Shown here: in pieces, positions 1 to 64,000 of the stretch | Layout: each line of letters starts with the position of its first letter | How positions within the stretch are numbered: position 1 is the stretch's first letter | From: an uncultured delta proteobacterium | GTDB taxonomy: Bacteria > Desulfobacterota > Syntrophia > Syntrophales > UBA5619 | Assembly (NCBI GenBank): GCA_963817385.1 | Contig: CAWFOM010000010.1 | Span: forward strand, 352,001-416,000 | Length of the DNA stretch: 64,000 nucleotides | Direction: 5' to 3' | The notes under the pieces: generated by a model | What the model saw: only the letters and a program-made list of their open reading frames with translations | What the model was told of the DNA's origin: nothing | Databases searched by the model: none | Made by a program: the position numbers and the translations under genes

Positions 1-2
1 GG

Positions 3-1178
3 ATGGCGGCCCTCGCGTCGTTCATCGCGGGGACCTTTGCGGTCCTGATGCTGACCTTCATCGCGCCCATGCTGGCCAATTATGCGGTTTCATTCGGGCC
101 GCCGGAGTATTTCACCCTGACCTTCATGGGCCTCACGATGGTGACCTCACTGGGGGGCGACTCGCCGCTCAAGGGGATCATCAGCGGGGTTTTGGGGTTG
201 ATCGTCGCCTGCGTCGGGATCGACGCGATCAGCGGCGTCGCCCGGTTCACCTTCGACAGCATGTACCTCCTCGACGGCGTCGGGTTCATCGGGATGGCGG
301 TGGGGCTCTTTGCCGCCTCGGAGGTCCTGGTGAACATCGAGGCGCCGATGCAGCAGATCTTCACGGAGGCGAAGCTGAACTTCCTGAGCCTCTTTCCGAA
401 CCTCCAGGACTGGAAGGATTCATTCGGGGCGATCTGGCGAGGATCGATCATCGGCTTTTTCGTGGGGGTCCTCCCCGGGGCGGGGGCAACGATCGCCTCG
501 TTCATGGCCTACGCGGTCGAAAAGAGGATGAGCAAGCACCCGGAGAAGTTCGGGACTGGGGTCATCGAGGGGGTGGCGGCGCCGGAGGGGGCGAACAACT
601 CGGCGGCGGGCGGCGCGATGGTGCCGCTCCTGACACTGGGGATCCCCGGATCGGGGACGACGGCGGTCATGCTGGGGGCGCTGATGATTCACGGGCTCAG
701 ACCCGGGCCGCTCCTCTTTTCGACGCATCCCGACTTCGTCTGGGGGCTGATCGCCAGCATGTACATCGGCAACGTCATGCTTATCATCCAGAACATGCCG
801 ATGATCGGCCTGTGGGTGCGGCTGCTGAAGGTCCCCTACTCGGTCCTGATGCCGCTGATCATCACGATCTCGGCGGTCGGCGTCTTCGCGACGGACAACA
901 ACGTCTTCGACATGTGGGTGATGTTTGTCTTCGGCGTAATCGGCTATGTGATGCGGAAGCTCGATTATCCGCCGGCGCCGATGGTCCTGGCCTTGGTCCT
1001 GGGGCCGATGGTGGAGATGTCGCTGCGCCAGTCGCTCACCATCTCGCACGGGAGCATGGCGATCTTCTTCACCCGCCCCATCTCGGGTACGCTGGCGATC
1101 TTCGCTCTCCTCTCCCTCTTCGCCCCCCTCTTCCGGATCCTCTGGATCAGGTACAAGGCGGGAAGGGCGGCGGCGTAG
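3..1178 (+). CDS. tctA: Tripartite tricarboxylate transporter large permease (TctA family), 5' truncated by the window edge
   Basis: Very hydrophobic; family motifs GVLPGAGATIASF, GVAAPEGANN, PLLTLGIPGS, PGPLLF. Confidence 0.93.
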   Translation: MAALASFIAGTFAVLMLTFIAPMLANYAVSFGPPEYFTLTFMGLTMVTSLGGDSPLKGIISGVLGLIVACVGIDAISGVARFTFDSMYLLDGVGFIGMAVGLFAASEVLVNIEAPMQQIFTEAKLNFLSLFPNLQDWKDSFGAIWRGSIIGFFVGVLPGAGATIASFMAYAVEKRMSKHPEKFGTGVIEGVAAPEGANNSAAGGAMVPLLTLGIPGSGTTAVMLGALMIHGLRPGPLLFSTHPDFVWGLIASMYIGNVMLIIQNMPMIGLWVRLLKVPYSVLMPLIITISAVGVFATDNNVFDMWVMFVFGVIGYVMRKLDYPPAPMVLALVLGPMVEMSLRQSLTISHGSMAIFFTRPISGTLAIFALLSLFAPLFRILWIRYKAGRAAA

Positions 1179-1245
1179 ACAACAAGCCGGATGGCGAGAG
1201 CGTTTTTTAGATTATGCCCCATAAATGATCGATGAGGAGTTGTTG

Positions 1246-1782
1246 ATGAAAGTAATCGGAGTTCATATGGAGCGCTGCACGGGTTGCAAGACCTGTGAGC
1301 TGTACTGCGGAGCGGAGCGGGGGAGCGAGGGAAAGACGCTGCTTGCGGCGGTCCGGGAGACCCCGGCGCCCCAGCCGCGGGTGCGGGTCGAGGGGGGGCG
1401 GGACGCCTGTTTTCCCCTGCAGTGCCGCCACTGCCTGCAGGCGCCGTGCCTCGACGCCTGCCTCACCGGGGCGCTGATCCGTGATCCCGCAAGCGGGATG
1501 GTGATCATCCGGGAGGATCTCTGTATCGGGTGCTGGACCTGTACGGCCTTCTGCCCCTACGGGGTGATCAGCCCCTCCCCGGAGCGGAAGATCGCGATCA
1601 AGTGCGACCGGTGCCTGTACATGGAGAAGCCGGTCTGCGTCGACGTCTGTCCGACGAAGGCGCTGGAGGTGGTCGAGATCGAGGCTCTCGAAGAGCTGCT
1701 CCGGGAGAAGCGGCGCAAAACCGCGCACGGGATGGCGGCGGCCGGGGGCGTTGGGTTGAGCCTTCTGGACCTGGGAAGATAA
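1246..1782 (+). CDS. 4Fe-4S dicluster electron-transfer protein (CooF/HydN-like)
   Basis: Four Cys groups CTGCKTCELYC, CRHCLQAPCLDAC, CIGCWTCTAFCP, KCDRC...CVDVCP; GAGGAG RBS before ATG 1246. Confidence 0.88.
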   Translation: MKVIGVHMERCTGCKTCELYCGAERGSEGKTLLAAVRETPAPQPRVRVEGGRDACFPLQCRHCLQAPCLDACLTGALIRDPASGMVIIREDLCIGCWTCTAFCPYGVISPSPERKIAIKCDRCLYMEKPVCVDVCPTKALEVVEIEALEELLREKRRKTAHGMAAAGGVGLSLLDLGR

Positions 1783-1826
1783 ACGAGCATACATAAAATC
1801 GAATAGTCGGGGAGTTAAAGAAGCTT

Positions 1827-3279
1827 ATGGAAACAATTCATTTCAAGACGGTGGACCCGGTGAGCCAGGATCTGCTCCGCGGGGCGTCTCAGAAGGGGCT
1901 TTCTCTCAACTGGGAGAGGTATGAAAAACAGCAGCCGCAGGACGGTTTTCTGCGCCTGGGGCTCTCGTGCCCGTACGGGTGCATGCAGGGACCCTGCCGG
2001 ATCGATCCGTACGGACGGGGAGCGGACCGGGGGATCTGCGGGCTGGACCGGGACGCGATGGCCGCGGCGTTCCTGCTTCGCCTGACCCTCCAGGGGGTGC
2101 TGGAGACGATGCACGCCTATCCGGCGGGTGACGCGGGGAGATCGCCTGGCCGGCGCCGCTCGACAAACCGGCTGCGGCGGCCCTGGCGGCAGCCGGCGGG
2201 GGGCCTCGTCTCCACCGGGGAGATAGCGGCGAGCGCGGTCATGCTGGCGCGACCTTCGGCGACCCCGGAGGAGCTGGTCCGTCAGGCCGTCCGGCTGGGT
2301 CTTCTCGGGATCGGCATCGCGGAAGCGGGCAGGAAATCGGGACAATCCTCCGGGTCCCGGGGATGCCGGGTCGGTTACGGCCTCCTCGCCGGAGAGGCGA
2401 TCACGATCGGCCTGGCCGGGCGGGTTCCGGCGGCGCAGGTTGAGGCGCTCCTGAAGGCCGGCGGGAAGAAGCCGGACGTGCGGCTGGTATCGCTCGGGGA
2501 GTGGCTCCCCGCCGGGGAGGGGTTTCTTCCCATCGTCTGCACGTCGGGCGAGGCGGAGACCGTCCTGAGCTCGGGGAAGATTAACCTCCTTCTGGTGGGT
2601 CCCCAGTGCGATCCGGGCATCCCGGCCCTCTGCGCACGGATGAAGGTGCCGGTTCTCATGAGCTCCGACAACCCCGCTGCGGCGGCGGTTCTCAAGCAGG
2701 CCCGGGCGGCGTTCGAAGGCCGGGGTCCCTCCTCCTTCTCCCCCGATGCAGCCCTGATCGGGGAAGGACGCGTGAGCATCGGCGAGCGCGAGATCCAGGC
2801 GGCCCTGAAGGACGGCCCTTCGGCGAAGATCGCCCTGATCGGCGGCGCGGACACCCTCCTGCAGTCTCTCGGCCACCTTCCCGTGGAGCTGGCCAAGGCG
2901 CTCCGCGGCGAGGCGCTTGCGGTCGCCTCCTGGGGCGATGCCGCCCTCTGGATGCTCAAAGCAGGAGCTTCCCGTCGGGATCCTGGAGGCGGAGGAAGGG
3001 CCGATGACCGCGGTCAGGACACTGGCGAAGGCCGGAAAGCTTTCGGCAATCAAGGGGATCTGCTTCACGGGTCTCAGGGACTGCCGGGAGTTCACGCGGG
3101 CCCTGGGGCTCGCCGCACTCGGGCTGAAGGTTTCTCTCGCCGTGCCCGTTCCCCTCTGGGGGAGCGAGAAGGTCCGCACGGCGCTTCGGGAGAGCCTGGC
3201 GGCCGCGGGCGGGATCCTGGCCCATTTTGACCACCCGGCCCAGGGGGAAGAGCTCCTGGAGTGGTTCCTCCGGGCGTGA
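1827..3279 (+). CDS. Degenerate Ni-CODH (CooS/prismane-fold) homologue; frameshift near 2960 and a probable compensating indel pair at about 2135-2200
   Basis: N-terminus matches CooS (WERYEKQQPQ...CMQGPCRIDPYG...RGICG). C-terminus in the second frame matches the CooS tail (VPVPLWGSEKV...GG). Most D- and C-cluster ligands are absent. Confidence 0.8.
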
Positions 3280-3302
3280 TGGAAAGGATGAGGAGCATCT
3301 CC

Positions 3303-4554
3303 ATGCAATGTATCATCGTTGGCGGCGGCGTCGCCGGTTTTCAGGCCGCCGCGACCTGCCGGGCGATATGGCCCGAGCGGGCCGTGACCCTGATCGACGC
3401 CGAGAGTGAATGCGGATATTACCGGACGCTCCTGCCCCAGTTCATGGTGGGGGCGCTCCCGGAAGAGAAGCTCTTCTTCCGGCGGGAGGGGAATGACCCG
3501 CTCCTGAAAGTACGAACCGGCGTCCGGGTGAAGAAGCTGGATCGCAGCGGCTCCCGGCTCATTTTGGCCGATGGGGAGGAGATCCCCTACGACCGCCTGA
3601 TCCTCGCCCACGGCGGGGATCCGTACCTGCCCGGCATCCTCGCCGGTCCGCCCGCGAAGGGGATCTTTCCCGTCCGCGACCTGACGACGGCGCGGGCGGC
3701 GAAGGCGTGGCTTGCCGATCACCGGCAGGTGATCGTCTTCGGCGGCTCGCTCGTCGGGGTAAAGACGGCGGTTCATCTGCGGCAGGCGGGGTTCGACGTC
3801 TCGCTTATCGTCAGGCGGGGCCATATTCTCCTGCGCGCCCTCTCTCCGGAAGCGGCTCAGGTCGTCGAGGCGCATCTCGAAGGATTTGGGGGTTCGCCTG
3901 GTTGTCGATGCGCCCCTGGAGGATATCCGCATCGAGCAGGGGGCGATCGCGGCCCTCAAGGCGGGGGGTCAGTGGATCGCCTGCGACACCCTGCTCGTGG
4001 CGGCCGGAACCGCGCCCGACACGGCGTTTCTGGAGGGGACGGGCCTTCTGACGGAGGGTGAGCTCGTCGTCTCCCCGGCGCTGCAGACGGCCGATCCGCG
4101 GATCTTCGCCGCGGGCGATGTGGCCGTGATAGCCGGCGCGGCCGGGGAGAAGATCAGCCCGAACACCTGGCCGCAGGCCGTCTCGCAGGGGAGGACGGCG
4201 GCGGAGAATCTCTACCGGAAGACGCCCCTGCCCCATCGCGACCGGACACGGATCAATGCGATGGAGCTCCATGGTCTGGCCATGGTCATCCTCGGCCCCC
4301 CGGTTGACGGGGCGGAGGTGATCTCGTATGCGAGACCCGAGGAGCGTGTCCGGCGCGAGCTCTTCCTCAGGGGAGGAAAGCCGGTGGGAGGCGCGCTGAT
4401 CGGCGACATCTCGGCCGCCGGAACGCTCCGCGCCCTGATCAATGCCGGGCGGGAGATCACCCCCGGGGACGCCGCGCTCCTCAAGCCCCTGACGAGGAGC
4501 GTCATCCGTTTTCCCGAACACGCGGGCCGCAGGCAGGCCCTGATTCTTTCCTAA
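3303..4554 (+). CDS. FAD-dependent NAD(P)H oxidoreductase (NirB-N/CoA-disulfide reductase-like); frameshift near 3884
   Basis: IIVGGGVAG, YDRLILAHG, second Rossmann VFGGSLVG, TADPRIFAAGDVA; the two frames join after one extra base is removed. Confidence 0.85.
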
Positions 4555-4569
4555 CATGAGGTTACGTCT

Positions 4570-5295
4570 ATGATGATTCTTGAAGAGAAATGTGTGGGCT
4601 GCGGCCGTTGCCAGCCCTACTGTCCCACCGCCGCGATCAGATATGACGGGCTGAAAAGCGCAATCGACCAGGATGTCTGCTATGAATGCAGCACCTGCCT
4701 GCGCGCCGCGCACTGCCCGGTCGACGCCATCGCGGAATCGCCCAATGTGTACGACTACCCCCGGGCGCTGCGCCGCTATTTCAGCGATCCCAGTGCGACG
4801 CACGCGGCCACCGGCATCCAGGGCCGCGGAACCGAGGAGTCCAAGACGAACGATGTCACCCTCCGCGTCGGTCCCGGCGAGGTCGGCGTCGCCATCGAGA
4901 TCGGCCGGCCCACACTCGGGATGTCGATTCTGGACATCCAGAAGATCTCCCGGGCGATCGCCCGCGCCGGCGTCCACAAGATCGAGGCGCACAACCCGAT
5001 CCACTCCATGATCGCCGACGAGGCGACGGGGGATCTCAAGCCGGAGATGCTCGGGGAACGGGTGCTCTCGGCGATCATCGAGATCAAGGTGAAGCGGGAT
5101 CAGCTCCGCGGCATCCTCCGGACACTCAAGGAGGTCGCCAAGGAGGTGGACAGCGTCTTCTGCATCGACGCCTGCACCATCGTCGAGCCGGGGCTCACGA
5201 TCCCGGAGGAGGTCCTGGAGAGCATCCGGGCGGAGGGGTTAACCTGGCGGCCGAACGCCAAGATCAACATGGGCCTCGGACGGGCCTGGGAATAA
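4570..5295 (+). CDS. 2x[4Fe-4S] ferredoxin-domain protein with an uncharacterised C-terminal domain
   Basis: CVGCGRCQPYCP and CYECSTCLRAAHCP; motif GRGTEESKTNDVT; GAGG RBS. Confidence 0.85.
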   Translation: MMILEEKCVGCGRCQPYCPTAAIRYDGLKSAIDQDVCYECSTCLRAAHCPVDAIAESPNVYDYPRALRRYFSDPSATHAATGIQGRGTEESKTNDVTLRVGPGEVGVAIEIGRPTLGMSILDIQKISRAIARAGVHKIEAHNPIHSMIADEATGDLKPEMLGERVLSAIIEIKVKRDQLRGILRTLKEVAKEVDSVFCIDACTIVEPGLTIPEEVLESIRAEGLTWRPNAKINMGLGRAWE

Positions 5296-5305
5296 GGATA
5301 CAATC

Positions 5306-5957
5306 ATGACTCACAGTTTGCACAGGGAAGGCAGCCGGGAATCGCTGGAGAAGGACTATGTCCTGTTCATCTACCCGGCGAGGGGATTCAACTACAAGGG
5401 GAGCGCCCCGAAGGTTCGTCATATGGTCGAGCTGCTCTATCAGGCCGGTCCGGTCAACATGATCCCGACGTCACTTGCGCCGCAACATGTACAGCGGGGT
5501 GACGAACGAGGAGATCCTCGACAGCATTACCGTCGAGGGGACGCGCGTCTACTCCGTCTTCAACGACCGGGAGAAGCTCAAGAAGGCGGTGATCTTGCTC
5601 AAGGAGGCGAACGAGGGGATCTCCGTCATGGTCAGCGGGCTCACCGACCGCGTCCGGGAGCTCGCCGCGGAGTGCGGCATCACCCCCCACATGATCAACC
5701 TGTCGCTCGGCATCCACGGGCGGACGGACCGCCTGCCGCCGGCGGACATCCGGGAGTTCACGACGATGTGCGGCCACGGCGTCGTCTCGCCCTACCTGGT
5801 CAAGGATATGATCCGCCGGGTCAAGACGGGCAAGGTCAGCGAATGGGACGGAAGCGTGCTCCTCGCGGAGCCCTGCACGTGCGGCATCTACAACCCGTGC
5901 CGTTCGGCGGAACTGCTCCGGGAAAAATCGCCTCTCTACACGATCGACCGCTTGTAG
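5306..5957 (+). CDS. Conserved hypothetical protein with TMCGHG and CxCG motifs; frameshift near 5474
   Basis: ORF 5306 frame joins ORF 5475..5957 after one extra base is removed; AAGGA RBS; 10 bp after the previous gene. Confidence 0.75.
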
Positions 5958-5973
5958 CGGCGGGAGGATCCGG

Positions 5974-6863
5974 ATGAAGCTGGGATTTATCGGTTTCGGG
6001 GGCGCGGGCTACGGCCTGGCCAAAGGGCTCAAACAGGCGGGGCTCGAAGAGCTCCATTTCCACGACCGCATGCAGGAGACGCCGCCCTACGCGGAGGTGA
6101 TCGAACGGCACGCCGCCGAGACGGGCGCAGTCCGGGCGTCTAACCGTCCGTGAGCTTCTCGACCGCGTGGAGGTCGTGATCTCCTGCGTCACGGGTGCGA
6201 TGGCGATCGAAGTGGCGCGTGAGGCGGCGCCCTTCCTCAGGGCCGGCCACCTCTACGCGGATGTCAATACCGCATCGCCGCACGTCAAGGAGACCGTTGC
6301 CGGGATCGTCGAGACGGCAGGGGGGCTCTTTGCCGACGCGGCGATGATGGGGGCGATTCCGGCCTTCCTCCACCGGGTGCCGATCCTCGCCTCGGGATCC
6401 GGAGCCGCGCGCTTCCTGGAATTGATGCAGCCGTACGGGATGAACATCCGGGTGATCGGCGAGAAGCCAGGCCAGGCCTCCGCCATCAAGATGTTCCGCA
6501 GCATCTTCATGAAGGGTCTCCTCTCACTTTTTCTCGAGATGCTGACCGCGACACACCGCTACGGCGTCGATGAGATGGTCCTTGCGTCCATCGCCGAGTC
6601 GCTGGACGGGACGCCCTTCCGGGAGACCGCGCGGCGTGCAGATGACCAAGGGGACCGTCAACGCAGAGCGGATGGCCCACGAGATGGAGGAGGTGATCGC
6701 CACACTGGAGGAACTCGGCGTCCCTGCGGAGATGTCCCGGGCTTCCCGGGAAAAGCTCCTTTGGTGCGCTGGCTTCGGTCTGCGCGAGCGCTTCGGCGGC
6801 GAGCTGCCGTCCACCCTCGCGGAGGTCCTCGGGGAGCTCGAACGAACACCGGCTAACAAATAA
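5974..6863 (+). CDS. NAD(P)-dependent oxidoreductase, 6PGD/3-hydroxyisobutyrate dehydrogenase-like with DUF1932-type C-terminus; frameshifts near 6142 and 6635
   Basis: ATG 5974 reads MKLGFIGFGGAGYGLAKGL (not in the ORF track); YADVNTASP, ASAIKMFRSIFMKG, HEMEEVIATLEELG; GGGAGG RBS. Confidence 0.82.
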
Positions 6864-6921
6864 GGTCCGCATGAGACAGGCCATGCCAGCCCGGCCTTTT
6901 TCCAAAATCATTGGTGAGTTA

Positions 6922-7010
6922 ACAGGAGTCTTGCAAAACACCCTGTTTGCAGGCTGTTCAAACATGGTTCAGATGCAAGGCGCGCAAAAACCGAAGAGTG
7001 AGGTGTATAT
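6922..7010. repeat. Possible truncated intergenic MITE-like repeat
   Basis: CAGGCTGTTCAAA...TTCAGATGCAAGGCGC...GAGTGAGGTGTA resembles, from recall only, a repeat common in Desulfobacterota; single copy in this window. Confidence 0.35.
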
Positions 7011-7752
7011 ATGCAGGTTGATGCGCTCACGATCATGGTTCTCGCCATCCTTTTCGTCTCGACGCTGGTCCGCGCCGTCTTCGGTTTCGGAAACGCCCTG
7101 ATTGCTATGCCGCTCCTGGCCATGACCTCGATCGGCATGAAAACGGCATCGCCGCTTGTCGCCCTGATCGCAACTCTCCTGTCGCTCATGATTCTCTGGA
7201 AGGACTGGCGGATTATCGATTTCAAGTGCACCTGGAGGCTTCTGGCCGCCACCCTGCCGGGGACCCCCCTCGGACTCCTCCTCCTCAAGGGTCCTTATGA
7301 AAACACGGGCAAGATCATCCTCGCCCTCATCATCATCGGGTTTTCCCTTTACAGCCTATTCAGACCGCGGCTCATTGCGCTCACGCGCGAATGGACCGCA
7401 TATCCCTTCGGCTTTCTCGCCGGCATCCTGGGCGGCGCCTACAACTCCAACGGCCCTCCCATCGTGATCTACGGAACCATCCGCAGATGGCCGCCGGACT
7501 GCTTCCGGGCGAACCTCCAGGGCTACTTTTTCCCGGCAAATCTCATCATCATCACGGGGCATGGTCTGGGCGGTCTCTGGACACCAGCGGTCGGATGGTA
7601 TTTTCTCCTCGCACTGCCGGCGATCCTGCTTGTCCATGTGGGTCGGAAACCGCCTCAACCGCATAATCCCCCCGGGACATTTCGAGCGATATATCCACAT
7701 CCTCCTGATCCTGATCGGCGCTTTGCTCCTCATCCAGACAATTACGGCCTGA
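7011..7752 (+). CDS. Sulfite exporter TauE/SafE (TSUP) family protein; frameshift near 7632
   Basis: Hydrophobic; GFGNALIAMPLL and GILGGAYNSNGPP motifs; C-terminus in ORF 7561..7752. Confidence 0.85.
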
Positions 7753-7765
7753 AGCCCTCGGCGAC

Positions 7766-8644
7766 CTACCTCCCTTCTCTCCCGCCCGGAGCGTCTCCCG
7801 GCATGAGAGTCGTCACGGATGCGGCCGCCTCGCCATTTTCCGCCGCACGGGGGTTCACGGCGCCCTCCCCGGGCGGCGGCTCTCCCCCTGCTCCTCCCTG
7901 ATCCGTGCCGGCAGAGGCGGGTTCGTTCATCATCTCCTCAAAATCGGGGATGACGATCCCGCGCCGGACCATGATGCGGTAGATCGCTTCCGCCCTCTTC
8001 TCCACATAACTGCCTCCGCCGACGGGACGGTACCTAAGCGGGCTGGGCAGGACTACGGCCAGGAGTGCCGCCTCTCGTGCCGTCAGGTCGGCGGCGCTTT
8101 TCCCGAAGTAGTGTCGTGCGGCGGCTGCGATCCCGAAGATGCCGTCCCCCCACTCGGCAACGTTCAGGTAGATCTCGATGATCCGCCTCTTGGAAAGATT
8201 CCTCTCCAGACGCCATGTCAGAATCGCCTCCTTGAGCTTCCGAACCGGACTCCTCGAAGGAGTCAAATAGAGGTTCTTCACAAGCTGCTGGCTGATCGTG
8301 CTTCCCCCTGCCTGGAATTTTCGCTTCTTGAGGTCCTTCTCGAGGGCCTTCTGGATCGCTTCGAAATCGAACCCTTCATGGACCCAAAACTTGTCATCCT
8401 CGGCGATGATGACCGCTTTGAGAACATAGGGGGAAATTCTCGCAAGCGGCACCCACTCCTGGAGGATCCTCTTGCGAATCCCTTCCCGCTGCCACTGCCG
8501 TTCCCGGTACTCCATGAAGGCGGTTTTTGTCGGTCGCTCCTGCTTGAGCCGGGAGACGTTCGGATGGACGAGATAAACGACGATCGGCGATATAAAAACG
8601 ACCGAGATCAGGATGACGATAAAAGCTGCCCATCTCTTTCCCAT
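7766..8644 (-). CDS. mtgA: Monofunctional peptidoglycan transglycosylase
   Basis: N-terminal TM helix; GT51 motifs EDDKF, GGSTISQQLVKNL, RKLKE, IYLNVAEWG. Confidence 0.93.
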   Translation of the reverse strand: MGKRWAAFIVILISVVFISPIVVYLVHPNVSRLKQERPTKTAFMEYRERQWQREGIRKRILQEWVPLARISPYVLKAVIIAEDDKFWVHEGFDFEAIQKALEKDLKKRKFQAGGSTISQQLVKNLYLTPSRSPVRKLKEAILTWRLERNLSKRRIIEIYLNVAEWGDGIFGIAAAARHYFGKSAADLTAREAALLAVVLPSPLRYRPVGGGSYVEKRAEAIYRIMVRRGIVIPDFEEMMNEPASAGTDQGGAGGEPPPGEGAVNPRAAENGEAAASVTTLMPGDAPGGREGR

Positions 8645-8944
8645 ATTTTCAAACCCCTGCGCTGATATCCGACCGGACCGGACATCACGGAACCATACCC
8701 TATTTTTTATCCGTTGGAAAGGAGAGGTGGAAATCACCCTTGAGCATACGCTTCAGGATGAAGACGATCTTCTCGCTGCAGCAAATTAATGATACTTCTC
8801 CGAGGATCGCTGTCGGTGAGCCGATTATGGTGGAAAATACTGATCATTTCCAGTATGAACATGCCAAGCGGGCAGTGAGCGGTCACGAGGATATCGGACC
8901 TCAAAATCGACGGTCCCCGATGCCACTTTTCCTTTTTCGTCAGG

Positions 8945-9139
8945 TTACCGCTGGTGATCCGCCGGATCTATCGGTCGTTTTGCCTTATTGATCTGTTTAA
9001 GAACCTCGTCCAAATCAAACCGCCAGGACCTTCCGATCTTGAAACCCGGCAATTTCCCCTCTGCGGCAAGCTTGCATACCGTCTCTTGCGTGATGCGAAG
9101 AAACTCCGCTAATTCTTTTGGCTTCACGATTTTCGTCAT
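8945..9139 (-). CDS. Excisionase-family helix-turn-helix DNA-binding protein
   Basis: KELAEFLRI...KLAAEGKLPGFKIGRSWRF pattern; GGAGG RBS. Confidence 0.85.
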   Translation of the reverse strand: MTKIVKPKELAEFLRITQETVCKLAAEGKLPGFKIGRSWRFDLDEVLKQINKAKRPIDPADHQR

Positions 9140-9315
9140 CAATGTGCCTCCGTTATTCACTGTTCCCCTGCTTTACCGATTGCTCTCCGCAATGCGATCA
9201 AGGTCCCTCTGCTCCGCCATGCACAGCATGAAAACCGGCGTCTGCGAAAAATCCTGAATCCATCCACTTCGAGGGGGTCACCCGAATGGGGGAAACACTT
9301 CCCTCGGACCGTTAT

Positions 9316-9831
9316 TCAGTTTATGCCGGATATCGTTTCCGTCTCGGCTCCGCCCATCACCCGGTCGATGTCGAGGAGGATCTTGACTCCCTGCCCCAAT
9401 TTTGCCATGCCGAGGATATACTCCGTGTCGAGTTTCGACCCGAAATCTGGCGTGGCCTCGACGTCCGCGGCGTGTATATTCAGCACTTCCGAAACGGAAT
9501 CGACGACGATACCCATGAACACCTTTCCGGCGCCAAGTGCGATTTCAACAACAATAATGCACGTCCTTTCGGTGTAGGCCATCGTTTCAATTCCAAACTT
9601 GAGCCGAAGGTCGACGACAGGGATCACCTTGCCGCGCAGGTTGATGACCCCTTTGATCTGTCCCGGCGCCCTCGGCACCGCCGTGATCGGCATCATCCCG
9701 ATGATCTCCTTCACCTTAAGGATCCCGATGCCGTACTCCTCTCCCGCCAGAGAGAAGGTCAGATATTTCCCTTCGTGATGCGCTCCGGTCTTGGCGGCCT
9801 GCTCTGTGATATCCATCGTATCTGCTCCCAT
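9316..9831 (-). CDS. cheW: Chemotaxis coupling protein CheW
   Basis: YLTFSLAGEEYGIGILKVKEII, GVINLRGKVIPVVDLR, GIVVDSVSEV. Confidence 0.95.
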   Translation of the reverse strand: MGADTMDITEQAAKTGAHHEGKYLTFSLAGEEYGIGILKVKEIIGMMPITAVPRAPGQIKGVINLRGKVIPVVDLRLKFGIETMAYTERTCIIVVEIALGAGKVFMGIVVDSVSEVLNIHAADVEATPDFGSKLDTEYILGMAKLGQGVKILLDIDRVMGGAETETISGIN

Positions 9832-9940
9832 TTACCTCAATCTCCCGTTTGATAATCCCGGCTTCTCTCCCCTGAACAATGCCGGTCGGCGCGGAAAGAA
9901 CGGAGGGGGTGTAACCCTCCCCACACGGACCGCGTCGATG

Positions 9941-10006
9941 TTAAAAGTCCTTGAAATCGCGCGTCTCCAGAGGGATGACCAGATACAACTTCGTTGACAC
10001 CTCCAT
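9941..10006 (-). pseudogene. 21-codon relic (or micro-ORF) matching a methyl-accepting chemotaxis protein C-terminus: MEVSTKLYLVIPLETRDFKDF
   Basis: Ends VIPLE..DFKDF*, an xFxxF pentapeptide-type MCP tail; lies directly upstream of cheW. Confidence 0.55.
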
Positions 10007-10085
10007 GGTTTACTTTTTTTCAATTATTAGGTCTTCGAACTCTTTCGCTGATTCGAAGATATTTCCTGCCATGCAGTGCAGATTG

Positions 10086-10102
10086 AGCAAGAGGGATGCC
10101 AA
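10086..10102 (-). promoter_or_regulatory. Sigma54 -24/-12 promoter for the cheW unit
   Basis: Minus strand TTGGCATCCCTCTTGCT with exact GG-N10-GC spacing. Confidence 0.75.
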
Positions 10103-10260
10103 TTCGATCTAGTTCTCCGGGCAGATCATCCTTTCGGGTTATAATCAGCAAAATTTCGTCAGGAATATATTGTTTACGAGTGGTTGGACGCCTTATCTTG
10201 TTTTCACGTGAAGTACATCAACCTGTCTATCGATTCCGGGAACTATGAATGGAATGGTGG

Positions 10261-10323
10261 CTTGTCCGGGAGTAACGGATTTTGTCCGGTGAAGGCGGAT
10301 TCTGTCCGGTTATCCCGGACAAG
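10261..10323. promoter_or_regulatory. Three tandem palindromic sites TGTCCG-N7-CGGAY with 20 bp period; probable enhancer-binding-protein UAS
   Basis: cttgtccgggagtaacggat / tttgtccggtgaaggcggat / tctgtccggttatcccggac, 160-220 bp upstream of the sigma54 site. Confidence 0.65.
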
Positions 10324-10463
10324 CGCCATATTGGAGCAGTATTTCGATGTCTTCACTGGTATACAGGTGTCATGATCCGCCGGTAAACCGCCGGGTCAAG
10401 ACGCGTCGAAGGGTTCATGTTCCTGAGAATTGTTTGAGAAATGCGCCATTGTGAAAATTAGGT

Positions 10464-10492
10464 TTGACTTTCCCGCCCATTTCTCCTATATA
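10464..10492 (+). promoter_or_regulatory. Putative sigma70 promoter of the LysM-NlpC/P60 gene
   Basis: TTGACT-N17-TATATA. Confidence 0.45.
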
Positions 10493-10590
10493 GGCCGTCG
10501 GTTTCCGTGTGCAGCTTGTCGTCCACTGGCAAAATCTGTGCACCGTTGCAGGAGTGGGGGGGCCCCCGAATAACCAAGAGGAGGTACTTC

Positions 10591-11556
10591 ATGATGAGAC
10601 GGCGGATTTTCCTCTGGATGGGACTCGGCGTCCTGTTCGCATGGCTCGGGTTGTGCGCGGAAGGTCTTGCCCGGGAGACCTATCAGGTCCGAAGCGGCGA
10701 CACCCTCTCCGGCATTTCCGAAAAGAGCGGCGTTTCCATCGACGCCCTGAAGGCCGCCAACAACCTGAAGGGCTGCAAACTAAAACCCCGTCAAATCCTC
10801 GTTATTCCCGCCTTGCCTGCCGATACATCCTCGAAATCCCGACAGCCTCCGTCCACCAGGACCGAAGTCTATCGGGTCATCAAGGGAGATACCTTTGCCC
10901 GCATCGCCAAGAAAACCGGGATCTCCGTCGCCGAACTCCGCGAACTCAACCGCCTGCAGGGAAACGCCCTGAAGATCGGGCAGAGGCTTGCCCTTGCCAA
11001 GAAACAGGATCGGGACGCGGATCCGGCGCCGATGGAATATAGGAAGAATCTGGTCATATCGGATGCGGAGGAGGAAGAGGATGATGGCGGGATCGCCACC
11101 GAAGAAGCCTTGGCCGAGATCGAGAGGCGCAAGCAGGAGAGTGCGGCGCTCCTCGGGAATTGGACCAACCCCGACGAACCGAAACTGCTCGTCAAGGTTG
11201 CGATGGGCTTTCTCGGCGCTCCCTACCGCCTGGGCGGCTACTCGGTAACAGGACTCGACTGTTCGGGATTCGCGAAGAAGATCTATCAGATTTTCAATAT
11301 CGATCTTCCCCGGACGGCCTTCGAACAGTCCCGTGTCGGCTTGCGCGTTTCGCGCAACGAGCTTATCGAAGGGGATCTTCTCTTCTTTAATACGAGAAGA
11401 AAGCTCGGACATGTCGGAATCTACATCGGCAACAACCAATTCGTTCACGCCTCTTCGCGGAAACGGGGAGTCCGCATCGACAATCTCAGCATGCCGTATT
11501 TCGATAAGCGATTCGTCCGGGCGGTCCGTCTCAAGGGAAGCGATGAGGGCCTGTAG
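10591..11556 (+). CDS. LysM-LysM-NlpC/P60 (C40) peptidoglycan endopeptidase
   Basis: Signal peptide; two LysM domains (YQVRSGDTLS, YRVIKGDTF); catalytic GLDCSGF...HVGIYIG...FVHASS; GAGGAGG RBS. Confidence 0.93.
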   Translation: MMRRRIFLWMGLGVLFAWLGLCAEGLARETYQVRSGDTLSGISEKSGVSIDALKAANNLKGCKLKPRQILVIPALPADTSSKSRQPPSTRTEVYRVIKGDTFARIAKKTGISVAELRELNRLQGNALKIGQRLALAKKQDRDADPAPMEYRKNLVISDAEEEEDDGGIATEEALAEIERRKQESAALLGNWTNPDEPKLLVKVAMGFLGAPYRLGGYSVTGLDCSGFAKKIYQIFNIDLPRTAFEQSRVGLRVSRNELIEGDLLFFNTRRKLGHVGIYIGNNQFVHASSRKRGVRIDNLSMPYFDKRFVRAVRLKGSDEGL

Positions 11557-12556
11557 GGAACCGGTGGAATCCGGCCGTTTAGCGAATGACGGGACAATCC
11601 CCGTATTGATCCTGATTCTTGCGCTTGTTCTCCTGTTTCTGACTGCGGCAACCGATCTTTCCGCAGCTCCCCGAATCTCCAACTATCATGCAGTTTTCAT
11701 TCCTTTTTATAGCGAGACAGGGTCGCTTATGGCCGCCGTCCGCCGGTACAATCAGGACGCCGACGACTTTTTTCTCGTCCTTGATCCGTACCGTTTCGAG
11801 CTTAGCGGGATGAGTGGTGCGAAGGTCGTCTCGGCCCGTCTTTCCGGGGCCGATGCCTGGCGGGAAACCCCCTTTTCCCGTGCTCTCGCCCGGCATACCT
11901 CTCCTCCCTATCCTATCCAGAACGACGGCCTGCGCGAGGCCGACCATCCCGTAGCGGGTTTTTTCCTGACGGCCGACCTCTGTCCCGCGAAAAAGTCCCT
12001 GGATCGCCGTTTCATCGAAGCGACGACCGCGCTCCCGCTGAAGCCGCCGGTGCCGGTCGCCCTGATGGTAAGCGGCCTCTGGATTCAGCGGCATACCGAC
12101 GATCTGGCCTGGCTAAAGTATCAGGCAGCTGCGGGAAGGATCTCGATCACCTGGGTCAACCACTCCTTCACCCATCCTTACGATCCTTCCGCCCCCCTGG
12201 AGAAGAATTTCCTCCTGAGCCCGAAGACGGATCTTCTCAACGAGGTACTCTCCCTGGAGCGCCTCCTTCTCGAACAGGGGCTGACGCCCTCCCCTTTCTT
12301 CCGTTTTCCGGGTCTCGTCTCGAACCGGCACCTGATCGAACAGCTCCGCGACCTCTCCCTCATCCCGGTCGGCAGCAACGCCTGGCTTGCCAAGGGGGAA
12401 TCGCCGCACCCGGGGAGCATCATCCTGGTTCACGCCAACGGCAACGAACCGGAGGGGATAAACCTCCTCCTCTCTTTCTTCAGCGAGCATCGCGAGGCCT
12501 TCCGCCGGGGCGATGCCACCCTCCTTCCTCTCCGGGAGGCTTTCTCGCCCCGCTGA
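11543..12556 (+). CDS. Polysaccharide deacetylase-like periplasmic protein (start uncertain)
   Basis: Hydrophobic N-terminus; LTADLCP, WVNHSFTHPY, FFRFPGL, ILVHANGNEP motifs. Confidence 0.75.
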   Translation: MRACREPVESGRLANDGTIPVLILILALVLLFLTAATDLSAAPRISNYHAVFIPFYSETGSLMAAVRRYNQDADDFFLVLDPYRFELSGMSGAKVVSARLSGADAWRETPFSRALARHTSPPYPIQNDGLREADHPVAGFFLTADLCPAKKSLDRRFIEATTALPLKPPVPVALMVSGLWIQRHTDDLAWLKYQAAAGRISITWVNHSFTHPYDPSAPLEKNFLLSPKTDLLNEVLSLERLLLEQGLTPSPFFRFPGLVSNRHLIEQLRDLSLIPVGSNAWLAKGESPHPGSIILVHANGNEPEGINLLLSFFSEHREAFRRGDATLLPLREAFSPR

Positions 12557-12770
12557 TCTTTGTTTTCCCATGCCCTCCGGCAGTTTTGCGTTGATTTCTT
12601 CCCGGATTCCCTCTATATTTCCTCCAAGTGAATCGGGGTTGTACGACCGAGCGGAATGGGCTGTCCGCATGATCTTCATTGTCGCCACGCGCCGCCCCCT
12701 GCCCGGATGGCCGTCCGATACCCGGAAGGCGGCTCAGCTTCACCGGGAGAACAAAAAGAAAGAGGAACCC

Positions 12771-13637
12771 ATGTTAAAGAGCTCCCTTGTGTTTGTCGCC
12801 ATCGGAATCGCCGCCATGCTATGCGGCGGTTGTGTAGCCAAGAGCGATTATCTCCAGAAACAGGCTGAAGCCGATGGCCTGAACCGGAATCTGGCGGTCC
12901 TGACCGCTGAAAACACCGGCCTCAAGGAGCAGATCGACCGCTTGCATGCCAACCGGGACAGACTGATTGTCGAGCGGGATACGCTGGTGGCCGAACGGGA
13001 TAAACTGGCTGCCGAGCGGGATGACCTCAGCACCCGCCTCGTTGCAAAAACGGGGGAGACGATCCGTGCGATCGATAAGTTACAGGAACGGAATGCCGAA
13101 TTGGAAGGCGACAAGCAGATGCTCCAGGAGAGCATTACCCTGCTCAAGAAGACCCGGGAGGAGGCGGTCCGGACCGTCAGCAAGACCTACGAAAATCTCC
13201 TCGCCGAGATGAAGGGCGAGATCGAACAGGGGCAGATTGCCATCACCGAGCTCAAGGGGAAGCTGACCGTGGATGTCGTTGACAAGATCCTCTTCGACTC
13301 CGGCCGGGCGGAGGTCAAGCCGGAAGGACTGGAAGTGCTCAAACGGGTCGTCGCGATCTTGATGGAGGTTACGGACAAGACGATCCGCGTCGAAGGCCAC
13401 ACGGACAATGTGCCTATCTCGGGGGCCCTCGTGAAAAGATATCCGACGAACTGGGAGCTCTCCGCCGCCCGGTCGATCACGGTCACCCGGTATCTGGAGA
13501 AGGAAGGGCTTGATCCCGCACTCCTGTCGGCGGCCGCCTTCGGGGAGTACCAGCCGGTGGCCGACAACGATACCCCCGAGGGACGGGCCAAGAACCGGCG
13601 GATCGCCATCATCCTGCTGCCAAAGGAGGAGAAGTGA
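12771..13637 (+). CDS. OmpA/MotB-family lipoprotein with coiled coil
   Basis: Lipobox-like GGC; coiled coil; ILFDSG, RVEGHTDN, NWELSAAR, NRRIAI. Confidence 0.9.
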   Translation: MLKSSLVFVAIGIAAMLCGGCVAKSDYLQKQAEADGLNRNLAVLTAENTGLKEQIDRLHANRDRLIVERDTLVAERDKLAAERDDLSTRLVAKTGETIRAIDKLQERNAELEGDKQMLQESITLLKKTREEAVRTVSKTYENLLAEMKGEIEQGQIAITELKGKLTVDVVDKILFDSGRAEVKPEGLEVLKRVVAILMEVTDKTIRVEGHTDNVPISGALVKRYPTNWELSAARSITVTRYLEKEGLDPALLSAAAFGEYQPVADNDTPEGRAKNRRIAIILLPKEEK

Positions 13638-13696
13638 CCGGTTCCGCCGCGCATCCCACGTCCGCAGCCAAGTCCGCGCCGCCGGCGATAAAAACC

Positions 13697-14770
13697 ATGG
13701 CGGCAAGACCCAACATCCGGGACCTTTCGCTCCCGGAGATCGAAGCCTTCATCACGAACATGGGCAAGGAGAAGTACCGCGCCCGGCAGATCATGAAGTG
13801 GCTCTACCAGGCGGGGGCGACCTCCTTCGCTCAGATGACCACCCTGGCCCGGGAGTTCCGCGCCCGGATGGAGGAACTCTTTCTCATCGCGGAGCCCTCG
13901 ATCGATCTCGTCCAGCAATCGGCGGACTCCACGAAGAAGATCCTCTTTCGGCTCGCCGACGGCCTCGCCGTCGAGAGCGTCCTCATCCCGGGGAAGAACC
14001 ACTGGACCGCCTGCATCTCCACCCAGGCGGGCTGCGCGATGGGTTGCAGCTTCTGCCTAACCGGCCGCCAGGGTCTCAAGCGGAACCTCCTCCCCTCCGA
14101 GATCACAGGCCAGATGACGATGCTCCGCCGCCACACCGCCGAGGGTCCGAACATCCTGAACATCGTCCTGATGGGGATGGGGGAGCCGCTGGCGAACTAC
14201 GAAAACACCGTCAAGGCGATCCGGATACTCACCTCCGACTACGGTCTGGGCTTCTCCAACCGGAAGATCACCGTCTCGACCTGCGGCCTCGCCCCCCAGA
14301 TCGTCCAGTTGGGGAAGGATATCTGCGTCAACCTCGCCATCTCGCTCAACGCCCCCGACGACCGGAGACGGAACGAACTGATGCCGGTCAACCGGAAGTA
14401 TCCCCTGGCTACGCTGCTGGCGGCCTGCCGTGATTACCCGATGCCGGGACGACGGATGCTCACCTTCGAATATATCCTCATGGCAGGGATCAACGACGCC
14501 CCGGCGGATGCGGAGAAGCTGGCCCGCCTGCTCAAGGGGCTCCGGTGCAAGCTGAACCTCATTGCCTTCAACGAATTCCCCGGTTCGCCGTTCAAGACGC
14601 CCTCACCCGAAGCGGTCAGCACCTTTCAACAGGTTCTTCTCGACCGCCACTACACGGCGATCCTCCGGGCGAGCCGCGGCCGGGACATTCTCGCCGCCTG
14701 CGGGCAGCTGAGCGGCCAGGACTCCCGGAAAACGGGGCCCGCCCCGGACAGCGGCAACCGCCGGCCGTGA
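13697..14770 (+). CDS. rlmN: 23S rRNA A2503/tRNA C2-methyltransferase RlmN
   Basis: Radical SAM CAMGCSFC; MGMGEP; AACGQL. Confidence 0.95.
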   Translation: MAARPNIRDLSLPEIEAFITNMGKEKYRARQIMKWLYQAGATSFAQMTTLAREFRARMEELFLIAEPSIDLVQQSADSTKKILFRLADGLAVESVLIPGKNHWTACISTQAGCAMGCSFCLTGRQGLKRNLLPSEITGQMTMLRRHTAEGPNILNIVLMGMGEPLANYENTVKAIRILTSDYGLGFSNRKITVSTCGLAPQIVQLGKDICVNLAISLNAPDDRRRNELMPVNRKYPLATLLAACRDYPMPGRRMLTFEYILMAGINDAPADAEKLARLLKGLRCKLNLIAFNEFPGSPFKTPSPEAVSTFQQVLLDRHYTAILRASRGRDILAACGQLSGQDSRKTGPAPDSGNRRP

Positions 14771-14922
14771 TCACCCCGGCCACATCTGCATAGTTGACCG
14801 TTCAGCTTTGAAGCTGGATGCGCATCGGTAAAATAAAAGCTGTTCGGCGTGATTCACGCCCGTTCGGTAACAAGGCGGGACCGATGGGGTACCGGATTTT
14901 TTCTAACGGGTTGGTGCAACCG

Positions 14923-15456
14923 ATGGTGAAGAAGGCAAAATGGGCGACGGCCAGGATTGTGTTCATCCTCGCAACATTGGCCAGTGTAGCTTCGGGCAAT
15001 GTTCTGGGCTACCTCCTGGGACCCCTCTATTCCTGGTATTTTTTCAATGATCTTAAATTTTTCAAATACCGTCGGTATTTTTTCTCCATGCCCGTCTGCG
15101 CCTGGAGACTTCTCACCGAATGGATCCGGAACCCGGCTTACCGCAGCATGTTTGCCATTCCCCTCGCGTCGCCGCCCGTGACAGGCCCGGATCGATCCGT
15201 CGTCCGCGTCCGCACAGCCTGGCCTGAAAATGACGGCTCCTGCAACGGCTGCATACAATGCTGCACCAGGAGATCCTGTCCGCTGCTGGACACCGACCAG
15301 AATCGGTGCAGAAGCTACGGATCGTTCTTCTGGCGCTATTTCAACTGCGGACGATACCCCGAAAACGCCGACCAGATCCGATACTATGAATGCCCGAAAT
15401 GGGAAATGTCCAATGAGCAGCGGAGTCTTAGGGGAGTAAATGGGGATAGATTTTAG
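14923..15456 (+). CDS. Hypothetical membrane-anchored Cys-rich protein (metal-binding-like)
   Basis: N-terminal TM segment; CNGCIQCC...CPLL...CRSY...CGRYP...YECP. Confidence 0.65.
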   Translation: MVKKAKWATARIVFILATLASVASGNVLGYLLGPLYSWYFFNDLKFFKYRRYFFSMPVCAWRLLTEWIRNPAYRSMFAIPLASPPVTGPDRSVVRVRTAWPENDGSCNGCIQCCTRRSCPLLDTDQNRCRSYGSFFWRYFNCGRYPENADQIRYYECPKWEMSNEQRSLRGVNGDRF

Positions 15457-15699
15457 GTTGGGTTCATATGGCTTATGAAGCGATCCAGGTTGAGTGCTAC
15501 AGCGGTTATCGGGTCAATGAACGCCCTGCCGCTTTCACGTTCAGGGAACGTCGCCGGGATGTATTGGAAATCGTCGATCGCTGGTATGAAGGTGGCATTG
15601 ATGCTTCCCGACCGGAAATAAGAGAATACTTTCCCCCTTGACTTCATTACAATGAAAAAATACAGCACGCATATCTGGGGGAGTGACGTATTGGTGATC

Positions 15700-15744
15700 A
15701 AAAAACAAATGCCGGGTTGAGCGCAAAACACACTCACCCCGGCA
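15700..15744 (-). terminator. Rho-independent terminator
   Basis: Stem TGCCGGG.TGAG/CTCA.CCCGGCA followed by TTTGTTTTTT on the minus strand, just after the 15771..16094 gene. Confidence 0.6.
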
Positions 15745-15770
15745 CTTACATTCAGTCCATGATCAGGGGG

Positions 15771-16094
15771 TTATTTCATACTTTCTTTAAGATCTATCTG
15801 TTTCTTGAGTACCCGTTTATTGGTGCTTGGTGTTCCAGCATCTGCCCCACCACTCGCAGGGCACTCCACATCCACCATACGCCCTTTAATTCCCCTGCAT
15901 GAACAAGATACTGATCCACCTTGAGGGGGTGTCTGCATGGATATTCCGCGTTCTCCTTCAGCACATGCTTCAGAAGCTTTCGGAAGAGCCAGAGCCGGAG
16001 CAGACACAAAAAGTGTCCCTGTTATAAGGGATACTGCGGCAACCAAAAGAATGGCTTTCGACGTGGTGTTGCATTTCATTTGAGTGATGCGCAT
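15771..16094 (-). CDS. Small secreted hypothetical protein
   Basis: Strong AAGGAGG RBS; signal peptide ending ALA; four Cys in the mature part; downstream terminator. Confidence 0.6.
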   Translation of the reverse strand: MRITQMKCNTTSKAILLVAAVSLITGTLFVSAPALALPKASEACAEGERGISMQTPPQGGSVSCSCRGIKGRMVDVECPASGGADAGTPSTNKRVLKKQIDLKESMK

Positions 16095-16530
16095 CGTTAT
16101 TCCTCCTTTTCATGCTTGATTGAATTGATAAGAACTTACTTTTGCATGGATTGAGGATAGGGGAAAAAATCTTGTGTGTCAAGGGGAATTATTACAACCG
16201 GTTGTGTCGAGAAAGTTGTATTCACAGGCGATTCTCTTGACAGTATAACCACATTGTGGTAGATAATTATTCAGTTGCCAGGGATCTTTTTCGCCACCTT
16301 CTAACTTTTTCGGTCCGAGTTTTGAGCAACCCGATGGCGATGGTCGCGAGATGGTCTGAGGTTTATGACGGGCGGCGGTTCAGTCGTTGTTTTTCAAGAA
16401 AATATAGAGGGGTGAAGAATAAGGACCGGTGATGAACTCGACGGTGAAGATGAAGGGCCGCCGTATCGGGGACTGCAATTAGAGCATTTCTGAAAGATTT
16501 GATGTCTTTGCTGGCGGAGTGGGAATACAA

Positions 16531-16914
16531 ATGGATAAAGATGAGTTTTCAAGGATTCGTCGCCATTTGGGGAAAACTCAAAGCCAATTAGCACGGTTGT
16601 TAGGTACGTCTTCAAAAGCCATCCAGAGCTTCGAGCAGGGCTGGAGAAACGTTCCCGTACACACGGAACGCCAGTTGCTTCTACTTCTGGTCCTGAAGAG
16701 TTCTCTTGGCAAAAAGACCAAACCCTGTTGGGTGATACGTAAGTGCCCTCCCAAGAGAATGCAGGCCTGTCCTGCGAGGGAATTTAGAGCAGGACATATT
16801 TGCTGGTTTATCAACGGAACATTCTGCCATGGAGAGGTGCAGGAAAGCTGGCCCAAGAAAATGAAAATATGCCGCCGGTGCGAAGTATTCCGGTCCATGC
16901 TGCCTGACTTCTAA
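16531..16914 (+). CDS. XRE-type HTH regulator with a C-terminal Cys/Trp (two-CW-like) domain
   Basis: LGKTQSQLARLLGTSSKAIQSFEQG HTH; PCW...CP...CPA...ICWFINGTFC...CRRCEVF. Confidence 0.82.
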   Translation: MDKDEFSRIRRHLGKTQSQLARLLGTSSKAIQSFEQGWRNVPVHTERQLLLLLVLKSSLGKKTKPCWVIRKCPPKRMQACPAREFRAGHICWFINGTFCHGEVQESWPKKMKICRRCEVFRSMLPDF

Positions 16915-17021
16915 AAAAGCTTTCTGAGGATCCACACCCAAAACTCTCCTGAATGATTCGAGCAATAGAGGCATAGGAACTTAAGTACGGATCAGGAACA
17001 GAAAAGAAAAGGAGACCCGCT

Positions 17022-18011
17022 ATGTTTATGTTTACCGCAGGCAATCGCCTTTCACTCCGTCGAGTGCTCGTTTTGACCATTTTCGCCCTTACTCCGGCGG
17101 CTCCGCCACCTGAGGCATACGCCTTTACCTTATTGGCGCCAAAGGGCCAGAAGGCCTCCCTGGAATACACCATCGATATCAAGGGCAATGCGAGCGGCAC
17201 GAATAACAATTACCAATCCCAGCAATGGTCGACGAGTCGCTCGCTCGTCGTCAGGGCCACGCTGATAGCGCAGCAGCCAAGCATCCAGGATCCGGGTGAT
17301 CTTGGTGGACCCCATAGAGCCGCGAGCCCCCCGAAGAACGAGGCGTTCAAGCCCTCGCCCGAGATGGCGGCACTCGTGGCTAAATTGGAGAAGTGCGGCG
17401 ATGATATGTCCTGTCGGATGCGGGTGACGCAGGAGATGAGGCAGGATCCAAAGGTCAAAGACGATATACAGACGTTAACGAAAGCGGGCGAGTCGTTGCG
17501 CAAGGGTTCGCCGCGCTATCAGATCTGGTTTGCCGACCGGAAGACCCCGGCCACTGGAAAGATCAAGATGGAGGTACAGAGAGATCAGCTCTTCAAGACC
17601 GCGGTAGATGAACGAGAGACCTGTCGCGAAACCGCGGAGTTGAAGTTCGAAGATCTGATGCGTGGTGAGTGGCCCGCAACGATCAAGATCGACGCGCAGG
17701 CGGGGACCTACGCCGCGAACATCGGCCGCCTGGACAACACTTTCACGGCTAAGATTGATTGCGTTCGCCTCGACGGCAGGAAACGAAGCGAGCAGCACTC
17801 GACAAGCGGCAGAAAATTCCTCCCCGAGAAATATCAAAAAGGCACACCCGACGAGATCCAAGTTCTTCGGGGCCGTCCGGAAGCCGCCCCGGACGGGGGG
17901 TGGCTTGCGCAGGACAAGAAGGTGCTCATCGGCCTCTATGGTACACTGGTTGGCGACGTGCCCATGACCGCCGAAGTGAAGGTGCGCTGGTCGTTGATGC
18001 TGAAGAACTAA
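17022..18011 (+). CDS. Hypothetical exported protein
   Basis: 329 aa ORF; AAGGAG RBS; signal-like N-terminus (AYA); no family recognised. Confidence 0.7.
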   Translation: MFMFTAGNRLSLRRVLVLTIFALTPAAPPPEAYAFTLLAPKGQKASLEYTIDIKGNASGTNNNYQSQQWSTSRSLVVRATLIAQQPSIQDPGDLGGPHRAASPPKNEAFKPSPEMAALVAKLEKCGDDMSCRMRVTQEMRQDPKVKDDIQTLTKAGESLRKGSPRYQIWFADRKTPATGKIKMEVQRDQLFKTAVDERETCRETAELKFEDLMRGEWPATIKIDAQAGTYAANIGRLDNTFTAKIDCVRLDGRKRSEQHSTSGRKFLPEKYQKGTPDEIQVLRGRPEAAPDGGWLAQDKKVLIGLYGTLVGDVPMTAEVKVRWSLMLKN

Positions 18012-18326
18012 GTCGGCTCTTCTGGAGTGCACCCTTTTAAATGGTATTCATTATCCGTTATCGACTGAACTTAGTAATCGCAGAAGTTAGGGAAAGTTGC
18101 CGCTTTCAGATGGCAATGATCACTCCTACGGCATCCCCGACATATCTCTTCCGCAATCTTCGGCAAAACACCCACATTTTTTGTCCTTTTCGTTGACACA
18201 CAAGACCTTCTTGTTCTATGTCTCTTCACGAAAAAGAAATATCTTAACAGAATCAGATTGATTATTTTGGACGCGGGAACACCCCTGAGCCTGCCGGTAC
18301 TGACGGAAAGGTATCCCCGATAAGCT

Positions 18327-19085
18327 ATGGATCTCACACAACTGATCATCATCTTCGGCGCCAGTTTGATCTGTAGCACCTTTGGAACACTGGTTGGCGG
18401 AAGTAGCCTGATCACAATCCCGCTTCTGATTCTGATGGGCCTTCCACCCCATACAGCCATCGGCACGGACAGATTGGGAACCACCGGGATCGGGCTGGCA
18501 GGCCTTTATTCTTTTCATCGCAAGGGGATGATGCGCTACCGTCTGGCCTTTATCGTCGGCATTCCTTGTCTTCTCGGAGGCTTCATCGGGGCTAACCTCG
18601 CACTTCAGATCAGCCCCGAACTCCTAAAGAAGTTCATCGTGGCACTGACGGTTGTCCTGCTGATTGTTGTGGTGGCCAATCCGAGGTTGGGGGTTGTGGC
18701 GGTGGCAACGAAGCGTCCCCTAACCACCGGAAGATACATTTTAGGTGCCTTTTTGAGCCTCCTCGCGGGCATCTATGGCGGCTTTTACGGGGCCGGAATG
18801 GGGACGTTCATGTCCTACATCATGATCCTCGTTTTTTGTCAGACCTTTCTGGAAAGCGCCGCCAATACGAAGGTTGCCGGGATCATGATGAGCGTTACTT
18901 CGGCGGCTACCTACGCCTATCACGGCGCCATCCATCTTCCTCTGGCCTTGGTCATGTTTGCCGGTTCCTGCATCGGCTCGTACATGAGCGCCCAATATTC
19001 CGACCGGATCGGAAACGTCTGGATCAAGCGAATCTTCATCGTGGTAGTCTTGATCATGGCGGTGAAGCTGCTGATGGATGCCTAG
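18327..19085 (+). CDS. Sulfite exporter TauE/SafE (TSUP) family protein
   Basis: GGSSLITIPLLILMGLPPHTAIGT and GIYGGFYGAGMGT motifs. Confidence 0.9.
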   Translation: MDLTQLIIIFGASLICSTFGTLVGGSSLITIPLLILMGLPPHTAIGTDRLGTTGIGLAGLYSFHRKGMMRYRLAFIVGIPCLLGGFIGANLALQISPELLKKFIVALTVVLLIVVVANPRLGVVAVATKRPLTTGRYILGAFLSLLAGIYGGFYGAGMGTFMSYIMILVFCQTFLESAANTKVAGIMMSVTSAATYAYHGAIHLPLALVMFAGSCIGSYMSAQYSDRIGNVWIKRIFIVVVLIMAVKLLMDA

Positions 19086-19285
19086 GACTGCCCATATACC
19101 TCTCCGCAAAACTGGATAGGGCGATGAGGTGCATTTTACTCTGTACCGAATTTGCATCAGATTCAGAAGATCGATGTCGCATCTGCTTCCGGGAGATTTT
19201 CTCCCTTCATTCCACGAATGCGATATGATACTTTAACGGCTGTCTCAGCAGGCATTTAAGTCATTGTTGTCCCAGCGGGGGATCC

Positions 19286-19658
19286 ATGACGTATCGTCTC
19301 TTGGCGGATCTGGTGGTCATAATCCATGGCGGATTCGTCCTCTTCGCGGTCTTGGGCGGATTTCTCGTCCTCAGGCGGCGGTCGCTTGGCGTGGCTTCAC
19401 GTCCCGGCCTTCTTGTGGGCGGGATTCATCGAGTTCACTGGCGGCATCTGCCCGCTAACGCCGCTGGAGAACATCCTCCGCGCCCTGGGAGGGGAAGAAG
19501 CTTACCGGGGCACATTCACCGACCGCTATCTGATGCCCCTCCTCTACCCGGACGAGCTCACCCAGGGGTACCAGATCCTCCTCGGAAGCCTTGTCCTGTT
19601 CCTCAATGCCGCGATCTATGCCGCCCTCTGGCAGCGGAGTCGAACAAAAACCGGGTAG
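19286..19658 (+). CDS. DUF2784-family membrane protein; frameshift near 19382
   Basis: YRLLADLVVIIH...LAWLHVPA...CPLTPLEN...Y.G.F.DRY across two frames. Confidence 0.82.
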
Positions 19659-19860
19659 AGCTCTTGCAGAGCAGACCCCTGCCGGCGCATTTGACATTTT
19701 CGGCCCGCTCGGCTATGGTGTCCGCACATTTAAAGCTCTCCGCAGCAAGCTGCGGAAAATCTACGATCATTAAATGAACAATCTATCCGCTTTTTGTTCG
19801 CTTACCCCGCGGCTTGCCGCGGGGACTACGCTCACGGGCGGATTCATGTAAGAGGCAGCC

Positions 19861-21447
19861 ATGACGCACCCCGAGCTTTTTGCCGCGATGAGCCGTCCGG
19901 AATTCTATCCCCACCGCCCGGAAGCGATCACGGTCGTTCAGACACACATATCCTTTATCTTCATCGCCGGAGAAGAAGTTTACAAGGTCAAGAAGGCCGT
20001 CGATTTCGGCTTTCTCGATTTCACGACCCTCGAAAAGCGGAAATTCTACTGCGATGAGGAGCTCCGGCTGAACCGGAGACTGGCCCCGGAGGCCTATCTC
20101 GGCGTCGTCCCGATCGTCGAGGACACCGCCGGCCGGCTCGCGCTCGGCGGGAACGGTCGGATCGTCGAGTACGCCGTCCGAATGAAGAAGCTCCCCCAGG
20201 AGCGGATGCTCGGGCGACTCCTGGCCGAGGGAAAGGTCGAGCCCGCCGTCATGGATGCGATCGCCGGCAAACTCGCCGATTTCCACCGCCGGGCTGAAAC
20301 GGGGGGGCGGATCGACGAGATCGGCGGCCTGGAGACGATCCGCCGGAACCACGAGGAGAATTTCGCCCAGACGGCGGACTACGTCGGCGTCACGATCCCA
20401 ACGGGCCGTTACGCCTTCATCCGCGCCTATGTCAGGGATTTTCTGAACCGGCAGGAGTCCCTGTTCCACCGGCGCGTCGCCGAGCACCGGATCCGGGACT
20501 GTCACGGCGATCTCCATCTCGAGCACATCTGCGTCGACAACGGGATCACGATCTTCGACTGCATCGAATTCAACGAGCGGTTCCGCTTCGGGGACGTCGC
20601 CGCCGAGGTCGCCTTCCTCGCGATGGACCTTGACTACAACGGCTACGGCGCCTGGGGGGAGTCCTTCGCCGAGGCATACATCCGTCATGCAGAAGATCCG
20701 GATATCCGGCGGCTCCTCAATTTCTACCGCTGCTACTACGCCTATGTCCGGGGGAAGGTCGTGGGTTTCCGGATCAAGGATCCGGCTATCGGGGAGAAGG
20801 AACGGGGAGAAGCGCGGGAAACGGCCGCCCGCTATTTTGATCTGGCCTACACCTACGCCGCCCGGCTGGAGCGTCCCGCCCTGATCCTGACGGCGGGCCT
20901 CATGGGGACGGGGAAGAGCGTCCTTGCCCGGGGCCTCGCGCCCTTGCTCGGCGCGGATGTGATCCGCACCGATCTGGTCAGGAAGGAACTCCTCGCCATC
21001 CGCCCTGCGGAGCGCCGCCCCGATCCCTTCGGCCAGGGGATCTATTCCGACGAGATCTCCCGGCTGACCTATGACCGGGCGCTGGAGATCGCCGGCGCAG
21101 AACTCCAAAAGGGGCGATCGGTGATCATCGACGCCTCATACAAGAGGCGGGCGGAGCGTATCCGGGCTGCGGAGGCGGCAAAAAAATGGAATGCCGATTT
21201 TTTTCTCATCGAATGCGTCTGCCCGGAAGGGATCATCAAGGAGCGCCTCGATGCCCGGCAGGCGGACGGCACCGACCCCTCCGACGGCCGGTGGGAGATC
21301 TTTCTCGCCCAGAAGGCCGATTTCGACCCCATAACGGAGTTTCCGGCGGAAACGCACCTGGTCGTCGATACGGCACGGGATCCCGAGGAGTGCCTGGACG
21401 AGGCGCTTGGGAAGATCAGGGGGTTCGTCGCACCGGAGGCTTGTTAG
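19861..21447 (+). CDS. Aminoglycoside phosphotransferase-like kinase fused to a P-loop kinase (AAA_33)
   Basis: QTHIS, YKVKKAVDFGFLDF, DCHGDLHL, DCIEFN; Walker A GLMGTGKS. Confidence 0.9.
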   Translation: MTHPELFAAMSRPEFYPHRPEAITVVQTHISFIFIAGEEVYKVKKAVDFGFLDFTTLEKRKFYCDEELRLNRRLAPEAYLGVVPIVEDTAGRLALGGNGRIVEYAVRMKKLPQERMLGRLLAEGKVEPAVMDAIAGKLADFHRRAETGGRIDEIGGLETIRRNHEENFAQTADYVGVTIPTGRYAFIRAYVRDFLNRQESLFHRRVAEHRIRDCHGDLHLEHICVDNGITIFDCIEFNERFRFGDVAAEVAFLAMDLDYNGYGAWGESFAEAYIRHAEDPDIRRLLNFYRCYYAYVRGKVVGFRIKDPAIGEKERGEARETAARYFDLAYTYAARLERPALILTAGLMGTGKSVLARGLAPLLGADVIRTDLVRKELLAIRPAERRPDPFGQGIYSDEISRLTYDRALEIAGAELQKGRSVIIDASYKRRAERIRAAEAAKKWNADFFLIECVCPEGIIKERLDARQADGTDPSDGRWEIFLAQKADFDPITEFPAETHLVVDTARDPEECLDEALGKIRGFVAPEAC

Positions 21448-22183
21448 AGATCTCAGGAGGCTGGACGGGGAAATCACTCTTCACTTCAGTCTTCTTTCCC
21501 GCCTCCGCCTCGGCGAGACGCCTTTTCGTTTCGATGAGGTAATAGCTTACCTTGTAATCGAGGCCTACGTTCGCATATTCCCGCGCAACCTTCTCGAACC
21601 TCCGGAGCGCCGCCCGGTACTGCTTGATTTTGAAGTAAAATTCCCCCACGTAGAACTCCTGCTCGCCCAGGGTCTTTTTGCACTCCCGGATCATCTTCTC
21701 GGCCAGGAAGGCAAATTTGCTGCCGGGAAAGCGAGCCGTCAGCCGCTCGAACTCGCTGAGGGACTTAAACGCCTCGGACTGGTCGCGGTCGATCGTTGAT
21801 ATCTCGTTGAAGTGGCAAAGCCCGATCTGATACATCACATAGGGGAGGTTCTCGTTCGTCGGGTGGAGATTGAGAAATTCTCTGTAGGCGAGCTCGGCTT
21901 CGAGATAGTCCTTGGCGCTGAACGAGGAGTCGGCGATCCCCAGTTCCGCCATAATGGCGAACTTACTCAGGGGATACTCCTCCTTGAGTCGCTGGAAAAC
22001 CTCCAGGGACTTTTTATAGCTTCCGTCCTGATAGTATGCCACCCCCTGCTGGTAGAGCCCATCCGGTGTGGCACGGGTCAAATCGATTTTCTTCGTCCAC
22101 GGCCACGTGAAGGTGCAGCCGGAGAGCATCAGAACCAGGACCATAAGCATCAATGGGATTCGTTTGCTGCGCACAGTTTTCAC
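21416..22183 (-). CDS. bamD: Outer membrane protein assembly factor BamD
   Basis: Lipobox LSGC; TPR helices; DRDQS motif; EFYVGEFYFK. Confidence 0.92.
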   Translation of the reverse strand: MKTVRSKRIPLMLMVLVLMLSGCTFTWPWTKKIDLTRATPDGLYQQGVAYYQDGSYKKSLEVFQRLKEEYPLSKFAIMAELGIADSSFSAKDYLEAELAYREFLNLHPTNENLPYVMYQIGLCHFNEISTIDRDQSEAFKSLSEFERLTARFPGSKFAFLAEKMIRECKKTLGEQEFYVGEFYFKIKQYRAALRRFEKVAREYANVGLDYKVSYYLIETKRRLAEAEAGKKTEVKSDFPVQPPEISNKPPVRRTP

Positions 22184-22202
22184 CTTTCGGGCGCCCGGAA
22201 AA

Positions 22203-22532
22203 CTAGAGGGCCTTCTTGATGAACGCCTCCAGGCGTTCCATCGGCACCAGGCCGACGAGGGTATCGAAAACCTTCCCCTCCTTAAAGAGGAGCAGGGTCG
22301 GGATGCTCCTCACGCCATAAGACGCCGCCGTCTTGGGATTGTCGTCGATGTTGACCTTCGCCACCTTGAGCTTATCGTGGTACTGACCTGCAAGCGTCTC
22401 CACCAGAGGACCGATGGCTTTGCAGGGTCCGCACCAGGGCGCCCAGAAATCGACCAGGGCAGGCTTGTCCGCCTTGAGAATCTCCTCCGCAAAGCTCCCA
22501 TCGCCGACGTGCGCTAAAAATTCTTCCGCCAT
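22203..22532 (-). CDS. trxA: Thioredoxin
   Basis: VDFWAPWCGPCK; YGVRSIPTL; GGAG RBS. Confidence 0.95.
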   Translation of the reverse strand: MAEEFLAHVGDGSFAEEILKADKPALVDFWAPWCGPCKAIGPLVETLAGQYHDKLKVAKVNIDDNPKTAASYGVRSIPTLLLFKEGKVFDTLVGLVPMERLEAFIKKAL

Positions 22533-22690
22533 ATACCTGTCTCCTTTCAATCTTTGTAAGGCACTATCGCATATCTCGGTAAATGATGTCAAGGCTGCCA
22601 TTTTGACAGCCGCCGGCAATTCTGTTATACGCTGAAAGGCAACCACCGCGCAAATACCGCTGCGTTGCGACGCGTTTTTAAGGAGAGCCG

Positions 22691-23403
22691 ATGAAACCTC
22701 TGGGCATAATCTCGGGAACCGTCTTTCTGCAGGGACAGGGGATCTTCGCAGACCTGCGGGAGGAGATGCGGGAAACGCCATTCGGCCGGGCGCTGGTCTT
22801 GCGCTCCGCCGAGGTTGTCTTCATCCCCCGTCACGGGAAGGATCCGCACCACCACATCCTGCCACACCTCATCAACCACCAGGCCAATCTGCAGGCCCTG
22901 AAAGACCTGGGCGTGGTAGCAGGTCCTCGGCGTCAATTCGACCGGTTCCCTGAAGCGGCGGATTAAACCGGGGATGATCGTCATTCCCGACGACTACCTC
23001 ATGCTTGCTGCCGGCCCCACGGTCGTCCGGGAGAAGCCCGTTCATATCACCCCGGCATTGAATGCGGAGGTGCGGCGGAAATTGCTGGAGGCGGCACGGG
23101 ATTGCGCCATCGAGGTGATCGATGGAGGAACCTACTGGCAGACCGCCGGCCCGCGTTTCGAAACACGGGCGGAGATTGCGATGATGTCGCTCATTCGCCG
23201 ACCTCGTGGGGATGACGATGGCCAGCGAAGCGATTGTCTCCCAGGAGCTCGATCTGCCCTACGCCTCGCTCTGTTCGGTGGACAATTACGCCCATGGCCT
23301 TGAAGACAAGGAACTGACCATGGAAAAGATCCTCTGGCACGCGCGGCAAAACGCCGAGACAATTCTCCGGATCCTGACCCGTTATCTAAACGCTCTGTCC
23401 TGA
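22691..23403 (+). CDS. MTAP-family purine nucleoside phosphorylase; frameshifts near 22917 and 23194
   Basis: LGIISGT, FIPRHG, GPRFETRAEI, VGMTMASE, SVDNYA across three frames. Confidence 0.85.
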
Positions 23404-23420
23404 CGTGCGGAGCATCTGAT

Positions 23421-23856
23421 TCAGAAGGCGCCGAGCTGGCAGGGTTTAATCTTGATTTTCAGCGTCTCGCAGGCGGAAGAAATCTTCATCCGCGGGATCT
23501 TCATCTCCGCGGCGATCTCCCAGGCGGCTGCGCAGGGGAGCCTGCCGCCGGCAAGACGGCTGCGAATGGCCCTTTCGATCTCCGGAGTCACCTGCGCTGC
23601 CGGCCGGACGCTCTTCCCTTCGGTCGTCATAACCGAAAAGACCGAGCTGGCAGCGGCTGATCCGGACCTCCAGCAGATCGAGCGTCCGTCCCACCTCCGC
23701 CAAGGCTGCGCCGAGTCTGGCTCCAATCCGCTCCGCGTCGGCGCAGGCGAGTTTCCCGTTGGCAACCTTCTCACGCACCGCGGCGGCTATTTTCTCATCC
23801 GGCTTCCCGCCCGGCGCATGCTTGGCCGAATAGCGTCCTTTATCAGCGTGTGTCAT
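23421..23856 (-). CDS. Hypothetical protein with two tandem LxCAxA...CQLGxF domains; frameshift near 23627
   Basis: Internal repeat: KLACADAERI...CQLGLFG and RLPCAAAWEI...CQLGAF. Confidence 0.75.
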
Positions 23857-23919
23857 AGTCTCATCCTCACGTTTTCTTGCTCCCCTTGTAATAAATCGGG
23901 CAATTACGGAAATCCATCA

Positions 23920-24373
23920 CTATTTCTTATAGTGAAACGGCTCGACGGCGGACAGCGCCTCGGCATCCAGCGTCTGAAAGCCATTTTTTTCCAGGAGCTT
24001 TTCGGCCGTCTCGATCCGATCGACGCTGACCACGAAGACCGCCTTCCGGCTCCCCTCCAGGACGAAGCCGTAGGCGTTATTGATGTTGATCCCTTCCGCA
24101 AAGAGGAGCTGCGTCAGTTTGTCGAGGCCGCCCGGCTGATCGGGGATGACGACGGCCAGGACACGGCTCAGGGTGACCGTCATACCGGCCTTCGTGAGCG
24201 CCGCCTCGGCCCGGGGGGGATCGTCGACGATCAGGTTGATAACACCGAAGGTATCGGACGTGGCGATCGTCGTCGCCCGGATGTTGATCTTCTCCTTCGC
24301 CAGGAGCCTGTGTCACCGCCGCCAGCCTCCCCGGCTTGTTTTCCGCGAATATCGAAAGCTGATAGGTAATCAT
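23920..24373 (-). CDS. Tandem ACT-domain protein; frameshift near 24310
   Basis: QLSIFAENKPGRL and VIPDQPGGL ACT motifs; usual partner of phenylacetate-CoA ligase genes. Confidence 0.88.
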
Positions 24374-24385
24374 CTCCTCCCCCCT

Positions 24386-25684
24386 CTAATCCTTCCGGTT
24401 GTCGATCACCCGCACCGCCTTGCCCTCGCTCTTCGGGAGACTGTCCGGCTCCACCAGATCCACCTTCGGGGTGATCAGGATGTCGCTCCTGAGCTCCTCC
24501 ACAATCCGCTGCCGCAGGGCTTCAAGCTGCTGCAAGTTCCCGCCGAAGAACTCCCGCTGGATCTCCACCTTGACGGTCATCTGATCGTTGTAGCCCTCCC
24601 GGTCGAGGACGATCAGGAAGTTTGTCCCCACGCCGGGGATCTCCATGAGCCTCTTTTCGATCTGGATCGGGAAGATGTTCACCCCCTTCAGGATCATCAT
24701 GTCGTCGGTCCGCCCCTTGATCCGCTCGATCCGCCGGTGGGTCCGGCCGCAGGGGCAGGGGCCGGGGATGATCCGGGTCAGATCCTTCGTCCGGTAGCGG
24801 AGGATCGGCATCCCCTCCCTCAGGAGGGTCGTCATCACCAGTTCCCCCTCCTCCCCCTCGGGAAGCGGTTTGAGCGTCACGGGATCGATGATCTCGGCGA
24901 TGTAGTTGTCCTCCCAGAGGTGCATCCCGTGCTGTTCCGGACACTCGAAGGCCACGCCGGGGCCGTTCATCTCGGAGAGGCCATAGGAGTTGAATCCCCT
25001 GAATCCGTAGAACTCCTCGATTATCTGGCGCATCTTCTCCGAATGCGGTTCGGCGCCGAGGAAGGCGATCTTCAGCTTTGTATCCCGGCGGGGATCGACG
25101 CCGGCTTCCGTAAAGACGGTCGAGAGGTGGAGGGCATAACTGGGAATGATATGGATGACGGTCGTCTCGAAATCCCGCATCAGTTGGATCTGACGCTTGC
25201 TGTTCCCCGCCCCGGCGGGGATCACCAGCGCCCCGATCTTCTCCGCGCCGTAGTGGAATCCGAGGCCCCCCGTGAAGAGGCCGTAGGTCATCATGTTCTG
25301 GAACACATCTGAGCGTCTCATCCCGGTCATGTACATGGAGCGGGCGAGGAGATTCGTCCAGGCCGCGATGTCGTTTGCCGTGTGAAAGATCACCGTGGCC
25401 CTGCCCGTCGTCCCGGAAGAGGAGTGCATCCGGATGATCTCATCGCGGGAGCAGGTAAGAAACCCATAGGGCCATTGCTCGCGGAGGTCCTCTTTCGTGG
25501 TGAGCGGAAGGATCTCGAGATCCGCGACCGTCCGGATGCGGCCCGTATCCAGCCCCCTCTCGGCAAAAAGCTTCCCATAATAGATGGATTTTTTCGCCCG
25601 CTCCAGTGTTTCGCCGAGTCGGGCAGCCTGCAGCTTCTCAAGGCAGCCCCGGTCCATCGTTTCGATCTCTTTTTCCCAGTACAT
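24386..25684 (-). CDS. paaK: Phenylacetate-CoA ligase family protein
   Basis: HSSSGTTG, YGLFTGGLG, YGLSE, RYRTKD, GRTDDM.ILKGVNIFP. Confidence 0.9.
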   Translation of the reverse strand: MYWEKEIETMDRGCLEKLQAARLGETLERAKKSIYYGKLFAERGLDTGRIRTVADLEILPLTTKEDLREQWPYGFLTCSRDEIIRMHSSSGTTGRATVIFHTANDIAAWTNLLARSMYMTGMRRSDVFQNMMTYGLFTGGLGFHYGAEKIGALVIPAGAGNSKRQIQLMRDFETTVIHIIPSYALHLSTVFTEAGVDPRRDTKLKIAFLGAEPHSEKMRQIIEEFYGFRGFNSYGLSEMNGPGVAFECPEQHGMHLWEDNYIAEIIDPVTLKPLPEGEEGELVMTTLLREGMPILRYRTKDLTRIIPGPCPCGRTHRRIERIKGRTDDMMILKGVNIFPIQIEKRLMEIPGVGTNFLIVLDREGYNDQMTVKVEIQREFFGGNLQQLEALRQRIVEELRSDILITPKVDLVEPDSLPKSEGKAVRVIDNRKD

Positions 25685-25753
25685 GCCGCGCCTCCGCCTG
25701 TTATTGGATAGGCGATTTTCTACAACCGATCTGCGATAGTATCAAGTTAAACA

Positions 25754-26446
25754 TCATTTTACGACAAAAGGATTGAAATTTGTTTCGTAATCATAGAAAT
25801 CTTCGCGTTCGGCCTTTTTCAGGTAATTGACGGCCAGGTAGGTAAGAGGCGTCAATGCCGCTTCATAGAGGGACTTGATGAGCCACTGAGTCACAGCCAT
25901 CTGTGCTAAAACCGTTACCGGAATGATCCCATAAAAAGCTATGGTGATAAAGATTGACGAATCGGCCATCTGCCCCAGCAGGGTCGACGAAATGGTGCGG
26001 ACCCAAAGATGACGTCCCCGCATGGCAATCTTGATTTTCGCCAGCACAAAAGCATTCAGAAACTCTCCCGTCAGATAGGCGATGAAGGACGCGATCAGCA
26101 GTCGAGGGGTGAACCCGAAAATCGCCGCATAGGCCTCCTGGGACCGTTCGGGCGACGGGAAATTGGCAATCTGCCAGAAAGGGGCGGGAGGCAGCATCAT
26201 GCTCAGGTAAATGGCCGCCACCGCCAGGGCGTTGCAGGCAAAACCAATCCAGATAACCTGCCGCGCCCGCCGGTATCCGTAGACCTCGGTGAGAATATCT
26301 CCCAAAATATAGGACACCGGGAATATGATGATTGCAGCGGGAAGAAAGAACGGACCAAGGGCCACAGGCTTGATCGCAATGATATTCGATACGACAAGGC
26401 AGGTCACAAAGACACCCGTCAGGGCGGGGAATAGCCGGTAATGCAT
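25754..26446 (-). CDS. yhhQ: Queuosine precursor transporter (Vut_1/YhhQ)
   Basis: SNIIAIK, DILTEVYG, WVRTISSTLLGQ..DS; next to queF. Confidence 0.9.
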   Translation of the reverse strand: MHYRLFPALTGVFVTCLVVSNIIAIKPVALGPFFLPAAIIIFPVSYILGDILTEVYGYRRARQVIWIGFACNALAVAAIYLSMMLPPAPFWQIANFPSPERSQEAYAAIFGFTPRLLIASFIAYLTGEFLNAFVLAKIKIAMRGRHLWVRTISSTLLGQMADSSIFITIAFYGIIPVTVLAQMAVTQWLIKSLYEAALTPLTYLAVNYLKKAEREDFYDYETNFNPFVVK

Positions 26447-26472
26447 GGGAAGGATCCTTTTCTCGATTGTCC

Positions 26473-26883
26473 CTATCGTGTATATTCCGCATCCACGGAA
26501 ATGCCAATGCCGCCCCTGACGGCAAAATCAGCCGTAATCTTGCACCAGCGCGGAGCAAGCGCGCCGACGACGTCGTCTAAAATGACATTGATGACATGCT
26601 CGTGGAATGTTCCTTCATTGCGGAACGAGTGGAGATAGAGTTTGAGGGATTTCGATTCCAGGATAAGCATGTCGGGAACATACTGGATTTTCAGTTTTGC
26701 AAAGTCCGGCTGCCCCGTCAGCGGACAGACACAGGTGAATTCCTCGGTAAACAGGGTAATCGTATAATCCCGCTCGGGATGATGATTGGGAAATGCCTCC
26801 AATGTTCGACCCGGGTTGATCTTGTCTTTTCCAAGGACCGTCAGGTTCTTAAGGTCCGATTTTGCCGTCAATCGTTTTCTCAT
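26473..26883 (-). CDS. queF: NADPH-dependent preQ0 reductase QueF (short type)
   Basis: EFTCVCPLTGQPDFA, ESKSLKLYL, FHEH, RGGI. Confidence 0.95.
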   Translation of the reverse strand: MRKRLTAKSDLKNLTVLGKDKINPGRTLEAFPNHHPERDYTITLFTEEFTCVCPLTGQPDFAKLKIQYVPDMLILESKSLKLYLHSFRNEGTFHEHVINVILDDVVGALAPRWCKITADFAVRGGIGISVDAEYTR

Positions 26884-27279
26884 ACGCAATTATCCTTTGC
26901 TGACGTTGCTCATCAGGAAAACTCTGTCTCCGAACAGTGCGATGCGTTAGCCCTATCATATATGAGAGCATCGTTCAAATTATTTCGCGGAGGAATAACG
27001 ATCAAGCTGCGAGCGACCCGGATGGTTGCAATATGCCGGTTTGCTGAACTGCCTGAGCAGGTATCCTCGATCTGGGCCTCCGCGCGGCGATATCTTCTTT
27101 CAGCTTGACGGAAAACTCCGGGAGGCCACGCCCAACCTTTCAGATCAGACGGGAGTATTCGCAAAAAATGTTGCCAAATTGCCATCGGCACGTTAATAAT
27201 CACTCCCGTATTGCGCAAGTGGAAATCGCACCGGTGAATACTCTTTTACCGAAGCGGACGGCATGTGGGGAGGCATCTC

Positions 27280-27852
27280 ATGACCGGCATAATCCTTTCC
27301 GGCGGCAGGAACAGGAGAATGGGAGAAAACAAGGCGTTTCTCCGGGTTGGCGGTGAGCGCCTGATCGACCGGACTGTCCGGCTCTTCCGGGAGCTCTTTC
27401 GGGAGGTCATCATCGTCACGACAAGTCCTCTCGACTATATCGACCAGGAAGCCGCCATCGTCACCGATATCCTCCCGGAGAGGGGCGCCCTCGGCGGTCT
27501 CTATACGGGTCTTTTCTATGCCCGGGAGGAGCACGCCTTTGCGGCAGCCTGCGACATACCCTTCCTGAACCGTTCGTTTATCGAATACATGGCATCCCTG
27601 GCAACCGGCTATGACATCGTCGTCCCGGCGCCGCCCGACGGTCTCCAGCCTCTCCACGCCGTCTATGCCCGCCGCTGCCTCCCCGCCATCCGAAACCTCC
27701 TCGATCGGGATCGCCTGCAGATCAAGGAACTCTACCCGGGACAAAAGATCCTCAAGATATCCCCCGAGATCCTCCACTGCTTCGATCCGGAAGGCCGGAT
27801 GTTCCTGAATGTCAATACCCCGGAAGACTTTCGGAAGCTGCCGACTGCATGA
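27280..27852 (+). CDS. mobA: Molybdenum cofactor guanylyltransferase
   Basis: GIILSGGRNRRMGENKA, GALGGLYTGL, ACDIPF, NVNTPED. Confidence 0.9.
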   Translation: MTGIILSGGRNRRMGENKAFLRVGGERLIDRTVRLFRELFREVIIVTTSPLDYIDQEAAIVTDILPERGALGGLYTGLFYAREEHAFAAACDIPFLNRSFIEYMASLATGYDIVVPAPPDGLQPLHAVYARRCLPAIRNLLDRDRLQIKELYPGQKILKISPEILHCFDPEGRMFLNVNTPEDFRKLPTA

Positions 27853-27970
27853 AAAAGCGGCCTCGCGAGGAAGAGACAGACAGCGGCAACATGCATGAAC
27901 GGGGTAAAACGCCATTAGACATTCCTGCGGCAATGGTGTATGGCTCTGTGGGAGGAAAGGGGAGCGGTCA

Positions 27971-29903
27971 ATGAAGAGGCATCAGGTCATTTTTCAGCCC
28001 TCCGGCAGGCGTGGCGAGATTCCGGAAGGAACAACCATCCTTGAGGCTGCACAGTCACTGGGTGTCGGTATCGAATCGCTCTGCGGGGGAAACGGAAGCT
28101 GCGGAAAGTGCCGTATCAGGATCGAGTCGGGAACCTTCGAGCGGTACGGTATTACCTCGCTTTCCGACCATCTCTCGCCGTTCACCGAAGAGGAGGGTGC
28201 CTTCATCAGCGACAAAGAACGGGCGGAAGGTTTCCGTCTGGCCTGCAACGCCATGATCCGGGGGGATCTCCTCATCGTCGTACCCGAAGAGAGTCGCACC
28301 GGCAGGCAGGTGGTGAGAAAAGAGGCCACAAAACGAGCCATCTCCCTGAATCCGGCGATTCGGCTCTTCCCCGTGAAGCTCGATCCCCCCAGTCTGAGCC
28401 GGCCGCTGGGCGACTACGACCGTCTGGTTGCCGCGCTCGGGGAGCGCTTCGGCATCCCCCGTCCTGCGATCGACTATCCCGCCCTGCGTGCAGCTCCCCG
28501 GCGTCCTCAGGCAGGGGAACTGGCACGTTACCGCGGCCCTCTGGATGGAGCGGGAAATCCTCGCCGTTTTTCCGGGAGAGGTGACGGAGGCGTACGGCCT
28601 CGCCGTCGACGTAGGCACGACCACCGTGGTCGGTTATCTGTGCAGCCTCAGGACCGGTGATGTCATCGCCACCGAATCGCTCATGAATCCCCAAGTCGCC
28701 TACGGCGAGGATGTCATTGCCCGGATCACCTATGCGACTGGACCACCCTTCCGTCGGTCTGGAGAAGCTCAAGGGGGTGATCATCGACTGCTCTGAACCG
28801 ACTCATCCGGGGCGTGACGGCCCAAGCGGGCCTCTCCCCCGCCGATATCCTCGAAGTGACGATGGTCGGAAACACCGTCATGCACCACCTCCTCCTCGGA
28901 ATCGATCCCCGCTACCTGGGGGTCTCACCCTTCACACCGGCCCTCCACCGTTCACTCGACATCAAGGCGCGCGACCTCGGTCTTACGACCCATCCCGCCG
29001 CCAACGTCCACCTGCTTCCCGATCGAGGCGGGCTTCGTCGGGGCCGACAACGTGGGGGTTCTGATCGCGGAGGAGCCCTACCGCCGCGAGGAGATGGTCC
29101 TCATCATCGACGTGGGCACGAACGGCGAGATGATCATGGGAAACCGTGCAAGGCTCCTCTCGGCTTCCTGCGCCACCGGCCCGGCCCTGGAGGGGGCGCA
29201 TATCCGTTTCGGGATGAGGGCCGCCCCCGGGGCGATCGAGCGGATCCGGATCGATCCCGCGACGCGGGAGGTCGCCTTCAAGATCATCGGCGAGGAGCGC
29301 TGGCGGCCGGAGAGCCCGATCACCGGCGCCCGGGGGATCTGCGGCTCCGGGATCATCGACGGGGTGGCCGAACTCTACCGGGCGGGGATCATCGAAAAAA
29401 GCGGCCGCTTCCGGACGGATCTCGCCACGCCGCGTCTTCGGATGAACGACGGCAAGCCGGAGTTCGTCATCGCCTGGCGGGAAGAGACCTCCCTGAACGA
29501 GGAGATCACGATCGGCCAGCAGGATGTCCGGAGCGTGCAGCTTGCCAAAGGCGCCCTCTACACGGGCGCCAAACTGATGATGAAACGCCTGGGGATCGCG
29601 AAGCTGGACCGGGTGATCCTCGCCGGCGCATTCGGGAGCTATATCGACAAGACGGCGGCGATGCGTCTCGGCATGTTTCCCGACTGCAACCTCGAAGGGG
29701 TCTCATCGGTCGGCAACGCGGCGGGCGACGGGGCACGGATCGCTCTCCTCGATCGAGAGAAGCGGGGAGAGGCCGAGACGATCGCCCGGCGGGTGGAATA
29801 TCTCGAGTTGACCACCGAGAAGGATTTCCAGCAGGAGTTCCTGGCGTCCCTGGCTATCCCCCACGAGAGGGACGCCTTCCCCCATCTTCCGCCTTCCGAA
29901 TGA
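27971..29903 (+). CDS. 2Fe-2S/ASKHA-domain protein (RACo/AcsV-type corrinoid activator family); four frameshifts at about 28490, 28737, 28792 and 29021
   Basis: CGGNGSCGKC...RLAC; AVDVGTTTV; GFVGAD; IDVGTNGE; CATGPALEG; GICGSG; LAGAFGSYID; GNAAG. Confidence 0.88.
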
Positions 29904-29908
29904 TTATT

Positions 29909-31486
29909 CTACAGATCGTTCCCTGAATAGGAAAGGTTGAAGCTTTTATTGATGAGGGGAAAATCGGGAACGACGTTTCCGACGGCCGCATAACCCAGGG
30001 CGGTCCAGTTCAGGAAGGAAGGATCGCGAACGGAAACGCGGCTGACATCTCCGTGAGCATCGGTCGCAATCAGGTATACGACGTCTCCGCGCCAGCCTTC
30101 CACGATACCGACGGCGTAGGCATTCTTTCTGAATTCATGGACGCACGGCACGTTGACGTCACCCCGTGGCGGCAGATTCCTGAGCGCCCTCCGAATCAGC
30201 CCGATCGAAGAATGGACCTCTTTGACGCGCACGGTGAACCGTGCGTAGACATCGCCGCCATGCTCCGTGGCAACGTCAAGGGGCAGCTTATCATACGCGG
30301 CGTAGGGGTAATCAACCCGCGCGTCGGCGGAAAAACCGACCGCTTTTCCGGCAACGCCGATGACCCCGTGATCACGGGCGGTGCGTGCCTCCAGAATTCC
30401 CGTATTTTTCAGGCGGTTCAGCAGGGAATTGCTATCCAGCGCTACTTCCATGACCTCGGAAAAATCCTTGCGCAATCCTTCCAGTTCCGCATCCAGGCGT
30501 GCGGCAATTTCCGGCGTGATTTCTTCGGATCTCACGCCGCCGATTGTGTTGACTCCCCGCAGAAAACGACTCCCGGTCAGGCGATCGTTCATCTGCATGA
30601 CGATCTCCCGCAAGCGCGCACCGTGAGCTCCGCCGAAGTTGAATCCCGTATCGGTCATGATGGCGCCGATATCCCCCAGGTGGTTGGCAAGTCTCTCAAG
30701 TTCGCAGAAAATGACCCTGAGCCAGCCTGCTTTCTCTCCCGCAGGCGTGTCGGATAATGACTCCAGCGCCAGACAGAAGGCCAGGGAGTGGCTGTACGAG
30801 CTGTCACCGGAAACCCGCTCCGCCAGTTTGATCTTTTCCTGAAGCGGCAGGATTTCGAACAGTTTCTCGATGCCCTTATGGGAATACCCGAGCCTCGGCT
30901 CAAGAAAGAGGATCTCCTCTCCGGCAACGCTGAACCGGAAATGGCCGGGTTCGATAATACCCGCGTGCACCGGCCCGACCGGTATTTCGTATATCCCCTC
31001 ACCGTCCATCTTCCGGAACGGAAATATGCCTGAAGCGAGGGGAGGCCTCGAATTCCAGGCAAAATCTTTCCGCAGGGGAAAGCTATTCTCCGGCCAGTTT
31101 TCATGGAGAATAATGGGTCTCGGATCCGGATGGCCCTGCGGAGTCAACCCGAAAAAGGACTTTATCTTCCTCTCATAGGTTGAGGCCTCATGGATCGAAG
31201 GGGTGAGCGACGGGAAATCCTCTTGTATCCGGATGAAGGGGGCCAGGAATATATTCTCTTTGGGGATGCCGAAGAGATACATGATCCGGAATGAACCGGT
31301 CGCTTCCCGTTCATCGAATGCGGTTATCGTCTTCAGAGGCAGACGATGGCGGCGATACAGCAGCTCACACGCCTGCACGATACCACCCGGCGGCAGCTCG
31401 TAGGCAAATAAATTGCCGTACTGCCGAACTGCCGTTTGCGGCGGGAGGTATTCTTCAATGCGGGTATTTCCAGTCATAGGGTTCAT
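29909..31486 (-). CDS. Ehr large subunit (HycE/NuoCD-like) without NiFe-binding motifs
   Basis: GPVHAGIIEPGHFRF; ERVSGD replaces RxCxxC; C-terminus DFPLINKSFNLSYSGNDL replaces DPCxxC. Confidence 0.9.
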   Translation of the reverse strand: MNPMTGNTRIEEYLPPQTAVRQYGNLFAYELPPGGIVQACELLYRRHRLPLKTITAFDEREATGSFRIMYLFGIPKENIFLAPFIRIQEDFPSLTPSIHEASTYERKIKSFFGLTPQGHPDPRPIILHENWPENSFPLRKDFAWNSRPPLASGIFPFRKMDGEGIYEIPVGPVHAGIIEPGHFRFSVAGEEILFLEPRLGYSHKGIEKLFEILPLQEKIKLAERVSGDSSYSHSLAFCLALESLSDTPAGEKAGWLRVIFCELERLANHLGDIGAIMTDTGFNFGGAHGARLREIVMQMNDRLTGSRFLRGVNTIGGVRSEEITPEIAARLDAELEGLRKDFSEVMEVALDSNSLLNRLKNTGILEARTARDHGVIGVAGKAVGFSADARVDYPYAAYDKLPLDVATEHGGDVYARFTVRVKEVHSSIGLIRRALRNLPPRGDVNVPCVHEFRKNAYAVGIVEGWRGDVVYLIATDAHGDVSRVSVRDPSFLNWTALGYAAVGNVVPDFPLINKSFNLSYSGNDL

Positions 31487-32934
31487 CAATGAATGAGCGC
31501 CACCGCCGCATTGATCCATGTTTTCAGCGGCTCCGGCAGGAAAATACTGAACGTTATCAAAAGCGCCAGCAGGACAACCGGCGGAACGATCGTCAGGGCG
31601 TTCGCCTCTCCCCGCTCCACGGGATCCGGGGGTTTGCCAAACACCATCGCCGCAATAAACCGCAAAAATCCCACAAAGATCAGCGCCAGCAGGAGAAGCG
31701 CGATGATGACGACCAGGGGATGCGAGGCGATGCCGGCGGTCAGGATATAGACCTCGGTCAGGAAAAGACCGAAAGGAGGCACGCCGGTGATCGCCAAAAA
31801 GGTCGAAAACAATACCGTTCCGGTTACCGGGAGCGCCGTCAGGACGCCTCTGACATTCGCGATCTTGGTAGAGCCGTATTTCAATAGGACATTACCCGCC
31901 GAAAAGAACAGGATGGATTTGGCCAGGGAATGGTAGATCATGTGCAAAAGCGCGGCGAATGAGCCCATGCCGCCGAAGCCGAAACCGAGTGTGATAATGC
32001 CCATATGTTCGATGCTCGAATAGGCAAAGAGCCGCTTGTAATTTTTCTGGACGATGATGATGAACGCGGGAATCGTGATGGAGATGATCCCGAAGAAGAT
32101 GAGCAGATTCTGCGGAAAAGCGGTACCCAGCGCGACATCGGTGATCATTTTGAATTTCAGTATGGCCAAGAGCGCACAATTCAGCAGCGCCCCCGACAAG
32201 AGCGCGCTGATCGGTGAAGGGGCCTTGCTGTGCGCGTCCGGCAGCCAGGTGTGCATCGGCGCCAAACCCGCTTTCGTGCCGTAGCCGATAAGGACGAATA
32301 TGAATGCTATCTTCACCAGGAGTGGATTCATACCGGCGGCATTGGCCTGCAACATCTCCCAGGTGACAAATGCGTCAGCGGCCGTATTCGAGACAGGCAC
32401 GAAGAACAGCAGGGTGCCGAAGAATCCGAGCAACAAGCCGATGGAATTGATGATCAGATATTTCCAGGCCGCCTCCATCGCCGTCGGCTTGTTGTAAAAA
32501 CTGATGAGGAAAGCGGTCGACAGGGTGGTGGCTTCGATGGCGATCCACATCAGGATCGGATTGACGGTGATGATCGCGTAAAACATGGCCATCAGAAACA
32601 GATGAAAAAGGACAAAATATTGTTTCACCCGCCGGAAACCGATGATCTCTTTTGCCACCTCCCGTCTGAGATAACCGATGGAATAGAAGGACGACGCAAA
32701 TCCGACCAGGGCTACCGTTGAAAGAACAACGATGCCAAGTGCATCTACGGACAGATACGAACCGTATTGATAGCGGCCGTCATAAAAGACGGAGATCGCC
32801 GCGATGACCACGGCAACAAATTCCCCAGGCGCCGCCAGGGCCGTGATCAGCTCCAGCGGCCGGACCACTCTCCTCACCGCCAAACAGGCGAGTGCGGCGA
32901 CAAGCGGAGTCAGGATCAATACGAGGAGGGCCAT
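31486..32934 (-). CDS. hyfF: HyfF-like antiporter-type membrane subunit
   Basis: WIAIEATTL, EAAWKY, GYGTKAGLAPMHTWLPDAHS.APSP, AYSSIEHMG. Confidence 0.88.
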   Translation of the reverse strand: MALLVLILTPLVAALACLAVRRVVRPLELITALAAPGEFVAVVIAAISVFYDGRYQYGSYLSVDALGIVVLSTVALVGFASSFYSIGYLRREVAKEIIGFRRVKQYFVLFHLFLMAMFYAIITVNPILMWIAIEATTLSTAFLISFYNKPTAMEAAWKYLIINSIGLLLGFFGTLLFFVPVSNTAADAFVTWEMLQANAAGMNPLLVKIAFIFVLIGYGTKAGLAPMHTWLPDAHSKAPSPISALLSGALLNCALLAILKFKMITDVALGTAFPQNLLIFFGIISITIPAFIIIVQKNYKRLFAYSSIEHMGIITLGFGFGGMGSFAALLHMIYHSLAKSILFFSAGNVLLKYGSTKIANVRGVLTALPVTGTVLFSTFLAITGVPPFGLFLTEVYILTAGIASHPLVVIIALLLLALIFVGFLRFIAAMVFGKPPDPVERGEANALTIVPPVVLLALLITFSIFLPEPLKTWINAAVALIH

Positions 32935-32938
32935 GGGT

Positions 32939-33595
32939 CTATTCCGTAAGCTTCTTCATCGTGGTGACATCAAGCGAGCCGAATTGCCGGTAGATCATGG
33001 AGATAAAAACGGTGGCAATGATGATCCAGATGAGGATGTTGAACGTGATACCCAGTTGCAGTCCCGGATTCTGCTCCAGCCCCGCAAAAACGCCAAAGGA
33101 GACGATGCCGTTTTCCAGGGAGAGGATGCCGAGCATCTGGGAGAGGGCGCCCTTCCGGTTGACGATCAAAAAGAGCGATATCATGATCGTCGCCACGGAA
33201 AGCAGCACCAGATGGTTGCCGTCGGCTGCAAGGTGCGCCAGCGGCCGGAAAACCTCCGTCCGGGTAAGGGCTACGAGCGCCGCGATTATCAGCAAGGTTA
33301 TCGGCGTGTTCAGGTAGGTGCTCACCGAAAATTTCAGCCCGTGCTTTCGGATCAGGCCGAAAAAGAAATAGGGGGCGATGAATATTTTGACCGCTATCGT
33401 CGAGACGATGGCAACTGCCAGGAGCCGTGAAGATTCTTCAAAGGCAGGAAGCAGGAGCAGCAGCGAGATCGCCGATGACTGCGCTATGTAGAGGCGCACG
33501 GCGGAAGAGTTCTTCTTCGTCAGGTGCAGGAAAACCGCCGCGGCAAAAATCACGGCTTGCATAACCAATTGTATTTGCGGCGCGATGGAAATCAT
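32939..33595 (-). CDS. hyfE: HyfE-like membrane subunit
   Basis: Hydrophobic; SQMLGILSLENG; position between hyfC and hyfF. Confidence 0.8.
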   Translation of the reverse strand: MISIAPQIQLVMQAVIFAAAVFLHLTKKNSSAVRLYIAQSSAISLLLLLPAFEESSRLLAVAIVSTIAVKIFIAPYFFFGLIRKHGLKFSVSTYLNTPITLLIIAALVALTRTEVFRPLAHLAADGNHLVLLSVATIMISLFLIVNRKGALSQMLGILSLENGIVSFGVFAGLEQNPGLQLGITFNILIWIIIATVFISMIYRQFGSLDVTTMKKLTE

Positions 33596-33598
33596 ATT

Positions 33599-34540
33599 CT
33601 ACACGATCAATCCTATGGCGATAATGCTGATGATAAAGGAGGTGAACAGTAAATCCGGCAACCGGAAAATTCTGAATTTCGCGATGGTCGATTCGATGAG
33701 CGCAATGGCCGCACAGAAGAGCAGACACTTCCCGATAAAGAGCGCCAGCGATCCGATCATCGCCGCAGCGGCCGGGGTATCGGCAATACCCCAGGGGAAA
33801 AACAGATTCGCCCCGAGGGCGATGAAGATCAGGTATTTATTCGCGGCCGCCCATTCGATGATGGCCAGTCTCTTCCCCGAATATTCCAGGATCATCGCTT
33901 CGTGTATCATGGTCAGTTCGAGGTGGGTGGCAGGATTGTCGAACGGATACCGGCCCGTTTCGGCCAGGAGGGCGATGAAAAACCCGACAAATGCAAGAAG
34001 AACGGGCGGCAGATCGTAAAATGAAAGAGATGCGACCGCTCGGGAAATGGCAAACAGGTTGGTCGTATGGCTTATCAGCGCCAGGGTCAGCAATGACAAG
34101 ATTAATCCGCCCTCGGTCAGAGCGGCAACCATCATTTCGCGGCTCGAACCGAATCCGCCGAATGCCCCTCCGGTATCCATGCCGGCAAGGGCGAGAAAGA
34201 AGGTGCCTAACGCAAGCAGATAAATCACCACGAGGAAATCCCCGGCAGAGGTATTCATGATCGTCATCGAAATCAGAGGGATGCACCCCCCGACCAGAAC
34301 GGTCAGGGAAAACACCAGGTAGGGTGTAAAGCGGAAGACCCAGGAAGCATCACGACTCATAACCTCGTCTTTCCGAAAAAGCTTCCTCATGTCCCGATAC
34401 GGCTGAAAGGGAGAAGCGCCCTGACGGTTCTGCAACTCGGCCTTCATCTTCCTCGTAACGCCGATAAAAAAGGGCGACAGGGCGGGTATCAGCACTAATT
34501 GAATGACCCAGGGCAATAGGGAAGTCGATGTCATCGTCAT
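33599..34540 (-). CDS. hyfC: HyfC/NuoH-like membrane subunit
   Basis: QNRQGASPFQPYRD, FGGFGSSRE, AETGRYPFDNP.THLELTMIHEAM.LEYSG. Confidence 0.9.
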   Translation of the reverse strand: MTMTSTSLLPWVIQLVLIPALSPFFIGVTRKMKAELQNRQGASPFQPYRDMRKLFRKDEVMSRDASWVFRFTPYLVFSLTVLVGGCIPLISMTIMNTSAGDFLVVIYLLALGTFFLALAGMDTGGAFGGFGSSREMMVAALTEGGLILSLLTLALISHTTNLFAISRAVASLSFYDLPPVLLAFVGFFIALLAETGRYPFDNPATHLELTMIHEAMILEYSGKRLAIIEWAAANKYLIFIALGANLFFPWGIADTPAAAAMIGSLALFIGKCLLFCAAIALIESTIAKFRIFRLPDLLFTSFIISIIAIGLIV

Positions 34541-36585
34541 AGTACCAGCATCAGCAATAAGCCGGTCAAGGTTAAGAGAATATACAGTATGTAGACATTG
34601 ATGTTGCCGATCTGGATCTTCTTGATCTGCTCGGCAACCCCCAGTGTAATTTTCTGCAGCGGTTGATAAAAATAGAACGCATAGACATCCTGAAATGCCA
34701 TCGTGACGATGCCTGTTTTAGGGAAATATCTCAGCTTGGCGTCATGATATTCTATTTCCGTTTGTCCCGTCGGTTTTAACACGCCCCGAAAAACGGTGAT
34801 GATCGACCGGGAAAAACCCGTTGCGGTGATCTCCATCCGCGAGGTGAGGTCAGCGCCGCAATCCCAGGTGTCTCCGATTCTTATCACCCGCTTCCGCGTG
34901 AGAATCACGAAAGCGGCGGCGATTGCGGCGGTCATAACCACGATACCCGTGAAAAGGACCGGCAGGGAAATCGAGGCGAACCCCGTCCGAACACTCATCA
35001 AATCGAATGACACGACGGACAGGTTCTCCATCTGCCGAAAAGCGGATAACGATGCCGCAAGATCGGCAAAGCCATTCGCAACCCAGCCGGAAACAAATCC
35101 GAGAATCAGGGTAAGCAGGGCCAGCGCCGCCATGCCGATCCTCAGCGGCAGTGCGGGCTCCTTTGCCTGCGCTCCCCCCTCGCTGCGCGGCCTGGCCAGA
35201 AAGGTTGCGCCGAATGCCTTTACGAAACACGCCGCCGCCAAACCGCCGGTGAAAGCAAGGGCGCCGATTGCTGCGACGAACAGCATTTTCGTCGCCAGGT
35301 CAAATGTATTCACCCCCTGGAACAGGGCCTGGAAGGTCATCCATTCGCTGAAAAACCCGTTGAACGGCGGCAGGGCGGAAATTGCCAGGGAACCGATGAG
35401 GAAGAAAAAGGCGGTCTGCGGCATAACCCTGATCAGCCCGCCGTATTCTTCGATGTTGCGGGTATGGGTTCCGGCAATAACCGCACCGGCGCCGAGGAAT
35501 AACAGAGCCTTGAACGTTGCGTGATTCATGGTGTGGTAAAGAGCAGCGATGAGGCCGAGCACCGCGAACGTCTTCATGCCGGCGGAAAGGAAGACGAGCG
35601 AGCTGCCCAGGCCCAGTAGGATAATGCCGATATTTTCAATGCTGTGATAGGCGAGCAGTTTCTTCAGGTCATGCTCGGAGAGGGCATACAGAACCCCGAG
35701 CAGCGAAGAGATCGAGCCGATGATCATAATCAGAAGCCCCCACCAGAGCGGCGGTTCGCCGGGCAACATATCCCAGCATATCCTGGCCAGCATATAGATG
35801 CCCGTTTTGATCATAACGCCCGACATCAGCGCCGAGACGTGCGAGGGCGCGGCCGGATGCGCGGCGGGAAGCCAGATATGGAACGGAATGATGCCGGCCT
35901 TCGCCCCAAAGCCGACAAGCGCAAAGACGAATATGGCATTTCGGATGGCGAGAGGCGCGGAGGCGATGCCCTCTCTGATGGCTGCGAAATCAAACGAGCC
36001 GCTCGCCTGATAGAGAAGCAGGAATGCCAACAGGATAAAAGCGGTCCCGACGTGCGTCATGATGAAATAAAGGGTGCCGGCCTTGATGTTTTTTTCTTCA
36101 TGGCGCTCATAAATTACCAGAAAATACGAGGTCAAGGACATGATTTCCCAGACGATGAGAAAATACAGGGCGTTGTGCGCGGTTACCACCAGGATCATGC
36201 TGGCAATGAAGGTATTGTAAAAGAAACCGAGGGCGCCGAGAGGGTATTTTTGAAAAAAATGGTTTGCGTAGCCCAAGGCATAGATTGAACAGAAAAAGGC
36301 GATGAGTGAGATAAGCAACATGAAAAAAGCCGCCATCATGTCAACACGGACAGACAGGGAGAGAAACGGAAATGAAGTCGGAACGGCAAAGGCCGGAACG
36401 ATCCCCGTGATCAACACCGTGCCGGAAAAAACAAGACCCAGAAGCGATCCGAGAATAGCGCAACCATTGCCCCACAGATTTGCACGGCGGTCGTTTGTGC
36501 CCGTGAGAACGGCGCCGATGGCGCCCGCGGCGAATGTCAAAATAACCAGGGAAAACCCGGCTGGTGATGGAATGAATGCAAGCAT
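34537..36585 (-). CDS. hyfB: HyfB-like antiporter-type membrane subunit
   Basis: WEIMSL, GFGAKAGIIPFHIWLPAAHPAAPS, LLAYHSIENIG, LPPFNGFFSEW, TWDCG. Confidence 0.9.
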   Translation of the reverse strand: MLAFIPSPAGFSLVILTFAAGAIGAVLTGTNDRRANLWGNGCAILGSLLGLVFSGTVLITGIVPAFAVPTSFPFLSLSVRVDMMAAFFMLLISLIAFFCSIYALGYANHFFQKYPLGALGFFYNTFIASMILVVTAHNALYFLIVWEIMSLTSYFLVIYERHEEKNIKAGTLYFIMTHVGTAFILLAFLLLYQASGSFDFAAIREGIASAPLAIRNAIFVFALVGFGAKAGIIPFHIWLPAAHPAAPSHVSALMSGVMIKTGIYMLARICWDMLPGEPPLWWGLLIMIIGSISSLLGVLYALSEHDLKKLLAYHSIENIGIILLGLGSSLVFLSAGMKTFAVLGLIAALYHTMNHATFKALLFLGAGAVIAGTHTRNIEEYGGLIRVMPQTAFFFLIGSLAISALPPFNGFFSEWMTFQALFQGVNTFDLATKMLFVAAIGALAFTGGLAAACFVKAFGATFLARPRSEGGAQAKEPALPLRIGMAALALLTLILGFVSGWVANGFADLAASLSAFRQMENLSVVSFDLMSVRTGFASISLPVLFTGIVVMTAAIAAAFVILTRKRVIRIGDTWDCGADLTSRMEITATGFSRSIITVFRGVLKPTGQTEIEYHDAKLRYFPKTGIVTMAFQDVYAFYFYQPLQKITLGVAEQIKKIQIGNINVYILYILLTLTGLLLMLVL

Positions 36586-36589
36586 GATG

Positions 36590-37111
36590 TTAAGGCCGGT
36601 TCCCATCCAGGTCATTGAGTATCTCTAACAGCGAACAGAGGATTGTATACGGCGATGGCGGATCGCCCGGAATCTGATAATGAACCGGCACAACCGTATG
36701 CGCGCCATCCAGGGTCGCGTAAGAACCCTTGAAGATCCCGCCGTCACTGGCATCATCGCCGACGGCTACGACGATTTTCGGCGTCGGGACCGCATCGTAC
36801 GTTCTCAGGAGGGCTTCACGCATATTGCGACTGACCGGGCCGGTAATCAGAAGCATATCGGCATGCCGGGGCGAAGCGACAAAATGGATGCCGAACCGCT
36901 CCACATCGTAAAACGGATTGCCTAGCGCCACCAACTCCTGTTCGCAGGCGTTGGTCGAACCGGCGGTAACCACCCTGATCGCGAGTGAGCCGTGAAACAG
37001 CTTTTTCACCTGCGCTTGTATGGCAAGGCCGGTGGCCAGCGCCGCGGCCCCGCCCACTGACGGACGCGGTTCGATCAAACGTTTTTTCGTAAAAAATATT
37101 TTATCATACAT
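36590..37111 (-). CDS. Ehr small subunit (HyfI/NuoB-like) with three of four Fe-S cysteines substituted
   Basis: YDVERFGIHFVASPRHAD.LL.TGPV; ligand positions read STNAC, GDDA, PGDPP. Confidence 0.88.
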   Translation of the reverse strand: MYDKIFFTKKRLIEPRPSVGGAAALATGLAIQAQVKKLFHGSLAIRVVTAGSTNACEQELVALGNPFYDVERFGIHFVASPRHADMLLITGPVSRNMREALLRTYDAVPTPKIVVAVGDDASDGGIFKGSYATLDGAHTVVPVHYQIPGDPPSPYTILCSLLEILNDLDGNRP

Positions 37112-37526
37112 GGCAAGGGGCGTCTTTCTACACCGAATCATGTCAATAATCAATTCTTTTTATTCACGCAAGCACCCCTGAGAACAATCATGCAAACAAT
37201 ACGTCAAACAATTTGCGCAAAGGTAACTATTCTAAGCAAATTTTCATGGATTGCCGATAAGAATTTTAAGCGTATTTAGGCGGTCGAAAGGCGCTGAGGG
37301 AGTTTCTTCAGGCGTGGCCACACAACGCCACAAGACAAAACACACAAAAAACGTCTCCAACTCTCGAGAAGAAGTGTTTCCGCCGGACAGGCGGGGAATG
37401 ATGGTCCTGCCATGCCTCGGCGGGTCCGCAGATGATCTCTTTGTTTGACATACGGAATCGTTTTCCCTATAATCGGGCAACCGGGGATTTCATGTTATTC
37501 TGATTATATTACCATAAGGGCGCTGA

Positions 37527-38954
37527 ATGGCAAAAATCCTGATCATCGATGACGATGTCGTGATGACGGAACTGCTCTCCCATGGAGTTAGGGAACGAGG
37601 GCATGATATTTTTTGCGCCCACACCATGCAAGCGGGGCTCAGTGCCGCACAGTCGGGAGATTTTTCCGTCGTCTTTCTCGACGTCCGCCTGCCGGATGGA
37701 AACGGCCTGGACGCCCTCCCCGAGATCCGGAAAGTCCGCTCCTCTCCCGAGGTGATCATCATGACCGGGGCCGGCGACCCCGACGGGGCAGAGCTCGCCA
37801 TTAAGAGCGGGGCGTGGGATTATCTCGAAAAACCTTCTTCCATCACCATGATGATCCTGCCTCTCGTGCGAGCCCTCCAGTACCGTGATATCCGGTTGGC
37901 ACAAAAACCACTGATTGCGCTGAAACGGCAGGGTATCGTGGGAAGCAGTCCACTTATCACGGCTTGCCTCGACAAGGTCGCCCATGCGGCCGGGTATGAC
38001 GCCAGCGTGCTTATCACCGGAGAGACGGGGACGGGCAAGGAGCTATTCGCCTGGGCGATCCACGAAAACAGCGCGCGGGCCGACAAGAATTTTGTCGTGG
38101 TCGACTGCGCAACCTTGTCGGACACCTTGGTGGAAAGCGTTCTCTTCGGTTACCGGAAGGGCGCCTTCACCGGGGCCGACCGCTCCCGGGATGGGCTGAT
38201 CAAGCAAGCAGACGGGGGCACCCTCTTCCTCGATGAGATCGGGGAACTCCCCCTTGCCGTGCAGAAGGCATTTCTCCGTGTCCTGCAGGAACGGCGCTTC
38301 CGCCCCCTGGGAGGCAAGGAAGAGCTGAGCAGCGATTTTAGGCTCGTGGCCGCGACAAACCGTGATCTCGACAAGATGGTCCGGGAAGGTCAATTCCGGA
38401 GCGATCTGCTCTACCGCATCCGCTCGTTTACGATCGAGCTGCCTCCGCTCAGGGAATACCCGGAAGACATCCCGGCACTCGTGACCTACCACGTCGGCCG
38501 CCTGGCGGAACGTCATGGCGAGAACATACGAGGGTTGTCACCTGACTTTCTGGAAGCGCTGAAGGCATACGACTGGCCCGGCAACGTCCGTGAACTGGTC
38601 AATGCGCTGGAGCGGGTCCTGGCCGCAGCGGGCAATGGCGCTACCCTCTTTCCCAAGGACCTCCCCTCCCATATCCGGGTGAAGATGGCCCGCTCCGCCA
38701 TCGTCAACAAATCAACCGCGGAAAAGGGAGACCCGTCGCCGGCGGGCATCAAGGAGCTCCCGAGACTGCAGGATCTGCGGGACGACGCGATCGCCCAGGT
38801 GGAACAGCAATACCTCCGGGATCTGATGGCCATTTCCGGGGATAATATGAAAAAGGCCTGCACCATCTCCGGTCTTTCCCGGTCACGCCTCTACGAACTG
38901 ATGAAAAAGTACCAAGACCCCTCTTTGCAAGAGCGCCACTTCAATCCGGAATAA
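37527..38954 (+). CDS. Sigma54-dependent NtrC-family response regulator (REC-AAA+-HTH)
   Basis: REC (IIDDD, LDVRLPD); GETGTGKE; GAFTGA; LFLDEIGEL; WPGNVREL; C-terminal HTH. Confidence 0.95.
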   Translation: MAKILIIDDDVVMTELLSHGVRERGHDIFCAHTMQAGLSAAQSGDFSVVFLDVRLPDGNGLDALPEIRKVRSSPEVIIMTGAGDPDGAELAIKSGAWDYLEKPSSITMMILPLVRALQYRDIRLAQKPLIALKRQGIVGSSPLITACLDKVAHAAGYDASVLITGETGTGKELFAWAIHENSARADKNFVVVDCATLSDTLVESVLFGYRKGAFTGADRSRDGLIKQADGGTLFLDEIGELPLAVQKAFLRVLQERRFRPLGGKEELSSDFRLVAATNRDLDKMVREGQFRSDLLYRIRSFTIELPPLREYPEDIPALVTYHVGRLAERHGENIRGLSPDFLEALKAYDWPGNVRELVNALERVLAAAGNGATLFPKDLPSHIRVKMARSAIVNKSTAEKGDPSPAGIKELPRLQDLRDDAIAQVEQQYLRDLMAISGDNMKKACTISGLSRSRLYELMKKYQDPSLQERHFNPE

Positions 38955-38986
38955 GTGGAAGAGATAGACGTTCAGACGGGTGTTTT

Positions 38987-39913
38987 TTATTCATTCTCCG
39001 GTCTGGGCAACAGGCCGGCCGCTTTGACGATTTCCGCAACCTTTGACTCCCATTCTATCGCCATGATATGGATGCCCCGCACACCGGGAATCTCCCTGAG
39101 TTGCTGAATTTGCTCCACACAGATCTTTATCCCCTCCTCCGCCTGCTTCTCCTTCGGTACCCCCTTCATCCGCTCGATCATATCATCGGGGACGTCCATC
39201 CCCGGGACATTCTTCTTCATGTAATTGGCCATGCCCGCGGTCTTGAAGGGAGTCACTCCCGCCAGAACGGCGCATTTTTCATGAAGCCCCCGGTCACACA
39301 CCATCGCCATCCAACGTCTGAACCGCTCCATGTTGTAGATGCACTGCGTCTGGATAAACTCGCATCCGGCCTTTACCTTTTTCCCCAGCCTCGCCGCCCG
39401 GATCTCAAACGGATCGGCAAAGGGATTTTCCGCCGCCCCCACAAACAGCATCGGCTTCCCCTTTACCTCCTCGCCTCCCAGGAATTTCCCTTCGTCGCGC
39501 AGACGGCAGACTGTCCCGATCAACTGGATCGAATCGATGTCATATACGTTCTTCGCCTGCGCATGATCGCCGAACTTCTGATGATCGCCGGACAAACAGA
39601 GGACATTGTTTATCCCTAACGCCGCCGCCCCCAAGAGATCGCTTTGGAGCGCGATCCGGTTCCTGTCCCGGCAGACCATCTGGAGGACGGGCTCCAGTCC
39701 CATGCCCTTCAATATCACACTGGCGGACACCGAGGACATCCTCACCACCGCGGTCTGATTGTCCGTTACGTTCACCCCGTCGACAACACCCTTGAGCAAC
39801 TCCCCTTTCTTACGGACAGCCTCGGGATCGGACCCGCGCGGAGGACCGCACTCCGAGGTAACGACAAATCCCCCGTTCGCCAATATCTTCTCGATCTTCG
39901 AATTTGTCTTCAC
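38987..39913 (-). CDS. metF: Methylenetetrahydrofolate reductase MetF, copy 1
   Basis: NVTDNQTAVVRMSS, CRDRNRIALQSD, LSGDH, FIQTQ, IHIMAIEWE. Confidence 0.92.
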   Translation of the reverse strand: MKTNSKIEKILANGGFVVTSECGPPRGSDPEAVRKKGELLKGVVDGVNVTDNQTAVVRMSSVSASVILKGMGLEPVLQMVCRDRNRIALQSDLLGAAALGINNVLCLSGDHQKFGDHAQAKNVYDIDSIQLIGTVCRLRDEGKFLGGEEVKGKPMLFVGAAENPFADPFEIRAARLGKKVKAGCEFIQTQCIYNMERFRRWMAMVCDRGLHEKCAVLAGVTPFKTAGMANYMKKNVPGMDVPDDMIERMKGVPKEKQAEEGIKICVEQIQQLREIPGVRGIHIMAIEWESKVAEIVKAAGLLPRPENE

Positions 39914-40578
39914 AGTTTCAAGTCCTCCCTTATCCTTTTGCGCGGCCCGCCGTCACGACCGGTTCGCCAATCCCGTATCGGCAATATCTCATCGTATTGG
40001 TCCATCTGACCTGATTCCTTGAGCCGATCGACGATCAATTGCCAGGCGCAATCCGTTTCCTTATCGATCTCGCACTTGCCTTCCGACGAACCGCCGCACG
40101 GACCGTTGAGCAGGCTCTTTGCGCAGCGGGCAATCGGGCAGACCCCGGCCGTCATGTCCAGGATGCAGGTGCCGCAACCCTGACATCGCTCGCTCCATAC
40201 TCCCTGTTCGAGCGTCACCCCCAGAAAGGTCGTGTTGACGGCAGGAATGACCCGTTTTGTCTTATACGCTTCGGCCACATACTGAACGCCCGCACCGCAG
40301 GCCATCGATAAGATCACGTCGTAATTATCGGCAAAACTCCGTATCTGATCTATATATTCAAAGTCGCACTGGCGCTCCAAGGTGTGCTCCTTGATGTCGA
40401 AGGTCTCCCCTTCCTTTTGCCAGTAAAGACGGAGCTCCGAGGCCAGAACGCCCACTTCGCGCTCACCCCCGACGCCGCACACGGTCACGCACTCGTTACA
40501 CCCTACGATCAAGACCCGCCGACGGGCGCCCAGCTTCGCCACGATCTCCTGAAAGTCCTTGCGATTGCCGACTATCAT
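39910..40578 (-). CDS. metV: MetV (MTHFR Fe-S/Zn partner subunit), copy 1
   Basis: GCNECVTVC, RQC, CGAGVQ, CQGCGTC...CPIARCAKSLLNGPCGG...CAW; overlaps the metF start. Confidence 0.9.
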   Translation of the reverse strand: MIVGNRKDFQEIVAKLGARRRVLIVGCNECVTVCGVGGEREVGVLASELRLYWQKEGETFDIKEHTLERQCDFEYIDQIRSFADNYDVILSMACGAGVQYVAEAYKTKRVIPAVNTTFLGVTLEQGVWSERCQGCGTCILDMTAGVCPIARCAKSLLNGPCGGSSEGKCEIDKETDCAWQLIVDRLKESGQMDQYDEILPIRDWRTGRDGGPRKRIREDLKL

Positions 40579-40620
40579 GACTAAACCCCCACGAATGCAG
40601 CCACGGGTGACTGCCCTTTA

Positions 40621-41049
40621 TTATTTTTTTCTGGCGGGCGACGGTCCGAGGGAACGGATCCGTTCGGTCATCTCCCGTGCACATTCCGCAAATCGCTGGC
40701 CTTGAGAGGCGCTCATGTTGAACATCTCCAGCCTCGCCCCACCGATACCCACCTCGTCCAAGAGACCCTTCACATATTCAACCCGTCGCCGCGCCCGGAG
40801 ATTGCCGCGGAGGAAATGGCACTCGCCCTCCAGACATCCGGCCAGATACACTCCATCAACCCCGCTCTCAAAGGCCTTCAGTACCAGGAGGATATCCACG
40901 CGGCCGGTGCAGGGCATCTTCACTACCTTCACACTGCTGGGATAGCTCAATCTCATCGAACCTGCCAGGTCCGCAGCGCTGTAAGCTCAATGCTCACAGC
41001 AGAATGCGATAATCTCCGGCTCAAAACCGTTGTCCGTTTTCTCTGACAT
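40621..41049 (-). CDS. mvhD: Selenocysteine-containing MvhD/FlpD [2Fe-2S] subunit (in-frame UGA at 40989-40987)
   Basis: ATG 41049 reads MSEKTDNGFEPEIIAFCCEH-UGA-AYSAADLAGSMRLSYP...PCTGR...GCLEGECHF; the UGA aligns with the second Cys of the paralogue's LCNWCAYAGADLAG. Confidence 0.9.
40945..40986 (-). promoter_or_regulatory. Putative bacterial SECIS element
   Basis: Hairpin CGGACCU-GGC-AGGUUCG with a G-first apical loop about 21 nt after the UGA; lower stem GCUUA/UGAGC. Confidence 0.7.
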
Positions 41050-41178
41050 CGCCTTGTTCTCTCCCCGCTTGTCCTAACTCAGTACGAACTTCCGCACCGC
41101 TCGGCGGGCGCAGCAACCAGCCGCGCCTCGTCTCTCTTACGTGTGGGCTCTAACTTCCCGGCATTTTAGCATCGGGTA

Positions 41179-44100
41179 TCATTCAACCAACGCCGCAATT
41201 TTCGCCTCAAGCTGACTGCCGCGGTAATGCATCAGATCGATAGCCCGGGCGGGACACTCCGCCGCACAGGTGCCGCATCCCTTGCACTTGATGATGTCTA
41301 TCTCCGCTTCACCCCGCACATTAACCACCGGTACGTCATAAGGGCAGACGCGAACACAGGTAAGGCAGGCGGCACAGTGTTCTCCGTCCACAACGGCGAC
41401 GACGCCTCCTACCAGAAGATTTTCTTTGGAGAGGATGGTGCAGGCCCTCGCCACGACTGCATGCGCCTGAGAGATGCTTTCACTGATCAATTTCGGCGCA
41501 TGGCCGGATCCCGTCACATAGATGCCTTCAGACGCGAAATCCACCGGACGCAGTTTCATGTGCGCCTCGAGGTAAAATCCTTCAGCGGTGCGCGGCACCT
41601 TCATGAGCGTGGCCAGCTCCTTGTTGTCCCGTGGAATGGTTGCCGATGCAAGAACGATCAGGTCGGGGTGTACCGTCATTTTTTCCTTGACGAGCTTGTC
41701 CTCGAAGGAAATCACGAGTCGCTCTCCCTCTTTTTTCACCTCAGGACTCTCTTCGGGCTCGTACCGGACAAACAGAATCCCCTCCTTGCGGGCCTGGGCA
41801 TAGTAGGTCTCGAGAAACCCGTACGTGCGGATGTCCCGATAGAGGATGCGGATCGTTATCGCGGGATTGATTTTTTTCAGCTTCAGGGCGGTCTTTATCG
41901 CCGTGGCGCAGCAGGTTCGGCTGCACGAGGGGCGCTTCTCATTCCTCGATCCCACACACTGGATCATCACCACCTCGCGCAGTCCGGCCAACTCTTCCCT
42001 GCGGTGGGCAAGACGGTCTTCCAGCTCCAGTTGCGTGACAACACGCGCATCGTCGCCGTAGAGATACCCCTCCGGCTTCTCCTCCTGTGCGCCGGTGGCC
42101 AGAATGGTTATCCCGTGTTGAATCTTCTGATAATCCATCGCCGGCGCCGTCCTGACGCCGGTGGTGAAGTTGCCCCGTACCCCGCTGAAATCGACGACCG
42201 TACTGTCGAGCAAACAATGGATCGCCGGATGTCCGGATACCTTGTCGATCAGGTCGCGAAGAAAGGCTTGGACATCCCCTCCCTCAATGGTGGTATGGAT
42301 ATTCAGCAGGTTTCCGCCCAGCCTGTTCTCCTTTTCTACAAGGTAAACCTCAAATCCTTGTTCGGCAAGACGCAGCGCCGCCGTCATGCCGGCAACTCCG
42401 CCGCCGATGACGAGACCGCGCTGGACGACAGGCACCTCCGTTTCCCCAAGCGCACGGTTCAACCGGACATTGGCCACGGCCATGCGCACGAGTATTTTTG
42501 CCTTTGCCGTTGCGTCCGCCTTCCGGCGCATATGCACCCAGGAACATTGGTCGCGGATATTTGCCATCTCGAAGAGAAACTTGTTCAAACCCGCTTCCCT
42601 GATCGTGTCGCGGAACATCGGCTCATGCGTACGGGGAGAGCAGGAGGCCACGATTACGCGGTTTAACCTGTGCTCCTTGACGGCATTTTTGATTTTTTCC
42701 TGCGTATCCTGGGAGCAGGTGTAGAGATTTTCATCCGCATGGACGACATTGGGCAAGGTGCTTGCGTACGCCTTGACGGCGGGAACGTTCACCACGCCGC
42801 CTATGTTGATGCCGCAGTGGCAGATGAAAACGCCGATCCTGGCTTCCGCTTCCGGTTTTACCTCCTCTTCCGGCGGATACTCCTTTTTCGTGGTCAGCGT
42901 TCCTCTCGCGGAGGCGATCATTCCCGTTGCGGCCGCCGCAGCGCCGCTCGCCTGGGCAACGGTCTCCGGGATATCCTTCGGCGACTGAAAGGCCCCGCAG
43001 ACATAAACCCCCTCCCTCGATGTGGCAAGGGGGGTAAAGGTTCCCGTCTCGCAGAATCCGAACCTGTTCAGATCGACCCCCAGCCTCGCCGCCATATTCC
43101 GGACAACCGGCGACGTTGACATGCCCAGGGAAAGGACGACAAGATCGAACTCCTCCTCGCATGACGTCCTTTCTTCGTTCATGTATGTAACGAGCAGGTT
43201 GCCGCTGCCCGGTTTTTCTCTCACCTTGGAAACCATGCTCTTGACGAGCCGGACGCCATAATCTGCCTTCGCCCGCTCATAATAGGCATCGAACCCCTTC
43301 CCATACGCCCTGACATCCATGGCGAAAATCGTCGGTTTGACAAACTGGACATGCTCCTTGGCGATGACCGCTTCCTTCAGGGCGTACATGCAGCAGACGG
43401 ACGAGCAGTAGTCGTTGCCGCATTTCACGTCACGGGATCCGACGCATTGGATAAAGGCGATTCGTTCGGGAATGGCGCCGTCGGAGGGGCGCAGCAGATG
43501 GCTCCGATGGGGGCCGGTCGCGCTGAGAATGCGCTCAAATTCGATGCTGGTCACCACATTGGGAAAAACGCCGTAGCCGAATTCGGGCCGGCGCTGGGCG
43601 TCAAAGACCTCGAAGCCGGGGGCAAGGATGACGGAACCGACGGATAGTTTCTCCTCGGTTTCCTTGTCCCCATAATCAACGGCGCCGGCGAGACACACCC
43701 GCTCGCAAAGGCCGCATCCGATACATTCTTCCCGGTCGATAAGGAACACTTTGGGGATGGCCTGCGGGTATCTGAGGAATATCGCCGCCCGTTTGCTCAT
43801 CCCTTCATTGTAGCTGTCGATGGCGGTGACGGGGCAATGTTTGGCGCACTCTCCGCAACCGGTACACTTGTCGGCACGGATGTACCGCGGCCTCCGTATG
43901 ATCGTCGCCTCGAAAGAGCCGGGAGGGCCGGTGATTTCCCTGACTTCGGCGTTCGAAATGATCCTGATGTTCCGGTGTCGTCCGGAGTCCACCAGTTTCG
44001 GCGACATGATGCACATCGCACAGTCGTTCGTCGGAAAGGTTTTATCAAGCTGGGACATAGTCCCGCCGATGGTGGGCGAATGTTCGACGAGATAGACATA

Positions 44101-44220
44101 AAATCCTGCTTCGGCCAGATCAAGCGAGGCCTGCATCCCGCCGATCCCGCCGCCCACAACCATCACCGCACCGACCGGTTTTATCCCATTACCATTCGTC
44201 ATGCCGCCTGATGACCCCAT
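41179..44220 (-). CDS. hdrA: Tandem-type heterodisulfide reductase subunit A (two FAD modules); alternative start at 44202
   Basis: VVGGGIGG, LDKTFPTNDCAMC, CVGSRD..CSSVCC, CHCGINI, CSPRTHE, NIRDQCSWVH, second FAD module, C-terminal 2x[4Fe-4S]. Confidence 0.93.
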   Translation of the reverse strand: MGSSGGMTNGNGIKPVGAVMVVGGGIGGMQASLDLAEAGFYVYLVEHSPTIGGTMSQLDKTFPTNDCAMCIMSPKLVDSGRHRNIRIISNAEVREITGPPGSFEATIIRRPRYIRADKCTGCGECAKHCPVTAIDSYNEGMSKRAAIFLRYPQAIPKVFLIDREECIGCGLCERVCLAGAVDYGDKETEEKLSVGSVILAPGFEVFDAQRRPEFGYGVFPNVVTSIEFERILSATGPHRSHLLRPSDGAIPERIAFIQCVGSRDVKCGNDYCSSVCCMYALKEAVIAKEHVQFVKPTIFAMDVRAYGKGFDAYYERAKADYGVRLVKSMVSKVREKPGSGNLLVTYMNEERTSCEEEFDLVVLSLGMSTSPVVRNMAARLGVDLNRFGFCETGTFTPLATSREGVYVCGAFQSPKDIPETVAQASGAAAAATGMIASARGTLTTKKEYPPEEEVKPEAEARIGVFICHCGINIGGVVNVPAVKAYASTLPNVVHADENLYTCSQDTQEKIKNAVKEHRLNRVIVASCSPRTHEPMFRDTIREAGLNKFLFEMANIRDQCSWVHMRRKADATAKAKILVRMAVANVRLNRALGETEVPVVQRGLVIGGGVAGMTAALRLAEQGFEVYLVEKENRLGGNLLNIHTTIEGGDVQAFLRDLIDKVSGHPAIHCLLDSTVVDFSGVRGNFTTGVRTAPAMDYQKIQHGITILATGAQEEKPEGYLYGDDARVVTQLELEDRLAHRREELAGLREVVMIQCVGSRNEKRPSCSRTCCATAIKTALKLKKINPAITIRILYRDIRTYGFLETYYAQARKEGILFVRYEPEESPEVKKEGERLVISFEDKLVKEKMTVHPDLIVLASATIPRDNKELATLMKVPRTAEGFYLEAHMKLRPVDFASEGIYVTGSGHAPKLISESISQAHAVVARACTILSKENLLVGGVVAVVDGEHCAACLTCVRVCPYDVPVVNVRGEAEIDIIKCKGCGTCAAECPARAIDLMHYRGSQLEAKIAALVE

Positions 44221-44303
44221 GATGAGATTTCGTCCTTTATGTCAATTCCGGTCATTACAAGAGACCAAAATTCAAAGAAAATGAGCTCGATACGGCGGCA
44301 TGC

Positions 44304-45083
44304 TCAGACGCTTCTTACATACCGCGGATAACGCCCCTCTTCCGACGGATCGAATCCGATCCTTCCCTCCCCTACCAGAGACACCAAATTCGAGAGCGTT
44401 TCCTTCAGAGAGGCCTTGAGCTTCCTGCTGATCTCCTCCGCCGTCATTGGTCCTGCTTCAAGAAAAATGAGGATCCGGTTTTTACGCAGTTCCTCCCGCA
44501 CAGTCGATTCCAGCACTGCCCTGACCTTTTCCGGATCCGTTCGCTCACCGTAGACATTTTCTTTTTCCAGAAGTTCGGGGGCCTTGCCCGCCATCCAGCG
44601 TATCTTCTCGCTTTCGAGGGATGTCTGAATGGCCCGCAGCTTTTCTTCCGTCTCCGGGGTTACGGGAAACGGTCCCAGAGCGGCAATCCGCTCGGTGAAA
44701 CTGCTGACGAGCTGGGCGAAACGCTGTCCTTCGCCCGCGGAAACCCAGTCCAGCATGAGCCGTTCTTCTCCAATCCCCTCGTCGGACAGGAGTTTGCGCA
44801 GAAGGGTGATCTTCCGTTCCGCCTGGATATTGCCGCTGAGGTAATGGCAATCGCCGGGATGACATCCGAGGATCATCACCCCGTCGAAACCGGCGAGAAA
44901 TGCCCGGGGGATAAACGCCGGATCTATCCTGCCGGAGCACATCACGCGGATCACCCGTGTGTTGGGCGGATACTGAAACCGTGAAATACCGGCCAAATCG
45001 GCGCCTGCATATGCGCACCAGTTGCACAGGAAGGAGAGAATCTTTGGTTCAAAGCTCATGGGCACACTCGATTCACAATTCAT
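44304..45083 (-). CDS. mvhD: MvhD/FlpD domain with a C-terminal extension ending in a winged-helix-like segment (start may be 45059)
   Basis: FLCNWCAYAGADLAG, VMCSGR, GCHPGDCHY, WVSAGEG; tail GPMTAEEISRKL...LVSLVGEGRI. Confidence 0.88.
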   Translation of the reverse strand: MNCESSVPMSFEPKILSFLCNWCAYAGADLAGISRFQYPPNTRVIRVMCSGRIDPAFIPRAFLAGFDGVMILGCHPGDCHYLSGNIQAERKITLLRKLLSDEGIGEERLMLDWVSAGEGQRFAQLVSSFTERIAALGPFPVTPETEEKLRAIQTSLESEKIRWMAGKAPELLEKENVYGERTDPEKVRAVLESTVREELRKNRILIFLEAGPMTAEEISRKLKASLKETLSNLVSLVGEGRIGFDPSEEGRYPRYVRSV

Positions 45084-48000
45084 CGGTCCATCGTCGCTAC
45101 AGCGTGCTCCTCTTTCAACGCCTCGATCTGCGCGAACAATTCCTCATCGGTAAAATGGCGAATGGTGACCGCCTGCTGCGGACAACTGGCGCTGCAGATG
45201 CCGCATCCCTTGCACGACGCGGCGATCGTTTCGGACTTTTTCCCCTGCGGGGTCTCACCCACGCGGATGGCGTTGAACGGACAGAGGGATTCGCAGAGGC
45301 CGCACCCGACACACCGGCTCTGCATCGACACAGGAAATGGTGGGCAGGATACTGACTGACCCCTTCGCCATGACCGCCGTGGCGCGCGCCACGGCGGCGC
45401 CGGCCTGGGCGATCGTTTCGCTGATGGTCTTGGGAAAATGGGCCATGCCGGCAAGAAAGATACCGTCCGTGGCAAAATCCACCGGGCGCAATTTCATATG
45501 GGCTTCAAGGAAAAATTTGTCCGCCGTCAGCGGAACCTTGAGCATCTTCGCCAGTTGAGAGTTGTCATAGGGAATCACGGCAGTGGAAAGGACGACGAGA
45601 TCGGGGGCAATGACCGCCTCCTCTCCGATCATGAGATCCTTCACCTTGAGCTCGAGTATGCCGTTATGGACGGAAAGTTCCGGCTTCGCCGCTAAGTCGT
45701 ACGGGATGAACCGGACCCCCTTTTCCCGCGCCAGTGTATAGTAGTGTTCCATTAACCCGTAGGTGCGGATATCGCGGTAGAGGACGCTGACACTCGTGAG
45801 GGGGGAAAGCTCCTTGAGCTTCAATGCATTTTTTACGGCAACCGAACAACAGATCCGGCTGCAGTTGGGATGATCGGGCGTGCGTGAACCTACGCACTGG
45901 ATCATGACGACGTTCCGATAGTTTTTGATTTCTTCAGGATGAAGGGCGAGACGTTCCTCAAACTCGCTCTGCGTAACGACCCGCATGTCCCGGCCGAGGA
46001 GATACTCGGACGGCCGGCTTTCCCCGGCGCCCACCGCCACGATGACAACACCGTGGGTATATTCTTCATCCTTGCCGGCTATCGAGATAACGCTGCGGAA
46101 ATTCCCCAAGTAGCCGTCGATTTTTGTTATCTCCGCGCCCGTAAAAACGGTGATCTCCGGCGTGGACATAACTTCCCGGACGGTGTCGTGCAGCAACGCC
46201 TGAACGTCCTTGCCTTCGAGGGTGTAATGGATATGACAGGAGATTCCCCCCAAGCTCCTGTTCCTTTTCGACGAGCGCACTGGCGAATCCCTGGCGCGCC
46301 AAGGCCAAGGCAGCGCTCATCCCCGCAAGACCGCCGCCGATGATGAGGGCCTTTTTGCTCACCTCCATCGTCGGTTCCTCAAGGGGGCCGATGAGGCGCG
46401 CCTTGGCCACCGTCATGCGGAGCATGTCTTTCGCCTTTGCCGTGGCCTCCAGGGGAAGCTGCATATGCACCCAGGAGCATTGATCACGGATATTGGCCAT
46501 CTCGAAGAGATATTTGTTGAGGCCCACCTCCCGGATCGTTTCCTGAAAGAGCGGTTCGTGGGTGCGCGGCGAGCAGGAGGCGACCACCACCCGGTTCAGA
46601 CGATGCTCATCGATTGCCCTCTTGATCTTCTCCTGCGTATCCTGCGAACAGGTGTAGAGATTTTCATCCACATATTCCACGTTCGGCAGCGTGCGGGCAT
46701 ATTCCTTTACCTCAGGGACGTTGACGATCCCGCCGATGTTGATTCCGCAGTGACACACAAAGACGCCGATCCGGGGCGCCTGCCCTGCCACGTCGCGTTC
46801 CGGCGGGTACTCTTTCGTCCGGGTGAGCGTCCCGCGCACCTCCGCAGAGGAGAGCGGATGCCGCTTGCGCCGCCGCACCGGCCTGGACGACCGTTTCCGG
46901 AATGTCCTTGGGGCCTTGAAAGACGCCGCAGGCGTACACGCCGTCCCGGGAGGTGCTCAATGGAGAAAATCCGTCGGTCCGGCAGAACCCATGCTCATCA
47001 AGAGCAATGCCGAGCCGTTCGGCGAGCTCCAGGGCCTCCGGCGCCGGTATCATGGCCACGGAAAGGACCACCAGATCAAACTCCTCTTCCTGCGGTCTCC
47101 CTTCGCCGTTTATGTAACCGATCACGAGGTTCTTGTTCTTCGGGCGCTCTGCAATACGGGAGATCTGGGAATGGATAAACCGGACACCGTAATCCTTCTT
47201 CGCCCTCTCGTAATAGAGATCGAAATCCTTGCCCTGGGCGCGGATATCCATGTAAAAAATGGTGGACTCGGCGGCAGGGAGATGTTCCTTGGTAATGACC
47301 GCCTCTTTTATGGCATACATGCAGCACACGGAGCTGCAGGTGTCGTTGTCCTTGCTGCGGGACCCTACACACTGCAGAAAGGCGATCTTCTTGGGCTCGG
47401 CATGATCGGAGGGACGGGTCACATGGCCGCCGAACGGACCGGAGGCGCTCAACATCCGTTCAAACTCCATGCTCGTCACCACATTGGGATAACGGCCATA
47501 CCCCAGCTCCGGCGCGACCGCGGGTGCATATAATGAATACCCCGGCGCCAGGATCACCGAACCGACGAGGATCTCCTCCTCACCGCCCGTCTCCTGATGA
47601 TCGATGGCGCCCGCCTTGCAGACCCGCACACACAAATGACACTCCGAACAGATACCGCAGGCCAGGCATCGTGACGCCTCCCGCTTGGCCTCCTCCTCCG
47701 TCAGCGAAAGCTCCACCTCGCGAAAATCACGCACCCGTTCGGAAACCGGAACCATGGGCATCGCCGCCCGCGGCGACCTATCCACCCCGCCCGCCGCGAC
47801 TATCCGATCAATCTCCTCATCCTGCAGATGAACCACCGGCAGCGGGACCTGTTCGCGCGCCGTCAGCAGATCGACGCCCCGCAGATATCTATCGATGGAA
47901 AGCGCCCCGCGTCTGCCATCCGCTATCGCCCATATCAATATCCCCGGACCTCGCTGGGCATCCCCTCCGGCAAATACTCCCGGCCGCTTCGTCGCCAATG

Positions 48001-49574
48001 TCTTCTCATCAACAACAAAGGTCCCCTCGATCGCTCACCTCCAATCCATGCGCCTTATCCAGGAAGGAGATCTCCGGCGCCTGCGCCACCGCCGCGATCA
48101 TCGTATCGGCCTCGATCACAAACTCCGAGCCGGGAATCGGAACGGGACGCCGCCTTCCGCTCTCGTCAGGATCGCCCAACTCCATGCGCTGACATCTGAT
48201 GCCCGCCACCCTGCCGTCTTTCACCACCACCGCGACCGGGGCGGTCAGCAGCTCCAGCGCGACACCCTCGCGCTCGGCCTCCTCTATCTCCCAACTGCTG
48301 GCCGGCATCTCCTCACGGGAACGACGATAGACCATCGCCACCGAACCGGCGCCCAATCTCAGCGCCGTTCGCGCCGAATCCACCGCGGTGTTGCCGCCCC
48401 CGATCACCACGACGCGCTTGCCGACGGTCGGCAGGTCCCCCGCTCCTGTTGCAAGACTCACGGCCTGTAAAAAAGGAACCCCGTGATACACGCCCCGGGC
48501 ATCCTCGCCCTCAATACCCAACCGCTGCGGCTCATGTGCCCCAATCGCCAGAAATACCGCCGCATACCCCTCGGCAAACAGCGTGTTTACGTCCTGGACA
48601 GGGGTGTTCAGCCGTATCTCCACCCCTTCGGCAACGATGGCGTCTATCTCCCGCTGCAGTACCTCACGGGGCAGGCGGTACGCGGGAATCCCCACCCGCA
48701 TCATCCCTCCCGCCGCCGGCAGGGACTCGAATACCGTGACCCCATATCCCATCCTCACCAGATGATGGGCGCAACTCAATCCCGCAGGACCCGATCCCAC
48801 CACGGCAACCCTGGCCGCAGGACGATCCGTGATCCCGTCACCCGCACCCACCGCCTTTTCCGATGAACCGCCATGCTCGTACACCCAATCCGCCGCAAAT
48901 CGCTTCAAGGCGCATATCGCCACCGGCGCATCCAGCTTTCCGCGACTGCATTCGGCCTCGCAGGGATGGGTGCATACCCTCCCGACCGAGGCGGGGAAAG
49001 GATTGTACTCCCGCACCACCTCCAGGGCCTCCTCATAGCGGCCTTCCTGAATCAGGGCCACGTACCCCTGGGCGCTCGTCTCCGCGGGGCAGGTCGCCTT
49101 GCAGGGACTCGTCCCCCGTTTCGTTACCAGAAAAGAATTGGGAACGGCCTGCGGATAGGGACGGTAGATTGCCTTTCGCTCATCCAATCCCTCGTTAAAC
49201 TCGTTTGCCAATCCGATCGGGCATACCTCCACACAATCGTTACAGCCGGTGCATTTTATCGTGTCCACATAACGGGGATAACGGCGTATGCGAGCGGTAA
49301 AGCGACCGGGGTTACCGGATAAGGAAAGCAGTTCCGAATTGGTGAGAATCTCGATGTTCAGATGACGACCCGTCTCCACAAGTTTCGGCGATATAATGCA
49401 CATGGCGCAATCGTTCGTCGGAAACGTCTTGTCCAACTGAGCCATGCGACCGCCGATGGCGGCTGACTTCTCCAGCAGATAAACCTTTATGCCTGAATTG
49501 GCAAGATCAAGCGAGGCCTGGATTCCCGCAATTCCTCCCCCGATTACCAGTGCCGCGCCTACTTTAGATTCCAT
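45080..49574 (-). CDS. hdrL: HdrL-type giant HdrA with an inserted GltD-like NAD(P)H/FAD module (about 1490 aa); frameshifts at about 48024, 46846, 46238 and 45318
   Basis: HdrA N-terminus (DKTFPTNDCAMC), then PCKATCP..GRVCTHPCE..GSGPAG..GGGNTAVD..YRR..GGD, then the HdrA core and a second FAD module; five ORF pieces join by single-base removals. Confidence 0.85.
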
Positions 49575-49583
49575 GTCTTTCCC

Positions 49584-49601
49584 TTCGTCACTAGTGACGA
49601 A
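49584..49601. other. Perfect 18 bp palindrome TTCGTCACTAGTGACGAA
   Basis: Between the hdrB stop and the hdrL RBS. Confidence 0.8.
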
Positions 49602-49603
49602 TT

Positions 49604-50452
49604 TCATATCAATCCCTTTGTTGACAGCAGTTTGATTGGATCGGTTATGTGGCGGCGGAGCCACGTTTTCCCCTCCTTATGACCCATGGCCAGGCCCATC
49701 AGTTCCGTGAAATAAAAGACGGGGATCCCGGCCGCCCCGTCACCGGCGGGAAGGCCCGACTGCCGCGTATCCAGATTCGCATGACACATGGTACAGCCCG
49801 TGACAATACAGTCGGCGCCCGCTTCCCGCGCCATGGAGAGGATGCGCTGACTCAACTGCACAACGATGTCGGTCCGCGTCATGACGAGACTGGCCCCGCA
49901 GCAGTCCGTTTTGTACGACCAGGGAACCGCCTCCGCACCCAGGATCTCCATCAGGCGATCCATGTGCTGCGGGTTCTCGTAGTTCGCTACCCCGGTCAAC
50001 TGCGGCGGACGAACGGCAAGGCAGCCGTAGTAACACGCCACCTTAAGACCGCTCAAGGGTCTCACCACCCGCGCCTTCAACCCCTCGATCATTGCGGGAT
50101 CGCAAAAAAAATCGAGGGCGTACCGGACAGAGACCCGTCCTTCATACGGAGACGGAAGATACTCCGGATGCTCTTTCGCCCCCGCCTCCGCCGCCTTGAA
50201 ACGGCTGTAACACGCCACGCAGGGCACAACCATCTCCCGATCGTGCTTCTCCGCTATGCGCAAATTCCGCACCGGCAGGGCAACCGCCAACGCCTCGTCC
50301 GAACAATGGGCCGAGGTGGAGCCGCAACAGGTCCAGTCCTCCAGCTCATGGAGACCGACATCCAGCAGCTTCGACACCCCCCTGAATGATTCGTCATATT
50401 CGCGGGCCGTCCCGTGGAGGGAACACCCGGGATAGTAGGTTATCTCTTTCAC
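49604..50452 (-). CDS. hdrB: Heterodisulfide reductase subunit B, copy 1
   Basis: YYPGCSL, DWTCCGS, CVAC, YYGCL, DCCGAS, CTMCHANLD (two CCG domains). Confidence 0.95.
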   Translation of the reverse strand: MKEITYYPGCSLHGTAREYDESFRGVSKLLDVGLHELEDWTCCGSTSAHCSDEALAVALPVRNLRIAEKHDREMVVPCVACYSRFKAAEAGAKEHPEYLPSPYEGRVSVRYALDFFCDPAMIEGLKARVVRPLSGLKVACYYGCLAVRPPQLTGVANYENPQHMDRLMEILGAEAVPWSYKTDCCGASLVMTRTDIVVQLSQRILSMAREAGADCIVTGCTMCHANLDTRQSGLPAGDGAAGIPVFYFTELMGLAMGHKEGKTWLRRHITDPIKLLSTKGLI

Positions 50453-51024
50453 CGTGGAGCCCCTTTCTCGTATGCGCTAAACATCTCCTTCACCTCTTTG
50501 CCCCCCCGAAAACTCTGCGGCAGGAGCTTGATCTTCCCCCGACGAAACATCTGCCACCCCAAGGCCGCATCCTTCAGAAAATCCCTCGTCTTTACCTTGA
50601 AACGCAGAATCAGAGAAAGCTCGTGAATGCGGCCCGCGCTCTTGATGCTGTCGAGAAAAGCCTGATGGAAAACCGGAATCTCCTGCTCGCCGGCACTGAC
50701 CCCCGAACGCAGCGCAATGTGCCGCAAACTGTCCATGACATGGGCAAAATCGATGTCATTGGGACACCGGACGCTGCAGGTATGGCAGGATGCGCATATC
50801 CAGATGCTCCTGCAGCCCAGCACCTTCTCACGCTTCCCGTACTGGATCTGACGGATAACCTGATTGGGGAAAATATCCATCGCCGAAACGACGGGACATC
50901 CCGCCGAACACTTCTGGCACTGGTAACAGGCCCGGATGTCCACACCGCCCTCACGGATGACTTCCTCAAGAAACGAATTCTCAAAATACTCCGCCGCTCC
51001 GTTCATGTCCATCTGCTGCCTCAC
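49606..51024 (-). repeat. Left arm of a 1.42 kb inverted repeat (hdrC-hdrB cassette)
   Basis: Reverse complement of 57418..58837 with about 10 substitutions and one indel, compared by eye. Confidence 0.97.
50449..51012 (-). CDS. hdrC: Heterodisulfide reductase subunit C, copy 1
   Basis: CYQCQKCSAGCP and IWICASCHTCSVRCP; FH.AFL.SI...GRIHE; GAGG RBS. Confidence 0.93.
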   Translation of the reverse strand: MDMNGAAEYFENSFLEEVIREGGVDIRACYQCQKCSAGCPVVSAMDIFPNQVIRQIQYGKREKVLGCRSIWICASCHTCSVRCPNDIDFAHVMDSLRHIALRSGVSAGEQEIPVFHQAFLDSIKSAGRIHELSLILRFKVKTRDFLKDAALGWQMFRRGKIKLLPQSFRGGKEVKEMFSAYEKGAPR

Positions 51025-51220
51025 TTGATTGTCTGGATTGCGTTTTATATGGCGACTCTCCCCGATGCGAACGGAGAAACCGTTCCGGTTAACATGCTTC
51101 CCATAGGCAGAAGTGCCCACTTCATAGCATATTGCCGGGACTCCGTACAATAAAGATTATGTGCTTGTCAAGGCAAAACTGGAGCGGTTTAAATACGGTT
51201 AAATTAGCGGTTAAATTATC

Positions 51221-51249
51221 TTGACACACAAGCACCGTTTTCATATAGT
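51221..51249 (+). promoter_or_regulatory. Sigma70 promoter of the rightward hdrA'-metF operon
   Basis: TTGACA-N17-TATAGT, preceded by three CGGTT(T)AAAT direct repeats. Confidence 0.7.
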
Positions 51250-51370
51250 CACGCAGTCAAAAATCAGGTTTTTTTCACACCAACAGACGAATGTCTTTTA
51301 CTTTGATTCCTGGCTGTAAGGGTAATACCGCATCCCTTCTGTTGTTGGAGGGCGAGGGAGATAACGTCTA

Positions 51371-52408
51371 ATGACTGATAACCATAATCATCCGGTACTC
51401 ATTATCGGCGGTGGTATCTCCGGTATCGTATGCGCACTGGAGCTGAATCGTTGCGGCGTACCGGTAGTGATTGTAGAAAAAGAGACGTCTTTAGGAGGCC
51501 TTGCCGCGCACTTCTGCTGCAAGGCCACCGAGGCATGCAATAAGTGCTTTGCCTGTGTCGTAGACAAGAAACTCAAGGAAATCGGCAATCACGCTAACAT
51601 TCCCCAGTTGACTGGTACCGAGGTTACAAACGTGGCGGGGTCTCCCGGAGTGTATACGGTTTCGGTCACGAAAGCCGGGACCGTCTCCGAGCTTAACGCG
51701 GCAGCCATTGTCGTAGCCGCGGGTATTGACCCTTACGAGGCTTCCGGAAAAGGCGAATACGGGTACGGCGTCATCAAGAACGTCATTACTGCCAGGGAGC
51801 TCGAAGAAATGCTCCGTACCGAGGGGAAGATTACCCGGCCGTCCGACGGGAGACCGCCCCGTACTATCGCGTTTTTCCAATGTGTGGGGAGCCGTGACGA
51901 GACCGTGGGAAATCTCTATTGCTCGCAGGTCTGCTGTGCCTATGCCCTCCGCCTCATCCGGGCTCTCCGACATGCCGATCCCGAGTTGACGGTCACCTTC
52001 CTGTATATGGACATCCAGCCGGCCGGCGCATCCTTTCACGATTTTCTGAGCGCCTGCCGGACGGATACCGGTATTCGGTTTATCCGGACCCTTCCCTCCA
52101 AGGTCTATCATGCTCCCGCTACCGACAATTGCCTAGTCCGCATGGCGGACACCCAGCGGGGGGAAATCGTAGAAGAACCGTTTGATATGGTGGTTCTTTC
52201 CGTCGGGATGGTCCTCAAAAAAGAAGCGAAGGCCCTCGCAAGTCTCCTCGGGCTCGGCTTAAACGAGGAGGGATTTCTCTCTGTCCCACCAACCGACCGA
52301 GGGTTATTTGTCACCGGCGCCTGCGCCGGCCCGAAGGACATCGACCGGTCAATCACCCAGGCCAAAGCGACAGCCGTATCCGTATACCATTATTTACAAG
52401 GCAGGTAA
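51371..52408 (+). CDS. Short HdrA-like flavoprotein (no ferredoxin insert)
   Basis: IIGGGISG; CCKATEACNKCFAC; EYGYG..NVIT..ELE; CVGSRD...CSQVCC; GACAGPKDI. Confidence 0.88.
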   Translation: MTDNHNHPVLIIGGGISGIVCALELNRCGVPVVIVEKETSLGGLAAHFCCKATEACNKCFACVVDKKLKEIGNHANIPQLTGTEVTNVAGSPGVYTVSVTKAGTVSELNAAAIVVAAGIDPYEASGKGEYGYGVIKNVITARELEEMLRTEGKITRPSDGRPPRTIAFFQCVGSRDETVGNLYCSQVCCAYALRLIRALRHADPELTVTFLYMDIQPAGASFHDFLSACRTDTGIRFIRTLPSKVYHAPATDNCLVRMADTQRGEIVEEPFDMVVLSVGMVLKKEAKALASLLGLGLNEEGFLSVPPTDRGLFVTGACAGPKDIDRSITQAKATAVSVYHYLQGR

Positions 52409-52411
52409 TGC

Positions 52412-53722
52412 ATGTATCAGACCGTTTATCAAAGCAAATCGACTGCTTGGAACCCCGTTTTGCTCAAGCCTGCAGCACTCATCATCGGAGGAGGATTAGT
52501 GGGCATGACCATAGCCCGTCAATTGGCCCAGGACGGGACGCAGGTGGTGATTGCAGAAAAAGGGGAAACCCTGGGCGGCGGCGCTGGGAATCTGCACTTT
52601 TTTTACGATCGGCAATCGGATGTACAGAAATGGCTGCACGAGATGATCGCCGCTGTGGAAAGCACGGAAAGGATCACCGTGCATACCGGCGCGCACCTGA
52701 AGCGCTTTGACGGCTATCTCGGCCGTTTTCAGGCCTCAATCGGCACCAAGAACGGCGGGGAGACGAGCGTTACCCCATCGGTTGTGGTATTGGCAACGGG
52801 CTGCATAACCCGGCCACCCGATGCCACCGAGAGCAAGGAGCGGTTGATCGGCTTTTCCGAGATGGAAACCCTCCTTGCCGGAAGCCCTGACAGACCGGTT
52901 ACCTGGAAGGGTCGACCGGTGAAGACAGTCATCTATCTGCTTGACAGGACAAATGACGATATCAAAATCCATACGGTAAACGCCATCAAACAGTCCATCA
53001 TCCTGCGGGAAAAAGGATGCCGGGTTGCCGTTTGCGCGAAGGATCTGAAAGTATCCGTCGCCGGCATGGAGCGTCTCTATCGCCAGGCACGGGAAAAAGG
53101 AGTGCTCTTTTTTAAGTATGACGAGCCTCCCGTCTTTTCCGGAGCGGATGAGCAGATCAGAATCGAAATCCAGGATCTGACCGTCCTGAAGAAAGACGAC
53201 CGAACCGCCGTTCAGATTCCTTTCGATCTGGGAGTGGTCAGTGAAACGTTTGCCGCCGATCCGGAGACGGAGGAATTATGCCGTTTGCTCAGGATCCGTC
53301 CCGGTGCGAACGGCATGCTTGTGGATGATAACCCCCAGCTCCAGCGGGTGCTGTCCAACAGGCGCGGCATATTCGTGGCGGGTGCATGCCGCTTCCCCCA
53401 GATCATTACCGAATCTCTGAGTGAAGCACATGCCGTGGTCCAGGAGGTGAAGGCCCTTCTCCACGGAGGAGCATATACCCCGGCAAATCCCATCGCCGAA
53501 GTCGATCCTCGGAAATGCGCCGTTTGTTATAGCTGTGTGAGGCTTTGTCCCCACGCCGCCATCGGTATTGAGCGGTACGGGGAAAGAAATGTCTATGCCG
53601 CACCTCTTAGCGAAGCGGATAACACCCTGTGGGGCGCAGCCAGGGTCGATCCCGGCGCATGTTTCGGATGCGGCATCTGCGTGGCCGAGTGTCCGGCCAA
53701 GGCAATAACCTTGTACCAGTGA
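52412..53722 (+). CDS. Divergent HdrA C-terminal-half-like flavoprotein with 2x[4Fe-4S]
   Basis: IIGGGLVG; GIFVAGAC; CAVCYSCVRLCP; CFGCGICVAECP; the CVGSR/CSxxCC cluster motif is absent. Confidence 0.85.
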   Translation: MYQTVYQSKSTAWNPVLLKPAALIIGGGLVGMTIARQLAQDGTQVVIAEKGETLGGGAGNLHFFYDRQSDVQKWLHEMIAAVESTERITVHTGAHLKRFDGYLGRFQASIGTKNGGETSVTPSVVVLATGCITRPPDATESKERLIGFSEMETLLAGSPDRPVTWKGRPVKTVIYLLDRTNDDIKIHTVNAIKQSIILREKGCRVAVCAKDLKVSVAGMERLYRQAREKGVLFFKYDEPPVFSGADEQIRIEIQDLTVLKKDDRTAVQIPFDLGVVSETFAADPETEELCRLLRIRPGANGMLVDDNPQLQRVLSNRRGIFVAGACRFPQIITESLSEAHAVVQEVKALLHGGAYTPANPIAEVDPRKCAVCYSCVRLCPHAAIGIERYGERNVYAAPLSEADNTLWGAARVDPGACFGCGICVAECPAKAITLYQ

Positions 53723-53785
53723 GGCCTTGTTTCCCGTTGTTGAGGGAAATAGTTTTCATAAACCGGGGAGTGTAAGGGAACAATC

Positions 53786-54193
53786 ATGTCAACTTTCATA
53801 CCGAGAATTGTCGCTTTCTGCTGCGAGCAATCGGGGATTCAAGCAGCGGAAATGGCCAAGACGCTGAATTTGAAAATGCCCGAAAAACTGGAAGTCGTTC
53901 CCGTCCCCTGTTCCGGCCGCATCGAGACCCTTTCTCTGCTCAAAGCCCTGGAAAGCGGTGCGGACGGCGTTGTTATTTTTGCCTGTTATGAAGAAAACTG
54001 CCAGTACCTGCAGGGCAATGTCCGGCTCAAAGGCCGGGTCGACTACGCGAAGCAAATCATGACAAAAATCGGTCTTGAACAAGAGCGTCTGGAAATTGTC
54101 CACGTGGCGACAAATAGCGGAGTAAAATTCACGGAGACTCTCCTGCGTAAAGAAGAACAATTGCGTCAGCTGGGACCGAACCCGGCAGCATAG
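53786..54193 (+). CDS. mvhD: MvhD/FlpD [2Fe-2S] subunit, Ser variant
   Basis: PRIVAFCCEQSG, VPCSGRI, GADGV..FACYEENCQY.QGN. Confidence 0.88.
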   Translation: MSTFIPRIVAFCCEQSGIQAAEMAKTLNLKMPEKLEVVPVPCSGRIETLSLLKALESGADGVVIFACYEENCQYLQGNVRLKGRVDYAKQIMTKIGLEQERLEIVHVATNSGVKFTETLLRKEEQLRQLGPNPAA

Positions 54194-54237
54194 CGGGATA
54201 CTGCCTTCCTTTTTTCCACTTGAGGAGTGATGACGAA

Positions 54238-54909
54238 ATGATTAAAGCCGAACAAAAACCGATCGAGGAAATCCTGGAATACCTGGCACCGTATGGCAAG
54301 ATCCTGCTTTCCGGGTGCGGCGCCTGCGTTACCGTATGCCACGCAGGAGGTGAAAAGGACGGCGCCTTGCTGGCATCCGCCATTAGAATGGCGCGACAGA
54401 AAATGGGGAAGCCCATAGAAATTCTCGAAGCCACCCCTGCCCGCCAGTGCGAACCGGAATTTGCCCAGGAGCTTGCCGCGACCATCGATACGGTTGAGGC
54501 GGTGCTGTCGGTTTCCTGCGGCGTCGGCGTACAGACCCTTGCCCGCTCTTTCCCTGCGAAACAGATTTTCCCGGGTGTCAATACCACGTTCATGGGGGAA
54601 ACCGTCGCCCACGGAGTCTGGGAAGAACGCTGCCAGGCCTGCGGCAACTGCATCCTGGAAAAAACGGCGGGCATTTGCCCGATCGCCCGCTGCGCCAAAC
54701 AATTGCTCAACGGTCCGTGCGGCGGTTCATCGAACGGTAAATGCGAAATCAAACGCGAGACCGATTGCGCCTGGCAACTGATCTACGACCGCTCCAAGGC
54801 CCTGGGGCAGCTTCGCAGACTGTCGGACTTCATTCCCGCCAAACAATGGGGAACAGAGTCGAGAGATAGCGGACCACGAAGGATTGTAAGGGAGGACCTC
54901 AAGGTATGA
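54238..54909 (+). CDS. metV: MetV, copy 2
   Basis: GCGACVTVC, RQC, SCGVGVQ, CQACGNC...CPIARCAK.LLNGPCGG...CAW. Confidence 0.9.
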   Translation: MIKAEQKPIEEILEYLAPYGKILLSGCGACVTVCHAGGEKDGALLASAIRMARQKMGKPIEILEATPARQCEPEFAQELAATIDTVEAVLSVSCGVGVQTLARSFPAKQIFPGVNTTFMGETVAHGVWEERCQACGNCILEKTAGICPIARCAKQLLNGPCGGSSNGKCEIKRETDCAWQLIYDRSKALGQLRRLSDFIPAKQWGTESRDSGPRRIVREDLKV

Positions 54910-55829
54910 AATCGGGTGGCAATTTAGAAAGGGTATTTGAGCAGGGGCATTTTGCCGTCACGGCCGAATTGGGACCTCCGAAGGGCAACGATGTGAGCGT
55001 CATCCAGCGCAAGGTTGACCTGTTACGCGGGTATGTCGATGCAGTCAACGTAACGGACAACCAAACAGCCATCGTCCGCATGTCCAGTATCGCTACCAGC
55101 ACCTTTGTCATGCAGATGGGAATGGAGCCGGTCATGCAGATGGTTACCCGCGACCGGAACCGTATCGCCATGCAGAGCGACCTGTTCGGCGCGACCGCGC
55201 TCGGTATCAGGAATATCGTCTGCCTCACCGGCGACCATCATACCTTCGGGAATCAGGTAAACGCGAAGAACGTCCACGATCTCGATTCCGTCCAGCTCAT
55301 AAACATGGTCCGGATGATGCGCGATCAGGGCACCCTCCTGGGCGGCGAGGATAAGATCGAAGGGCAGATCAAACTTTTCATCGGCGGCGCCGCCAATCCC
55401 TTCGCTGATCCCTTCGAATTCAGGGCGCTGCGCACGGCGAAAAAAGCTGCGGCGGGCGTTGATTTCATCCAGACCCAGTGCATATACGATATGGAACGCT
55501 TCAAGGAGTGGATGAAGATGATCCGTGACCTGGGTGTCCATGAAAAAGTCCATATCATGGCAGGCATCACCCCCCTAAAATCAGCGGGTATGGCGCGGTA
55601 CATGGCCAAGAATGTAGCGGGGATCACCATCCCGGACGCTCTTATCGACCGGATGGCAAAAGCCGCCAAGGGTTCGGAAGAAGGCATCAAGATATGCGTG
55701 GAACAGATTCAGGAAGTCAGAGAAATCGAGGGTGTTCACGGCGTTCACATCATGGCCATCGAATGGGAACAGATGATAAGCAAGATCACTGAAATGGCCG
55801 GCCTGCTGCCGCGTCCCAAACCCGAATAA
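54906..55829 (+). CDS. metF: Methylenetetrahydrofolate reductase MetF, copy 2
   Basis: NVTDNQTAIVRMSS, TRDRNRIAMQSD, LTGDH, FIQTQ, VHIMAIEWE. Confidence 0.92.
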   Translation: MKSGGNLERVFEQGHFAVTAELGPPKGNDVSVIQRKVDLLRGYVDAVNVTDNQTAIVRMSSIATSTFVMQMGMEPVMQMVTRDRNRIAMQSDLFGATALGIRNIVCLTGDHHTFGNQVNAKNVHDLDSVQLINMVRMMRDQGTLLGGEDKIEGQIKLFIGGAANPFADPFEFRALRTAKKAAAGVDFIQTQCIYDMERFKEWMKMIRDLGVHEKVHIMAGITPLKSAGMARYMAKNVAGITIPDALIDRMAKAAKGSEEGIKICVEQIQEVREIEGVHGVHIMAIEWEQMISKITEMAGLLPRPKPE

Positions 55830-55860
55830 CGGGATATGATTTTTCACCCTCACGGGTAGA

Positions 55861-57336
55861 TTGAAGATGCTGCAGTCCATTATTGAATTGGCAAATGATG
55901 GGATACTGGTCTTCAATGATCGACTGGGGGTAGAATATGCGAACCGCGCCATCTCGCAGATAACCGGCTATCCGCATGCCAGGATATTGGAGATGAGCAT
56001 ATCCGAACTCTTGGGCGACGAGAGCCGCGCCCTCCTGGAGGATCTCTTCTCGCGTCCGGAAATATTCGGTGAAAAAACCTGTCAGGCAGTCCAGATCATT
56101 ACGTCATCAGGCGATGTCAGAAATGTGGAAATCTGCATCGCCCTTGCAACCCCTCCCGACGGCCCCGACAGGGCCTACGCATATGTCCGTGATATTCACG
56201 ATGAGACACGAATAGGCAATGAGCTCCGGGAGGCCAATGAATTTTTCAAGAACCTGATCTCCAGCTCGGTGGACGGGATCATCGCCGCCGACATGAAAGG
56301 GAATATTTTCATATTCAATCAGGGCGCGGAGAACCTCACCGGTTACACGGCGGAAGAGGTTATCGGAAAAGTTCACATAACCAAGATCTATCCTGAAGGC
56401 GTTGCCAAAGAGATCATGCAGAAACTCCGGAGCCCGGAGTACGGAGGGATAGGAAAACTGAACCCGTCACAACTCAATTTGGTCGGCAAAAACGGTGAAG
56501 AGATTCCCTTCCAGCTCTCCGCGTCGCTTATTTATGACAGCACAGGGAAAGAGATTTCGAGCGTAGGAATTTTTACCGATTTACGGCAGCGTCTGGCCAT
56601 GGAGCGCAAGATTCAGGAAACGCATTTGCAACTGATCAGCTCGGAAAAACTTGCCTCTCTGGGAAAGCTTGCCGCGGGGATTGCCCATGAAATCAATAAT
56701 CCGCTGGGGGGGATCCTTATCTATTCCAGCCTGCTTCTTGAGGATCTTGCCGATGACGATCCGAAGGGGCAGGACCTTGCCCGCATCGTGCAGGAGGCGG
56801 GGCGCTGCAAGGAAATCGTGATGAGCCTCCTCGAATTCGCCCGCCAGAGCGAACCGAAGATGGAGCCGGTCGATATCAACCGTGCAATCACCGATGGGCT
56901 GTTTTTCCTGGAAAATCAGGCTCTTTTTCACAATATCCAGATCATCAAGAACCTTGACCCTTCCCTCCCCTTTGCGCGCGGCAACGCCGGTCAGCTCAAG
57001 CAGGTTTTTATGAATATTATCGTCAATGCGGCAGAGGCCATGCACGGCAGCGGAACACTGACCATCGCGACGTTTTTAGATCACGAGCAAAAAAACATAA
57101 CAATCGAATTTACGGACACCGGAGAAGGGATTCCCGAAGAAAACCTTACCCGGATTTTTGACCCTTTTTTCACCACAAAGGAGATCGGCAGGGGGACAGG
57201 GCTGGGGCTCAGCACCTCCTACGGAATCATCGAAGGCCATGGGAGCAAGATAGAGGTGAAAAGCAAGGTGGGTGTCGGCACAACCTTTAGCATCTTACTG
57301 GCCGCCTACCCTGAAACTCAACCGATCATTGAATAA
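55861..57336 (+). CDS. Cytoplasmic PAS-PAS sensor histidine kinase
   Basis: Two PAS domains; H-box [38 protein letters not shown]. Confidence 0.93.
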
Positions 57337-57417
57337 TAGAGAAGAAGTGTGCAAGAATAGGCGCGAGTCCGGTCAGCCACCCCGGAGGGCTGAATGATCC
57401 GGACATGCAAGAAACCC

Positions 57418-58837
57418 GTGAGGCAGCAGATGGACGTGAACGGAGCGGCGGAGTATTTTGAGAATTCGTTTCTTGAGGAAGTCATCCGTGAGGGCGGTGT
57501 GGACATCCGGGCCTGTTACCAGTGCCAGAAGTGTTCGGCGGGATGTCCCGTCGTTTCGGCGATGGATATTTCCCCCAATCAGGTTATCCGTCAGATCCAG
57601 TACGGGAAGCGTGAGAAGGTGCTGGGCTGCAGGAGCATCTGGATATGCGCATCCTGCCATACCTGCAGCGTCCGGTGTCCCAATGACATCGATTTTGCCC
57701 ATGTCATGGACAGTTTGCGGCACATTGCGCTGCGTTCGGGGGTCAGTGCCGGCGAGCAGGAGATTCCGGTTTTCCATCAGGCTTTTCTCGACAGCATCAA
57801 GAGCGCGGGCCGCATCCACGAGCTTTCTCTGATTCTGCGCTTCAAGGTAAAGACGAGGGATTTTCTGAAGGATGCGGTCCTTGGGGTGGCAGATGTTTCG
57901 TCGGGGGAAGATCAAGCTCCTGCCGCAGAGTTTTCGGGGGGGCAAAGAGGTGAAGGAGATGTTTAGCGCATACGAGAAAGGGGCTCCACGGTGAAAGAGA
58001 TAACCTATTATCCCGGGTGTTCCCTCCACGGGACGGCCCGCGAATATGACGAATCATTCAGGGGGGTGTCGAAGCTGCTGGATGTCGGTCTCCACGAGCT
58101 GGAGGACTGGACCTGTTGCGGCTCCACCTCGGCCCATTGTTCGGACGAGGCGTTGGCGGTTGCCCTGCCGGTGCGGAATTTACGCATAGCGGAGAAGCAC
58201 GATCGGGAGATGGTTGTGCCCTGCGTGGCGTGTTACAGCCGTTTCAAGGCGGCGGAGGCGGGGGCGAAAGCGCATCCGGAGTATCTTCCGTCTCCGTATG
58301 AAGGACGGGTCTCTGTCCGGTACGCCCTCGATTTTTTTTGCGATCCCGCAATGATCGAGGGGTTGAAGGCGCGGGTGGTGAGACCCTTGAGCGGTCTTAA
58401 GGTGGCGTGTTACTACGGCTGCCTTGCCGTTCGTCCGCCGCAGTTGACCGGGGTAGCGAACTACGAGAACCCGCAGCACATGGATCGCCTGATGGAGATC
58501 CTGGGTGCGGAGGCGGTTCCCTGGTCGTACAAAACGGACTGCTGCGGGGCCAGTCTCGTCATGACGCGGACCGACATCGTTGTGCAGTTGAGTCACCGCA
58601 TCCTCTCCATGGCGCGGGAAGCGGGCGCCGACTGTATTGTCACGGGCTGTACCATGTGTCATGCGAATCTGGATACGCGGCAGTCGGGCCTTCCCGCCGG
58701 TGACGGGGCGGCCGGGATCCCCGTCTTTTATTTCACGGAACTGATGGGCCTGGCCATGGGTCATACGGAGGGGAAAACGTGGCTCCGCCGCCACATAACC
58801 GATCCAATCAAACTGCTGTCAACAAAGGGATTGATAT
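57418..58837 (+). repeat. Right arm of the 1.42 kb inverted repeat (hdrC-hdrB cassette)
   Basis: Matches the reverse complement of 49606..51024; identity runs from the hdrC RBS into the hdrB stop codon. Confidence 0.97.
57430..57994 (+). CDS. hdrC: Heterodisulfide reductase subunit C, copy 2; one-base insertion near 57878
   Basis: Near-identical to copy 1; GCGGTCCTTG here versus GCGGCCTTG in copy 1. Confidence 0.9.
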
Positions 58838-58839
58838 AG
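57991..58839 (+). CDS. hdrB: Heterodisulfide reductase subunit B, copy 2
   Basis: Three amino-acid differences from copy 1. Confidence 0.95.
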   Translation: MKEITYYPGCSLHGTAREYDESFRGVSKLLDVGLHELEDWTCCGSTSAHCSDEALAVALPVRNLRIAEKHDREMVVPCVACYSRFKAAEAGAKAHPEYLPSPYEGRVSVRYALDFFCDPAMIEGLKARVVRPLSGLKVACYYGCLAVRPPQLTGVANYENPQHMDRLMEILGAEAVPWSYKTDCCGASLVMTRTDIVVQLSHRILSMAREAGADCIVTGCTMCHANLDTRQSGLPAGDGAAGIPVFYFTELMGLAMGHTEGKTWLRRHITDPIKLLSTKGLI

Positions 58840-58862
58840 TATCATCACGAGGGAGGATAATC

Positions 58863-59249
58863 ATGGCAAAGAAAATTTTGGTAGTTGACGACGATCCGGA
58901 TCTGGTCGAGACGACGTCGATGATTTTAAAGTCCAAGCAGTACGACGTCGTTGCCGCCTATGGCGGGGTCGAAGGATTCGAGAAAGCAAAAACGGAAAAA
59001 CCTGACCTTATCGTTCTGGATGTCATGATGCCCGACAAAGACGGATATACGCTCTGTAAAGAGCTTAAAGCCGATCCTGCCCTGAAGGCAATCCCCGTCT
59101 TGCTCCTGACCGCCGTGGTATCCCATATCTCCACCAGCCGATTCAGCCACCAGATGGGAATGGAGACGGAGGCCGATGACTACATGGATAAACCCGTTGA
59201 TCCAAATGAGCTGGTAAAAAGGATCGAGCTTCTTCTCTCCCGGCAGTAA
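58863..59249 (+). CDS. Stand-alone response regulator receiver protein
   Basis: ILVVDDD, LDVMMP, LLTA, DKP; GGGAGG RBS. Confidence 0.92.
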   Translation: MAKKILVVDDDPDLVETTSMILKSKQYDVVAAYGGVEGFEKAKTEKPDLIVLDVMMPDKDGYTLCKELKADPALKAIPVLLLTAVVSHISTSRFSHQMGMETEADDYMDKPVDPNELVKRIELLLSRQ

Positions 59250-59307
59250 GCATGCGGAAGGGACAGGGGCTCGGCGCACCGAACCTTCACTCCTATAAGG
59301 AGGATCG

Positions 59308-60822
59308 ATGACGAACAGCGCGAAGATCATGGTTATCGATGACGAAGAGATCATGCGGGACGGCTGCACCCGTATCCTTTCAAAACAGGGTTGGTCCGTC
59401 GTCGCTGCGGAAAACGGGGAGGCAGGTTTTGCCGAACTGCAAAAATCACCAAAAGATATTGACATTATTCTGCTGGACCTGATGATGCCCGGGATGAGCG
59501 GCATGGAGGTTCTGGAAAAAATACAGGTATTGGACGATATTCCTCTCGTTATCGTGGTTACCGGGTATGCGACGGTGGCGACGGCCGTGGAGGCTATGAA
59601 AATGGGGGCCTACGATTTCATCGCCAAACCCTTCACGCCCGATCAGCTGCGCATTGTCGTCAAAAGAGCCCATGAGCGAAGGACGCTGCAGAAGGAAGCC
59701 GAATTCTTGCGCAGTGAGCGTGAACGATCCCTGCGGGACGTGGCAACGGAAAAGTCCCGGGTGAAAACCATTATTAATTGCATGGGTGACGGTATCCTGG
59801 TGTGTGACCGGGACAACTGCATCGTCTTGACGAACCCTGCCGCCAGCCGGATGCTCAAGATCCCCGAATCGCATCTCCTGGGGAATTACGCATCGCGCGG
59901 CAACCTTCCCGCAGAACTGTCAAAAACCATAGAAGAAAGCCTCAAATCGGAAGGCAGCGCCTATACCTCCATATCGCAGGAACTGAGCATCGGTGAGACG
60001 CAGGAGCTCTTTCTCCGCGCACATACGGCTCCCGTCCGCAATGACCTAAACGAGATCATGGGGTCCGTAACCGTCTTGCAGGATATCAGTTATTTGAAAG
60101 AACTCGACAAGATGAAATCCGAATTCATCGCCATGGTAGCCCACGAGTTGCGCGCGCCGATCGCAACGGTGGAACAGCAGTTGACGGTCATTCTCAGCAG
60201 CATGGCGGGGGATCTGAATGAAAAACAGCAGCAGCTTATCACTCGCGCCAAGGAGCGGACGCGGGGCGTTCTTACGCTGATCAAGGACCTGCTCGATCTT
60301 TCTACCATCGAAGCGGGGAAAATGGTCCAGTACAAGGAGCCCTTAAGCCTCGCTGAAATAATCCCCCGCGTCGTCGATATGATGAATGCGGACGCCCAGC
60401 AGAAAAATATCCGCATCGAATTTTCCCCCGGGGTAGATGTGCCCACGATTCAGGGCGACCGGAACAGCATGGTAGGCATCTTCACCAATCTTATTTCCAA
60501 TGCCATTAAATATACCCACGACGGGGGGAAAATAATGATCAGTCTCGACGACCACGACGGGTTTGTGAAGGTTTCCGTCGCCGACACGGGAATGGGCATT
60601 AAAAGCGAGGACCTACCGCGGATTTTTGATAAATTCTATCGGGTAAAATCGGCGGAAACCCGCCAGATCGTGGGGACCGGTCTGGGGCTCTCCATTGTGA
60701 AAAGCATCGTCGACGCACACATGGGAACCATTTCCGTCGAAAGTACGGACGGCAAGGGGACGACCTTCTGCCTGCTGTTGCCGAAAGCAGTGACGATGAC
60801 AGCGTGCGGGAACCCTCCGTAG
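59308..60822 (+). CDS. REC-PAS-histidine kinase
   Basis: N-terminal REC (IDDE, LDLMMP, AKPF); PAS; AHELRAP; NLISNAIKY; GTGLGL. Confidence 0.93.
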   Translation: MTNSAKIMVIDDEEIMRDGCTRILSKQGWSVVAAENGEAGFAELQKSPKDIDIILLDLMMPGMSGMEVLEKIQVLDDIPLVIVVTGYATVATAVEAMKMGAYDFIAKPFTPDQLRIVVKRAHERRTLQKEAEFLRSERERSLRDVATEKSRVKTIINCMGDGILVCDRDNCIVLTNPAASRMLKIPESHLLGNYASRGNLPAELSKTIEESLKSEGSAYTSISQELSIGETQELFLRAHTAPVRNDLNEIMGSVTVLQDISYLKELDKMKSEFIAMVAHELRAPIATVEQQLTVILSSMAGDLNEKQQQLITRAKERTRGVLTLIKDLLDLSTIEAGKMVQYKEPLSLAEIIPRVVDMMNADAQQKNIRIEFSPGVDVPTIQGDRNSMVGIFTNLISNAIKYTHDGGKIMISLDDHDGFVKVSVADTGMGIKSEDLPRIFDKFYRVKSAETRQIVGTGLGLSIVKSIVDAHMGTISVESTDGKGTTFCLLLPKAVTMTACGNPP

Positions 60823-60897
60823 CGTTGCTGTTCTTCCTTCCTCCCCGCGCCATCGCCTCGACTACGCAGGTAGTCTGCACATCCCCTGATACAGGCC

Positions 60898-60935
60898 ATG
60901 GTTGTCATTCCCGTTTTCACGGGAATGACAACCAT
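60898..60935. terminator. Perfect 17 bp-stem hairpin (GTCATTCCCG-type palindrome) between convergent genes; probable bidirectional terminator or REP-like element
   Basis: ATGGTTGTCATTCCCGT-TTTC-ACGGGAATGACAACCAT followed by AAAAA (a U-tract on the minus strand). Confidence 0.75.
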
Positions 60936-60955
60936 AAAAAATTCGTTCTTGTCTA

Positions 60956-61840
60956 TTAGGTTCCTGCCGCGAGTTTGGCCGCCTTTACGGTGTTCAACAT
61001 CAGCATCGTGATCGTCATCGGTCCCACGCCGCCGGGCACCGGCGTAATCATGGAGGCCTTCTCCTTCACCGCCTCGAAATCGACGTCGCCGCAGAGCCGG
61101 GCCTTGCCTTCCGGCGTCATCCCGATCCGGTTGACCCCCACATCGATCACCACCGCCCCCTCCTTGACCATGTCCGCCGTGATGGCATTGGGCTTCCCGG
61201 CGGCCACAATGAGGATGTCGGCCCGGCGGGTATGAAACGCGATGTCCTTCGTCCCCGTGTGGCAGATCGTCACCGTTGCATTCGCCCCCTTTTGTTTCTG
61301 AAGCAAAATGTTCGTGATCGGCTTCCCGACGATGTTCGACCTGCCGACGACGACGACCTCCGCCCCGTCGGTCTTTACCCCGGAACGGATCAGGAGCTGC
61401 TGGATCCCCGCCGGCGTGCAGGGGAGGTAATCCGCCTCGCCGATCATCATCTTCCCCACATTCACCGGATGGAAGCCGTCGACATCCTTCTTCGGATCGA
61501 TGGCGTACAGGACTTTTGTCTCGTTGATATGCTTGGGGAGGGGAAGCTGGACGAGAATCCCGTGGATTTTGGGGTCCCGGTTGTACTTGTCGATCAAGGC
61601 CAGAAGATCGGCCTCCGTGATTGTCTCCGACTGGTTCTCCTGGACGGAATAGAATCCGAGCTCCTTGGAGGCCTTCTGCTTGGCGGTCACATAACTCATC
61701 GACGCCGGATTCTGCCCGACCAGGATGGTCACCAGTCCGGGGGCCACATTGCATTTCTCCTTCAGCCGGGCCGTTTCCGCCTTCAACTCCTCCCGGATCT
61801 GCCGGGCAATCTCGCTACCGCTGATCAATTTTGCCGTCAT
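60956..61840 (-). CDS. folD: Bifunctional methylene-THF dehydrogenase/cyclohydrolase
   Basis: YVTAKQK, GILVQLPLP, KDVDGFHP, PCTPAG, GRSNIVGKP, TPVPGGVGPMT. Confidence 0.97.
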   Translation of the reverse strand: MTAKLISGSEIARQIREELKAETARLKEKCNVAPGLVTILVGQNPASMSYVTAKQKASKELGFYSVQENQSETITEADLLALIDKYNRDPKIHGILVQLPLPKHINETKVLYAIDPKKDVDGFHPVNVGKMMIGEADYLPCTPAGIQQLLIRSGVKTDGAEVVVVGRSNIVGKPITNILLQKQKGANATVTICHTGTKDIAFHTRRADILIVAAGKPNAITADMVKEGAVVIDVGVNRIGMTPEGKARLCGDVDFEAVKEKASMITPVPGGVGPMTITMLMLNTVKAAKLAAGT

Positions 61841-61854
61841 AATTTCCCTCCTCG

Positions 61855-63642
61855 TTAAAATAGTCCCTTCACCTTGCCGGTTTTCACATCGACATCGACC
61901 CTCCGGTAGGCAGGGTCGGAGCCTGTCCCCGGCATCAGGCTAATGGCTCCCGTCACCGGGCAGAGGAATTTCGCACCGGCAAAGACCAAGACATCGCGAA
62001 CCGGCAGGATCCAACCTTTGGGGACCCCCTTACGAGTTGGATCAGCCGTCAGGCTGAGGTGGGTCTTTACCATCATCGTATTGAAATCCTTCATTGCAGG
62101 ATCAGCCTCAAACCGTTTGGCTTTGGCTTCGGCCTCAGGGGTCCAGGAGACGCCGTCGGCTCCGTACACCTCTTTTGCGACGAGCTCAACCCTTTGTCTG
62201 AGCGGCAACTCCAGCGGGTAGAGGAATTTGAGTTTGACTTTTTCTTTGCAGGCGTCCATGACGACATCGGCAAGCTCAAGGGCGCCATCCCCGCCTTTGA
62301 GCCAGTGCTCGGAAAGAGCAACACGGGCACCCGCCTGCTCAGCATACTTTCGGACCATGGCGATCTCTTTCTTCGTGTCGGTGTGGAACGCATTAATACA
62401 GACCACCGGGTTGATTCCGGATTTCCTGATCACCCCGATGAGGTGGGTCATGTTGCAGAGCCCTTTCTCAAGAAGAGCCAGGTTTTCCTTTGTGTATTCT
62501 TCAGGCAACGGCCGTCCGGGAACCACCTTCGGTCCCCCTCCGTGCATCTTCGATGCCCTGATCGTTGTCGTCAGAATGGAGACATTGGGAGTAAGACCGC
62601 TCAACCGACTTTTTACGTTCCAGAACTTCTCAAAGCCAATGTCCGCGGCAAAGCCGCTCTCGGTGACATGGTAATCGAACATCTTCAATCCGACCCGATC
62701 GCCGATAATGGATGACTGTCCCACGGCGATGTTGGCAAAAGGACCGGCATGGACCAAACAGGGCTGATATTCGGTGGAGGACATCAGTGTGGGGTTGATG
62801 GTATTTCTCATCCATGCACACATGGCGCCTGCCACTTCGAGGTCAGAAGTCGTGACCGGCTTACCGTTCTTATCATAGGCGACGACAATGTTGCCCAGCC
62901 TTTCCCGAAGGTCTTTGAGGTCCCGGACAATGGAAAGAATGGCCATGAGTTCGGAGCTTACCGCAATGCCGAATTTGGATTGCATCGTAAAGCCATCCAT
63001 CTTGCCCCCAAGGCCGATAACAATGTTTCGTAGAGACTGGGCACAAAAATCCATAATCCAGCCCATTTCAACATTCGTTGGATCAATGTCGAGCCGTTTG
63101 AGATTCCGTTTAGCCAGCTCCGCATCGTCATAGTTCCGTTCGTGCTGCATCCGGGACGTTAACGCGACCATGGCCAGGTTATGGGCATTGACAATGTCGT
63201 TAATATCCCCGGTGAGACCAAGAGAGAATTCAGTCATGGGTATGAGAAGGGATTTGCCTCCTCCGGCAGCCGTTCCTTTCACATTCATGGTGGGACCGCC
63301 CGAAGGCTGACGGAGACAACCACCGACATTTTTCCCTCTTTTGCCGAGCCCCTCAATCAAACCCATACTCGTCGTCGACTTTCCTTCTCCGAGGGGGGTT
63401 GGGGTGATCGCCGTAACCTCAATATACTTCCCGTCCGGCCTATTCTTCAGACGCTCCATAATCTTGATGAAATCGAGTTTGCATAATTTCCCCATAGGGA
63501 TAATTTCATCCGGTTTAAGGCCGAGCTTATCCCGCCACTGGTCGACGGTGGGCATATTCTCTTCCGCTATATCCGCAATCTGCCAATCTGCTAGTTTTCT
63601 TGGATCCGCCTTAATATACTTCTTCGAGATACTGAAACTCAT
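61855..63642 (-). CDS. fhs: Formate-tetrahydrofolate ligase
   Basis: [55 protein letters not shown]. Confidence 0.97.
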
Positions 63643-63707
63643 GTGTATTACCCCCCTTTCAGTTCAAAATTGTTTAGAAAACTTTTCCTCAACACATAAC
63701 GGCGTTG

Positions 63708-63735
63708 ACTATCACTGCTGTCGGTTTTCTGTCAA
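63708..63735 (-). promoter_or_regulatory. Putative sigma70 promoter of fhs-folD
   Basis: Minus strand TTGACA-N16-GATAGT. Confidence 0.5.
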
Positions 63736-63786
63736 GAAATAACGAAAGCCATTCCGGCGGGGATCGCCGTCATATCATACGGCCCG

Positions 63787-64000
63787 TCATTGTGAACCGT
63801 CCAACGCCTTTTGCAGGAGCTGGACCGGATGCAGCACCGCGATCGCGGGATCGAGGTGGTTGGAAATCGTCAGGTTGCATCCCGGACAGCAGGTCGCAAG
63901 AACCTGCGCCCCGGTCTCCCGGATATTGTCCACTTTGCGTTTCGTAATTTTTCGTGACGTCTCGGCATGCTCCACCTGGAAGGACCCGCCTCCGCCGCAG
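63787..64000 (-). CDS. C-terminus of a CCG-domain Fe-S oxidoreductase (GlcF/HdrD-like); runs off the window edge
   Basis: CGGGGSF...K.DNIRETGAQVLATCCPGC...HPVQLL. Confidence 0.8.
   Translation of the reverse strand, partial: CGGGGSFQVEHAETSRKITKRKVDNIRETGAQVLATCCPGCNLTISNHLDPAIAVLHPVQLLQKALDGSQ

Follow-up and report, generated by a model that had tools for sequence, protein, structure and literature searches.

A conserved bacterial uptake-and-redox operon pairing a degenerate carbon monoxide dehydrogenase homologue with a putative two-subunit Fe-S enzyme

The closest described relatives of the locus reported here are found among the gene clusters of carbon monoxide dehydrogenases that contain Ni (Ni-CODHs). 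In the available portions of Inoue et al. (2019; PMC6344411), which cite Geelhoed (2016) and Whitham (2015), the CooF-CooS-FNOR cluster is presented as a putative CO:NAD(P)+ module. Thermosinus carboxydivorans carries a “mini-CooS” of clade G, given as 482 and 428 aa, which lies beside cooF, exceeds its genome in G+C content by about 10 points and is reported to retain the His and all 11 Cys of clusters B, C and D (Techtmann, 2012, PMC3328121; Inoue, 2022, PMC8776680; in the excerpts available). Clade D Ni-CODHs such as ChCODH-V are reported to lack CO/CO2 activity, according to Jeoung (2022) as cited in the accessible part of 10.1101/2025.09.14.676152. Ni-CODH surveys, as far as their filters are set out in the same portions of PMC6344411, drop sequences shorter than 550 aa or with deletions in the cluster residues.

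The window analysed here is a stretch of 64,000 nucleotides from an uncultured member of the Syntrophales. A preliminary description had singled out seven tightly packed, co-oriented genes at its 5' end, and both the gene set and its order were borne out by the reading of open reading frames (ORFs) and domains, all on the + strand and with short gaps (46, 44, 19, 15, 10 and 16 bases from tctA through the dehydrogenase gene). The same description had called for a look upstream, where tctB, tctC and a regulator were all found 5' of tctA and outside the window, so that the operon begins with the GntR/FCD regulator, tctC and tctB. The features are as follows:

Locus L001 9194-9970, same orientation, upstream: GntR/FCD regulator (GntR E 3.1e-20, FCD E 5.6e-22)
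Locus L001 10097-11107, same orientation, upstream: tctC (Pfam TctC, PF03401, E 2.1e-41)
Locus L001 11188-11649, same orientation, upstream of tctA: tctB (Pfam TctB, PF07331, E 5.5e-25)
1..1178, + strand: tctA, large permease of a TTT transporter, full ORF of 502 aa starting 330 bases upstream of the window (Pfam TctA, PF01970, E 4.8e-174)
1225..1782, + strand: CooF-like polyferredoxin, 185 aa, intact (Fer4_11 E 4.3e-18)
1827..3283, + strand: mini-CooS, CODH-fold protein of about 484-485 aa, frame-broken (hhalign to true CooS)
3303..4554, + strand: FNOR, FAD and NAD(P) oxidoreductase, frame-broken (Pyr_redox_2 on both pieces)
4570..5295, + strand: FdX, ferredoxin-domain protein, 241 aa, intact (match to the ferredoxin domain only)
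5306..5957, + strand: TMCGHG protein, 216 aa in relatives, frame-broken (CxCG and CGH motifs)
5974..6863, + strand: NAD_binding_2/DUF1932 dehydrogenase, about 295-300 aa in relatives, frame-broken (DUF1932 E 3.2e-07, last piece)
7011..7901, + strand: TauE/SafE-family anion permease, 147 bases 3' of the operon (TauE E 1.4e-23)

The TctABC transporter is thus complete on three consecutive ORFs. The cooF-to-FNOR core has a G+C content of 68%, compared with 57% in the rest of the window, and that of the core exceeds the flanking DNA in 28 of the 29 loci compared.

The translated CooF-like protein contains 16 Cys in four CxxCxxCxxxC-type ferredoxin motifs, enough for four [4Fe-4S] clusters, and with these motifs, a length of about 180 aa and a CooS-type gene beside it, it has the features of a CooF-type protein; its best NCBIfam matches (HydN, YgfT, PadI) all fall under their cut-offs. 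FNOR (about 419-422 aa in relatives) is, by its domain matches, an FAD- and NAD(P)-dependent oxidoreductase of the pyridine-nucleotide-disulfide family (PF07992), with Pyr_redox_2 at E 1.7e-27 and 2.3e-14 on the two pieces (profile positions 1-195 and 197-291) and Pyr_redox at E 2.7e-08. Its best NCBIfam match is PadH (NF045765, E 3e-39 on the intact orthologue of locus L003), while PadI (NF045766, E 2e-19) is among the top six matches of the CooF-like protein. PadH and PadI resemble the present genes as a flavoprotein and polyferredoxin pair joining a catalytic Fe-S enzyme, the NADH-dependent phenylglyoxylate dehydrogenase, to NAD; however, the scores lie far under the equivalog cut-offs (135 vs 475 and 70 vs 700 bits), and 2-oxoacid:ferredoxin oxidoreductase subunits are absent here. 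The dehydrogenase is of the beta-hydroxyacid type, since its intact orthologue at locus L009 contains both NAD_binding_2 (E 6.5e-10) and DUF1932 (E 7.9e-14). Its assignment as a 3-hydroxyisobutyrate dehydrogenase was rejected (42 bits against a HIBADH equivalog cut-off of 292).

Four of the genes, namely those for mini-CooS, FNOR, TMCGHG and the dehydrogenase, are not open in the assembly, owing to seven frame-breaking insertions that the preliminary description had not mentioned. These are situated near 2132 (+2), 2208 (+1) and 2962 (+1) in mini-CooS, near 3878 (+1) in FNOR, whose frame is continuous in relatives, near 5475 (+1) in TMCGHG, and near 6141 and 6636 (+1 each) in the dehydrogenase gene. 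The insertions are probably assembly errors, because the relatives are intact at all seven sites. Short-read contigs of two runs have one base fewer at 3878 and those of three runs one base fewer at 5475/5477, the best run examined containing 0.10 of the sampled words and not being the source of the assembly. The alternative, in which the insertions are real and the genes are decaying as an array of pseudogenes that the organism has ceased to use, is possible but rather doubtful. It draws on the seven events within 5 kb, none at a long homopolymer, and on a second copy (contig C4) likewise broken in different places; furthermore, this copy may be non-functional in this genome, since its genes are broken while secA (842 aa) and ileS (929 aa) are open. 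Nonetheless, all events in the broken copy are insertions, with zero deletions, and the two copies (95.6% identity) differ chiefly at third codon positions (45/17/106 substitutions at positions 1/2/3), a spread that indicates recent coding constraint. Split genes recur in other duplicated stretches of the window, at 27971-29923 (RACo-like) and in an HdrA-like region (45258-47998), and upstream in IorA and a flavodiiron gene, a pattern that fits poor consensus in the repeats of a metagenome-assembled genome (MAG; 81.6% complete, 31 contigs).

Conservation was assessed in 49 loci with a full-length mini-CooS relative, and a locus entered the count for a given gene only if its contig extended to the place in question. 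CooF immediately precedes mini-CooS in all 41 loci that could be evaluated, FNOR follows it in 37 of 38, FdX is present in 37 of 37 and TMCGHG in 36 of 36. The TTT transporter (tctA) is found in 30 of 37 loci, and the dehydrogenase is a variable member of the cluster (16 of 36). The loci are labelled as MAGs of Syntrophales, Desulfobulbaceae/Desulfocapsaceae, Desulfobacteraceae, Rhodospirillales and Acetobacteraceae. The arrangement is far beyond chance; the same order recurs in at least 36 independent contigs. Thus, the gene set proposed in the preliminary description proved to be conserved across genomes, although as a seven-gene unit it holds only in part: the constant core comprises CooF, mini-CooS, FNOR, FdX and TMCGHG only, with the dehydrogenase as a variable and the transporter as a frequent addition. 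Its other proviso, that the module might already belong to a known pathway, found no support, as no published description or pathway assignment was found in our literature searches.

The homology of mini-CooS to CODH spans its length in profile-profile alignment (hhalign probability 99.8%, E 1.6e-29, 439 aligned columns against a true 635-aa CooS, residues 6-462 in A1 numbering), whereas the CODH model TIGR01702 reaches only 57.9 bits against a cut-off of 478, on residues 9-91, and Prismane (PF03063) 24.7-28 bits against a cut-off of 27, at the N-terminus only. All 12 mini-CooS sequences compared share the four B-cluster Cys, C48, C52, C57 and C71, which align with C46, C49, C54 and C68 in the true CooS set. 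The first D-cluster Cys is replaced by an invariant Asp39, and the second position is Ser47 in 9 of the 12 and Cys in the other 3. For the C-cluster, the positions compared were the invariant Cys/His of the true CooS alignment (A4), and its five Cys ligands (Cys295, Cys333, Cys446, Cys476, Cys526) are given in the classical CooS numbering. Of these and the single His, mini-CooS retains only two, the equivalents of Cys295 (C239) and Cys526 (C413): the His is changed to R/Q/K, Cys446 to G/A and Cys476 to Asp372, and Cys333 is variable. The segment with the acid-base His (AAHxDHA in true CooS) is a gap in the mini-CooS alignment, and that with the Lys either does not align or is missing. Judged by these residues, mini-CooS is not a canonical CODH, and the earlier statement that the protein cannot be catalytic as a CODH agrees with the losses and with the TIGR01702 score. 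No gene resembling that of the Ni-insertion ATPase CooC was found among the operon genes, again in line with that description; among 72 scanned neighbour ORFs of relatives, one (locus L019) gave a CbiA/ParA-type match. The nearest outgroup consists of true 635-aa CooS genes accompanied by CooF and FNOR (loci L051-L080). The N-terminal 100 residues of mini-CooS are 45-48% identical to 635-aa CooS genes lying between CooF and FNOR in Desulfosporosinus-/Desulfitobacterium-type genomes.

Compared with the known systems, the trio has the same three families in the same order as the putative CO:NAD(P)+ module, as far as the latter is depicted in PMC6344411, but differs in a CooS that is shorter by about 150 residues and has neither the C-cluster nor the catalytic His/Lys nor one of the D-cluster Cys. 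The trio is invariably accompanied by FdX-TMCGHG and in most cases by a TTT transporter. The mini-CooS described here resembles that of Thermosinus, by the published description of the latter, in its shortness, its position beside cooF and its raised G+C content, and by that same description is set apart by retaining only two of the six C-cluster ligands. With clade D it shares the CODH fold and, going by the cited excerpt, a presumed inability to interconvert CO and CO2; clade D proteins, however, have the full length and were retained by the surveys when these filtered on cluster residues, whereas the same filters would remove the mini-CooS family.

The two remaining core proteins are both devoid of annotation and probably form a new enzyme. 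FdX consists of an N-terminal 2x[4Fe-4S] ferredoxin domain (8 Cys) and a C-terminal alpha/beta domain, with the invariant motifs PRxxR, SxP, GRGTxExKxN, GRP, NP and NxKxNxGLGR. TMCGHG proteins, found in at least 3415 database clusters and named “hypothetical protein” in all 120 sources listed, share across divergent paralogues an N-terminus M-T/S-x-x-L-H-R-x-G, His128, Cys155-Gly-His157 and Cys190-x-Cys192-Gly. Neither TMCGHG nor the C-terminal domain of FdX has a Pfam or NCBIfam match; the PDB sequence search gave a best E of 0.12, FdX matching via its ferredoxin domain only, and Foldseek against PDB folds gave no match at E<=0.001 for the two single-chain models. These are of only moderate quality (pLDDT 73.3 and 71.5), and poor in the region of TMCGHG that carries the Cys. 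The best VIA-align Z scores (7.0 and 6.5) fall on generic ferredoxin-like alpha/beta domains. Complex modelling, which the preliminary description had suggested for the five redox proteins, gave a positive result for this pair: a tight FdX-TMCGHG heterodimer is predicted at ipSAE 0.92 in three runs, against 0.00 for the best of 3 controls. Of 157 solved complexes, 116 attain this mark, as do 2 of 215 mismatched pairs, counts that hold only roughly here as our own alignments were used. At least 87% of the contacts are common to the runs, with a partner pLDDT of at least 89. The predicted interface involves FdX residues 15-19 and 40-46, beside the cluster Cys, together with its invariant motifs at 86-97, 113-116 and 224-241, and TMCGHG residues 1-8, 157-164 and 188-192 around the Cys/His motifs.

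Regarding the substrate, a xylose-isomerase-like TIM barrel stands beside the module in 12 of 25 loci examined, and recurring neighbours include HpcH/GarL-type aldolases, proteins of the DHDPS/KdgD and PdxA types, LeuCD-type hydro-lyases, glyoxylate/hydroxypyruvate reductase-type enzymes, class-V aminotransferases and a LarA-type protein whose best NCBIfam match is malate racemase. Going by these genes, a small hydroxy- or oxo-(di/tri)carboxylate would be the likeliest substrate. A TPP enzyme and family-III CoA-transferases at loci L088, L096 and L097 point to CoA-thioester chemistry instead. Since the neighbour genes differ between lineages, the module may serve many substrates.

We lean slightly toward FdX-TMCGHG being an Fe-S oxidoreductase for an imported hydroxy- or oxo-carboxylate, tied to NAD(P)(H) via a CODH-derived scaffold. 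The operon product would be a multi-subunit, NAD(P)(H)-linked Fe-S oxidoreductase acting on a carboxylate imported by TctABC and sensed by the GntR/FCD regulator, with the FdX-TMCGHG heterodimer as its catalytic unit. FdX would supply two [4Fe-4S] clusters and its alpha/beta domain, and TMCGHG the N-terminal LHR motif and a Cys3/His site that probably accommodates, where the two subunits meet, a redox-active centre made of Fe-S or metal; the three Cys and the His could instead hold zinc or another structural metal. Electrons would pass between NAD(P)(H) and the TMCGHG site by way of the FAD of FNOR, the B-cluster of mini-CooS, CooF with its four clusters and FdX with its two, an order and direction that we infer, as we do the cluster on TMCGHG. 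Mini-CooS would descend from the CooS of a CO-oxidising CooF-CooS-FNOR module and, having lost the NiFe4S4 active site, would persist as a pseudoenzyme, a scaffold or wire with a single remaining [4Fe-4S] B-cluster. The idea of a repurposed electron conduit to an Fe-S pair acting on an imported acid, already advanced in the preliminary description, fits the five-gene linkage, the frequency of the TTT transporter and the predicted heterodimer. IspG and IspH are reductases in which NADPH, via a flavoprotein and a ferredoxin, supplies a [4Fe-4S] cluster bound by three Cys. They offer no more than a working analogy, as a three-Cys site-differentiated cluster receiving NAD(P)H electrons via a flavoprotein and ferredoxin-type clusters, although Pfam, PDB and fold searches found no sequence or fold similarity between them and FdX or TMCGHG.

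Alternatively, mini-CooS itself might be the catalyst, with a new metal site made from the C-cluster pocket (Cys239, Cys413, Asp372, His351, His467/His470) and FdX-TMCGHG as a dedicated electron carrier or maturation pair. All these residues, at or near former active-site positions, are invariant in a strongly conserved family (column identity averages 75% across 12 members, which are 62-83% identical to the first), a conservation that would seem to exceed the apparent needs of a passive scaffold and counts against that view. Furthermore, a CooS-like form of about 570 aa at locus L094 seems, read by eye against the motifs, to have lost neither the Lys nor any of the six C-cluster ligands, so that some FdX-TMCGHG partners may remain active metalloenzymes. 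We nevertheless consider this alternative unlikely, given the wider distribution of the pair. In 16 further loci, FdX-TMCGHG occurs 10 times without any CooF- or CooS-like neighbour and 6 times in a second order, FdX-TMCGHG-FNOR-CooF-CooS-like, with a CooS-like form of about 562-573 aa. Among 401 sampled genomes of the phylum, mini-CooS is found in 15 and TMCGHG in 47, all 15 being within the 47; the 32 others lack the 485-aa form (E<=1e-30), some of them having the form of about 570 aa. TMCGHG copies reach 7 or more per genome, against only 1-2 CooS-like genes. FdX-TMCGHG is therefore a wider, autonomous unit than the five-gene core. A third CooS-like form, of 423 aa, occurs in a Halanaerobiales MAG (locus L076), a search with it finding only 5 proteins that long, none with a name; the three forms differ in which ligands are lost, which argues against one conserved new site.

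Organosulfonate degradation, with C-S cleavage by FdX-TMCGHG and sulfite export by the TauE permease, is very unlikely. A TauE/SafE gene comes after the operon in this window and adjoins further FdX-TMCGHG pairs (on C17 of the same genome and at locus L094), but of the 49 loci only 6 have it, each from the Syntrophales-like group, as a loose, lineage-restricted companion of a broad permease family, and no known sulfonate-pathway gene was found among the neighbours scanned. Finally, an ordinary CO-oxidising module making NAD(P)H, with the downstream genes as unrelated passengers, is scarcely credible despite the gene order discussed in the available text of Inoue et al. (2019; PMC6344411) and the true CooS outgroup, given the missing C-cluster ligands, catalytic His and Lys region, the low TIGR01702 score, an operon devoid of cooC, and the linkage of FdX-TMCGHG in 36 of 36 loci and in two gene orders.

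Under the favoured reading of FdX-TMCGHG as the catalytic unit, a bolder proposal can tentatively be made, which may well overreach: FdX-TMCGHG could represent a new two-subunit Fe-S enzyme class in thousands of environmental genomes, with at least 7 copies in some, and its supply line the first recognised Ni-CODH turned into a dead one-cluster scaffold, with intermediates of active-site loss in living lineages. Since the filters of Ni-CODH surveys drop sequences that are short or miss cluster residues, the mini-CooS family, of at least 479 sequence clusters, has gone undescribed. Two of the mini-CooS relatives listed bear the automatic name “carbon-monoxide dehydrogenase catalytic subunit”, and such names would inflate predictions of CO metabolism in MAGs of Syntrophales, Desulfobulbales and Rhodospirillales. 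Standing beside carboxylate transporters and hydroxy-acid enzymes, FdX-TMCGHG, so widespread and devoid of family assignment, is a good candidate for a missing anaerobic organic-acid reaction. Besides, its CooS partners range from near-complete to fully degenerate, a graded series that makes the evolution from metalloenzyme to pseudoenzyme directly testable.

The first 6863 bases of the window hold a gene module that is real, strongly conserved and apparently undescribed, comprising a CooF-like protein, a degenerate CooS-like protein (mini-CooS, ~484 aa), a FAD/NAD(P) oxidoreductase (FNOR), a ferredoxin-domain protein (FdX) and a protein named after its TMCGHG motif. The seven-gene run reported in the preliminary description was correct in its gene order, with intergenic gaps of 10-46 bases. 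Reading 12 kb upstream placed a GntR/FCD regulator, tctC and tctB of a tripartite tricarboxylate transporter (TTT) at the 5′ end of the operon, and Pfam confirmed all four upstream genes. The features, including the first gene downstream of the operon, are the following:

Genes of the operon and its 3′ flank
Window start to 1178, + strand, tctA, its 3′ 1178 bases (from sequence and Pfam)
1225-1782, + strand, CooF-like polyferredoxin
1827-3283, + strand, CooS-like gene (mini-CooS)
3303-4554, + strand, FNOR, FAD/NAD(P) oxidoreductase
4570-5295, + strand, FdX, N-terminal 2x[4Fe-4S] ferredoxin domain
5306-5957, + strand, TMCGHG protein, with TMCGHG and PCxCG motifs
5974-6863, + strand, NAD_binding_2/DUF1932 dehydrogenase
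7011-7901, + strand, TauE-family permease, 147 bases downstream of the operon

A promoter/terminator scan was uninformative on the operon limits, as its counts were no higher than those of shuffled sequences (1 vs 1.8; 9 vs 6.6). Two TauE/SafE genes lie within 12 kb (7011-7901 and 18327-19082); the first, of 296 codons, overruns a convergent transglycosylase gene (7766-8737) and may for that reason carry a frameshift toward its 3′ end as well. The genome (3.95 Mb, 31 contigs, 81.6% complete, 2.4% contamination) is evidently metagenome-assembled according to this rating. Its TTT repertoire is unusually large: on 11 other contigs, blastn with tctA found twenty more matches of near-full length (>1.2 kb). 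Elsewhere in the window, two divergent paralogous clusters (38990-50452 on the - strand and 51371-58836 on the + strand) encode MetF/MetV-type methylene-THF reductase, MvhD/FlpD, HdrA-like flavoproteins and CCG-domain proteins; together with a formate-THF ligase (61858-63642) and a RACo-like gene (27971-29923), this set is Wood-Ljungdahl-type redox machinery.

Conservation of the module was assessed in one genome per species. The scan returned 79 loci, 49 of them with a long or full-length mini-CooS match (12 ending at a contig edge); the other 30 matched the mini-CooS N-terminus only, and were mostly true CooS 625-662 aa long (561 aa in one case), one being a 423-aa form. Counting a neighbor only where the contig extends far enough, CooF lies upstream of mini-CooS in 41/41 loci, and FNOR (37/38, the exception being locus L014), FdX (37/37) and TMCGHG (36/36) lie downstream, so these genes are conserved together. 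The remaining genes are less constant: tctA was found within 30/37 loci, a GntR regulator sharing over 40% identity with the one upstream of the window in 21/49, a DUF1932 dehydrogenase in 16/36, and TauE in 6/49, while a second or third FdX-TMCGHG pair (36-46% identical) follows in 17 of 35. Locus labels include Syntrophales/Syntrophaceae/Smithellaceae, Desulfobulbaceae/Desulfocapsaceae, Desulfobacteraceae, Rhodospirillales and Acetobacteraceae. Among 401 sampled genomes of the phylum, mini-CooS occurs in 15 (E<=1e-30), all of them included in the 47 with TMCGHG (E<=1e-15); single genomes scored as many as 7 matches to TMCGHG.

The mini-CooS family comprises at least 479 clusters. Among the 120 listed, full-length members are mostly 476-494 aa long and nearly all are unnamed or "hypothetical", the few labels being Syntrophus, Syntrophales and Thermodesulfobacteriota MAGs. 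CODH models match only the first ~90 residues (TIGR01702, 57.9 bits vs a cut-off of 478, which no sequence in the whole genome reaches). The relationship is nonetheless unambiguous by profile-profile alignment to eleven true CooS (625-662 aa, from loci L051-L078): probability 99.8%, E 1.6e-29, over 439 columns. All four B-cluster cysteines are kept; in the D-cluster, an invariant Asp takes the place of the first Cys, and 9/12 sequences have Ser in place of the second. Only two of six C-cluster ligands persist, the equivalents of Cys295 (C239) and Cys526 (C413). The His is replaced by R/Q/K, and the equivalents of Cys446 and Cys476 by G/A and an invariant Asp, respectively, while the residue at the Cys333 position is variable; the segments carrying the acid-base His and the Lys are both missing. 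Judged from its sequence, mini-CooS is thus a CODH-fold protein without the canonical NiFe4S4 site. The earlier view that this CODH cannot be catalytic is supported by the loss of four of the six ligands and of both segments, and the reported absence of the nickel insertase gene cooC was confirmed for the operon.

The cooF-miniCooS-FNOR core (window 1225-4554) has a G+C content of 68% vs 57% for the rest of the window. Horizontal transfer was rejected as its origin, since the core is richer than its flanks in 28/29 loci (mean +4 points), so that the excess seems intrinsic to the genes and not evidence of a recent transfer. This excess echoes that of ~10 points reported for the mini-cooS of Thermosinus, whose product keeps all cluster ligands according to the available text of both reports (Techtmann 2012, PMC3328121; Inoue 2022, PMC8776680). 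Querying toward the Thermosinus protein with the 423-aa CooS-like form returned 12 proteins, none named Thermosinus.

Other CooS-like forms also accompany FdX and TMCGHG. Sixteen TMCGHG loci were fetched from genomes lacking the 485-aa form. In six, the genes run FdX-TMCGHG-FNOR-CooF-CooS-like and the CooS-like protein is ~562-573 aa long; in ten, FdX-TMCGHG stands without a CooF or CooS-like neighbor. By eye, against true-CooS motifs, L094 (genome and contig G216:C60, 4413-6101), alone of the six, seems to keep all six C-cluster ligands and the Lys, and the other five (L086, L087, L090, L100, L101) about one ligand each; this ~570-aa orthologous group thus seems, at the level of its motifs, a living series of active-site decay. 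The 423-aa form, from a Halanaerobiales MAG (L076), retains its D- and B-clusters together with four C-cluster cysteines, but the His is gone, as is the Cys295 equivalent; its gene neighbors FNOR, FdX, TMCGHG, TctC and TctA. The recurrence across CooS-like forms indicates that the link of FdX-TMCGHG with the CooF/CooS/FNOR line is old, the CooS partner having apparently degenerated to differing degrees across lineages. The genome studied here scored 7 TMCGHG matches in total; a ~570-aa-type CooS-like gene lies near one of them (contig C5:253756-257987), further FdX-TMCGHG pairs are at C17:15420-16830 (L084) and C14:2119-3665 (L085), and additional TMCGHG matches at C12:96084-96704 and C18:6291-6902.

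TMCGHG has no Pfam or NCBIfam match, and its best hit in a PDB sequence-profile search had E 0.12. The family contains at least 3415 database clusters, all "hypothetical protein" by source name among the 120 listed; an ESM Atlas look-up likewise gave only unnamed "hypothetical protein" clusters. Its invariants, down to paralogues of 36% identity, are an M-T/S-x-x-L-H-R-x-G N-terminus, His128, Cys155-Gly-His157 and Cys190-x-Cys192-Gly. FdX keeps eight ferredoxin cysteines, and its Cys-free C-terminal domain carries the invariant charged motifs GRGTxExKxN, GRP and NxKxNxGLGR. AlphaFold monomer models of the two proteins are moderate (pLDDT 73.3 and 71.5), both with a ferredoxin-like alpha/beta domain and without a specific structural relative. 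For TMCGHG, Foldseek on PDB gave none at E<=0.001, and the best Z in a wide VIA-align search was 7.0; for FdX the latter gave Z 7.9 for the ferredoxin domain and <=6.5 for residues 100-205. These fold matches were discarded as functional leads, being only generic ferredoxin-like alpha/beta domains. Co-folding of FdX with TMCGHG gave an ipSAE of 0.92 in three runs vs 0.00 for the best of three controls, a mark reached by 116/157 solved complexes and 2/215 mismatches (approximate, as own alignments were used). The runs shared at least 87% of contacts, with partner pLDDT of at least 89, and the ~280 predicted contacts bring the FdX cluster loops and invariant motifs against the TMCGHG N-terminus and Cys/His motifs. 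The models thus support pairing of the two proteins as a heterodimer, in which a composite site would adjoin the ferredoxin clusters.

In the mechanism that we propose, electrons from NAD(P)H would enter the FNOR flavin and pass through the mini-CooS B-cluster, the four CooF clusters and the two FdX clusters to a Cys3/His center of TMCGHG, the putative site of substrate reaction. The order of the mini-CooS/CooF part is modeled on the ancestral CooS/CooF/FNOR module, as are the presumed flow direction and the presumed character of the TMCGHG center; electrons could equally well run in reverse. The main rival, that mini-CooS retains a new catalytic site, draws on the high conservation of the protein and on invariant Cys/Asp/His residues near the old pocket; we regard it as rather improbable. 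The conduit reading, already put forward in the preliminary description for an imported organic acid, holds as far as sequence analysis reaches.

Four genes are broken in this assembly, as located by three-frame translation and comparison with intact relatives: the CooS-like gene (+2 at ~2132 and +1 at ~2208, jointly garbling ~25 codons, and +1 at ~2962), FNOR (+1 at ~3878), TMCGHG (+1 at ~5475) and the dehydrogenase (+1 at ~6141 and ~6636). A second cooF-miniCooS-FNOR-FdX copy on contig C4 (59859-64762; L083 7870-12748), 95.6% identical over 4088 bases, is also broken, at other places; the TMCGHG gene 3′ of it is 81.5% identical to that of the window. Frame-breaking length differences between the window (1214-6863), C4 and contigs from sequencing runs X1-X5 all take the form of extra bases in the broken copy, with no deletions and no case in a long homopolymer, an odd error or mutation spectrum. 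Short-read contigs from four public runs, which derive from relatives and not from this strain, have exactly one base fewer at 2958, 3878, 5475/5477, 6141 and 6636. Substitutions between the window and C4 copies (45/17/106 at codon positions 1/2/3) are distributed as expected under coding constraint. Errors do not pervade the genome, as secA (842 codons) and ileS (929 codons) are open; these served as test genes in place of rpoB, for which the search of the 81.6%-complete genome gave no hit. Split genes also occur in other duplicated window regions and in two upstream genes. Overlapping or adjacent ORF splits affect a RACo-like gene (27971-29923), an HdrA-like region (45258-47998), and a flavodiiron protein and an IorA-type indolepyruvate oxidoreductase subunit (L001 313-1516, 2136-4083), so local frame errors are not confined to the operon. 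In a search for source reads, the best run contained 0.10 of the sampled words. The insertions are probably consensus errors in repeated DNA, and the window copy may be damaged or mis-assembled; the family-level conclusions are independent of this question.

Regarding previous work, a CODH survey dropped sequences below 550 aa or with deletions of cluster or catalytic residues, and its available text states that no FNOR of the CooF-CooS-FNOR type had been biochemically studied (Inoue 2019, PMC6344411); a 2025-26 context analysis, also judging by its available text, did not include clades G and H and admitted only sequences with the key clusters (10.1101/2025.09.14.676152). Within the available text of these two and of the Thermosinus reports (Techtmann 2012; Inoue 2022), a TTT transporter or FdX-TMCGHG beside CooS is not mentioned. 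Literature searches on mini-CooS, CooS with TTT, CODH pseudoenzymes and clade G context found no description of the family or of the FdX-TMCGHG pair and no assignment of the module to a known pathway (supplementary tables might list such sequences), and combining carbon monoxide dehydrogenase, C-cluster and pseudoenzyme found no paper. The module is apparently an NAD(P)H-linked multi-cluster oxidoreductase, a known kind, with two family-less components and a CODH-derived pseudoenzyme.

The substrate class was approached through 72 of 166 unassigned ORFs around 25 loci, picked for closeness to the module. These include a xylose-isomerase-like TIM barrel (12 loci), DHDPS/KdgD-type proteins (4 loci), an HpcH/GarL-type aldolase and a PdxA-type dehydrogenase (2 loci each), a LarA-type protein (1 locus; best NCBIfam match malate racemase, below cut-off) and a glyoxylate-reductase-type 2-hydroxyacid dehydrogenase (L076). 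In this genome, other FdX-TMCGHG pairs adjoin tctCBA on C17 and C14, and LeuCD-type hydro-lyases lie beside the pairs on C4 and C17, the latter additionally with two DHDPS-type genes and TauE. Pairs without a CooS-like neighbor occur with TRAP transporters, class-V aminotransferases and GlcD/GlcF-type fusions (L089, L095), or between a TPP enzyme and family-III CoA-transferases (L088 6150-10253, L096 4064-8387, L097 3687-11487); this TPP enzyme is of the oxalyl-CoA-decarboxylase/acetolactate-synthase type, once with an aldehyde:ferredoxin oxidoreductase, a context unlike that of the window. Going by these annotations, the common theme of the neighbors is small hydroxy- and oxo-carboxylates, and their variety points to a diversified enzyme family with many substrates.
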